A stretch of DNA of 61,067 nucleotides, filler included, from Basidiobolus ranarum (Eukaryota): the NCBI GenBank assembly GCA_040143965.1. It is 14 parts of 14 records of this genome, joined end to end, with 100 filler letters (N's around TTAATTAATTAA, not from the genome) between each part and the next. Parts side by side here need not be neighbours in the genome. Positions count along the whole stretch, not along the records: positions 56,811 to 61,067 come from JASJQH010002045.1; 13 more parts are not named here. The stretch is one strand, 5' to 3'. The position numbers were made by a program, and so were the translations under genes. Below the pieces are notes generated by a model. That model had not been told where the DNA came from, did no database searches, and saw nothing but the letters and a program-made list of their open reading frames with translations. The first letter of the stretch is position 1; every line of letters begins with the position of its first letter. Of the stretch, positions 1-61,067 are shown piece after piece.

Positions 1-433
1 CTAGTGTTTCATAATGCAGGAGCTGTTGTGCCCAATTGAAAATCAGGATACTGTGTTAGTGAGGGACAAATGATTGGCCTAAAAACATGTGAATGTCTTG
101 GTTATACATTTCATTGGGTAAGTTGCAGTATAAATTGTTTATTTTTACACATTCAGTAATTGGTAAGTTACAAACTAGGGGATGAATTTACTTTGTCAAT
201 TACCCAAAATTGTAATTTGGCAATATTAAATCAGGTAACTTGGTATGGGCTGGCACAATAACTCCAAAAAAATCATCGTGTCCAATTGTGGTGGGATAGT
301 GCCATATTGTTCCTTATAGTGTCCGATTGAGTGTTATAGGACGCAGCCATGGTAATTGACAGATCACACCAGATGGTGTGCTAGCAAGCTGGATTGAGCA
401 GCACAATCTGACCTGGCCCGGTGGAACAAGTCT
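1..433 (-). mobile_element. Non-autonomous DNA transposon of the GGACTTGTTCCA-TIR family (truncated by contig start)
   Basis: Ends in TGGAACAAGTCT (422-433), the reverse complement of the family TIR. 1-433 is the reverse complement of ~42911-43346. Interrupts a CCCTA-type terminal sequence. Confidence 0.8.
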
Positions 434-726
434 ATAGATCAAAGAAACCAGGGATGTCAAAGGTGACAAATTAGCATTCAAGTGGTAAATGTGCAAAATT
501 TGAGTTATGTTCTTTACACATGTGTTCATCCAGAGTTCTCTTGTATTGTAGCCAATCATGTGCAACTATTTTGCAAGATCCTGACACTTCACTCCTAAAA
601 CTGAAGAAATTAATTAAAATCAAATCTAACTTAAAAATTTTATGACAATAAGTAAACAATTAATCCCAAATGGATTAAAATTGTGACAGTTTTGCTACAA
701 TAACAATCCTCAAATTTCTGTGAGGG
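434..726 (-). mobile_element. CACTA/CMC-type element terminal region (5'-CCCTCACAGAAATTTGAGG on minus strand)
   Basis: Reverse complement aligns by eye with 3556-3850 and 39002-39127, and all three begin at the same CCCT(A/C)ACA position. CMC superfamily termini are 5'-CMCWR. Confidence 0.65.
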
Positions 727-899
727 GGTTGCATAGTAAAAACAAGCCTCATGGCCAGTATATCCAACTCAAATGATACAGAACTTTGTGAAGGTGTGAG
801 GAACTTAGTAAGTGGGAGAGTAGAGTGTCATATCATTGGTTCCTATACTTTTCCCTTGAGCTTATATTGGATGATCTTGGCATAATGGGGATAGACTAT

Positions 900-3555
900 G
901 TGTATTAGAAGCAACTTTTGATATTATGTTTTAGTTACTTTTTTCTCAAGAGTATGTGGTGACTTATAGAGTAAAAAAGTAAATCAATTGTTTGAGACAT
1001 TCAGGAGCCTGTGTAATAATATACAATAGATAAGTGGGGGTAATAAGACCTACTTGTTATATAGATATTGAGATATTCCTATTTAGAAAATAGAGGCCAT
1101 AGATATGTTGCCTTCTGTTTCTGATATGCATATCATAGCTAAAGTTAACTATAAGGTTGAATAAAGATCAATTATCAAACACCTTCACTTAATTCTTGTT
1201 CAGCATTGTGCTGATATTCACTAATGCCTATTCCTGCTCTTAACTCCTCAAAGCTTGAAGTTTTGAGTGGTATTAGTAGTATATCTGCAATCATATTTTT
1301 AGTATTATAATAAATTTAGTTCACTTCTTTGTCTTGAACTTTCTCTCATATAGAATGATGTCTTATGTCTGTATGCTTGATCCTTAAGTAACGCTCAGGA
1401 TTTTTGGTGATCTGAATACAACCAATATTATCTTGATATATTGGGGTAGGATTGATTTGATCATATCCTGGTTCATTGAGAAGACTCCTTAACCATATAG
1501 CTTCTTGAACAGACATAGAGCTTGCAATATATTCTGCTTCTGTAGCTGATAAAGCAAAAGTTTGTTGTTTCTTACCAATCAAGCTTATAGGCCCACCAGC
1601 TAGCTTAAACACATATCCAGCTCTAGACTTACAGTCTTATGTATCATTAGCCCAGTCCACATCAGCATATCCTTCAATAAAAAGTGACATGCTTTACTGC
1701 TTACTAAATTGAAGTCCAAGATGTACTGCTCTTTTCAGATAGCATATCATCTGTTTCACAGCTATCCAATGTTCCATTGCAGGATTTTACATATATTTGC
1801 TTGCTATGCTTACTGCTGTGGCCATATCGGGCCTGGTACCAGTTGATGCATATATGAGCCTTTCAACTGCACTACAGTAAGTAACTTCATGATTTCAATA
1901 TCTTAAGAGTTCTTTGGTTGCATATCCATAGAGAGTTTCAGCTTACATAGTGGATTTGAAGCTGTTTTACTTTCTGACATATTGAATCTGTTTAAAACAT
2001 CTCCAATGTATTTTTCATGTGTAACACAGAGTGTTCCAATATTGGAATTTTTATGAATCTGCATTCCCAAACAATATGCTAGTGATCCAAGATCTTACAT
2101 TTCAAATATGGTAGTTAGCTAGATATTTGTTTGTTTCATCAGATTTGAGGAATTACTAACTATTATGCTATCATCAACATAGAGAGCAATTATGACTTTG
2201 GTGGCATTGATAGTCTTCAAGTATAAGCAGTGATCAGCTTTGCTATGATGGAAAAGATATTTCATGAAGATCTGATTGATTTTGGTATTCCATGTCCAAG
2301 GCGCCTGTTTCAGACCATATAGACTTCTCTGTAGCTTACATACTCAATGTTCTTGTCCTTTTGCAATATATCCCTATGGTTGATCCATGTATATATCTTC
2401 ATCAATGTCTCAATTAAGAAATGCTGTCTTGACATCCATTGGTTGAATCAGCATTCCATGGTGGGTAGCAATAGCTAAGATTACACTAGCTGAGATAAAT
2501 ATAGCAATGGGAGAAAATGTTTTATCATAGTCAATGCCATGATTCTAAGCATAGCCTTTTACTACTAATCTTGCTTTGTACCTGTTGAAAGATCAATCTG
2601 AGTTAAAATTCTGTTTCAGCACCCATCTATTATGAATAGTTTTCTTCCAAAAGATAAGTCTACAAGGATCCGTGTTTATTCTTGATGAGTGAGTGAATTT
2701 CATCATCAGTAGCTTTTCTCCATTCTGTTGCTTCATCAGATTTCATAGCTTGTGTCAAATATCCTGATTAAGAAAATGCTACATGTGCAGATATACTGCA
2801 CCCATTTTCTGAATTGAATCTGTTAGTTTCATGCTCTGATTTGAGACATCCAAACTCCTTGGTAGAATGGTCAGAAGTTTCACTTACAGGATGTTTCTGA
2901 TTTCTACTTAGTAGAATATCTGATGCTTGATTGCCCTATTTTTTTGCCTCATTGAATACTTGCTGTGATTGATTGCATATTTCTAATAATTGAATATCAA
3001 AAATCAGCAAAAATTGAGAGTAGCATATTTCTTAGGAATATGATTGGTCAGTACTCATAGTGAAGTTTGAGACAGGATTATTGCTTGTTGGTTTTTTGTT
3101 AGGAATATTCACCACAGGGATTGGTGATGATATAAGCTTTGTCATATATTCATTGGTGGCAGATGTTTTACACCTTGTCCCAGATGTGATATTTTCTAAA
3201 TTTGGATAATGCTGATAGATAGTTTCAGATTCCAAATTTGTCCTATTTCCTTTATCTATTTCCAATGTATCATTTTCCAAATTGGTTTCAGTACTTGTTA
3301 GCTCAGCATTGGTTTGACAGCTTGTTAACTCAGAATTTGAGTTATTGAAAAATGAATTTTCAGCCAAAATCAAATTCCATTGATTAGAAGATTTGAGATT
3401 TTCTTTAATGAATATAGTATCTCCAGAGTTGATGATTTGATTTGTACCAGCAATTAGGAGACAATAGCCTTTGTTCTGATATCCTAATAGGTTACATTTA
3501 ATTGCCTTTTTGTCTAATTTCCTCTGTTAAGGTTTAGGAATATGAGTATACACTA
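900..3555 (-). mobile_element. Degenerate Ty1/copia retrotransposon 3' half (integrase end, RT, RNase H, PPT, 3' LTR of family C)
   Basis: Minus-strand copia motifs broken by stops: YTHIPK..RKLDKKAIKC (integrase C-term), RLVVKGYA, ALYVDD (RT), ALSATEAEY and KHTDIRHH (RNase H). PPT AATTAAGTGAAGG abuts the LTR start TGTTTG at 1181. Left LTR boundary approximate. Confidence 0.9.
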
Positions 3556-4281
3556 CCCTAACAAAAATTTGAGGATTGTTATTGTAGGAAAACTATCACA
3601 ATTTTAATCCATTTGGAATTGACCATTTGCTTACCATCATCAAATCTTCAAGTTAGATTTGATCTTAGTCAATTTTTTCAGTTTCAGGAGAGAAATTTCA
3701 AGATCTCACAAAATAGTTGAGCATGATTAACTACATTCAAAGAGAACTATGGATCAACACATGTGCAAAAAATGTTACTCAAATTTTTCACAATCATCAC
3801 TTGAATACCAATTTTACGCCTTTGAAATCCCTAGTTTCTTGGATATATTTTCCTGATATTTTTATAGAGTTCTTCATAGCCAAGGTTGCGCTCATACACA
3901 ACAAAAGTTTGTATCAATATCTCCATCAGAGCCCACCATTGTATTAACATTGCTGAATCAATACTCTTCCAGCCATCTGGCAGATACCCTGCAATATTTT
4001 GCCACTCTGTATTAAGGTCTTCCCAGATATCTGCATGGTCAACACCAGACTGAATATCAAATTGAATGTTCTTTTTCTGTAGCCACTTTCTGCTTACTTG
4101 CACTGCATATTTCCCTTCATACTTTTGAAAATACTCCTGAAGCACTTTGACTATGTTTGTATGTTCCTGTAGTATGACACTAATGAGGGTGCTTTGTGGT
4201 GTTTGTGTGGCTTTTTGCTTACCTTTAAGTTTGGGGCAAATTTCAACACTTTGAAAGGTACCAGTTGAGGTTGGAGAGCCA
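3556..4281 (+). mobile_element. CACTA/CMC-type element end (CCCTAACA...) inserted in copia integrase, with a minus-strand ORF remnant (3831-4145)
   Basis: Copia reading frame stops abruptly at 3555. CCCTAACAAAAATTTGAGG starts at 3556 and matches 39002 and the reverse complement of 434-726. Confidence 0.65.
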
Positions 4282-4381
4282 NNNNNNNNNNNNNNNNNNN
4301 NNNNNNNNNNNNNNNNNNNNNNNNNTTAATTAATTAANNNNNNNNNNNNNNNNNNNNNNNNNNNNNNNNNNNNNNNNNNNN
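4282..4381. other. Artificial contig-joining spacer (N44-TTAATTAATTAA-N44); first of 13
   Basis: Equivalent 100-bp spacers at 8662-8761, 13040-13139, 17414-17513, 21787-21886, 26160-26259, 30531-30630, 34901-35000, 39269-39368, 43631-43730, 47992-48091, 52352-52451 and 56711-56810. TTAATTAATTAA gives stops in all six frames. Confidence 0.99.
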
Positions 4382-4729
4382 CTACAATTTGTATGTGCGC
4401 TAACTAATTTTCTTGAACGAAACCCCGTTTACTTTCGTATTGGAAATCTCCCTTGCATGCTCAGAAATATCTGAAGGATTTTCAAAACTGAATGAAAATC
4501 TTCAACGACATCCAGTCACATAACTAATAGATGAGGTATAAAAATTGAGTTGATATTCCAAAAGGTCAGAAATATCCATAGATTCCTCTCCTAGCTCAAT
4601 TCCTTGGCCTTTGACGAAAATTACTTATTAAATATCGAACTCTACCGTTTATTCAGATATCCATCTGTGACTGAACAAAATTCAGATAAATTTATTGATG
4701 AGTGGAAAGAAGGTTTGAGAGTAGATAGA

Positions 4730-6105
4730 TTATTGTCTACTGCTTCTGTACAACGCTTCTTGTGTGACTTGCATTTCATCAATCTCAGGAGCAATCTCAG
4801 ATAGCAATTCAAATCCTTTTTTGTAATAGGCCAATTGTGCGGCAACCAGATCGGCCAAGTTGCGCAATGGTTCGGGCTAATAGGTTGGAATCGATTAACT
4901 ACGTAGTTACTACAGAACAGTATAGGTGAATTTGAAAACTTACAGTCTCAACAACCACCCTCATCAAGCTCATAGCCTCTTCAATGGCAGAGTGAAGTTC
5001 TTGCTCCGCTTCTTCAACCTCCAATTTGACCTGATATACAACCCAAGTTAATATAATGCTTTGGTATCCTTACAAGAGTGGGATGATTACCGCTTCACTC
5101 TTCTCGGGTTTGGAATTCTTCAAGTTATTCTTAGAGGCATCTAAATTCAATCTGGTAGCGTGCACTCTCTTACAACCCTTCTGTACTCGTTGGTAAAAAA
5201 ATTGAAGAAGGTAAAAAAAGTATTCAAAATAATATGGTTCATGGTGAAAATAGTCCTACCGCAGCGAGTTGAATATTTGTACTCAACGTGGCATTGAATG
5301 GCTGAATAAACCTTTTCATGATATCATTATCCTATTTGTAAAGCATTAGTTTTGAGTAACAAAAGCCCGAACAGTAAGTACTTGAGATAAAATACCATCT
5401 TCATTCTTTCGTCACCCAACTTTTCTTGAGTAGTGGCATACTTAAATAGAGCAGCACCTAATAACAATGTTTAATCATCGAATAATTCTGTTACGTGTAA
5501 ACCAAAATTGGAAAATATATACCTAAAGGCTCCTCGAGGCCTACTTCTTCAGCGCCTTGGGAAGAAGCACGCGATAGAGCATGGCTTAGTGTTTTAGGGG
5601 CTTCCTCAGTTTCGAAGTCTTCCTGGTCATTTTCTCCTAAAGCCACTTGCTTGAACTCCTTCACAAGGGAGCGGGAAGCGTCGGCAATAGATTCTTGAAA
5701 CTGTAAAGGATAGTCGTAGCCCTCGGACATAAATACGCGAGTGACTTTAAGAAGATTGACATGAACGTTACGGATAGCATCTACTTTCTGTATCATTGAA
5801 AAATAACGATGTATACCAAGAGATAAAAAAACATCAGTAAAGGCATTTATCCCACCGAAAATAGGAATATTAGAGAACCTTCTCTAAGTCGGTGAATTCT
5901 TGAGGCAGCTCAGTAATCTCACCAGCTCCACCGAATCTTTCTTGAGCAAGCTGTAATAAAAGCAACCCATTCGTCAGAAATGAGAACAAAGAAAGAGATC
6001 TGGAACTACAAAAAATAACTATACCTGTCTTGCTTGACCAAACCCTTGAGTGAGCTTTCGGGCTAGTGGATTTAGTTTTTGACTGAATGCAGAGAGCGAA
6101 TCCAT
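4730..6105 (-). CDS. GVP36: BAR-domain protein, Gvp36-like (multi-exon, complete)
   Basis: Spliced by GT-AG introns into MDSLSAFSQKLNPLARKLTQGFGQARQ / LAQERFGGAGEITELPQEFTDLER / KVDAIRNVH..GYDYP..PKTLSHALSRAS / AALFKYA / ..RLNLDASK.. / PEPLRNLADLVAAQLAYYKKGFELLSEI..ALYRSSRQ*. These motifs are typical of fungal Gvp36/BAR_2. Confidence 0.88.
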
Positions 6106-7847
6106 GTTTTGTTGTGGAAGGTATAAATGGTTTGTGAGGAATAAATGCTTGCTACAGGGTGAAAACCTATGCTTAAATCAATGTATACAATTTGATGCGA
6201 AATTCCCATTGAACCAATCTCCAATTTTCATTCATGAGTTCCCGCTTTATTGGATGATTGGAAGGGCACACCAACGACGAAATAATGTATCTCAAACTTT
6301 GACCTGTCATAGCCTTATACACGATTAATCAGGACTATTTGAAAACACTACATCTATCAAATTAGTTGATTTCAGTTATCGCTCTGATTAATACAAGCGA
6401 AGCTTCAGAATATTTTGAACTTTGCTTTTCCTACACAATTACATGCTCGAGATTTGAGGTACTTGGATCTAGCATTTATTTTTAAAGATGGGATTGGCAA
6501 TAATATCCAACATTCTTCAGCTTAGATTGAGGGAATATCGGATATACCACGTCAGTAACCTATGGGATTTCCGGCGTAAAAATGATTGATCACCCAGACG
6601 TATTCACTTGAGAACTTCACTCCTGGGGCAACGTTACGGCTAAAGCTAAATGGAAATCGTAAGAGGCCGTCAATGCGGTAAAAATGAAAGCATTTCCATT
6701 AAACAGTGATTGGTTTTTTACTTGCAAACTGAATGTTTACACAAGTAAGCATTCAACTGTTGAGAGCGCTGGCGACAAGTAAATACTTACTAGATATTGG
6801 GTTTGCTGGGAGCAATATTCATAACTCTTCCAAAGTCTTCTATCTCTATAGCTCAATCCGTATGAAGACAATGTTCTATTATAAAACCCATCCATGTCAA
6901 ACTCAACAATTCCCAATCTTTTATCAGTTTGTCATACATTTACCAAACCGTAATCGTGATCTTAGCAACCAAGCAAGGAGAGGTTAGTCTTGGAGGATCA
7001 AGTTTCGTAGAGGTTTGAGGATTCATAGCTTTGCAATAATTCAAATCTTTATGATGGTGCTAGAGTCCAACTATGGACTGCTTGACCACAAGCCATTTGA
7101 CACGCAAAACTCGTACATATGTATATATCTAACACTGCCCATGATATAGCATGACAGGCTAAGCAACAGACACAGAGCTGTGTTGAATACGGTACTCCAC
7201 AACTGTACGGGAGTGCCAATCAGACATAGTACCAACCTAGATAATCTGTCTTTTAGGTAGCCTATAGGCTTTAAGGATCATGACATTCTATAAAAACAGT
7301 ACGGTGAAGTATTCAAGTGCTCTACTTTGCAATGCTAACTATATAAGCAGATTGTGATCCTCTCATTGGTCTATTGGTGACCTTTCGAACCAGTTCTACT
7401 ATCTATGTATACGGTCTTGGACAATCAAATATTCATCACTTTATTAGATGAAAATATAGATATGAGAACACGTCATAATCACGTGATTCGCATCTTTCCT
7501 TGTCAATTCATTGGTTAGAACTCGCTATGTAAATAGACCACTTTGATTTAAGTATAGGAACGTCGCTGTCTACGCTCCAAGAAGCTGGTAAAAATTATTG
7601 ATGAATTTAGTATGCAGTTATCCATATATACGCTGCCTCCTCTTCTCCGCAGCATCGGGCTTTAATAATCAGTAATTATTTCGGTGTGCTGTTGTTGACT
7701 GCAAAATACTGAATATTAGTCATTTGTCTTTCAAGTATTTACTATGCAAGATCTTCGTGAACTCTCATAAAGACTGATAAGATATTAGATCGCTTAAATT
7801 TGCATCTACGATATATGTCAGTAGTATCTACAACTCTTGCCTTTAAT

Positions 7848-8003
7848 GGACTTGTTCCATTGTGCCAGCATTTATCGGACCTTGGCTCAATATATTAGAG
7901 TAATTGTGATTGAAAGGGTAGGGTTGTGCCGCATAAATTTTAGAATACTTTATCCAATATGATATATACAGCACAATCTGGCACTATCACTGGAAACAAG
8001 TCC
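7848..8003. mobile_element. 156-bp MITE, GGACTTGTTCCA family
   Basis: TIRs GGACTTGTTCCA ... TGGAAACAAGTCC, flanked on both sides by AAT (3-bp TSD). Homologous to 18129-18308 and 18386-18567. Confidence 0.9.
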
Positions 8004-8568
8004 AATAACTATGATCCTAGATAGGAAATTAGTTAACTTCAAATTCAACATGGTACTAGTTTTATGACTTCCAGAAAATGGAATCCCACCAGGATAATTC
8101 TATTGCTAGACAAATAGCAATTGATGAAGAAAAATGAGGGCTTTAAACCCTACCGTTGGTGGAGTGGTCTGTAAGAAGAAAGGATTTGCGGTCTGCTGAT
8201 AGAACTTCACCGTAATTGCATTCTTGGTTTATTTTTGCGATAGACATTAAGGTATAGAGAGCATTGTGCAGCTAGTGATTGTAACATACCACTCCATTGT
8301 GAACAAACAACTAAGAAGCTTTCACTTTAAACATCACTACCTGTATATGTTTGTCACACACAACACACCGATTAGTATCCATGTGAGATGTGAAAATATA
8401 TTGAAAATAGTATAATTGGAATGGGGAAGATATCCAAATTACTAACAATAGCGACTACCAAGATATTCTTTTTATATAAAAGCCTCAACCAAATACTACT
8501 CACGATCTAATCACTCCTTATTCGAATTAGGGATGGTTTTACCCCTGATAGTCCCATGAGCTTGATGC

Positions 8569-8591
8569 TATATATATATATATATATATAT
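8569..8591. repeat. (TA)n microsatellite
   Basis: About 11 TA units seen directly. Confidence 0.95.
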
Positions 8592-8761
8592 GTGGGCTAG
8601 AGTTCGGTAGCGGTAGGGTTAGGGTTACGCTACATTCAAGTCATAAACATTTGTGGTCAAGNNNNNNNNNNNNNNNNNNNNNNNNNNNNNNNNNNNNNNN
8701 NNNNNTTAATTAATTAANNNNNNNNNNNNNNNNNNNNNNNNNNNNNNNNNNNNNNNNNNNN

Positions 8762-8870
8762 AAGTAAATTCCTTATGAGAATAATTGATAATATCTTAGT
8801 GAATTATAAGATAACTAAGTACTAAGCTATATATGACTATATAGGTGTTTAGGCAATGCTAATTTCAACA
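8762..8870 (-). repeat. Partial copia LTR, family A
   Basis: Reverse complement begins TGTTGAAATTAGCATTGCCTAAACACCTATATAGTC, as at 29444 and 47740. Confidence 0.85.
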
Positions 8871-11369
8871 ATGCTGATTTCAACAAAACTACCAATTCTT
8901 CTAGTTCTCTTAACCGCTTCCAACAAACTCCCAAAATACTTTAACAGTACTGACTGTCTTATGCTCTCTTTTGAATATACTACAGCCTCTGGGAAACAAA
9001 AACTAAATAAATATTTCCTATTTCTCCTAAATATATATAGCTTAGGTTATTAAGGTAACCAGTGTAAATTATGTATATCTTAAGTCACATTGACTTTTCA
9101 GCATATATGTAAATATCATAGGTGGTGCCTTACGCTCCAAAGTTATTCACAATAGTGGTTCCAATTTCCTGTTTGTCAATAGTTCAACGATCATAAATTA
9201 CCACATAAACTATAATTCATATATTAAGCTAAACTATTGAGGTTTTGCAATATGTGATGATTGATTCATATTAGTATGATATTACACAATGATGACTACC
9301 ATTGTGGAATCACGGCTTGAGAATTATCGATTTACCAATGGTACTATTAAGCTACACTTCATACACTTAATTCAGCATAATTGTGGTTTAGGAAGCAGAC
9401 AGAAGTTGCACCTAAAGAATTCAATTAGTGAAGGAATAACGAAGGTACTATATGAGAGTTTGCATGCTTCCAGAGGTGTATTGGCTCTCAGAATATCAGT
9501 TACTCGCCAAAGAAATAGAAGTAGCTATGGCTATGGCTATGGTTACGGTTGGAAACAACCGTATTATAGTCAGGGTTAGGATGAGTGAATCACACCTTTG
9601 TGGTTCACTTTTTACTGGTTACGAATCCATATCCAGCCCATAACCCAATTCTAACTCTCACCTTATCCCTTGGGATCTGATCAGCTCAAGTTTACTAATG
9701 AAAAAAGCAAATAATCTCCGCATCTCAGCATTCCCAATTCCTGATGGGTCTCTGAAAAATAGGAATACCTATATGAAGCATGTCATGGAACCAAGGGAGC
9801 GAATCGTCGACTGGAACAGTCAGCATAAGATTTCTGGTAGAGAAAGGTTATTAGATATAATCAATAATTGGCTGGCGTGTATACGGATTAAACTTTAACG
9901 GATGCTCAACGTCCGTGTGATGAGATTTAGTCGGTGATTAGATTATTTCCATATGAACATTGAAAGTAACCCTGGGGTAACCCTAACCCTCTCCTCCCCT
10001 AACAACAACAACTGAGGGGATTGAATGAAATCCCATAAACAAGGATCACCTCATGGCTAAAATCTGGCTAAAATCAAGTTACGGGGAGAAACTTGACTAG
10101 CGTAAGATTGGTGTGAAATATTCCCATTGAAATGAATCGTGTGAAGAGTCGAATAGAAATAACGTGTTTTCATCTCCACTTGTATGCACCCGTCCATTTC
10201 CAGAAGTGTGCACCAGTTCAGTTGCATCGAATCAGGTTCTTGTGCGGTTTGAGCCACCTAATAAGCATCATGTCACCGAAATCCGGAGATGTGCAGTAGT
10301 TGCGGGCACAATCCAATCATGGTCAAACCTTAGCCAAAGTTGAAGTACGATGGCTAAATCGCAAGCTACTACGATGGGAACCTCAATTGGCAATATTGGT
10401 GAAACGTATCCAGCCCACAGGATGCATTCTGGGATTACGTTATTACAATGACGATATTAACGAGGGAAATTCTCTGATTGCACCCTTCCTCGTAGCGGTG
10501 AGGATAGAGCAAGGCTGCCCGAGAGAAATGTAGCGCAACTGTGCTGACCTAGCAACAAGCGCTAGATTGTAAAGAATTCGTGATGTGGAATACAGTAGAG
10601 AACTCAGAGCGCTGCAACATCTCAAGTATGGCGATGCTGAAATCCGCCTTGCAGAAGTGCTACTTGCATTGACCGGGCTAGTTCTGGCTTGTTTCCAACA
10701 TCCCCTTGCAATCTCTAGAACGCCTTAATTAGATGGACTGCCATATCGCTTTGGTGAATGGACTGACCACAAGGTGTCATGTGGCCGATGCTATCGGTTC
10801 AATAAGAGCTATTTAGGAGAGAATATCTGACGTATATAGGAGATTTGATTGATGTGACGACCGCAAACCTCTATATGTAATTAGAAAATGGACACCATCA
10901 CATGATGAAGCATCGTTTACGCATCCACCCAGCCCCTAGGGTGTGTTCTGCCTACCAGGTAGCCAATGGTGAGCAGGATAATCAAAACATCGAGCATTTG
11001 TACGCCGGTTGACTCATAATCAAAGCAGAACGTAACTAGTCCACTACTGTGTGCCATTATTGTAAAGATAGCCCAGTTCTTCAAGTGAAACTTGGCTCAC
11101 GAGATTTATGTGCTGATAAGCTACACCAACATCGGTAGAGTGGATTTGGCACTCAATGCTAGAGAGAAATCCCTTTTTCGTCGAGAAATACAAGGCACAA
11201 GCTACCTGGTGACACGTGAATTGCTATCATCACTGATGTTGAGAGTCGCCTGTCGATGAAAATGGTCTCCATATCCCAAAATGGATCAATCATTGGATAG
11301 CGTGAATAAGGAATGGATTTCTGGATTAGACAGATTGATCATCATTTGAAATGCTAGTTGACTCACCAA

Positions 11370-11376
11370 TATAAAA
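11370..11376 (+). promoter_or_regulatory. Candidate TATA box of the DPP5 gene
   Basis: TATAAAA 49 bp upstream of the ATG at 11419. Confidence 0.5.
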
Positions 11377-11418
11377 GGAAGCAGACCTGACTGACGGAAC
11401 AAATATCAAGCTTTCAAC

Positions 11419-13039
11419 ATGAAGTGGTTCTGCTACATCTCTCTCCTTTCAGTACCCTTAGCTAGCGCTGTGCGCAACTTCACTCCCCAGGATCTCGCTA
11501 CTTTGGACAGACCTGGGGTGGCAGTTCCCTCTCCTGATGGAAAGTGGGCAGTATACAGTAGCTCCACCTATACCATCGCCACCAACTCCAACACCAGAAA
11601 CCTCTGGATCTTGAATGTTGCCAATGGTAAGGTGAGCCCCTTGACTGCACCTGGTAAAACTGGTGACAGTGAACCACTTTGGTTAGACTCAGCCACCGTT
11701 GGTTTCATCTCTTCCCGCACTGAAACTTCTCAGCTCTGGGCAGTCGATGTTACTAAGGCTAACTCACTACCAGTACAAGTGACCAATTTTACAGTAGATA
11801 TTGGTAACGTTAAATACAATCCAAAGGCAAACCTTTTCGCCTTCTCCACTGGTGTCTATGCCGATGGTAACATTGAAAAGGCCGTTCATATCGATCAAGA
11901 AAATTCCCTTCGCACTGATACTGGCTTAGTGTATGATAATCTATTTGTTAGACACTGGGATCACTTTGTCACCGCAAAGAAACAAAATATCTTCACTGTT
12001 AAGTTGTCTAAGAAGGGTGGAAAATATGGGGTTGAGGGTAAGCCAGTGAATGTTATGGCTAAGGCTAATCTTGAATCCCCCACCGATCCATTCGGCGATG
12101 CCGGAGATTACGATATCTCCCCTGATGGCAAGGAGATTGCTTTCGTTTCCAAGAGACCTGGAAGAGATCAAGCCTGGGAGACTGATATCAATGTCTACAT
12201 TGTTCCATCAAATGGTAGTAAGGCACCTAAGTCGCTTACTGACAAAAACCTTGGTCAAACCTCATCACCCACTTACTCTCCTGACGGCAAAACCTTAGCT
12301 TGGTTACAAATGGAACGCCGTGGATTTGAGGCTGACCGTAAGCGTATCATCCTTCACAATCTTAAGAAACAAAAGTCCAGCTACTACAACAAAAATTGGG
12401 ATCGTAGTCCCAACGGTATCACCTGGTCTCTTGATTCTAAGAAGCTATACCTTCCAACTGAAGAACATGGCAGAGTTAAAGTATTTGCCGCTGATATTGA
12501 GAGCGGAAAAATCAAAGCCATTACCCATAAAGGCAACACCGGCTCAGTATCAGTGATCAACAAAGATACTCTATTCTTAACCCAAAATGCCATGAACCAT
12601 CCCAATGAGTTTTACACCGTTAAAACTAACGGAAAGGATCTAAAGCAAGTATCCAATATCCATGCTGCCAAGACCAAGGACCTCTACCTTCCTGAGCCAG
12701 AGGAATTCTGGTTCACTGGAGCCAAGGGTGCTAAAGTACACGGTTGGATCATCAAACCATATAACTTTGATCCCAAGAAGAAGTATCCCGTTGCATTCCT
12801 CGTCCACGGTGGTCCTCAAGGAGCTTGGCTAGATTCCTGGAGCACTCGCTGGAATCCAGAGATTTATGCCTCAGCTGGTAACGTAATGATTGCCATCAAC
12901 CCTCGTGGATCCACTGGCTACGGTCAGAAATACACTTTTGAGATCTCACGCAATTGGGGTGGTCTTCCATTCGAAGATCTTATGAATGGACGCGATTTCG
13001 CGCGTGGCAAATATAAGTGGGCCGTGAAAGATCGTATTT
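11419..13039 (+). CDS. DPP5: Secreted dipeptidyl-peptidase V (S9 family), 3'-truncated
   Basis: Signal peptide MKWFCYISLLSVPLASA; SPDG beta-propeller repeats; YDNLFVRHWD; HGGPQGAWLDSWSTRWN; INPRGSTGYGQ. Contig ends just before the catalytic GxSxG. Confidence 0.93.
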
Positions 13040-13139
13040 NNNNNNNNNNNNNNNNNNNNNNNNNNNNNNNNNNNNNNNNNNNNTTAATTAATTAANNNNN
13101 NNNNNNNNNNNNNNNNNNNNNNNNNNNNNNNNNNNNNNN

Positions 13140-13246
13140 TAGTAAACTATAAATAGGACATATTCAATTCAATAAAACTTAAGTGTCTAATTCACAAATC
13201 CAAATCTTGTCCAAAACACTTCCAAATCCCCTAAACACTTTTATCA
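13140..13246 (+). repeat. Partial copia LTR, family B (3' end CACTTTTATCA)
   Basis: Matches 19367-19474 and the reverse complement of 14588-14700. Confidence 0.8.
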
Positions 13247-13339
13247 GAAACAAGCAATTTTGGATTGTTTGGGCTGTTTTTGTACCCCTATGAGGCCCTA
13301 TCTTCAATACCTTATTTGACAGCATACTTTACTTATTTT

Positions 13340-14940
13340 GGCCAAGTTTGCATGCTCAGAATGCAATCTGTTGATATATAGCCTGCGTAAGTTTTGAGCT
13401 TAGATCCCAGTAGCTAATTTAGTAATATTCTGAGTGGTGATAGTGCATCCAGCCTTGCTGAACATAAAATTTAGTCCTTGAGTTGTTGCCTGGATTACTG
13501 AGAGTAGATTCTGGGCTATATTTAGTACATGGAGTACATCATCTAATTTGGCAGATGGTGTAGTTGAATACTGGGCAAAATGAAGCACAACTCTGGCCTG
13601 ACCAACTGCATCTAGTGCATAGTCATCACCTAAGTACACTCTCCGTGTTCAGACAGGTTTTAAGCCGGAAAACCAAGCTTGCTGGTTTGACATATATTGG
13701 GAAGCTCCTGAATTGATTGACCATGTTTCTGGGTCCTCTTTAGTGGTTACTGATAGGGCAGACCCAAATAGATGATCCCTATCAGTGCTTACTTGATTAG
13801 ACTGTTCCTGTTTTAGCTTGTGGCCAATATCATTTTTCTCCAATCTTTGATTAAGAGGCCTGGCTTTGTGCAATACTTGCCAATGATTGATTTCCCATTG
13901 GGAGCACCATTATTGAAGCCTGTTGGACATTGTACAGCTACAAAAAATGCCCAAACTGCATTATTTTGCTGACAATTAGATCTTCTTAATTCCTCATTCA
14001 AAAGCCTGGCACCAACATATTCCATTATTGCTGGCTCTGATCTTGCTGGCAGGGTAATTATGAGGTTCCCATATTTGTCTGGCAGGCTCCCAAGTAGCAT
14101 CATGACTAAGTCATCTTCACTCAGAGGTGCTCCAATGGATGAGAGCTGATCTGCCTTAGTTTCCATCCAATTTATATAATGAAGCTTAGATTCATACAAA
14201 TTAATCTGAATTGAGAACAATTTTTACTTATGATATAGCCAATTAACCAGACTTTTAGTCTCATATAGTGCTTCAAGTGTTTCCCGACCAGTTTGGAAAC
14301 TTTTAGCTGAGTGTATGGGCCTCAATTGAGATTATCTGAGATATAGACAAAGTGTAGAGTGTACTTTTGTCAGCTTCTTATGAAAGACAAGGATAGCTTC
14401 TGGTGGATCCTTTGGCTCTATTTAGTCCCCAGTAACAAATCCCCAAAGGTCTTTGTCTTCTGGCACCATTTACATCTGGAATTTTGAAAGCTGAAAGTCT
14501 TTGCCATCAAACTTCTCTGTTGAAGCAAAAACATTGGTAATAGTACTGGTAGACATTGCATTAACAACTACCTTGGGGCTAATAAAACGATAAAAGTGTT
14601 TACAGGATTTGAAAGTGTTTTGGACAAGAATTTAATTTTGTGACTTAGACACTTAAGTTTTATTGAATTGAATATGTTGTATTTATAGTTTACTACAAAA
14701 TAGAACTATTGGATGTGGTATGATCATAATAAACATGCCTGTCAAGCAGGGGTTCAACCTGGAGGTGATATGGTGAAAATTTGAGAAAATGATGAAAATT
14801 GATAACAGTGATCTAATTGATAGAAATATCAATTAGAGCAATAAACACACATATTGGAATGACAGAATTGAGTGCTAAATAGTCAGTATAAGAATAAACT
14901 AACTACTCAACAATGAGTTGCTATTTCCCTCATTTCAACT
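13340..14940 (-). mobile_element. Degenerate Ty1/copia 5' part: LTR family B (14588-14940), degenerate PBS, gag-protease
   Basis: Gag MSTSTITNVFASTEKFDGKDFQL..KDLW from 14556, LLGSLPDKY, zinc-knuckle remnant, protease WSINSGASQYM, LDDVLHVLNIAQNLLSV. PBS-like TTATTAGCCCC next to the LTR. Confidence 0.88.
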
Positions 14941-14949
14941 GGCAACAAT

Positions 14950-15890
14950 AATTAATTGGAGTAATTCACACAATTACAGTCTGTTGTGAGCCTCAGAATC
15001 TTTGGTGCTGTAGTACAACCAAAGTTCTCAACCACCATGAAGCAAGTTGCTTATTAATTCTTGCCAGTTTTGATTTTGTGATTACATATCAATCATGTAG
15101 CCAGCAAGGAAAACCTGATGCCTTGTCAAGGAGAGCCGAATATCAGCCTAGAGTATGGGACCAGGCATTTGGCCAACAAAATACTTCTCTACTGAAGCCC
15201 CACCAACTTCCAATTAGTGCAACTGCTCTTTTTTGCTTAGTTCAAGCAAGTTCCATGAAGACATCCTCAAACTTCAATCTGAAGCCACATTGGTAGTACC
15301 ATTGAAGAAAGCCCAGGACACACCCAAAGGCCCCTCAAGCTCGAACATGTACCACCACTTCCTCATCATAAATGAACTCTTGTTCTATAAGAAGCACCGT
15401 TGCATCCCAGACCACACTTTAGACTCAAAATCATGCAGGAGAGACATGAGTCATCACTTGCAAGACACTTTGGTGTTGCCAATTCATGTATCTTGGCATC
15501 CAAGGATTGTTGGGGGCCAAAAATGTTGGGCGTATATCAAGATATATATTTCCACCTGTGATACTTGTGCTTTAGTAAAGACTACAAGGCATCAGCCCTA
15601 CGGCCTCTTGCAGCCACTTCCAATCCCTGATCAGAAGTCAAAATTCACATCCTAGAATTTCATCACTGACCTACCCTCATCTGCCAAATGAAATGTAATT
15701 CTGTTATTTGATGATTGTTCAACAAAGATGGCCCACTTTGTGACATGCAACAAGTCAATTGATGCAAAGCAAATAGTGGAATTGCAACAAGTCCATTGAT
15801 ACAAAGCAAACAGCAGAATATATAACTCAATATATCTTCTATCTACATGCAGTCTCTGAATCTATCATCCCTGACCAATAATCTCAATTG
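14950..15890 (+). mobile_element. Degenerate Ty3/gypsy pol fragment (RNase H end, integrase)
   Basis: QQGKPDALSRR, integrase zinc-finger YISTCDTC, HQPYGLLQPLPIP, KMAHFVTCNKSIDAK; frameshifts and stops throughout. Confidence 0.88.
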
Positions 15891-15899
15891 GCTTGTTAA

Positions 15900-17413
15900 C
15901 TCCTTCTGCTAGGCCATCAGATTGGGAATGGAAGGCAGGATGGAGATTAGTAAAGATACCCAAGGTTTAAAGAAGACATTTCCAGAATTTGGATATAAAC
16001 TGAGATTCTTGGTTAGAGATAATAGTTTCAGGAAGTGCATGTAGGCAAAAGATATTTTGAGTTATAAATTCTGCTGTTTGCTTTGTATCAATGGACTTGT
16101 TGCAAGGCGCCAAGTGGGCCATCTTTGTTAGATGGTCAACAATTACCAAAATTGGATCAAATTTGGCAGCCTAGGGTAGGTACATGATGAAATCTACAGT
16201 TATGGATTTCCACTGCTGATCAGAGATTGGAAGTGGCTGTAGGAGGCTATAGGGCTGATGTCTTGGAGTCTCTGCTTGAGCACAAATATCACATGTGGAA
16301 ATATAAATCTTGACAAATGCAAACCTCTTGGGCCACCAATAGTCCCTGGAAGCCAACATATAAAATTTGGCAATACTAAAGTGTCCTGCAAGTGATGAGT
16401 CATGCCTTTTCTGCATGTTTTTAAGTCTGGAAGTGTTATCTGGAATCAAGAGTTGCTTCTTAAAATAAAGATATCATTGATGATGGAGAAATGGTGGTAC
16501 ATGAACAAGCTGGCAAGGTCTTTGGATGTATCCAGGGCTTTCTTGTTTGATATTATCAATGGGTCTTCATATTGAAATTTGTGTATGTCTTTGTGGAATG
16601 TGTTTGAACCAGGCAGAAAAAGAGCAATTGCACTAATTTGAAGTTGGTGGGGCTTTGGTAGGGAAGTATATTACTGGCCAAAGGGCTTATTCCCTTCTTT
16701 AGGCTGATATTTTGTTCTATGCAACAAGGCATCAGGTTTTCCTTGCTGCCTACTTGCTCAATAAAAAACAACAAAATTAAAAGTGGCAAGAAATAATGAC
16801 CATCTAGCTTGACAGTGCTTGAAATCTGTGGTTACTCTAAAATAATGAAGACACATATGATAACAACAGACAGCAATTATGTGATTAGCTCCATCCAAGT
16901 ATTGTTTCCATGATTGATATGCTGCAATAATTGCTAACAGTTCCTTGTCATAAGTGTCATAGTTGATTTCTGTTGCAGAGAACTGTCTTGAGTAGAAGGC
17001 AACATGATGAGGTAAGTTGTCATCACTCTACTGTGATAGTACGGCTCCTAGAGCAAAGTCAAATGCATCAGTTTCAACCATGATTGGCTTGTCCAGTTTG
17101 GGGTGTACCAGAATTAGTGCTGAGGTAAAAGCATTCTTTAAAGTTACAAATGCTTCTTGGCAAGATATGTTCCAGTCAAATATAAGTTCTTTCTTGGAAA
17201 GGTTTGCTAATGGGGCTGACATTTTGGAGTAGTTCTGGACAAACCATTGGTAAGAACTTTCAAGTCCAAGGAACAATTGAACATCCTTCACATTCTTGGG
17301 AGTAACCCCAGACAGAACAGATTCAACCATTGTAGGGTCCATGGGGATGGCTGATGTAATAATGTTATATCCAAGGAATTCAACTTGAGCTTGATGAAAT
17401 TCACATTTCTCAA
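15900..17413 (-). mobile_element. Degenerate Ty3/gypsy pol fragment (RT end, RNase H, integrase), inverted relative to 14950-15890
   Basis: VKDVQLFLG, VETDAFDFALGAVLSQ, HDSSLAGHF..DYWWP..CDICAQ, QWKSITVDFI, VIVDHLTKMAHLAPC. Confidence 0.9.
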
Positions 17414-18128
17414 NNNNNNNNNNNNNNNNNNNNNNNNNNNNNNNNNNNNNNNNNNNNTTAATTAATTAANNNNNNNNNNNNNNNNNNNNNNNNNNNNNNN
17501 NNNNNNNNNNNNNGAAGAAACAGCCTTTCTGATTCAAAATCTAAAACAAGATATTTATATGGATCAAACAGATGGTTTTGTCAACCCAAAACACTCTAAT
17601 ATGGCTTTAAACTGCATAAGTTGCTATAAAAACTCTAGCAAGTATCTAGGGCATGGTGCAACAAGTTGGATGCCTATTTGGAATCACTGGTGCTATAAAA
17701 GTGCACAGCAGATTGCAGTATTTATATCAAAACACCTGGTAATAGGATTCTTATCTTTGCACTGTATGTGGATGACTTTAGCATAGCTACATATGATCTA
17801 CTAGCACTTAATCTGACAAGAAGCTGCTTAGCAAACAATTTCTGATGACTGATGTGGGTGAATTAAGTTGTTTCATTGAAATCCAAATCAAAAGAGATAA
17901 ACCCAACCAGACACTCATGCTGTTTCAGTCTAGACATATCCCACACATCCTAGAATGCTGCATCATGGAGAATAGCAAGCCTGTATCAACACCAATAGAT
18001 CCCAACATTAAATTAATATCAAATTATTCAGATTGGATCATATTGACTCATATCAAAGCTAGGAGTTCCCTTATCAATCCATGTTGGGGAGTTTAATGTA
18101 TTCAGTGGGTGGAGCATGTCCAGACATT

Positions 18129-18308
18129 GGACTTGTTCCATTGTGCCATGATTAATTGGACCTTGGATCAATCTATTAGAGTAAAAATGATTGAATTTGA
18201 TCATGCCAGAGGGAGATGGATAGTGCCAAATTGTGGTGCATTAATTTTAGAATACTATCCTATATGATATATACAGCACAATCTAGCACTATCACAGAGA
18301 ACAAGTCC
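18129..18308. mobile_element. 180-bp MITE, GGACTTGTTCCA family
   Basis: TIRs GGACTTGTTC ... GAACAAGTCC with ATT on both sides. Removing it restores copia RT PDI/AATVGTVSQY. Confidence 0.92.
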
Positions 18309-18385
18309 ATTGCTGCAACAGTGGGAACTGTGAGCCAATATTCCAAAAGTCCAGGATCTGAGCACAAAACTGTGGTATGACAAAT

Positions 18386-18567
18386 GGACTTGTTCCATTG
18401 TGCCAGGATTTATCAGACCTTGAATCAATAAATTAGAGTAAATGTGATTGAAATTGATCATGCCAGAGGGTGATGGATAGTGCCAAATTGTGCTGCATAA
18501 AGTTTAGAATACTTGATCCAAGATGATATATACAGCACAATCTGGCACTATCACAGAGAACAAGTCC
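18386..18567. mobile_element. 182-bp MITE, GGACTTGTTCCA family
   Basis: Same TIRs, flanks AAT/ACT (TSD with one mismatch). Removing it plus 3 bp restores copia QIFRYLRGT. Confidence 0.9.
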
Positions 18568-19967
18568 ACTATTCAGGTATTTGAGAGGAACTGTAGAACT
18601 ACTTCTGGAATACTCCGGCACTCCTGATGCCCAAAATTTTGAAGGCTATAGTGATGCAGACTGGGAAAGAAGCCTTGCGTATAAAAGAGCAACAACTGGG
18701 TACATTTTTCTTTATGGCAATGGAGCTATTACTTGGACTAGTAAGCTGCAACCAACTATACCTCTTTCCACTACAGAAGCAGAGTAAATGGCTGCCTCTG
18801 CTACTATACAAGAAGCTATGTGGTTAAGAAAGTTATTTACTGACTTAGGATACATGCAAAAAGTGCTATTACTGTATTTGCAGGTAATAAAAGCTGAATT
18901 TCATCAGCTAAAAACCTTACATTTCACACTAGAACAAAACCTACAGATATTAGGCATCATTTTATTAGAGAAGCAATTGAGAGAAGATAATTGAACTTGT
19001 CTATTACACTACTGAAGAAATAATTGTTAACATCTTAACCATACCTTCAGCTAAAGCACAATTTGAATTATAAAGATAAAATTTACATATGAGAAAAACT
19101 CAAAATAGTTGGTTGCAAAGGAATGTTGAAGTTGGTAAGTAGAATCTAGTTATTTAGTGGTAGTTTATTCATATTCTGACTATTTAACACCCAATCATCC
19201 CATTTAAAGATTTGTGCTTATTGTTCTAATTGATATTTCTATCAATTAGAGCCCTTTTATCAATTTGCAGTATGTTCTCAAAGCCTCTCCAAATCATCTC
19301 ATAATTTCACACATACTTAACAGGCATCTTTGTTATGCTCTGAGCACATTCAATAGTCCTATTTTGTAGTAAACTATATATAGGAATTACTCAATTCAAC
19401 AAAACTCAAGTGACTAATTAACAAAAACCAAATCCTGTCCTTCACACTTCCATATCCCACAGACACTTTTATCAATAATTTTGATTCAAAAATTAGTTTG
19501 TTCCTAGAATTGGTGAAAATTTAATAAACCATGCCAAATATGAAGTTCAAAAATTTCCTTTGCATGAATATTGTCAAAGACCATTAAGAAGCTGCTGTCT
19601 CACCAATAAAATCCCTAGCAGAATGCAGCCCACCAATATTGTGTTGGCTCTGCTAACTTTGCAATCCAGAAGAGTGGATCTAATCTAAAGTTTGATCAAG
19701 CATAATGCACTCCACATTAAGCCGTTTCAATATGAATGCATAACAAATGACTCAGATTAACCTATGATTAACTTTGTTGATGCAGTTTGTTAAATGATTT
19801 CTATACAATTACTCATAAATGAATGATTAGGATATTTAGTGCAAACAAAAGTTTTATTTTACAAAATGTAGGGATTTACCATCATATTTGAAATTCTTAG
19901 ATGAATATCTTACACAAGCTGGATTCATCTCTATTGTGCCAGCCCAATCCAAGATTAGTATCATGGT

Positions 19968-21520
19968 TGATAGCAGTGCTTTGTGGATTTGGAGGTGTTT
20001 TGGACAAGATTTGAATTTGTGACTTACACACTTAAGTTTTATTGAAGTGAATATGTCCAACTTATAATTCACTATGAAATAGGACTACTGGACTTGATTA
20101 GGTCATAACAAACATGGCTGTTAAGCATGTGTGAAAATTTGAAGTGATTTGGAGAAGTTTTGAGAAAATAGTTAAAAGTGGTAAAAGTGATCTAATCAAT
20201 ATTTCTATCAACTTGAGCAATGAACACAAGCTTTTTGATGGCAGAATTTATAGCTAAATAGGCAGAATATGAATAAAATAACTATTAAATAATGGGTTGC
20301 TGTTTACCTAATTCAACATTCTCAGTGAACAAATTATATTGAATACCACTTGAACCTAACTTTTATCTTGATAATTTATATTGTGCATTAGCTAAATATT
20401 TGGTCAAGAACTGAGCATCATTTCTTCAGTAGGGCAATAGACAAGTTCAATTATATCATTCTAAGTTGCTTCTCTAACAATATGAAGCCTAATATATATA
20501 CATTTTGCTCAAGCATGAAATGTAGGGCTTTTACCTAATGAAGTTTGACTTTGATTATCTTCAAATACAGTAATAGCACAACTTCACATGTATTTCAAGT
20601 CTGTGAATAACTTTTGTGACCACCTAGCTTCTTATGCAGTTGCAGAGGCAGCCATTTACTCTGCTTCTGTAATAGAAAAAACTATGTTTGGTTACTTCTT
20701 AATATACCTAGCTATGGCTCAATTATCATAGAGAAAAGTGTACCCAGTTGTTGATCTTTTATAATCAACCTTTCTTCCACAATCTGCATCACTGTAACCT
20801 TCAAATTATTTTGCATCAGGAGTGCAAGAGTTTTCTATGGCTATATTTACAATTCCTCTCAAGTACCTGACTATTCCTTCTACTGCAGTTTTGTGCTTGG
20901 CTCTGGGACTTTTGAGATATTGGCTGATGGTTCCCACTGCCCCAGCAATATCTGATGTGTTACAACCACTACATATATCAAACTAACCACCATGTATTGA
21001 TAAGGGAACTGCTGGCTTTAATATGAGCTACTTTGGCCAAATTGAGCAATATTTTGATTGATTTCACATTTGGATTATTTGGTGTTGATGCAGGCTTGCT
21101 TCTCTCCATGTTGAAGCATTTTAGAATGCCTAGGATGTATTTACACTGATCCAGCATGATTTTTTAATGCGCTTATCTCTGTTGATTGGATTTCAAAGAA
21201 TTAACATAATTCACCCATATCAGTCATCAGAAATTGATTTGATAAGCTGTTTTTGTCTGATTAAGTGCTTTTATATCATTTGTGGCTGTGATCAAGTCAT
21301 CCACATATAGGCCAATTACAAGGATCCTGTTTCTGGTTGCTTGATATATACTCTTTGAACTGCTATACATCTTTAGAATTCCAGTAATTCCAAAGCGGTA
21401 ACTATCTTGTTGTGACATGCCATGGATGTTTTCTTGAGTTCATAAGGTCATTTGTATAGCTTACATGCCATATCAGGGTGTTTTGTGGCAACAAATCCAT
21501 ATGGTTGCTCCATATATATC
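19968..21520 (-). mobile_element. Degenerate Ty1/copia RT-RNase H plus 3' LTR family B (19968-20318)
   Basis: IYMEQPYGFV..CKL, VIGLYVDDL, EGYSDAD, SITEAE on the minus strand. The LTR is the reverse complement of 19124-19474. Confidence 0.88.
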
Positions 21521-21786
21521 CCACATCCAGGGAGACACCATGACAAAAGGCTTTGGGTTGAGAGGCATGCACCATTTGTAAGATATGAGAAGACTATGGC
21601 TGATTTGGCATATGTTGGGGAAGAATGCAGAAGGCTAGGATGTGTCACTGCTAACAAGAGGCCCAGAGGAGGGATACTCACAGAGAGGCAAAAGCTTTAT
21701 AATGACATTTTTTCCCATTTTAGAGCAAGAGTAGAACATAGCTTTGGTTTCCTAAAGAGATATAGCATTGTAGCAGGAAAGTATAG
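21521..21786 (+). mobile_element. DDE_Tnp_4 (IS5/PIF-Harbinger-like) transposase C-terminal fragment
   Basis: PGRHHD..MADLAYVG..KRPRGGILTERQKLYNDIFSHFRARVEHSFGFLK. Near-identical to the reverse complement of ~60270-60535. Confidence 0.85.
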
Positions 21787-22069
21787 NNNNNNNNNNNNNN
21801 NNNNNNNNNNNNNNNNNNNNNNNNNNNNNNTTAATTAATTAANNNNNNNNNNNNNNNNNNNNNNNNNNNNNNNNNNNNNNNNNNNNATAAGGTAATCTGG
21901 ATGAACTGACACCAGATTGCCGAGAAGGGATGGCACAGTAGATATGATGTCATAATCTAATAATAGAAGAGTTCCATATGCAGTGGATCAGTATGCCGAG
22001 ATCAGAATCATGACAGGTATAGAGCAGAGAGTTGACAGTTATACTTTTTCCATGATTCAAGCAAACATA

Positions 22070-22289
22070 CATGTCAAATGTATTAAGAAAGGCCCAAGGA
22101 ACATGTGTGCAAAGTGTGGGGCTTCTAGCACTAGTTTGAAAAAATCTATATATCTGAGAACTTCTAAGTTGGTAAAAATATTCTGAGTAAATTCCAATTG
22201 AGAATAAAGGGTAATGGCTCAGTCAAATAGAAGTAACTAAGTACTAAGCTATATGTTACTATACAGGTGCTAAGGCAATGTTAATTTCA
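22070..22289 (-). repeat. Partial copia LTR, family A
   Basis: Reverse complement matches the 47740-47991 LTR (GAAATTAACATTGCCTTAGCACC..., CCCCACACTTTGCACACATG). Confidence 0.8.
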
Positions 22290-22292
22290 GGA

Positions 22293-23300
22293 AAACACAT
22301 ACTGATAATGGTGGAGATTATATTTTTACATCATTTAATAACTTTAGCAAAGTTCATGGAATTAAGCAAGAAACTACTGCCCTCATTCACCTCAACAAAA
22401 TAAAGTTGCTAAAAGAGCTAACAGAACTAATTAGAAATGGCAAGACCTATGATGAAAGCACAAAATTTATCTCATATTTTTTGGGTCAAATCATTTGCTA
22501 CAGCTATACTTGTTAAGAATAGAAGCTTTACTAGAGGTCTGTCTAACTCTACAACATATCAAGCTTGGTTAGGAATCAAACCTGATGTAAAACATTTGAG
22601 GATCTTTGGATGCATTGCTTGCGTCAAAATTATGACCATAAATTGGTCTAAATTTGATCCAAAAAGTAAGAAATGCATATTTCTGGGTTATTGTATGCAA
22701 ACTAAGGCCTACAGACTCTATGATACCCAAATTTGAAAGTTGATTAAGTTTAGCAATGGTTTGCTCAACAAAAATGAAATACATTCACCCTATTTGACCT
22801 CAGATGATGACAAAGATCAATTTTCTCCTGATCCCATTAATCAAATTAATTAAAACCCAACAATGAAGAAAATAGCATTGCTGTGGACCCTTCAACCAGA
22901 ATTCTGCCTACTGAAGTGCCCAACACAATGCCAGAGACTGTAGTACCTTCATCCCAAATCAGGATATCAAATTGAATCAGAAATAGCCCTGATTATTATA
23001 TTAAAAGTCCCCAAATTGGACCTATGTCTGCACAGCTCAGATTCAGGAGCCCCAGACTGTGAAAGAGGCCTTGAATGGCCTTCACACAAGATTTTGGAGA
23101 CTTGCAATGGCTAATGAGTACTAGGCTTTGATTGATAACCAAACTTGGATTTTAACCAAATTACCTGATGATAGAAAATCAAGTGGCTGCCAATGGGTGT
23201 TTAAGGTCAAATACAACTCTGATGGCAATATAGAAAGGTACAAGGCTAGACTAGTGGCCAAAGGCTATTCCCAAACACCATGAATAGATTATACATAAAC
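22293..23300 (+). mobile_element. Degenerate Ty1/copia integrase core to RT start
   Basis: TDNGGDY, SPQQN..AKRANRT, KPDVKHLRIFGC, SKFDPKSKKCIFLGY..KAYRLYD, WVFKVKYNSDGNIERYKARLVAKGYSQ. Confidence 0.92.
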
Positions 23301-23552
23301 TTCTAAACAAGAATAAAAGTCAATAGGTAATGTTTGACCAAAATATGAGTTACACTTTTCAAATGTTGATTAATCCTGAGCTGAAAGTTATTGTAGCCAA
23401 AAATAAGAAACTACTTTGTGAGATCTGAATATTTCATTTTGTCAAGTAAGCAACATATATTAAACTAAATTGGGCTTGCCAATTTTATGATGGTATTTAG
23501 ATGGTTTGACTAAGAGGTTAAATCTATGTAAATTAACAAGGGTAACAAAACA

Positions 23553-23683
23553 TACTTGTTATATAGATATAGACATATTCCTGATTAATATACAAGGACT
23601 ATATGTACATTACTTTCTGTCTCTTGCATATGTCTCATAACTAAAGTAACCTAAGATGTTGAATACAGATTAATTATCCAACA
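23553..23683 (-). repeat. Copia LTR family C fragment
   Basis: Aligns with 1051-1181 (TACTTGTTATATAGATAT...AATTATC(C/A)AACA). Confidence 0.7.
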
Positions 23684-24149
23684 AATTCTCAAATATTGGT
23701 TAGGATATCTGTGACACCAGCATCTATAGTTTCTACTCCTTTCTCTGTTATTTGGTTACTATTGTGTATTGCCTGTACTGCTATATTCACATGAATTCTG
23801 GCACATGATGCAATCTCATTATTTTTTTTGTCAACATTAACTGGAGTGTATCAGCCTATGGCAGTGGTGCAGGAACATCATTGATTTTAGAGTATGTATG
23901 AGTGAGTTTGTGAAATTCAGAAATGTACCAGATACTTCTCTATTATCCATATAAGATAATCTCTTTTTGATGTCTTTGGCCTGGAGGAAGGTGGTTTTCA
24001 TGTCAGTACTAATAGAGTTTAAGTTTTCAATGATTGCACAGAGGCTAATAGTCTCTTTTCAGCATTCTGGCATCTATTTACCATCAAGTGGCTCTAAAAT
24101 ACTTTACTACCTTCCAACTTGAGCACATCACATTGATAAAAATTTTCTA

Positions 24150-24620
24150 TCACCCATGTTTCCACCACAGCCTTATGAGGAGTTTGTGAGAGGTTTTGAG
24201 AGATTATTTTATAGGCATCATAGGGAACAAATCAAACTCTGCCAATACTCTCTTCTTTCTTTGCTACATTTCTTACAGTGTTTGGAGGTTATGGAACCTC
24301 ACTTTACTTTGCAGGAGTTTCCTTTTGAATGCATGGGTGAAGAAATACTACATAAAGCCAAATCCTTTGTGCTTCAATATGCCATGGTAATCAAGACTGT
24401 TTCAGCCAAGTCCTTCATAGACACAATCCAGTCAAACACTAAAGATACACAACACTGTAATGTAAAAACTGGCACATGTGGTTGTGCTCATAGACTAGCA
24501 TTTGTGCAGGACAATACAGAAAGAGCTTTCATAGACCCATAAAAAATGAGTGCCACTTAAGCTTACTATTAGTTATGATTTTTTGCAAGATCCAACACCA
24601 ATTTGGCTTTAGAGTAAATA
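24150..24620 (+). mobile_element. CACTA (Tnp2-like) transposase C-terminal remnant
   Basis: FVRGFERLFY..KLCQYSLLSLLHFLQCL..EFPFECMGEEI parallels the 58190-58360 and 42410-42580 translations. Confidence 0.7.
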
Positions 24621-26666
24621 GATCAATATATACATATGGTTTTCCCTGAATGGATTTTGATTGTAAAATTTTATACATTATATTAAATACTCCAACAATG
24701 GTACACAATGTTGGCCTTCTAGACGAATTTTAGTTTGCAAAAGGAAGTTCAGGCCAAGCTCTCAATAAATTGTTGCCCTCATAAATAAGTCAAGCACAAT
24801 AGGTGTATATGAGAACAGACTTTTCTTTGTAAGATGAACATGTTTCAAGTGGTATTAAATGTACAGAAACTTAACTGCAGTGAGTATTGGAAGAAAAAGC
24901 ATATAAAATATAGGACAAGTCTAAAAAGTCTATATATCCAAGAACTACAAAGTTGACCAAAATACTCCAAGTAAGTTCCAATTGAGATTTTGCAAGCCAT
25001 CCTGCCCTGCTTGACCTATCATCCATAATAGAGTAGCTTTGACTTGAATGCCCAATTTCCTCATTTTCCAAAGGTACTTTTCCTAAATCTGACCAAGCCT
25101 ACTTGACTTTTTCGCCTATAAACACTTTGCAGCAATACTAGCAGATGCAAAATATCTCACAAGTGCAATACTCAATCGGACATGCATGTTTTGATAAGTT
25201 TATTTCAATATCTATCTACAATCTTTTGATATTCTTGGACTTTTTATACCCCACAATGTTTATCTGTTGATAATGATAACCTTCATGATCACTCCCATGA
25301 CAACAATTAACTAACCCTGAATGCTAAACAATGATGAATTTTCCAGCAGCACTGCCCCAGCATTTCTTGATGACTTGATCATTACCTGACCTATAGCAGT
25401 CTGGGTAATAATAGAATCTACACTAGCGGCAGTTATAGATAGGACTAATGAGCAAAAAATAAAAGTAATAGCAACTTTCATGAGAAAATATCAATAAAAT
25501 ATAATTCAAACTTTGTTTATATATATCTCACTGATCACAAATAAGCATGAGTCAGTCTGCTACATTAGAAGTCTTGTCCATGGTCTTAGACCATTGGCCA
25601 TCTTTGAGTCAGTACCAAGGATGCAAGAAATCATGAATCTTACATGCATCTCTCTTTTAGAGTTGATTACATAATGAACCAAAATCAGTAGCCAGTTGGA
25701 GTAGCAACAATGAGCTGTAGTGGTAAGATGTTGCTTTGATATTTTTACACTGATTAATAAAAATAATTATATAGAGTGGAAATCTGATTGGTAAATTGGC
25801 AAAAGCATAATATCACCAAAGGCAATCACAATATATCCAAACTAACACTAAATTTATACATTGTTAAGCCTATTACTAGAATATATGGAGCCAGGTAGAG
25901 TGTTCCAAGTAGCTTGGTCTAAGAGAGGACAAACAGAGTGGGACAAGTTAGAAAGGTGTCTTTAGTTTGATGCCAGGTTGTCACAGATAGTGCTATAGTA
26001 GAAGAAGAGCAACAAAAAGAGAAGATGAGGAGGGTGGGATGCATATTTAAGAGAGAGAGTAAAGAAAGGAACATTTGTCCATAATCATGCATTTTTGAGA
26101 TATATTAATAGTGGGGATGAAAAGTATCAGGTGTTGCAAACCTTATTTAGCTTGATTATNNNNNNNNNNNNNNNNNNNNNNNNNNNNNNNNNNNNNNNNN
26201 NNNTTAATTAATTAANNNNNNNNNNNNNNNNNNNNNNNNNNNNNNNNNNNNNNNNNNNNGACTCGATACTAAATCACGTGATTCATAAGTTATTTTCACT
26301 CAAATTTTTTTATCTATTTTCGTGGATTTATCGCGATTTATGCACTAATACGACATTTATCGAGACTCATGCTATGTTGATGAAAAATCAAGTACACATT
26401 TCTTTTTTTATTTATACATATAATATTGAGATATTTCTTTTTTTCCATGAACTGTTTCCCTAAACAATAATAGTTTAGGGTTAGGGTTCAGGCTTCTTGA
26501 ATATTCCATGTTATAATGAAACACTTTGAACCATTTAACCATAATATACAATATAATCCAATAATTTTCAACACTACTGGAGTTAAACCATGTCCAGAGC
26601 AAAACTAACACAAGAAAGAACCGTTCCTCAACGGTTTAGATGAAATATCAAAGTAAATGAGGTATA

Positions 26667-27069
26667 TCAAGGGGATATGTATTGACTCTCAAAGATTAAA
26701 GAGGATTTATCTGGTTGAATTCTCTTTCGTGAGATACGTTTTTTCAACTCCAAGGTTTCTTTCTTTGCGATATACTTAGTTTCACCACTGCTAGAGATAT
26801 CTTCTGGGACATTCAGAGTCACCTTTTTACGTGGTTTGATGGATTGATTGGAAGGTTGAAGACCGCTAATCTCTCTAAATATTTTCATTTTAGAGAGGAT
26901 GAGTTTCCAAACCACATACCAGACTAAAATTGAAATTCAATTTAATAGCTGTCACAGCTTATAATAAAAACGGTTTAGAGTTCTTACAAGATACGATGCA
27001 AATAAGGATAAAAAGTAATATCGTCACTGTAGCGTAAACAGTACGAAAGGTTTGAACTAGCCACTCCAT
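26667..27069 (-). CDS. Small integral membrane protein, SMIM13/DUF4750-like (2 exons)
   Basis: ATG at 27069; phase-1 GT-AG intron ~26924-26987. Spliced product MEWLVQTFRTVYATVTILLFILICIVSFWYVVWKLILSKMKIFREISG... has one TM helix followed by the WYxVWxLxLSKxKxxRExxG motif recalled from SMIM13. Confidence 0.7.
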
Positions 27070-27448
27070 ACTTTCATTAAGCTGGTGACCGTTTCTCAGT
27101 TGAACTGAAAATAGAGGAAGTCAAATAATAAGGGGTATGAAGAATTTAATCATATCATTAGAAGGGGGTTGATGTATTCAAACAGGTAAATCACAACATA
27201 TATATTGATGCGTAATCACTTGTGACTGTCCTAGATTACTTTCATGTAACCACTAATCACATCTTGGATCGCTTGGTTAAGATTGTCTTAGTTGGTGAGA
27301 TACGAGATCGATCCCTCGGGAATTTTCGGTTCCATTGATTAGAAATCAGTGTTTAGTCATCACAGTTGGTCATGCCATAGATGTCCATTCTTTAAATACT
27401 CAATTATATCTTTCCTAAGTAAATAGTTGTTTGTCTTCACAAAGTACT

Positions 27449-28616
27449 ATGAGCATCAAAGAGCAATTTCGCTTCGTAGAAGCCTCACCAAATTTCTTTG
27501 CTGGTAGCAATTTGAATCGGTACATATCTTTATAGCAACTCTATTTTTCATACCAGTTAGCTAACGGGTTCTATTTAGCATAAGCGAGCGTCGAACCAAT
27601 AATGCTTTTCTCTCCGAAGCGTTAATCTCTTCAGATTCACACTTTCTGTTGTTATCAAATGGCGATCCATTAGCAAAGGTAGAACCAACAGCACTTCGTT
27701 GGCTACCATACTGTGAAGTTGAGGAATTCATCAACAATCCTTTTGTTGGTAAAGATCAACAAGAGTATCCCGAAGGAATTACCCTTGTATTTTTGGGTAT
27801 CAATGAAGATAAAGATAAGAAAACTTCATATTATTGGACTTTGGATGTTTCCCCGAAAGGCCCACTCGCCGAAACTTTTGGACAGCTTAAAACGAAATTA
27901 GAGAACGAAGAATATAAATTTATCCCTACCCGGCCAAAAGCTTTTGAATTATCCCTTGAAGAAGCTGCCATATTAGCACAAGCTAGAGCATTGGTCGATT
28001 GGAATAATCGTAATCAGTATTGTCTGCTTGTGGTAATAAGACTGTCCTTACAGATGCCGGGTATAAGCGTACTTGTCCACCGGTATCACCATCTGAAGTA
28101 GCTACTGAGCGCCCACCATGTATTTCCTCTAAAGGAGTTCACAACTTCTCGTACCCTAGAACCGATCCTGTAGTGATTGTTTGCACGATATCTCCACAAG
28201 GAGATAAAATCCTTTTGGGTCGACAGAAGTCATGGCCAGCTGGAATGTATTCCTGTGTTGCTGGTTTTGTTGAGGCCGGTGAATCTCTTGAAGAAGCTGC
28301 ACGTAGAGAGGTGCGTGAGGAGACTGGCATTGTCTTAGGACCCGTTACATATCACTCTAGTCAACCTTGGCCATTCCCCAATTGCCTTATGATTGGTTGT
28401 ATAGGTCAAGCTTTAAGTGAGAATATTCATTTAGATGATATGGAGCTCGATGACGCTAAATGGTTTACACGCGAGGAGGTCTTGAGTGGTTTAGAGAATC
28501 CAGTGGAGATCACTATGAAAGATACTGTGGTGTCTAGCCAACTTCGTTTACCTCCTAGAACTGCTATTGCCAACCGGATCATCACAGCTTGGGCTAAACC
28601 TTCATCTAATAATTGA
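27449..28616 (+). CDS. NPY1: NADH pyrophosphatase (NudC/NUDT12-13 family) with an apparent 1-nt frameshift at ~28024
   Basis: Exon 1 MSIKEQFRFVEASPNFFAGSNLNR, intron ~27520-27578, then AQARALVDWN, C..CG zinc ribbon, YPRTDPVVI, Nudix box GFVEAGESLEEAARREVREETG, and the SQPWPFP signature. Confidence 0.9.
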
Positions 28617-29075
28617 AATATGCTTTGATATTCTTGTACACGTATAGGACATTCAAATAACATAGTCAATGCTTGGATCTTCAATATCAACGTTAACCTT
28701 ATATTTATTTAGAATTCACGTTTTCATAAATGATATAATAGATAGTAAATAAATTAATGGTTTTATATGTGCTTTCATAAAACAATTTCAATCATTTTCA
28801 TTATGAAAGTAGTTCCTTATATCACATCAAAGTTAGCTAACATTGTTTAGTCTGATTGCACTTAGCTTATAATTGGAACATATACTTAGTTATCTTCACA
28901 TTAGTAATGTCATTTTCTGAACCCACCTCCATTATTTTTTTCTGTACTTTGACCAAAAAATGCTAATGCTCTATTTCTAATCAAAAAATAATTATCTCAC
29001 AAGTCAGTTTTGAAAATATTCTTCATAGCCCCCATATTTTCCTAAAACTATAAATGTATTAGCAATAGTTTTATA

Positions 29076-29407
29076 TGTTGAATTTAGCATTGTCTAAGCA
29101 CCTATATAGTCAAATATACCTAAGTATTTAGTTATCCTCTACTTCACTGATATTACCCATTATTCTCATTGGAATTTACTTGAAATATTTTTATCAAAAT
29201 AGAAGTTCTCACATATATAGATTTTTCAAAGAAGCCCCAAACCTTGCAAAAATGTTTCTGGGACTCTTCTTAACACTTTCTACATGTTAGCTTATTTACA
29301 TCTTGACCAAAGCATAAATGTTGACTTCTTAATAAATCAATAAGTTAAAACCATCAATTTCTCTAATTCTCCAAACCACTTCCAGCAGGGTCCCAAATAC
29401 TTTAACA
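29076..29407 (+). repeat. Copia LTR family A followed by PBS (29408-29419)
   Basis: TGTTG...TTTAACA then GGTTGTGAGCCC; homologous to 29444-29791. Confidence 0.88.
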
Positions 29408-29443
29408 GGTTGTGAGCCCCAAGCTTGAACTCTCTGTAATGTC

Positions 29444-30530
29444 TGTTGAAATTAGCATTGCCTAAACACATATATAGTCATATATAGCCTAGTAATTAGT
29501 TGTCTTAAATTTCACTAAGATATTATCCATTCTTCTCAATGGGAATTTACTTAGAATATTAGTACCAACTTGGAAGTTCTCAGATATATAGATTTTGCAA
29601 ACTTGTGCTTGAAGCCCCAAACTTTGCACATATGTTCCTGAGATCTTCCTTAACACATTCTGCATGCTAGTGTGCTTATATCCTGACAGAACCATAAATG
29701 TCAATTTTCTACTCAATGAATCAGTAAGTGGAAAACACCAAATTCTCTAATTCTCCACATCACTTCCAACAGGCTCCCAAATACTTTAACAGGTTATGAG
29801 CCCCAAGCTTGCACTCACTATAATGTCTGCTTCTCAAATTTATGGAATATCTCCCTCTTCTGAAAAATTGGATGGAACCAACTTTCAAGTTTGGAAAACT
29901 AAACCAAAAATGCTGCTGTAAGAAAAAGGACTTTGGGACACTGTTGCAGGAGAAGAAAACAATGTAAAACTATCCAAAACAAAAGCTTTACTCCAGGTTA
30001 AAAAAGAACAAAGTGCCTTTAACACAATTTGTCTCAATGTTAAAGACAAATTGCTAATTCAATGTTCATGAGCTAAAACTGCCAACAAGGTATGGAAAGC
30101 CTTGGAAGACACCTACCAAACAAGTTCTGCTGCCAACAAGATGTTTCTAAAAAGAGAATTCTTTAACTTAAAGATGAAGCCAGGAGAAGACATTAAATCA
30201 CTAAGTAATAGAGTCACTATTTTAGTTGATGAAATGGAATGCATTGGAGTACCTACCACTGGTCAAGATATCATAGTAGCAGTCCTGAATAGCCTGCCAC
30301 ATGAGTTTCAGAGCTTAGTAATGGCTCTAGAATCAAGAACTGAAAATTTGACTTTAAATTATATATTTGGCAGACTTTGGGATGAAGATTTACACAAATC
30401 AGGATCCAACCAAAAGAATGAAGAAAATACTTTAATATGCTATGGGAAACCTTCCTATAAAGGTCAAAAGCACGTTAAGAAGAAACGCAACACATTCTGT
30501 GAATACTGTAAAAGAACTGGTCATTTAAGC
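29444..30530 (+). mobile_element. Ty1/copia 5' end: LTR family A (29444-29791), PBS GGTTATGAGCCC (29792-29803), degenerate gag from 29823
   Basis: TG...CA LTR; gag MSAS..EKLDGTNFQVWK..KGLWDTV, VLNSLPHEF, zinc knuckle CEYCKRTGH. Confidence 0.93.
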
Positions 30531-30630
30531 NNNNNNNNNNNNNNNNNNNNNNNNNNNNNNNNNNNNNNNNNNNNTTAATTAATTAANNNNNNNNNNNNNN
30601 NNNNNNNNNNNNNNNNNNNNNNNNNNNNNN

Positions 30631-30932
30631 ACCGTTACAGCTTCTGGTGCTTCAGCTTCGTTTTCTCCGGGAACCATTACAGCTACTGGTGCTTCAGCTT
30701 CGTTTTATACGGGCACCCTTACAGCAGCTGGTACTTCAGCTTCGTTTTCTTCGAGCACCGTTACAGCTGCTGGTGCTTCAGCTTCGTTTGCTACAGGCAC
30801 CATCACAGCAGCTGATGCTTTAGTTTCGTTTGTTGTGGGCATTGAATTAGCCGTCAGTACTTCAGTTTCGTTTGCTACAGGCATCATCACAGCCGCCGGT
30901 GCTTTATCTGATATTGCATTAGTAGCTGACAT
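30631..30932 (-). CDS. Ala/Glu/Val-rich tandem-repeat protein (14-aa/42-bp units), 3'-truncated, with an in-frame TAA
   Basis: MSATNAISDKAPAAVMMPVA-NETEVLTANSMPTT-NETKASAAVMVPVA-NEAEAPAAVTVLEE-NEAEVPAAVRVPV*-NEAEAPVAVMVPGE-NEAEAPEAVT. TATA-like TTATATAA at 30973-30980. Confidence 0.55.
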
Positions 30933-31805
30933 GCTGTGAGGTTCTCTCACAAGAAAACCTCCTACTTTTATGTTATATAATCTACCCTAACCCCAACCAC
31001 TTTTATATCATCGACTTCGAAATAAGAAAATCCAAAAAAGTACAATCTCAATATTTGGTATGCGTAGAAGTAATGATTGGGAATTACATTGTTCCGCAAG
31101 TCTATCTAGATCTACTTACCCATATACCTAACTGATGGAAAATGCTTCACTTTCCAATGTTCCAAAAGAGTTAAGACAGCCACAGAAGATGAAATCTTGG
31201 TTTCGTGATAAAATAAAGAAAACTTATCTGCAAATGTTAACCAATGATTGTAAAGCTGGATAATTTACACCTTGTTAGCTTGATATAAGGATCAGTTTAT
31301 TGGTTGTAAAGACACTATGGAGGTGAGAGAAAAAGCGGAAGGTGAGGCTTATCTCCAGTCAAGGGATTGGTGCGATGCATAGAGTATATGAATTTGGATA
31401 TATGCTAGAATGCAGGTAGCTTTATACCATTCTTATTCTTACCTTCCAGCTCATTTTTCATATTTGATTTTCCTATAATTCCTGATATTTATAGGCAATA
31501 TTTCGAGCTTTCTGACAGTTGTTCATATGGCCTAAACTTTGCTCCTGGGTCCTTTCTAAGTATTTTCTATGCATCAGTGACTTTGCCATTTTATATGAAC
31601 TCTATTATATGACACTTTTGCATATAGACAGCCAATATGACTTCATATATATAGTGAAGATAATGACTGTCAACAATTAATTCTTTGAGATGGACTCCTG
31701 AAGTAATATTTTCCTAATTTCTCACAACTTATGAAATGTTGATGTCCAAATCAGAAATAAAGCTGAAGAATACAAATAAGTTATATTTACAACAGAATGG
31801 CTTTT

Positions 31806-32123
31806 ATTGAAATTAATTATAAAACATTTATCTAGTCGTATATAGCCTAGTGTTTCGTTATTCCTTATTTCATTAAGAAATCACCTATAGTTCTTAATCG
31901 GAGTTTACTTAGAAGTTTTCAGATATATAGATTTTTTAAACTTGTTCTAGAGGCCCCGCACTTTGCACACAGGTTTCCGGAACTTTCATGTTCTACCCGT
32001 CGGTTTGCTTACCTCTTGACAAAAATATAGATGGCAACTTTCCATTCAATCGAGCAACATGTGAAAACCACCAATTCATTTAGTTCTCTAAATCACTTTC
32101 AATAACTCCCTTAAGACTTCTAC
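31806..32123 (+). repeat. Diverged solo LTR, family A
   Basis: Aligns end to end with 29444-29791; no adjacent PBS or gag. Confidence 0.75.
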
Positions 32124-32503
32124 ACATTAATGTGACGGTTTTGACCTGCAAAATATTAACTAAATAAATATTGACTATGCTAAACAAGATGAATCAGTAG
32201 TTACTTTTTTCTAATGCTTCTACAAGAGCTAGTTTAGAAGTTACTTTCAAAGTATTAATTTCTGAGAAGCAGTATCTTCTTTATACATAAGAAATTATAT
32301 TACTAAAGTGCAACATATTAGAGTTCTGATGAGATGATACACCCCTATCCATTATTAATTATTTCTGAGAAATCTGAATTGTGTTAGCGTAAATCATTAA
32401 TATGAAACATGCAACAATAATGGCTAACCAGAATGTTGCAAGTTCAGATAGTTTAATACATAATATTCAAAATATAGTCAATAATATGCAATCAAACTGA
32501 AAG

Positions 32504-32819
32504 TGTTAAAGTATTTTTGGAGTTTGTTGAACTAGAGGAATTGGTGGCTTTCACTTGATAATTTATTGAGTGGGAAGTTGACATTTATAGTTTTGTCCGG
32601 ATGTAAGCAAATAAATGTGTGGAATGTATTAAGGAAGGTTCCAGGAACATGTGGACAAAATTTAGGGCTTTGAGTACAAGCTTGTAAAGATCTTTATATC
32701 TGAGATCTTCCAAGTATATTCCAATTGAGAATAATGAGTGATATCTTAGTGAAATATAGAATAACTAAATACTAAGCAATATGTGACTATAGAGGTGTTT
32801 AGGCATGCTAATTTCAACA
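32504..32819 (-). repeat. Solo LTR, family A
   Basis: Reverse complement TGTTGAAATTAGCATGCCTAAACACC...ATACTTTAACA; no clean TSD seen. Confidence 0.82.
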
Positions 32820-33862
32820 AAAAACATATTGGGCTCAAAACTGATTTATACATAATAATAATTAAAGTGAATGCAGTGGAATTGTCATTTAAAAATGTAT
32901 GCAAAAATATGAACCAATCATCAGCGCTAGTATAAGTATCACTCGAGGACTTGATTGACAAAAGCTGTTTTTCTAGTATCTAGATTTGCCACTAGATAAG
33001 ATATTCTCAAGGCCAAAAAGATAGAATATATTTGAAATGCTTCAGTCAGCAATTTGCTTTGCATTAATAGACTTGCAGTACAGGATATCTAGAGAATAGC
33101 ACAGCATACATGAAGTAACGTTTTCATAAATGAAAATTGTTTCAAGAATCAGAAAGTGTCAAGAATTTCGTAACATTGCTGATTCTGAGAAGGTAACGAC
33201 ATCTAAATTCGGTTAGTGTACCGAAATAACGCAACATTGCTGTGGGACCTGCACCGATATTGAGTGACACAAGGACTTAGGATTAAATTTCAACCAGTAC
33301 AAGAGTGGGGTTGGGGTTAGGGCTACTAGCGATGTTGCTAGTTGTATTTAATCTTATTTTACTAGTCCTAAGATAAAACTCAAAAGCCCATCCGATAACA
33401 AAATTCCAAAAACGGAATATGTCGACTTTCAACAAGTTGATTATTAATGTACAAAAGCCAACAAATTTTAAACTTAGTTACTAATCAGTGCAGCTGCTTT
33501 GTTCCTATCAGCATATATACCTCGGGTTTTCTATGACCAATAGCCGAAATATCGCACTTCATATATTACAGATAGTATTCTTTACCTTTCCCAAAGAAGG
33601 AATTCCCATTGACCAATGGCTGAAACCTCGCTTCTGTGGAAGGATTGGACAGAAGCAGGAGTGAAGGTACCTTACCGATCTGTTCTAGAATTGAATAGAA
33701 CAATCCCAATTAGGTTTTTGGAAATGGCATCAAATGATATAAAGCATCCAGTGTCGCCATGATATTGAGCAACTCATTTCAATATTATAGTAGATCGACT
33801 CGACACCCACTTAATCTAATTATTTCTTAACACTAAATACATCACATACGTTACATACAACA

Positions 33863-34900
33863 ATGTCAGCAAATACCGACCTACAGGATGTGTTGGTTTC
33901 ACGGCCCGAACAGAACTTTCTATATAGAGCTATCATGCAAATAGAAGGGATGACCTGCTCATCTTGTGTTAAAACCACTGAGAAGGCCTTGGCTGCCATC
34001 GACTCCATCGTCACAGATTCTATTAGTGTCAGCTCCCTTACTGGCCGTGGAGTAGCTGATTTTGCAATCGATGACCGTGTTCAGTTGAGTAAGACTATTG
34101 AAAAATCCATTTCAAATATCGGTTATGAGCTAATGGATTTGCAATGGGAAGTCATCGCGAAACCATCACGAAACAACAATGCAGTAGCCATGAGTATACC
34201 AGACTCTTTGACCCAAGCGTTTCAGTATCGCGCTACCATGCAAATTGAAGGAATGACATGTTCTTCATGCGTTAAAACTGCCGAGAAGGCCTTGATCGCC
34301 ATCGATTCCATTCTTCCCGAATCCATTAGTGTTAGTGCCCTTACTGGTCGTGGTGTAGCTATATTTACTAATGGCGATCAAGAAAGCCTTGGGAAGATTA
34401 TTGAAGAATCTATCTCCAATATCGGATACGACTTGGTTGACTTACAATGGGAAACTATCGGCCAAAAGCCTGCCAAGACCCAAGTCTATCTGAGTCGTGC
34501 CACTATGCAAATTGAAGGGATGACCTGTTCTTCCTGTGTCAAAACCACAGAAAAGGCTCTTTCTGCTATCGATTCTATTGTCGAGGGTACTATCAGCGTT
34601 AGCTCTTTAACCGGTCGTGGTGTTGCTACTTTCGCTCGAGAAGATCAAGAGCAGCTAGGAGAAATTATTAAAGAATCTATCTCTAATATAGGCTACGACC
34701 TGGTCGATTTACAATGGGAAACCATTCAACAAGAAAGCGGCTCCAACGATACAAATAATGAGGGGGGTGAAAACAATAGCACGATCACCACCAATTTGAC
34801 AATTTCCGGTATGACCTGCTCCTCCTGTGTAAATAGCATCGAATCCAACCTTCAAACCCAAGATGGTATCATCTCCTGTCAGATTAATTTACTCATGCCT
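33863..34900 (+). CDS. CCC2: Copper-transporting P1B-type ATPase N-terminus (4 HMA domains), 3'-truncated
   Basis: Four GMTCSSCV motifs in HMA folds. The ATPase core lies beyond the contig end, so the CCC2 versus other P1B assignment is inferred. Confidence 0.72.
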
Positions 34901-35000
34901 NNNNNNNNNNNNNNNNNNNNNNNNNNNNNNNNNNNNNNNNNNNNTTAATTAATTAANNNNNNNNNNNNNNNNNNNNNNNNNNNNNNNNNNNNNNNNNNNN

Positions 35001-35948
35001 TCCCATCTGGGCATAACCACCGAGAATAAGAATGTCATCATTTCTTGGTACAATGAACTCAAATCTTCCCTCGTCAGCCTTTCTTTTCTCTTCGGCAGTG
35101 GCGTTGGCATCGGCATCGCGTTGAGAGATTGAGATACAGCTTTCAATCTTCTTGAATTTCTTTCCATCATTCTTCGCATGAATAAGGATTCCACGGAGAG
35201 GCTTCATCTTCTCATCGCCACATAGTTCTCTAGATGCCATACCAGTGCAGTTGACAATGATGTCAGCCTTGAATCGTCTCAACAAATCAGGAGTTTCTTC
35301 ATGAAGAGTGTCTTCAACGACGCCCTGGAGAAGTACAACGCCTTTGTCTTCAACCAATTTTCTCAACCAATGAAGATAATTTCCAGGATCAACAACATAT
35401 GACAAGTGCTCGTAGCCGTCAACAATGTTGTAACCCTTCTTTTCCATATTGGTATTGATCTTGTATTTCTTGATTAAATCTTGAACATCGTCGTTGAATC
35501 CATCACACACAATTTCAATTTCACTTTTCTTTTTCAATCCTCCAGGAGTGAGTTTGCGATCAAAGAGGAAGCATGACATACGCTTACGAATGCCAGTATC
35601 ATCCGCACCAAACTTATCAGCAATATCCTTGAATTGGAGGTAGGAAATCTGGCACCAACGCTGCAAGTTTTTCAACTGTTCATCGGTATCCTTTCCATGG
35701 GAGCCACAAACAGCAGGAGGCCATTCCCACAATGCACCAGCAATCTCAGAGACTATCTCGTCACCATGCGCTCCATGTTTAGCGTACTGTTTTGCTAATA
35801 CCGTGACTTTACATCCGGAATTGCGTAAAGTCCAAGCAGTAGTAAGACCCGAGACACCACCTCCAATGATGAGAACATGAGGCTTGGTGCCATCGGCACG
35901 AGTGATTTTTACTCTCTTGTAAAGATCTCCAGAGTTCATTTTTTGCAT
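35001..35948 (-). CDS. FAD-dependent D-amino-acid oxidase-like protein, 3'-truncated
   Basis: Rossmann VLIIGGGVSGLTTAW, SEIAGALWEWP, VDPGNYLHWL, ADIIVNCTGMASREL, MKPLRG, FIVPRNDDILILGG. ATG at 35948 with TATAAAA ~100 bp upstream. Confidence 0.88.
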
Positions 35949-38900
35949 CTTGTGTTGTTTGGTTTTGAAAGTCCTCTTCAAGTTTTGGTGAATACGGAGA
36001 TAGCTAGAAGCTAGATGATATGTTGAATATTAGTAAATCCAATGTCTTTTATATCTTCCAAATGGAAAACCAACTCTAACTTCAGGAATGGCTTTACTCT
36101 GTGGTGTAACCAGTGGTATATCCCATTTCTGGGTCTTGTTGCTTCTCTACATTCATACTGTTTGAAAGAAATCCGGCACGGAGCCCGTTGAAAGGTCCAG
36201 TTACTAGGACTACATTTTCAAGTAACCCTGGTATAGGGTCACAAAACTGGCTAAACGCAACGTGAGAAAGAATGAATTGGTTGGATAGATTAAGTATAGA
36301 TTAATGAAATATACATTCTCTCCTAAACCAATTGTCAGGCATGGTATGGGTGCTAATATGTGATGTATATTCCATGTGAGAATGATTCATTGAAAATTGG
36401 GAAATTACGAAGCTACGTGTTAATATACGATAAATTCAAACATGAATCTGACGTTACTAAAGTGAGCTGATTAATAAGTGCTTTAATTTATCGATGGCAC
36501 AAAGGTAATATACGTACAACGGTACTACATATTTCTTCAAAGTATCAACATAATGAATGTACCTGTCGGTCGCCTGTCTAAGGGACGCTATTCCGTTTAT
36601 GGAAAAAAACTGGAATTTCTGGAGTGCACATCCATTCTTCACATCATGAATCTTGCAGTAATTCTGGGCGATAAGATGCATGAAGGGTGTAGAACATTCC
36701 ATGTGTATCTTTCTTTTGGTGATTAGACACGGTCTAGACAATTTCCTTTAGAATATTCAGAAGTTATTCCCATGGATATTTTTAGGTAACTGCTCCAAGA
36801 AGACGCCGCTCCAAAAAGATCCCGCTATGAATGAATCAGGTGTTTATCAGAAAGGCCGTATTCATCTCATGGCTAGTATAGTATCTGAATATGCATTATC
36901 AGTAACCGCAGTGTTGGGTATTATATTAACTAATACCCACGCAGTAAGTCAAATCTATATTCCACATCACACAGTTAGGCAAATATGGTATTTTCTCATT
37001 CAGCCCTACAGATGCCCTCCAATTGTTACTATTATAAGCATAACGAAGTTGAGTTTCGAGTGATTTTTCTATAATAAAACTGAACCTCGGGTGATTAATC
37101 TATAGAGGGTGATTCACTACTGCCATGGAAAAACTACGCATATTAAGCTTGTAACTAAAAGCATTATAATAGAATAATCAAGATGTCATTCTAGAGCATG
37201 TAGAGGCGCGCAGGTCACAGTTTTCATCGATACACGTAAATGATATCTGATCTGAATTCTTGTAACTTCAGTACTTTGTTTTAAGAATTTACCACTACAT
37301 CAACTGTTACTTAGAATGAGCATGCTTATTTGAATGCACCACTCGTTACATAGTACGAGAATACACCACATGGTACCATTGTATGGTTGCTGTACTAAAC
37401 CCTTATATTGCACATTGTTTTTTTAGATCCTGCAGACTGAGTGGGGAAAGTAATAGGTGCACACAAATAACTAACTTCTGAGAAAGTAATACGTACCTAC
37501 AAATTACAAATTCACCTCTGGGGACAACAGATACCTCTAAATTTGTAAGAGTTGAAAACCAATTCAGTATGTTGAAGCTACAGAACCCGCTAATAGATAT
37601 TCTAGACAGAGTCAATAATGTCTGCTCCAAACGAGTTAGTAAAGCAATGGGATGGAACTGGCTATGATGAAATAACTACGAAACATCAAGATATGCATGA
37701 GGTTGGGTTTTTCCAAACATGCGTATTCTATGCCCTTCCAAATTGTACCACCTATTTCATAAAGCCCTAAGCTCAGCATTTTAACCTATGGCTTAAACTG
37801 CCACCAAGAGTATCACAACAATGCCTTGATATCTTTATTAAGACCTCAACAGAATGTACCCTCCTCATTGACCTACTCCGGGTCAACACCTTCTCGAATA
37901 CAATACCGAAAGCATTAGAATATATTGCATTGAACACCTGCACCTACCAATAAAAAATAGAGTCATCACTATTGACTTTTATATCTAAACATCTTTGATT
38001 TCAAATATGTAACCGAACTCCATAAGTAACACTCGTACCAACCGCTTAACCGGTTTTGTTTGTCCGATCACAAGTGTAATTATTCTCAAATTGCAATGTT
38101 AATTTTCATCTTAAATACATATAAATCACGGTATATCCTGTTTACTCGCAAGGGGTAGCTGTGCCTTCTCACTGGATACACTAAGCGAGGATGGCATATT
38201 AGCTTTAGTAATTATATTTCTACCAGTACAAGTACTCAGCAGTGCTCAACATTCAGTTGTAGCACTGAGGATCTCTCTACTGTTTGCACTGAAACTCTTA
38301 CGTTTTAGTGACTTTATGTGGCCAAAGTCAGAATTTCACTTATAGATAATCGTTGGAAGTGAGTGACTCTATACTTATGCAGATGAGTCCAAAGACTCTC
38401 ACATGTGAAATATACAGGCTTAAAAACTAGGTAATAATAAAGTGATAACTAGATATACCTATGGGAAAATACTTTTTTTGGTTTAAATATATAGTATGGA
38501 AGATTTAGACTAAAATGAGCAATTCTATTCCTTGTACCAAGTCTCATTTTGGACTTTAAAATCTTGACTAAATGAGTGAAATGGCATGCAAAATACAACT
38601 GCAAATTTTAAATATGGTTTAAATGTAAGATATCTTTAACTGAATAATGGGTTATTTGATGAGGTGAAAATCTCATTACAGTGTATGTACTCATATTAAT
38701 AGATTTTGACATTGCCTGCTGTGTGTAATTTCAGAGGAATATCTTAGGGGAAGGATGAGTAGCACTTAGTGGTGTGAGCTTTATTTTGCTTATTTACAAA
38801 CCTAAACAAAGTGACAATTAAAACATCATTCTTTGAAGATATTGTGACAATATTGGATTATATCGATACTTAACTTGATGACGAATGTTATCAAGTTCTG

Positions 38901-39001
38901 AGGATGTATACATAGTGATAAGGGGCAAAGGTGGTATGCCCAAAGGAAGGTGCACATTACAAACCAAATTGTATAAGAGAGCATAAAGCTGAAATAATGG
39001 G

Positions 39002-39127
39002 CCCTAACAGAAATTTGAGGATTGTTGTTCGAAGAAAACCATCAAAATTTTGATCCATTTGGGATTGGCCGTTGACTAACTGTCATAAAATTGTCAAGTT
39101 AGATTTGATTTTAATCAATTTTTTCAG
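39002..39127 (+). mobile_element. CACTA/CMC-type terminus (CCCTAACAGAAATTTGAGG)
   Basis: Matches 3556-3680 and the reverse complement of 600-726. Confidence 0.7.
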
Positions 39128-39499
39128 AGCATTGCTGGAAGAGAGGTAGAAGTAGTGCTTGTTGTGTCCAAGAGAAAAGTGGATAAAAAGTCTTGAACTT
39201 TACTGAACCAAAGAAACAGTTAAGTGCAGAATCTTAGAACTGTTTAAGCAGGATATATAAGCAGAGCANNNNNNNNNNNNNNNNNNNNNNNNNNNNNNNN
39301 NNNNNNNNNNNNTTAATTAATTAANNNNNNNNNNNNNNNNNNNNNNNNNNNNNNNNNNNNNNNNNNNNGTGAGTCTCTTTTTAAAAACATATTTACTTTT
39401 GGCGTGCGTATAACTGATACCACGTCATTATTTTTACCTTTGACTTTACAGATCTGACTCTGGAAATATAGATCTTTGTAATGGCATGAAGAATTTGGT

Positions 39500-40680
39500 A
39501 AGTGGGACAGTGGAGCCTAAACTCACTGGCTCCTTTGCTTCCCCCTATGGTTTCATCACTTCCTGCTCCTTGAGTACTTCTTTAGCTGCTTTTCTTTCTT
39601 TTCCAAGTCAATATTTGCATACATTTTTGAGATGTTTCATGAATAGGGCTATCTTGTACATTTTTGAGATATTTCATGAACAGGTGTATACTAGCCCAAT
39701 TGCCATTTGCTTGCAAAAACCCAGGATAAGTCAAGAACCTTCAGAGTAACACTGTGTTTGGTTTTTCCACAATTGGCTCAAATCCAGGTGATTTTGGGCA
39801 AGATTCTGTACAGTTTCCAAAATGTTGAACCACTCATCATCAGAGCAAGTGACAGCAGCTCTGACATCCAGGGTCCTCTGGTTTGCTGGTTTTCCAATAA
39901 GATATCTCCCTGCATGTGCCCAAGCAATTTGTGGGTTGTTTGGCAGGCTAAGTGGTCCAACACACATTGTGCTCTACTAGATTGTCAAGGAGGCATTCAT
40001 ATATATGGTATGAGATTGATTAAAGTCCCATATGAGAATGGATAGAGGAAGCAGCATGTTACTCTAGCTCATGTACAGCATTGTGAAGGTCTTGTATGAT
40101 TGTTAAGTCACTCTCTTACTGTTGACTAGTTGTTTCAGAACACTGCAGCAATTGCAATATTGTGGCATTATTGCTTGTTATGGCTGATATAGCCACTTTT
40201 AGTTTTTACTTATGATTGCATACCAATCATTATGGTGTTCTGCATAAGATTCCCATGTTGTAAAACCTTGGTCCACATTTCCTATTGTGGGGCATTGAAT
40301 AGTTGGCAAAGTAGCTAGTTTGGAAGTTGTTGGTCATGATAGTGTTTTGGCTAAACTTTGCTCAACTATTGTTATACTACATAATTGGGGGATTATAATC
40401 ACTTCACTTGTGGAATTACTGTCAAGGAACACATCTGGTTAACTGATTAATGCTTCATCATTACTTGTGTTGGTTTCCAGCATGTTAATGCCTTCCAAAA
40501 CAGAGAGTGGATTACTAAACTTCTCATAAATTAAGTTCTCTCTTGTTGCTGGTTTTTTTCCTTTTGTGCCAGCAGGCTATTGCTTGGAAGCCAATCTTGA
40601 TGTAGATTTGTAATGCTTTTTGAATGGCATTGAAATACTCAGGAAGTAAACTTGGTGTAATGAAATTGCATAGAAACAGC
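39500..40680 (-). pseudogene. Decayed accessory ORF associated with CACTA elements
   Basis: 40050-40680 aligns with 59330-59959; both copies lie beside the Tnp2-like transposase and are CpG-depleted with stops. Confidence 0.5.
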
Positions 40681-41309
40681 TTATGATGAACCAAAATTGG
40701 CATCCTTTACATGATATCACTTGCAAATCCCCTGATGACTCACCCATGACACCATCTCAGAATCAGCTGATGATACTGATAAGATATACCTAAAATACCA
40801 TCCTTATGTAGGAGGCTTTGTTTCTTCTACAATATCCTTCTCAAGCCACAACATAAATGTTTAAAGCAGCCCTGCAATTATTGTCACCAATTCTTGTACT
40901 ATGAGAGCTGGAGACTTCACAGAAAAAACAATCACAAACATGGTCCCTGTACAAAGCCACCAGCTGCACAAAGCCTGATGAATATTAACAGCAATAAGTT
41001 CACAAAAGCAACTTTGGTTTAACCCACTGAGTTCATTAACTGTGCTTCACCTCAAAATTTTGGTAAGACTCCTGAAAGTCAAGATATGGTGAAGTTACCA
41101 CAGTTATATGACCTGAATTATGTAGGTAAAAATGCAAATTTGGTCTAACTGGTAAATCTGGACAACTTTGAGAACATACTTTTATATGTAGACATTGGTT
41201 ATTCCAGTACTGATGGTAGTATATCTGAAGCTGAAGAAAATGACCATGATTTTGTTGTGGACTCTTTGTTATAGGCAAGCAATAGTCTACTCACAACACT
41301 GACAGTAAA

Positions 41310-42910
41310 GGAAGCAGCTTTATTTGTCAAGGAGTGGACAATTCAGTCCAATCTTAGCAACTAGGTGTTAGATCATTGGTGCAGGACCAAAGTACACACC
41401 ATAAAGCTGATGGTATTACCAATTTATTTGATGGTTATCTTTACCAGAATCTGAAAAGTCAAGGGTTCTTTGAGAACATATATGATCATGTGTTTGCATA
41501 GGCTCTGGATGGTTTCTCACTAAACATATACATTAGAGAAAAGGCTTGCTGGTCAATAATTTAATTAACTTAGATCTTTCTCCTTTTGAATAGTACGATA
41601 GTTATAATATTTTGATACTATCCATGACATTGGAATCCAAATCACTAGTGCCTATAGTTATTCTCTTGAAGCCTTATATTGTAGAATTGGAATGGTTATA
41701 TAACCAGGAACAGATGGGTGAATGAATTTTAAAGCTAAAATCATTGTGTGTATTGATGGCACTCTGGCCGTTGGTCAACTTAGAGGTTTTTACAAGTTTA
41801 ATGCAAAATCTTGCTGTTGATTTTGTTAAATCAATGAAGCTTACTCTACCAAACATATGCATTCCTACTATCCAAATACAACACTAAGCTTCATGATTCT
41901 ACCATCAAGAAACTGGTAACTTGTTAACATGCTCACTGATATCAATTCACCAAATGGTCAGTCTAGCATCAAATTTAGGATTAGCTGTAAGCCTAGGATT
42001 ATATTGCTAAAGAGGATCAGCTGGAGCCAGAGCTTTCCAATAGGCATTATGCACTTACTATTCAGCAACATTCCAATACTACTTACTCTGCTATTTAGTG
42101 GAAAATTTAATACAAATGAGCCATTCTAGATGGGATCAAAGTTTGTATTGATTGGGAAAATGCTTGCAAATGTCAAGATACCATCATATTTTACTAGGAT
42201 TCCCATAAACATCCACTCACCCAGGTGCTTGTTCAACCACAAAGACTGGAAGTATTGGATTTGTGTTTATTTAAGTTGAGTCTTGCAAAGATTTCTGCCT
42301 GAAGAGTTTTGGAAAAATTAGGAGTTAGTGGTAGATATTGTTAATATTAACATATGACATCAATGCACATTTGCAGATTGCAGGCAGATTCAGTGATCGT
42401 GCAAAGATTTTGTAAGTGGATATGAGAACCTTTGTTATATGTTTAAAGAGGATAGACTAAATTTTTGCCAGTATTCAACACATTCCCTGCCACATTGCTA
42501 ACAATGTTTAGAGATTATAGGCCCTTACTATACATTCTGGGAGTTCCCAATGGAACACACCAGTGGTGAAATGATGCTTTGCATGAAATTGTCAGTATTA
42601 CTTTGTGCTAATCTGATTACCAATGTATCAGCAAAATTGGTGATGGCTGTACTGTAATGGGTGAAGGAGACTCCAGAGTATATGAATCTTCCAACAAAGG
42701 GCTCTTTTTAATGTGCTCATGGGTTTTGCATTATTTGAGCACAGTAACAGCAGCAAAACCCAATCTGTAGAAGCAGAGTCAGTATCTCTATAATTCGGCT
42801 AATTTGATTGCATGATATTCTGACAGTATTTCTAAGAAAGCTGCACAACAGACTTCTTGGCAAGATACATCAAGATGCACAGTATTGTTTTAGCCATGGG
42901 GTTTTCTATT
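41310..42910 (+). mobile_element. Degenerate CACTA/EnSpm (Transposase_21/Tnp2-like) transposase
   Basis: Collinear with 56811-58700: ADGITNLFDGY..ALDGFS..ACW, SFPIGIMHLLFSN, KDWKYWI, WEFPMEH. Confidence 0.85.
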
Positions 42911-43630
42911 AAACTTGCTTCTTTGGACCAGGTCAGATTGAGCTGCTTGATCCAGCCTGCTAGTACACCATCTGGTGCAATCTGTCAATTACCATGGCTA
43001 GGTCCTATAACACTTGATTGGACACTATAAGGAACAATATGGCACTATCCCACCACAATTGGACACAATGATTTTATTGGAGTTATTGTGCCAGCCCGTA
43101 CCAAGTTACCCAATTTAGTATTGCTGAATTACAATTTTGGGTAATTGACAAAGTAAGTTCATCCCCTGGTTTGTAACTTACAAATTACTGAATGTGTAAC
43201 AATAAACAATTTATACCATAACTTACCCAATCAAATGTATAACCAAGACATTCACATGTTTTTAGGCCAATCATTTGTCCCTGACTAACACAGTATTCTG
43301 AATTTCAATTGGGCACAACAGCTCCTGCATTACAAAACACCACTAGTTTTGGCACACTGGTGACAAATCACAGCACTCAATGATGGATCAATCTGCAGTA
43401 TAATAGTAGTGATCAGGATCACCTGATTCATCATTTTTAGATCAGCAAATTATTCAATCAATCATGTAAGCTTCTAATTGGGTGAAAATGTGAATAGATT
43501 GAGCCATATCAAGCCAATACGGCTGCACAAGCTTTTTATTGACAGATATTGCTCATTTGATTGTAGTGAAATAGTTTGAATTAATAGGCTATCATTCATT
43601 TTTTTGATATATGACAATTTCACACTATCA
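42911..43630 (+). mobile_element. Longer non-autonomous element of the GGACTTGTTCCA family inserted in the CACTA transposase
   Basis: Starts with degenerate TIR AAACTTGCTTC right after ATT. 42911-43346 is the reverse complement of 1-433. The homologous transposase at ~58699 continues uninterrupted after GCTATT. Right boundary not seen. Confidence 0.72.
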
Positions 43631-43730
43631 NNNNNNNNNNNNNNNNNNNNNNNNNNNNNNNNNNNNNNNNNNNNTTAATTAATTAANNNNNNNNNNNNNN
43701 NNNNNNNNNNNNNNNNNNNNNNNNNNNNNN

Positions 43731-45118
43731 GTAACCTTGTCACTAACGGAAGGCTTATAGGTAGTAGTATGCTTGTTAATCACGGTAGACCGATCAGTTA
43801 CAGTAGCAATGTGGGTAACAGTAGACTTGTCCGTGATGGTAACTTTGGTAGTTTCAGCGGGCTTGTGAGTCTTAGTAGAATGGTGATGGTGGGTCTTGCT
43901 AGACTTGGCAGATTCAGTAGATTTATCGCTTACAGTAGACTTATGAGCCTCAGTAGATTTATCGCTTACAGTTGGCTTAGTAGTATCGGAAGATTTGTCA
44001 CTGGAGGTAGACTTGTTGCTTACAGTGGGCTTAGCATTCTCACTAGATTTGTTGGTAGCGGTGGTCTTATGAACCTCGCTAGATTTGTCAGTAGCAGTAG
44101 ACTTGTGAGCTTCAGAAGACTTGTCGGTAGTGGTGGACTTATGAGCCTCACTAGATCTGTCAGTAGCGGTGGACTTATGAGCTTCAGTAGATTTGTTGGT
44201 GGTAGTGGACTTATGGGCCTCAGTAGATTTGTCAGTAGCAGTGGATTTATGAGCCTCAGTAGATTTCTCAGTAGCGCTAGACTTATGAACTTCACTAGAT
44301 TTGTCGGTAGCACTGGATTCATGAGCCTCGCTGGACTTTTCAGTAGCGGTGGACTTATGAACTTCAGTAGATTTGTCACCTACAGTGGGCTCAGCGGTCC
44401 CAGTGGATTTGTCACTAGTGGTAGTCTTATGAGACTCAGTAGATTTTTCACTATCAGTAGACTTGTGAGCTTCACTAGACTTGTCGCTTGCAGTGGGCTT
44501 ATGAGTCTCACTAGATTTTCCACGAGCAGTTGACTTAGGGGACTCACTAAATTTATCACTTGCACTGGGTTTGTGAGTCTCGGTGGATTTATCATTTACA
44601 GTAGACTTAGCAGATTCAGTAGGTTTGTCACTAGCGGTGAGCTTGGGAGACTCAGTGGACTTAGTACCGGCGCTGGCAGTTGACTTAGCAGATTTGGTAA
44701 GTTTGTCACTAGTAGTGAGCTTGGGTGACTCGGTGGACTTAGCACTGGCGCTGGCAGTTGACTTGGGAGACTGAGTAGGTTTGAGGTCATTCTTATGTGC
44801 ATTGTACCAGTTGCAAATAGGTGTTTCGAGATTTTTTGCTGCTGAAATATCCTTAGAAGTACATTTCGATATTGCAAAACACTTGGAACTACTACTCAAG
44901 AATGCGGTGGTTTTAGCATCACCATCACAGAGGCAAGCAAGAGATGGAATAAAGTCGACATTGGTTGAATCTTCCGTATATTGAGCAAAGCATTGTTTAC
45001 CAGCATGTACAGTACAAGAAGTTACACAATCACTGGGTGATGCATAAGGGAAATCAGTGGAAGCAGAGACAACAGTTGCGACAGCAATGCTGACTAAAAG
45101 TTTAGTTGCAAAATACAT
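43731..45118 (-). CDS. Secreted/cell-surface protein: 8-Cys CFEM-like domain plus Ser/Thr/Lys/His 12-aa repeat stalk, 3'-truncated
   Basis: Signal peptide MYFATKLLVSIAVATVVSA; C-x3-C-x7-C-x18-CxC-x15-C-x5-C-x15-C; then many DKS(S/T)E(A/V)HKST(A/T)T units (36 bp). Confidence 0.82.
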
Positions 45119-46083
45119 TGTTATGATGAAGAGTTTGATAATGTTTTTAATTGAAATATCTGAGAATATTTATATAGTTTACAAACTTTCGACATGGGGA
45201 AACTTGTGGTCGAAGTTCCCATAGTAAAATAAACTTGCTACTAGGGGAATCCTGGAACGAAGAAGTGGCAAATACTATCCAATAAAGTAAAAATAATGCC
45301 TGCAGTTTCATACCCATAGCTGAAATCAAGAAGTTTTCTAATTTTAGATTACACATTGAGTAGATAGCGATGAGAAGACTAGTTGATAAATATACAATTC
45401 AAGTTGCGGATAATTCGAACCCTACAAAAATGACAAATATATAGCGATATTGATTAGTTGATGAATTTTTCCTTTCTCGATTAGCACAGAGCATCCCAAT
45501 ATGAGAGAATCTATCTATGTGTAGTATATTTAGAGTTGGGTTTGTTCAGTTTATATATTAACATTACGACTGAGGTAAGTTATTCTCTACTATTACTGAA
45601 CTTTAGTCTCGGATTTCTACTTCTTACTTAGAATTCCAGCTGTAGCGGAATAACTATCACCGATCTCAGTACAAGTCAGGCGCTGTGAAGCTTCTCTACA
45701 CCTATGGCGCCATTTTTTCCTTTTGTGATAGTGCATAATTTATTAGTTAATTGCAATGCAGAAATGCGATCACTTGAATGACGTCAGAGTTCCTATTTCA
45801 CAATAAGATTCAATCATAACTTGATGTTACGACTCTTTGCTGATAAAAAGGATATCGACGAGTCTGTTCCATTAGTATAAGCTCAAGCTAGCTGAAAAGG
45901 GTTGACAAGTACTCTGCCTCTTGAGAAGAATACTGATGTTCCTTTCTTGGTGGTATGTCTGTTGCTCTTTAGCATTAGGTTTAGCCTGAATAAGAAAATA
46001 TTTCTCTGGGAAAAAATTTAAACAATTGTAAAATGAATAATTCATGACCAATGATACTCACTGGATGAGTGTTAGGCTATAAA

Positions 46084-47387
46084 TGTTGAAATTAGCATTG
46101 AACATCTATATAGTCACATACAGCTGGTATTTAATTATGTTATATTTCACTAAGATATTACCAATTATTCTCATGAGGAATTTACTTACAATATTATAAC
46201 CAACTTAGAAGTTCTCAGGTATAAACATCTTGTAAACTTGTGCAGGAGGCCCCAAAATCTACACTCATGTTCCTGGGACATTTCTTAACATATTCTACAT
46301 ATATATTTTGCTTACAACGTGACAAAAGTATATATGTTAACATTATACTTAATCAATATGTGAACACAGCATTACTCTAATTCTCCTAACTACTTCCAAC
46401 AGTCTCCCAAAATACTTTTACTGGCTATGAGCCCCAAGCTTGCACTCTCTATAATGACTACTTCAAAAATTTCTGGAACTTTTCCCTCTTCTGATAAATT
46501 GAATAGATCCAATTATCAATTTTGGAAAATGAAAATGAAAATGCTGCTGCAAGAAAAAGGACTTTGGGACACTGTTGTAGGAGAAGAAAACAACACAAAA
46601 CTATCTGAAGCCAAAGTTTTGCTCCAGGTTAAAAACAAACCAAGTGCCTTTGACATCATTTGTATCAATGTTTAAGACAAATTGCTAATATAATGTCTGA
46701 GAGCAAAACCTATCAAGAAGGTCTGGAAATCCTTTGAAGACACCAACCAAACATGCTCTGCTGCCAACAAGATGCTTCCAAGAAGACAATTCTTTAACTT
46801 AAAGATCAAGCAAGGACAAGACATTAAATCACTGTTTAATAGCATCACTATTTCAGTCAATGAAATGAAATGCCTTGATTGACCTACTATTCATCAGTAT
46901 ATCATAGTTACAGTCCTGAATAGCCTGCCACACATGTTTCAAAGCCTAGTAATGGCTCTATATTCAAGAACCAAAAGTTTGACATTTAATTAAGTAGAGA
47001 GCAGATTCCTAGATCAATATTTATGCAAATAAGGATCCAATAAGTGAACAAAGAAATTGCTTTAATGTGCTATCGAAGACCTTCCTATAAAGGTCAAGAG
47101 CTCTTTAAGAAGAATAACAACAGATTATGTGATTACTATCAAAGAACTGGTCATTTGAGCAAAGTCTGCTTTAAAAGATTTGCAACAGAAAATCATACTG
47201 AATCTGTATATGTAGTTACAACAGATGATCACTTGTCAGTATCTGCTCTTTCTATGACTACCAACAAGGATTCTCAGATGTGGTAAATTGATTCTGAAGC
47301 CTCCCAACATTTCACAAATGAAAAACAATGGCTTGTTGATTATGAAGAAATCCTAGTCATAAAGGCTTTCATGCAAGATGACCATAT
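46084..47387 (+). mobile_element. Ty1/copia 5' end: LTR family A (46084-46422), PBS GGCTATGAGCCC, degenerate gag-protease
   Basis: Collinear with 29444-30530; DKLNRSNYQFWK, KGLWDTV, CDYYQRTGHLSKVC, protease W*IDS*ASQH. Confidence 0.92.
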
Positions 47388-47739
47388 CCCAACAAAAATA
47401 AAATCAATTTGATTGAAATTGGGGCCAACTTTCTGGAGCACAAAACCAACAGCGGACCATCACAATATCAAAGGTTTGCACTCTGCCAGAGATTTTAATG
47501 GTATGATGGTGGCTTCTTAGTGGTATTTTGGTGTTAATCACCCAAACAAAATATTTATCTTATATATATGGCTTGTATTATTCAATTTCCTACAATTTTT
47601 AGAAAAACCAATTTTGAAATAGCATAATACTGGGTTTACTGATATGGGAATTTGAATTAATAGGCATGCTTTTATTTAGATATAGTTGGCTTTGTATTCC
47701 AGCCCTAATGTGAATCAAAAGATCAAAGGTTCTTGTTTA
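47388..47739. mobile_element. Possible small TIR element (CCCAACAA... / ...TTCTTGTTT) interrupting copia
   Basis: Copia frame ends at 47387. The segment starts CCCAACAAAAAT and ends TTCTTGTTTA, and a similar CTAAACAAGAAT interrupts copia RT at ~23303. TIR match is imperfect. Confidence 0.35.
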
Positions 47740-47991
47740 TGTTGAAATTAGCATTGCCTAAGCACCTATATAGTCATATATAGCTTAGTACTTAGTTATC
47801 TTATGATTCACTAAGATATCATCCATTATTCTCAATTGGAATTTATTTAGAATATTTTCACCAACTTGGATGTTCTTGGATATATGGATTTTTCAAACTT
47901 GCGCTAGAAGCCCCAAACTTTGCACACATGTACCTGAGACCTATCTGAACACATTCTACACATTAGTTTGCTTACATCTTGACAAAACTAT
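47740..47991 (+). repeat. Copia LTR family A (truncated by contig end)
   Basis: TGTTGAAATTAGCATTGCCTAAGCACCTATATAGTC... Confidence 0.88.
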
Positions 47992-48091
47992 NNNNNNNNN
48001 NNNNNNNNNNNNNNNNNNNNNNNNNNNNNNNNNNNTTAATTAATTAANNNNNNNNNNNNNNNNNNNNNNNNNNNNNNNNNNNNNNNNNNNN

Positions 48092-48595
48092 GTTATGTCT
48101 CTGATCTTTTTCAATCAAAGCCTGTCCATACTATTTCAATAGTATACGTATATATTAATTAGTTCAAAGTGAGATATCACTATAAGAGATCATTTGTTCA
48201 CTATTTAAGGCTTACGTAGTAATATCCTTTCACTATTGAAACGAAAAGAAAACGGATTATTAAACGGCTTATACTCTCATTTGTAGACGTATATTTAGAG
48301 TAAATACCCGAGTTTGGATCCAACTCCATGGCTTTCTCACAATCATCAATTACAGAATCCCATTTCTTCAACTTCATGTAGGTTAAAGCTCGATTGGTAT
48401 AATAAATGGCAGTACTAGGGGATTTTATCTGTGGTATCCCCCAAAGTTATAAGTCACTTGTTTAAACCATAAAATCTAGGAAATACCCTGAAATAAATAA
48501 TACTTTACGATAGCTTTAGTATACTCTTGAATGGCCTCCTCATACTTTCCTTGAGCATACAAGGAATTTCCGCGAACTTTGTGAAGTTCTGCCAT
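48092..48595 (-). CDS. STUB1: TPR protein, CHIP/STUB1-like N-terminus (4 exons visible), 3'-truncated
   Basis: MAELHKVRGNSLYAQGKYEEAIQEYTKAI / IKSPSTAIYYTNRALTYMKLKKWDSVIDDCEKAMELDPNS / VKGYY / YGQALIEK with GT-AG introns. The U-box is not visible. Confidence 0.72.
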
Positions 48596-51041
48596 CTTTT
48601 TAATACTGGTAAAATTATTAAGTGTAAGAAATAGTAGCGAAGTAGAAGGGTAAATAGCAAAAGTAGTAAAGGGGATAATTATTACTATAGTGGTATTGTA
48701 ATCCCTGTGCTTGTCCAAACCGATTATTCACTCCATTCTGTGAATGTTGATATTTATTATAACCTGACTAAAACACACCACAGCTAAAAATAGATTTGAA
48801 AGCGACATGTGATTTATTCTAGCTAAATCAACTAGAACAATCCAGAAATCCACGCAGACGCGCCACGCTAAGCACGTCATTCATTGAAGCTGACTAAATA
48901 CTGGAATGCATATTCCCATCAGTTATTCTTTTGATTAGAAAATGAATAATAAAACTCACCAGAACTTTTGAACAGATTATTGTTATCCACTTTCAAACAT
49001 CCCACACCGAGGCAAGTTGGGTGATGAATTGCTAGAACTTCTCCAAGAAAAGTAATCTGCAACTAAAGAATGATTTATATCTACAGTCCTGATAAGTTGG
49101 TCATTGAGGCTGAAAAGTAATTTCTTGTTACTGGAATCAGCAGTAGGATTAATGAATCAGTGTACTCCTCTCAACTTGTTCAATTATAAAGAATACTTTC
49201 AGCAGTTTACCTGAACTCAGCACCTTGATGATTCTTTGAAGAACTAACCAACTTATAGATGCTCTATGATAAACTCACTTTGACATGTTGGAGGCATCAA
49301 GGATTCAATTACCGAATGCTTTCTGTGTCGAAGTTGGCACCATAACATCCAAAGCAAGGAGACTCTTCGAATAGTGATCCTTGGAATCTTCAGATGATTC
49401 ACTATTTAGATGAATAACCAGGGAAACATATCTTCCCACTCATTGTAAATGAGATTACTACCAAACACACCATTTCTATGCCCCCTAAACGGCTATTACT
49501 CAATACCCAGTGATTTTCTACTTGTTTGGCTATCACGATGTTGGAATAATAGATGGACGGTCATCAATTCCATTACCTAAAATTCGGGGAGTAGAGGAGG
49601 TACATGAACAGTTAAGTTATGCTGAGTATCATCGAGCACTAACGCCTACACTGTATGTTTAACCTGCAGATCCAAGAGCATCTGACTGAGATATCGCTAG
49701 TGGGAAACACTGAAATTCACTACTAAAACCAAGATGCTTCCGAGTCGGAGGGTTGAATTAGTACTCATTCATGGAAACTCCTCATCTGATGCATGAGATC
49801 ATAGTGATCAATTAATATAGGATGCAAACCATATTAAGCTAGAATAAATCGGACTATGATCCACGAATCCAGAGAAAATCACCAATAGTAGGTCCAATTT
49901 GATTTGACTCATGCCCCTTGACCTCCAACATGCATATATTTGTCCATGTATTTCCAAGTTTAAGATTTCTGATTTATCCACTTGATTCCGAATCGCTTTC
50001 CCAAGATGCATCAATCGTACGCATTAGAATACGCTTGAAATGATCATAATCGATTTGTTCACCGTCATCATCTTGACCTATGGAGCACTACAAAAAGCTC
50101 AAGCTTATCATGTTGTGGTGGTGAGATCGTCAGGACTCATCTCATTGATGGGTATTCAAAGGGGCGTTCATGGTTGGATACTTTTGAGTAGGGCTCTCTT
50201 GCGTATATAGACTTGCAGCAATGTGCACCATCAATCGCAAGCATGAATAGTGATCCAATACAGTGCATGTCTAGTACAGCTAACTTGTCCGTCCTGCAAG
50301 TAAAGCAATTTTGGGTTGCAAAAAATTGGTTGCCTCTAAGTGGTGATCAAGTATTTCGGAGAAACTCGAATCGAAAGTTAACTGATGCTTAACGCATGGG
50401 CGCAAACAAGGCTACCGATACAATTTGGTTATTTCCTGTTGAGGTTTTCATGAATGATGTTGATTTTAATGTTAGTGGCGTTACTAAATGATGGATTTGG
50501 GAGTTGTGTAACATGTAGTCAAGCTTTGTTGGTGGTCAAGATCTTTTTTCATCCTAGAACTTGCAAGATTTTATACGTTGATTTGTAGGGTTTTGCTTAA
50601 TTATACTTGAAATCCCCCTCCTTTGGGACGAGGGATTTGGATTTAACCGATTGATGTTCCATAAATGAAATGTGAATAATCAATCAAAATGCAATGGAAG
50701 AAGATGGAATAAAAGAGCTTTCGAAATATTGGGGGTCTCTATATACACAAAAAACTAACTTCAACCAAAGAAGGAGACGGGAATGAAACATGCGAGTAAA
50801 TGAGGGAAACCACAAACAGACCAAATAGTACTAACAACAACAACAACACATCCTGTTATAACAGAAGGCTATGACCGACAGAAAATAGTAAAATGAAGGA
50901 ATAAATCTATATCAACATAGAATATAAGCAAAGAAGCAAGGGAAGGAGAGTGGGTGAGCAGAAGTAGAGACCTTTTGGCATTAAAACTTATATAAACAAC
51001 TATCAGTGCGAACGGGAATTGGCGTGGGTATAAGGGATGCT

Positions 51042-52351
51042 CTACAAGAAGTTAACATCTCCCTCATCAATATCAAAATCTACATCTTCCATAAAAGTAT
51101 CAATATTTTCGAAGTCAATCAAGCTATAGCTATCGTCTTGAGTATCTTCAGATTGGTCGGTATTTGGCTTGCTCTTGGAGGCACGACGAGAGTGGGCGTT
51201 ATCTCCTAGGGCTGAATAACTCTTAAGTTGTTTCGACTGTAGCCCTAAGATCTGGTTCAGCTGATGGCCGACACCAGAAAAGAAACTTTTGCTAGTTGGA
51301 TGTAAGCAACGAGGGGCAATTCCAATATTAGCCACATAGTTGTCACGAGATTTCAGGCTGGCAGCTCTGGTGCGAATGAATTGGTGAAGTCGAGAGGAAA
51401 CTTGAACTGGATTAAAAGCTGCGATATGGGGTGGCAATTGGGAAGGGAAAAAGCTCGATAAATCGTAGTCAAGAAACGAGCCTAGTTTCTGTTGTAAAGA
51501 ACAAGTGGCAGCCAATGCACGTGCTCTTTGCAGAGGGATCCAAGTACCAAAGAGGGTGCTCTCTCGGCGACGTATACGTATTCTTCTTATCTCTAAGCTC
51601 AAAACTATAGCTTGCTCCTTCTCGCTTTCCATACCACCAGCAGTAAGCAAGGTGGTGGCATTCACATAACCTGAATCATATCGGCGTAACAGCTGGTAAG
51701 TATTAGCGAAGCCTTCAGCGGGACCAACAGTAGTGACATAGAAAGGTAGAGACTCGACCATTGTGATACATATTTGTGGATATATAGGTAATGTTGATGG
51801 AATGAGCATACTTGGGTTATACTCAGTAGTAGTGGAGTTTCGGTTTTTTTGTTTGAGATTCTTTGAATTTGATTTCAAGGTGGGAACCGATGTAACACTT
51901 GGCTGGAAATACTTGTCACTAGTAATCTTTGGAAGGACTTCTTTGCGGGTTTGAGACATAGCACTTGGCAAGATTTTCTCTTCATCTTCGTCAAGGTACA
52001 AGAACGAGGAGACTTCATCTTCAATGCATGGAACTATACTTCCATCAACTAGCTTGGCATCTTTAATGAGACTATCACCGAGTACTTGGGGTGTGTGTTT
52101 TGGGACATTTTGTCCTGTGTTGGTGTTATTCTCAATTTGTTTAACTGGCTTCTTTGGAGCGTTGCTGATTGAAATAAACTCAGGTTCGATAATAGAACCC
52201 TCTGTTTCAACATCTATTTCTCTGATACCTAGAAGTTCATCTAGCTCAGGGATCGGGAGCAAATTAACAGGAAGTATGGAATCTGCCTTGACGCCTCCGG
52301 TAGGGTCTATACTGATTTTGTCCCGAATACTGTGATTCTGCCAATGCTCAA
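51042..52351 (-). CDS. APSES/KilA-N DNA-binding domain protein, 5'-truncated
   Basis: LLRRYDSGYVNATTLLTAGG..LFGTWIPLQRARALA..LGSFL is the APSES/KilA-N pattern. The frame stays open to the contig edge. Confidence 0.85.
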
Positions 52352-52451
52352 NNNNNNNNNNNNNNNNNNNNNNNNNNNNNNNNNNNNNNNNNNNNTTAAT
52401 TAATTAANNNNNNNNNNNNNNNNNNNNNNNNNNNNNNNNNNNNNNNNNNNN

Positions 52452-54207
52452 GAAAATGGTTGGGAGTTAAAAGCTAGGTAAAAAATAGTAGCTATCTATT
52501 CTCTTACTTCAGAACTATTAACATTTACACTATATGCATGGCGATTCTTAAAGTTCACAGGAAAACCGCAATCCTTATGTAGAGTCAACCTTAAGATACA
52601 CCTTAGGCTTAATTTCAAAACTCACTTCCAAAGAAAGTTTTGAAGAACAGATCCAAGGAGGTTTAGAAGTGATTATTGTCGGAAGTAACGATTTTTATTC
52701 ACAAAGAGAAGAGGTACTAAGGATTGACAATAGTTTAATGTTATATTTTATGAATTTATATATATTAATGATTATTACCCATAGCTTCGACTTCGTTCAC
52801 TTCCTTTAACGTTTGATTCCCTTATGTCACTCCCACCTTTCTGCTCTACTCATACAATTATTCGAAACGTACACAAAACTGGTTTGGGTAGTTCAGCTGC
52901 TTTAATTACCTCCTTGGTGGCTAGTCTTATGGTTCATTTCAAGATTGTGGATCTTAAAAATGATGATACCCAACAAACCAATCGTCAACTTGTCCATAAC
53001 ATTGCCCAATTTTGTCATTGTTATGCTCAAGGGAAAGTAGGCTCTGGTTTTGATGTATCCTCTGCTGTGTGGGGTACTCATGTATATCGTCGTTTTTCAT
53101 CATCGATCCTTGAAGAGGCCATGGCCGATGAGGTTGGCTTCATATATGAATTGTCTATGTTACTAAATGTCACTAAATCTCGAAACATCTAGAATTTGAA
53201 CAAACTATTAGAAGTGGTGGAGCCAAAACTAAACCGGTAAATATTCAATATTTTAAAGAAGACCTTTATGGACCAAACTAATTAGATGTGTTAAAGTTGG
53301 GACAACGAAGTTAAACCCCTAGAATTACCCACCAATTTCATCTTGATGTTGGCAGATATTGACGCAGGTAGTAATACACCTAGTATGGTAGGAAAAGTAT
53401 TGAAATGGAGAAAGTCAAATCCTGAAAAAGGTAACATACACCAACAACATCTCACCTAACGAACATCTCATTGAATATCCTCTTTCCAATAGCTTCGCAA
53501 ATATGGGGTCAACTTGGATCTTTGAATTCCTCCATTTATCATCACATTCAACAATTAGCACAACATCAGCAACAATACCTAGATTTATATACCCAAGTTA
53601 CCACAAGTTGCTCCAGATTGAGATCTTCCGAGGTAAAATCACACTGGTAACGGTAACCAAGCCAATCCTTGACTAATTGGAATTTCAGTGGTCTAGTGTA
53701 TCAACGGATAATGGAGTATCCAAAGCCATTCTTACTCAATTATGCTCTTTAACCACCAGCTTCAACGTACGTATCTCTCTGATCCAAACAAACCATTCAA
53801 TCCTTACTAATACTCACCTAGATGATTCGTCAACATTTGAGAGAGTTGAGTGAGCTTTGTGGAGTTCCCATTGAGCCCGAAAGTCAGACTCGCCTGTTAG
53901 ACGCATGTATGGAAGTGCCAGGGGTGGTGATGACTGGTGTACCAGGAGGTATGAAATATCCAATCGTTTCCCCTCTCCTTCCCCTATGTACTAATGAATT
54001 CCTCTTACAGCTGGTGGCTTCGATGCGATCTTTTGCCTAGTTCTTTCTGAATCGGTGAAATCCGAAGTTTACAAAGTTTGGCAAGATTGGAAGGAAATGA
54101 GTGTTAGTCCATTACTTACCGAAAAGAGCACCATCGGATTGAATGTCGAAGGATATGTTGAAGGTCTAGAGGACGCCATTAAATCTGCCTCTTTGACTCG
54201 TTTATAG
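52452..54207 (+). CDS. ERG8: Phosphomevalonate kinase (multi-exon, 5'-truncated)
   Basis: RNPYVE, GSNDFYSQ, VHKTGLGSSAAL, HCYAQGKVGSGFDVSSAVWG, AGSNTPSMV, VPIEPESQTRLLD, GVPG/AGGFDAI; stop TAG at 54205-54207. Confidence 0.95.
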
Positions 54208-54556
54208 TAGTAAAACTTAGAATAAATCATTCACAATGCCTTGTTAATCTTTTTATTTAGGAATGTTTTGTACATAATACAGATAACAAAAATCTAAAGC
54301 CAATGAAAGTTAGAGGGTAATTGAACCAAGCTTGAAAAATAAAAGTTAGATTGATGGATGAGGTGGGGTGGGGTGGGATGAGACAAGGGGGATGTATGAT
54401 CCTAAATCTAATAATTATATATGAAATTCGGGGTTTGCTCTTCCATATCTAGTGTATCCATGATACAAACATGTTCACGCAACGAAAGAAATGTAAATTT
54501 CCAACCCCCCGAAATGCTCACTCCCCGATTTCTAAATATTAGCAAACTAACGTTGT

Positions 54557-56710
54557 TTAAGCGAATGGCATCTCCACTTCCATGTTACTTTCCTGTTCAG
54601 CAGTCTTCTTGCATAATGTAAGGAAGTATTCTAAGGTGTAACGATTCTCATCACAAGTCTTGTTAAGATCTTCTTGTAGTTTGGTGATACCCTTTTGCAG
54701 TCCTCGAAGGTTTGGTAGCATCTGTCCGGAATGGTTTCGGATGAAGCGACCATGGTTGGTGAGTAAGCTGGTACACCATAGAAGGTGGAATTCTAGATGT
54801 GGTGATTGCTCCATATGACTACCGATGAATTTGAGAACCTTCTCGAGATAATGTTCGGGAAGTCCCTTGACAACCAGAGCAACATCTTCAGGTGGGATCG
54901 CTTCATAAACCTTTTGAATCAGAGGGCGTTCGTTCAACTTGAAAGCCATGACAAATGCTTTAAGGTATTCCTTTTCTTCGAGGGTCTCAAGGGTGGTCTC
55001 AAATGTGATGTCGATGTCGAGATCAAATGGATCGAAAATCAATGTTTCATCCAAGGAATAGATCAAGAGTCCTTCAGTAGAAGCAGCTGCCCAAGATCTA
55101 CCGGTTGGCGAGAATTTGACACCCTTGCTACGGGCTTCGGGACGGGTTCTACGAACTGAAAGGTCACCTTTTCTAACACCAGGCAAACTACGATCGATAC
55201 GATCCTCAGGATCACTTGGATTATCATCATCATCAATCATGTCCAAAGGTCCGGCATCGGTCATATTCTTACTGTTCAAGAACTCTTGGGTCCCATCGAG
55301 TGAGATATTATGTGAGATTTGGAACTTTTTCACCAGGATTTTGCTCTTAATATCGTAAATGCAGACGTATTTACTGTTACCACCGCCAATGATGCAAGAA
55401 CCATCCGCAGTATAACAAATACTGTTGAAAGCTTTACCGGCGGATGAGTTCTCGGCGGAAATCTTGTCAGCTGATTTACGTCCACCTGAGATATCTCTGC
55501 GGCCTTCGATGGTGGTAGTCTGAGTTCCGTGTTCGACATTCCAGAAGGAGATGTTTCCATCCAAAGTAGAAGCGCACACTTCCTTGCCATTAGGATTGAA
55601 AGTGACCGATAGAACCTCTGAATTATGATTGAATGACTCGACATTCTTACCACGTCCGAAAATATCCCAAAGGCGAACGGTTTGATCCCAGGATCCAGAG
55701 GCCATCAATGTCCCAGTGGGATTAAAGGCCAAAGAACTGATGGGTCCCTCGTGTCCACTAACAACATCCAATAACTTTCCGGTTTGGATGGACCACACAT
55801 AGATCTCAAATGTGTCCATGGATCCAGCGCAAACGATCTCACCACTAGGATCAACAGCAAGTGACGAAAATTGAACGGGTGAGGGTGAAGTGAAGGTACG
55901 GAAATTACGATAACGAAGTAAATCATAAGCTCTCACGGTACCATCCTGTGACGCGGTCAATACAACCTGACTATTTTTCGTAAATTCAACAGCGACCACT
56001 CCGGATGAATGATCTGAAAAGGTGACGAAACAAAACCCGGAGGTGGTGTTCCATATCTTAACTTTACCATCATCACCACCGGTAGCAACGTATTGTCCAT
56101 CGGCAGAGTATGAAAGACAATTCATATCATAAAAGTGACCCTGTTGCTTAAGAACATATGACTCCGACTGCCACTCCCATACGAGAAGCTGACCAAGCTT
56201 TGAGGAACCAAGGGCGAGCCATTCACCAGATGCGTTGATACTAGCGGTATCAATTCTATTCTGCGAGATACTGATTTGAATAGAAATAGTATAAGTAAGG
56301 GCCATCCAAGGTGCATACGTGACAATCTAGAGTTTACCTTAAGGTGTGAATATTAGTGAAATCTGGAAGCTCCCAGATTCCGAAGATACCAGTGGTAAAT
56401 CCGACCAACAGGAGATTGGATGCTTGGTGGAATGCTGAGCAGACTACTCTAGCGTTGGTTTGTCTGAAATAGTGTTTTGCACTGATAGCCCATTTCCCAT
56501 TTACTCCTTGGTCTTCCTCCTCACTATCTTCCTGTTCGACGGTGTACTCCCAAACAAATAGAGCCCCATCTCTACTGACTGTATACATGTTTCTCTGGTT
56601 TGCTGAGAAATATACTCCTACAATAGCATCTCTATGGCCTGCGAGAGTGACAGGTGAAAATCCTTCCATGGGATCAAGAGAATACAATCTGCTAGTCATA
56701 TCCTTGGAGC
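54557..56710 (-). CDS. PWP2: Periodic tryptophan protein 2 (U3 snoRNP/UTP-B WD40 protein), 5'-truncated
   Basis: LGQLLVWEWQSESYVLKQQGH, YDLLRYRNFRTFT, WD repeats, FDPFDLDIDIT and the Utp12 domain SPHLEFHLLW; intron 56271-56337. Confidence 0.96.
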
Positions 56711-56810
56711 NNNNNNNNNNNNNNNNNNNNNNNNNNNNNNNNNNNNNNNNNNNNTTAATTAATTAANNNNNNNNNNNNNNNNNNNNNNNNNNNNNNNNNN
56801 NNNNNNNNNN

Positions 56811-59006
56811 CAAAGCAGCTTTGATTATTGAGGAGTGGAGAGTTCAATCCAATCTTAGAAACCAGGTGTCTATTGGTTTTCTGATACTGTTACCACATCT
56901 GATTGGGAACTGTTGCTTTCCACTGACCTGGTACAAGTGGGAAACACTTGTCAATTGTATGATGTATAATCCTTCAGTCATTAAACAACCTTTGTGTACA
57001 AATGGTTGTTTGGCTTTCACTGGTGATCTGAAAAACATGAAGTCATGTAAGGTTTGCACACAATTGGCAATCACTGAATCAGGTAGATATTGCTCATATT
57101 TGGCTCATATATCATTCCACAACTCAAAGTTTGGATGAAATCACCTAAATATAGAATATTGATCCAATTCCAAAGTACTCACTGTAAAGCTGATGGTATT
57201 GCCAATATATTAGATGGATATCACTACCAGAATCTGAATACTCAAGATTTCTTTGAGAACACATATGATTATGCTTTTACATTGGCTCTGGATGGCTTAT
57301 CACTGAACATGTATACCATTGGGAAAGCTTGCTGGCCAATAATTTTAATTAACTTTAATCTTCCTCCTTCTGAATAGTTTAAGAGGTATAATATTTTGCT
57401 ACTATCCATCAAAGCTGGACTATATTCACCAATGCATATAGATAGCTTCATGGAGCCTTTGATTGTTGAATTTGAATGGTTATCTAATGGGGTTCAGATT
57501 GGTGAACATTTTACTAAAGCTAATATCATTGTACATAATGGTGACACTCCTACCATCAGTAAACTTGGAGGTTTTTGTGGGCACAATGCACTATCTTGCT
57601 GTAGATTTTGTCAAATCAATGGAGTCTACTCACTCAGGCATATGCATTACTACTATCCAAATACAAAACTAAACTCCATGATTTTACCATCATGAGCCCA
57701 GTCAGATTTCAACATGATAGCTGATATCAATTCACCAAATAGTCAGTTTAACATTAAACTTGGTATTAGCTGTAAGCCCAAGTTTGTATTGCTAAAGGGG
57801 ATCAGCTGGAACCAGAGCTTCCAAATAGGCACTATGCACTTACTATTCAACAACATTCCAATACTACTTACTTGGCTATATAGTGACAATTCAATATGAA
57901 TGAGCCATTAAAGATAGGATAAAAGTTTGAACCAATTGGGAAAATACTTGAAAACATCAAGCTACCATCATATTCTACCAGGACTCCCATCAATATCCAT
58001 TCATCTAGGTGTTTATTCAAATGCAAAGACTGGAAGCATTGGATTTGTATATATTCAAATGGAGTCATGAAAAGATTTCTGCCTGATAAGTATTGGCAAC
58101 ATTGGGAGTTGTTTGTCAATATTGTTGATATATTCTTATGGCATCAACTGACATTGGCAGATCTCAAGCAGATACAGTGACTGTGCAACAACTTTGTAAT
58201 TGGATATGAAAAATTTTATTACAGGTTTAAAGAAGATAGACTGACTCTATGCCAGTATTCAACATATTCCCTACTGCATCTTTCACAATGCTTAGAGATT
58301 ATAGGCTTTTGCTATACATTCTCGGAGTTCCCAATGGAGTGCACCTGTGGTGAAATGATGCTCTGTGTGAAATCATTAGTATTACTATTTGCTAATCAGA
58401 TTAACAATGTATCAGCAAAATCTGTGGTGGAAGTAATGTGATGGGTTAAGGAGACTCCAGAGTTTATTAACTTTTTAACAAAGGGCTCTTGTCAATGTGC
58501 TCATAGATTTTTGCATTGTTTGAGCACAATGACAGCAACAAAACTCAATCCTTAGACACATAGTAAGTTTCTCTATAATTCAGTATAATTTGTTTGTGTG
58601 ATAATCTAAACATATATCTAGGAAAACTGCAAGACAGACTTCTTTGTGAGATAGATCAAGATATGTAGTATTTCTGTTTCAGCCATGGGGTAAGCTATTC
58701 AGGAAATGACACATCTGCTTCTGGCAGGACACTTGTTGACTGCAAGTTGGGGATAATTTGGCTGAATTCTTTGAAGAAATTTGCCAAAATCAAGAGCTTA
58801 TTCTCATTGTGAATGGTACCAAGAGTTACCTATTTGCCAAGTGTCAGTGCTATTCAACATTTCAAATGCTTAGCTATTCTTCCACTATTAGTTTGCTGAT
58901 AAAGCGTTTCAATATTGTTGAGTTATGTGTGATCAGTCAAGTATGTGCATGTGTAGAGACTCAACACAACAAGATTCTTGTATTTTTTGATTCTCATAAT
59001 TGCTAG
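56811..59006 (+). mobile_element. Degenerate CACTA/EnSpm (Transposase_21/Tnp2-like) transposase
   Basis: C..GC.AF..C..C, ILDGYHY, LALDG..CWPIILINFNLPPSE, IDSFMEPL, GDTPTISKLGGFCGHNALSCCRFC, TMHLLFNN, EFPMECTCG; multiple stops and frameshifts. Confidence 0.9.
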
Positions 59007-59329
59007 AATACAAAGCCTAAAATATCAGAATAAAGGTATGAATATTAATTCAAATTCCTACAGCAGTACACCCAGTAATTGCCATTTGAAAATTAGATTT
59101 TGCCGAACTTGCCGGATATTAATTTATGTATGCCAAATGTGAGGATCATTATATTAGCATGTATGAATACTGTCAATTTACCATCAGGAAAACACCATCA
59201 CACCTTCAAAATCCCTGGCAGAATGCTAGTCACCAATATTGTGATGGCTCTCTGACAGTATTGCAATCAACAAGGGTAGATCCAATCCAGATCCAATTGA
59301 TTTTATTTTTGTTAGGGGGATAAAGGGAG

Positions 59330-59959
59330 AAGTATTCTGCCATAGCTCAAGTACAGCTTTGAGAAGGTCTTGTATCATTGTTGAGTGACTGTCCATATGT
59401 TGACTAGTGGCTTTAGAATTCTGCATTCATTGCATTATTGTGGTGTTATTGCTTGTCATGCCCTGTATAAGAACTTTGTAGTTTTTATTTATGATCACAA
59501 ACAAATCATTACCGTGTTCTTCCTGCAATTCCCTTATTGTAATAATTCTATCCATATTTTCTATGGAGGGTTGTTTAGCAGTTGACAAAGTAGCCATTTT
59601 GGAAGTTGATGTGATTGATGGTGTTTCTGTTGGACTTTGCTCAGCTATTGATGTACTATGTAAATGGGGGATTACAATCTCTTCACTTGCACTATTGCTG
59701 GAAAGAAATACCTCTGTTAAATTGATCATTACTTCATCATTACTTGTGCTAGTTTCCAGCATGCTAAGTCTTTTACAGTGGATAGTGGATTGCTAGACTG
59801 CTCATCAATTAAGTCCTCTGTTCTTGCTGGTTTTTTTTCCTTTTGCACCCACAGGCTTTTGCTTGGAAGTCAATTTTGATTTAGATTTTGAATGCTTTTT
59901 GAATAGCATTGAAATTTTCAAATGGTGAACTTGGTGCAGTGAAATTGCTTAGAAACAGC
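59330..59959 (-). pseudogene. Decayed CACTA-associated accessory ORF (convergent with the transposase)
   Basis: ORF pieces 59226-59426 and 59427-59762 are in one frame; homologous to 40050-40680. Confidence 0.5.
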
Positions 59960-61067
59960 AGACTTGTTCCATTATATTGAGCCAGATCAGGCTAGCTAAA
60001 AGTGTACTAGCACAAATTGGCACAAATGGGCACTATCCAGCATGAAGTTATTTACCACTTCAGAAACAGTAGTTTTACTTATGTGGTATATTTAGGAAAA
60101 GTACTTTTAGACATTATTGCACATTCAATAGATGATGAAAGCTCTATTGATAGTGTCTTAAGTCTAGGGCTCTCAATGGATATCTTTGAGTATGAATGTA
60201 TTGAGAATTAATCAAGATTTTGACTACTTTGCTTAACTTTGATTGAAGCCCACAAAATGATTTTCCTCCATACTTTCCTGCTGCAATGTTCATCCCTTTG
60301 GGAAACCAAAGCTATGTTCTACTCTTGCTCTAAAATGTGAAAAAATGTCATTATAAAGCTTTTGCCTCTCTGTGAGTATCCCTACTCTGGGCCTCTGGTC
60401 AGCTCTGACACATCCTAGCCTTTGGCATTCTTCCCCAATATATACCAAATCAGCCATAGTCTTCCCATATATTACAAATGGTGCTTGCCTCTCAACCCAA
60501 AGCCTTTTGTCATCAAGTCTCCCTTGATGTGGTCCACTAAACTAAATGATGATTCCTTCCAAATCTGTCAAAGCCTGGAACTTTACACAGTAAGCTTTGA
60601 ACTTGGCAGAATATAATAACTTTTGGTTGCTTTAAGAGCTGTTAATTCTCACAGGAAATGTGTCAAGAGTACTTCTGATATAAACCCTATTGGGAAATAC
60701 TCCAGGAAATGGAAGGAAATTAGAGTCTCTAAATCTTTTGTCCCAGGCACCTTCAACATCATTCATCACTGAAGCTAGATAATTTTCAGGTACTTGAAGC
60801 CTATGGTGGAAGCTTCTCCCACTTTGACAACCATAAAGAGTGCACTGAAAGCTGATTAGACAATAGTTTATGTAGTAACAAAACAAATTGACCAACTGCT
60901 TTCTGGTAGATATTGGAGTACATGAGCCACAGTATTTCTCAAATATAGCTTCTAGGGTGGTGATAAGAAAGCCAGTAGTTGCTTTTGGATTAATGAGGAG
61001 TCACCATTTAGAGTAGATGGAGAGTATGATATTAATCTTGTATTGAGCTGGCACAATACTGATTGAA
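59960..61067 (-). mobile_element. ~1.1 kb IS5/PIF-Harbinger-like element encoding a DDE_Tnp_4 transposase (decayed); putative parent of the MITEs
   Basis: Left end AGACTTGTTCCATT. Minus-strand frame STLDTFPVRI..LYSAKFKAYCVKFQALTDLEGIII*FSGPHQGRLDD..MADLVYIG..YNDIFSHFRARVEHSFG. The right end CTGGCACAATACTGATTGAA resembles the MITE end, cut just before CAAGTCC. Confidence 0.85.

Follow-up and report, generated by a model that had tools for sequence, protein, structure and literature searches.

The transposases of the PHIS superfamily are described as sharing the residue spacing D(19-29)K(29)D(18-40)D(11-19)P(18-28)R(3)E (PMC4122938), and groups within the superfamily are defined by their target site duplication, or TSD (PMC4482050). 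According to Han et al. 2015 (PMC4482050), the Pangu group has an ANT TSD, terminal inverted repeats (TIRs) of 11-40 bp starting with AG or GG, and two ORFs, one encoding a DDE-only transposase and the other a protein without recognizable motifs. Its fungal members, as given in Table S3 of that paper, are 2.6-5.1 kb long, together with one non-autonomous family of 199 bp. Pangu corresponds to Harbinger2 of Repbase (PMC12730594). The targets reported for NuwaI, NuwaII and Spy are CWG, C|TNA|G and, without a TSD, AAATTT (PMC4482050). Transposition of Harbinger is reported to need two proteins (PMC2836001), and large amplifications of CMC-EnSpm and of PIF-Harbinger transposons have been recorded, at the level of Pfam counts, in two Basidiobolus genomes (PMC5751038).

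In this study we analysed a window of 61,067 nucleotides of Basidiobolus ranarum DNA (assembly GCA_040143965.1), in which 14 short contigs are joined by N spacers, and describe an element on the last contig, C2045, which ends at 61067. The element represents a new, divergent two-gene PHIS family with a likely MITE partner; the family is dead and abundant. The explanation that we favor, and in which we have high confidence as a whole, is that of a cut-and-paste PHIS transposon with the anatomy of Pangu (Harbinger2), of which the window holds the left 1.1 kb, or first quarter, of a dead copy truncated by the assembly. The features concerned are listed here, L031 being one of two whole copies found.

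1..433, plus strand: right end of another family copy, ending in GGAACAAGTCT, 90.5% to L031 bases 3974-4405
7848..8003, plus strand: MITE of 156 bp with GG ends, TSD AAT
18129..18308, plus strand: MITE of 180 bp with GG ends, TSD ATT
18386..18567, plus strand: MITE of 182 bp with GG ends, flanks AAT/ACT
19685..19965, plus strand: diverged piece with transposase start and intergenic region, 78% to L031 bases 1068-1352
21521..21786, plus strand: transposase-gene piece of another copy, 97% to L031 bases 311-576, ORF 21446-21838
42923..43630, minus strand: right subterminal piece of another copy, 91.5% to L031 bases 3690-4393
56811..59959, plus strand: host repeat receiving the insertion, a decayed Tnp2/EnSpm (CMC) transposon, Pfam Transposase_21 at E 2.4e-12 (about 57240-57623)
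59957..59959, plus strand: target triplet AGC, predicted TSD of the window copy
59960..59973, plus strand: left TIR AGACTTGTTCCATT, 14 bp; whole copies have the same TIR at their other end
60144..61067, minus strand: decayed DDE_Tnp_4 transposase, about 310 aa in the family, first four or so codons absent
61049..61055, minus strand: TGGCACA / WGTGCCA motif within the first transposase codons, recurring in the MITEs and in the two subterminal regions

Other parts of the window contain a protein rich in Ser, Thr and Lys that looks secreted and has 36-bp repeats (43679-45169), a separate 42-bp repeat array (30631-30882), an ORF without introns that resembles FAD oxidases of the D-amino-acid oxidase type (34953-36029) and, on a contig neighboring that of the oxidase-like ORF, an ORF with four heavy-metal-binding repeats (33815-34948); the labels of the last two were given by eye.

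The left boundary of the element can be read from the repeat that received it, which has at least 42 matches in the genome (from 40 scored of 1142 candidates). All 24 flank paralogues fetched continue without the element at the exact insertion base, and 21 of the 24 carry AGC; position 59960 is therefore the true left end. The sequence-only reading had placed the TIR of the MITEs at this position: the start was right, as AGACTTGTTCCATT begins there, but the TIR resembles that of the MITEs without being identical to it. A search on other contigs for the right-hand partner of AGC, that is, the other end of the window copy, returned one chance-level match with 3 mismatches.

At the right, the same reading had seen an end about 7 bp short of CAAGTCC and, from this, a minimal element of IS5 size, about 1.11 kb, with a single ORF. 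In favor of such an element are a MITE-like motif close to the contig end and a short transposase, similar in length to four proteins of the bacterial IS5 family (277-326 aa). A family search with the 1108-base window piece gave 43 matches (from 40 scored of 517 candidates). Among the 44 distinct copies with 60 nt of sequence past the point matching 61067, 41 are colinear there, and in 3 the element resumes beyond small deletions; none stops at that point, and CAAGTC occurs within 20 nt of it in 0/44. The contig stops at position 61067, the transposase ATG of other copies lies about 13 nt past it, and the diverged piece at 19685..19965 represents sequence that falls beyond it. The resemblance to a MITE right end comes from the TGGCACA motif inside the first transposase codons, which is the source of the false boundary. 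Because the element extends past 61067 in other copies and has a second ORF, with whole copies of 4405 and 4177 bp, the description as minimal, single-ORF and IS5-sized is wrong; a compact element ending at 61067 is ruled out by 44/44 sister copies, and we give it practically no credence. Removing a false "minimal IS5-like fungal transposon" produced by a contig break is a gain for annotation.

Of the whole copies, L031 (4405 bp) is flanked by AAT on both sides and L033 (4177 bp) by ATT on both sides, and each has the 14-bp AGACTTGTTCCATT TIR at both ends. As only these two were found, the TSD rests on two pairs together with flank statistics: ANT adjoins 11/26 left ends and 24/35 right ends (35/61 overall, with an ANT background of 10%), and TWA adjoins 0/61. 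The AGC target of the window copy is not ANT. The first base of the long-element ends is A in 59/61 cases. End patterns matched the genome 306 times for the left and 321 times for the right end, the reversed controls giving 1 and 0, and the family thus has about 300 ends of each kind. The family majority sequence contains WGTGCCA 7 times; 500 shuffles gave it 0.7 times on average and never more than 4 times. Judged from its sister copies, the window copy would continue past 61067 for a predicted 3.1-3.3 kb or so of further element, followed by AACAAGTCT, AGC and TTATAAT.

The family is 4.2-4.4 kb long and decayed. Copies have a median identity of 92.4% to the majority sequence (70 segments), and C-to-T change reaches 43% at remaining CpG sites versus 4-9% elsewhere, a mutation spectrum from which we infer erosion by cytosine methylation. 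No copy with both genes intact was seen, though transposase frames of 289-319 aa are open in some. In one copy (L023; C4088:205-224) the first 224 bp are inverted relative to the rest and the transposase frame extends into the TIR. Copies often lie within, or 200-750 bp from, other family copies (L132, L141, L036, L114; C8152, C4199, C4688), and one MITE sits within L114; such clustering suggests nesting or local hopping.

The transposase frame in the window matches DDE_Tnp_4 with a Pfam E of 1.8e-11 (44 bits, cut-off 24.8), and its catalytic positions are D at 60662-60664, D at 60449-60451 and E at 60317-60319. It is broken by in-frame stops at 61001-61003, 60632-60634 and 60542-60544 and by one frameshift near 60300, so that the last 50 or so codons lie in a second frame ending at 60144-60146; the earlier observation of one decayed DDE_Tnp_4 frame with catalytic residues is borne out. 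In the L128 transposase the conserved residues are D117, K137, D168, D188, P208, R228 and E232, with spacings of 19, 30, 19, 19, 19 and 3. The AlphaFold model of the protein (pLDDT 92) is confidently that of a DDE transposase fold; among PDB structures it best matches Tn5 transposase (prob 0.98, E 0.017). For Pangu, the first D is expected between two strands, the second D between a strand and a helix, and the E in a helix; D188 and E232 of the model fit these positions, and D117 lies inside one long strand (111-123).

The second ORF, ORF2, lies on the opposite strand and starts about 330 bp from the transposase start. It has 149 matches in the genome and is open for 260 aa in L031; where the frame of that copy changes, most copies have about 4 nt more, which joins both halves, so that ORF2 is a single frame and the change in L031 is its own short deletion. 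The whole is a divergent frame of about 685 codons containing a 114-bp repeat present 5.4 times, that is, an array of 38-aa repeats. A Pfam search of ORF2 returned no family and no Myb/SANT domain, its matches in the Atlas were all sub-threshold (scores <0.9), and no homologue appeared among 1154 longer candidate proteins, which is weak evidence. Fold prediction gave no usable model (pLDDT 43), the N-terminal part being predicted as all-helical, and ORF2 shows no likeness to the Myb-like ORF beside the relative L158. On these results ORF2 was not classed as a Myb/SANT protein. The partner protein of Harbinger binds subterminal DNA. With chances that we consider even, ORF2 may be a putative stand-in for that Myb/SANT partner, binding the repeated subterminal WGTGCCA and recruiting the transposase.

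Whether the family also served the MITEs can be approached from both sets of ends. Genome-wide, the pattern of the MITE left end is matched 284 times. Tracing 31 ends gave 25 closed copies of 156-262 bp, most of them 182 bp long, with identical 3-mer flanks in 17/25, 13 of these 17 being ANT. The terminal base is G in the MITEs, whose loci were chosen by a G-start pattern, versus A in the long element. The two have subterminal words in common, such as GGATAGTGCCA, CAGCACAAT and WGTGCCA. An origin of the MITEs as deletion derivatives of the long element was rejected, the whole element giving no alignment to the window MITEs at E 1e-3 and, in a more sensitive comparison, just common words no longer than 17 nt. 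The genome has 117 places with DDE_Tnp_4 (PF13359), and all 70 that were checked belong to this family; a separate GG-ended autonomous parent was rejected too, with none in these 70 of 117 places and a G start at only 1/61 long-element ends. Cross-mobilization is plausible because the TIR core, the ANT target and the subterminal motifs are common to both, and the 70/70 places support, without proving, the family as the mover. Its proteins probably moved the GG-ended 182-bp MITEs in trans, in agreement with the earlier suggestion that the element was their autonomous partner. The window also contains a long inverted duplication (14940-15800 and 16067-16910), the arms of which have outward-facing GGACTTGTTGCA words and the same flank; these words perhaps belong to a third family of related TIRs.

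A search of 1.84 billion representative proteins returned 1499 matches to the transposase, 15 of them at E <=1e-30. The closest relative is 64% identical, and most of the other best 15 are near full length at 35-47%. The best relatives have a DT-F-P block at the first D and a GKY..H block in common. One relative (P0009) has a C-terminal chromodomain (E 9e-11), and a W-rich beta domain of about 50 aa ends many others (P0006, P0008, P0010, P0015, P0017, P0019, P0023, P0028; alignment A1, columns 540-600); it is Tudor-like by eye, with no Pfam match. These tails are possible chromatin-reading domains on PHIS transposases. Two metagenome relatives have back-to-back ORFs (L158:1662-2231 and 2659-3294; L157:2-796 and 647-1606), the partner ORF of L158 being Myb/SANT-like by eye without a Pfam match. 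At L162:1588-4748, a related transposase gene is disrupted in its 5' part by an element of 3.1 kb that has 33-bp TIRs and a DDE_3 ORF of 853 aa. No relatives of the transposase were found in viral contigs, and five pattern scans of such contigs gave 0 matches to core Pangu or canonical Harbinger reference sequences.

It had been proposed that the element was either an undescribed PHIS lineage or a bacterial insertion sequence acquired horizontally. Recent acquisition of a bacterial IS5/ISL2 element by the fungus has a precedent in the single-copy IS5-like element of a bdelloid rotifer cited in PMC3673617 and bioRxiv 2021.09.26.461848, and among references of known origin the bacterial ISL2-type proteins do outscore the Pangu proxies: the transposase scores 48-68 bits against four named bacterial IS5-family proteins versus 29-41 against six proxies with the core-Pangu motif. 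The named bacterial matches, however, are only 24-36% identical, most over about half of the protein, and none covers 80% of the query (15 listed of 261 plasmid records). The motif of the relatives, which we term the DT/GKY group, has 0 matches in 185,579 prokaryote genomes, a moderate negative because just 17/64 group members carry it; in metagenomes it has 9 matches, and for 7 of these the frame is DDE-type and at least 120 aa long. The three nearest Atlas clusters are eukaryotic, and a eukaryote-style second ORF is present. The chromodomain, the clusters and the motif counts suggest a eukaryote-like group. With bacterial matches this distant and nearest relatives that look eukaryotic, a recent bacterial transfer is unsupported and in our view very improbable. 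An undescribed PHIS sub-lineage may be what the transposase represents, since it did not group with the core-Pangu proxies in the tree.

This last point bears on the name of the group alone and does not conflict with the explanation favored above. The element could have the same anatomy and yet belong to an unnamed eukaryotic PHIS group, DT/GKY, some members having chromo- or Tudor-like tails, that descended separately from ISL2-type IS5 elements and has its ANT target by common ancestry, a proposal to which we assign somewhat less than an even chance. A quick tree built from 106 cores places the B. ranarum protein in a group of 67 (SH-aLRT 97) apart from the bacterial-type rows, and T or S follows the first D in 49/67 members. 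In a careful tree of 44 rows, 20 group members stay together (93/85) and are not joined to the six proxies. A GF[IV]DGT-type motif, as in core Pangu, was not seen in the best 150 of the 1499 matches, the block around the first D being blank for many rows. The chromodomain of one member, and the back-to-back ORFs of L157 and L158, also fit such a group. On the other hand, an AU test does not reject union of the DT/GKY group with the proxies (p 0.134), the proxies, six sequences of animal type that come from MAG contigs, lie on a long branch and are no curated Pangu set, and the tree has no canonical Harbinger outgroup; moreover, the groups of Han et al. (PMC4482050) are defined by TSD, and the element has that of Pangu. 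Nine contigs in five bacterial MAGs (L183-L191) have Pangu-motif transposases, several interrupted by intron-like inserts, and probably represent animal contamination; three of the nine loci (L183, L188, L191) were omitted from the tree on account of a core broken by introns. In the literature that we searched, with Repbase and subscription journals outside its range, no description of the DT/GKY group was found, and published figures or tree files may already place it.

Under the favored reading, a cut-and-paste PHIS transposon of Pangu anatomy, the transposase would cut at both TIRs and join the ends to a target with a 3-nt stagger, producing the ANT duplication; the same proteins would probably move the 182-bp GG-ended MITEs in trans, and copies would later have been silenced and eroded. 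The biology is modest, adding a further PHIS family that has two genes and a MITE partner. If the transposase group is separate from Pangu, it adds a branch near the bacterial ISL2 root of the superfamily, and the element becomes a clean case for the question, raised by Han et al. (PMC4482050), of the role of the second ORF in such elements. We tentatively propose, at a little under even probability, that an unnamed DT/GKY group, spread across eukaryotes, equally far from core Pangu and from bacterial ISL2-type IS5 and including some chromo- or Tudor-like fusions, has here its first whole representative, in which an orphan, repeat-bearing ORF2 would replace the Myb/SANT partner and the element would drive its own MITE family.

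Compared with known systems, the element is of PHIS type in having TIRs, a short AT-rich target and, in the L128 transposase, the conserved spacing with a K-D gap off by one. The target features of NuwaI, NuwaII and Spy are absent from its flank counts. With ISL2EU it shares the superfamily, an AT-rich target and two ORFs, but it has a 3-bp direct TSD rather than the 2-bp AT in A|AT|T, and neither a THAP domain nor a YqaJ ORF was detected. The ISL2-type elements of bacterial IS5 resemble it in their short transposase, the R-P...Q...Y-S-G-K block and an ANT-type target (PMC4482050), but form a separate group in both trees at 24-36% identity; compared with bacterial IS5 elements of about 1 kb and a single transposase gene, it is four times as long, has a second ORF and is present in some 300 copies in a eukaryotic genome. 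Canonical PIF/Harbinger elements with Tourist MITEs (Ping/Pong, mPing) likewise have a DDE_Tnp_4 transposase, a second ORF, a 3-bp TSD and MITE partners, but the TSD here is ANT, with TWA at none of the 61 ends, and no Myb/SANT domain was detected in ORF2. From Pangu the element differs in having DT, not DG, at the first D (G follows in 12/14 Pangu rows of Fig. S3 in PMC4482050, counted by eye) and GKY where core Pangu has GHK; in an ORF2 of about 685 aa, longer than the 170-592 aa of Table S3 (PMC4482050) and holding the 38-aa repeat array; and in a transposase not grouped with core-Pangu proxies (proxies only, no outgroup; p-AU 0.134). It resembles Pangu in its ANT TSD, a 14-bp TIR starting with AG, two ORFs, a DDE-only transposase with an orphan second ORF, a size within the 2.6-5.1 kb of fungal autonomous members (PMC4482050), and a non-autonomous partner of about 200 bp, comparable to the 199 bp of Pangu_PStr (PMC4482050).
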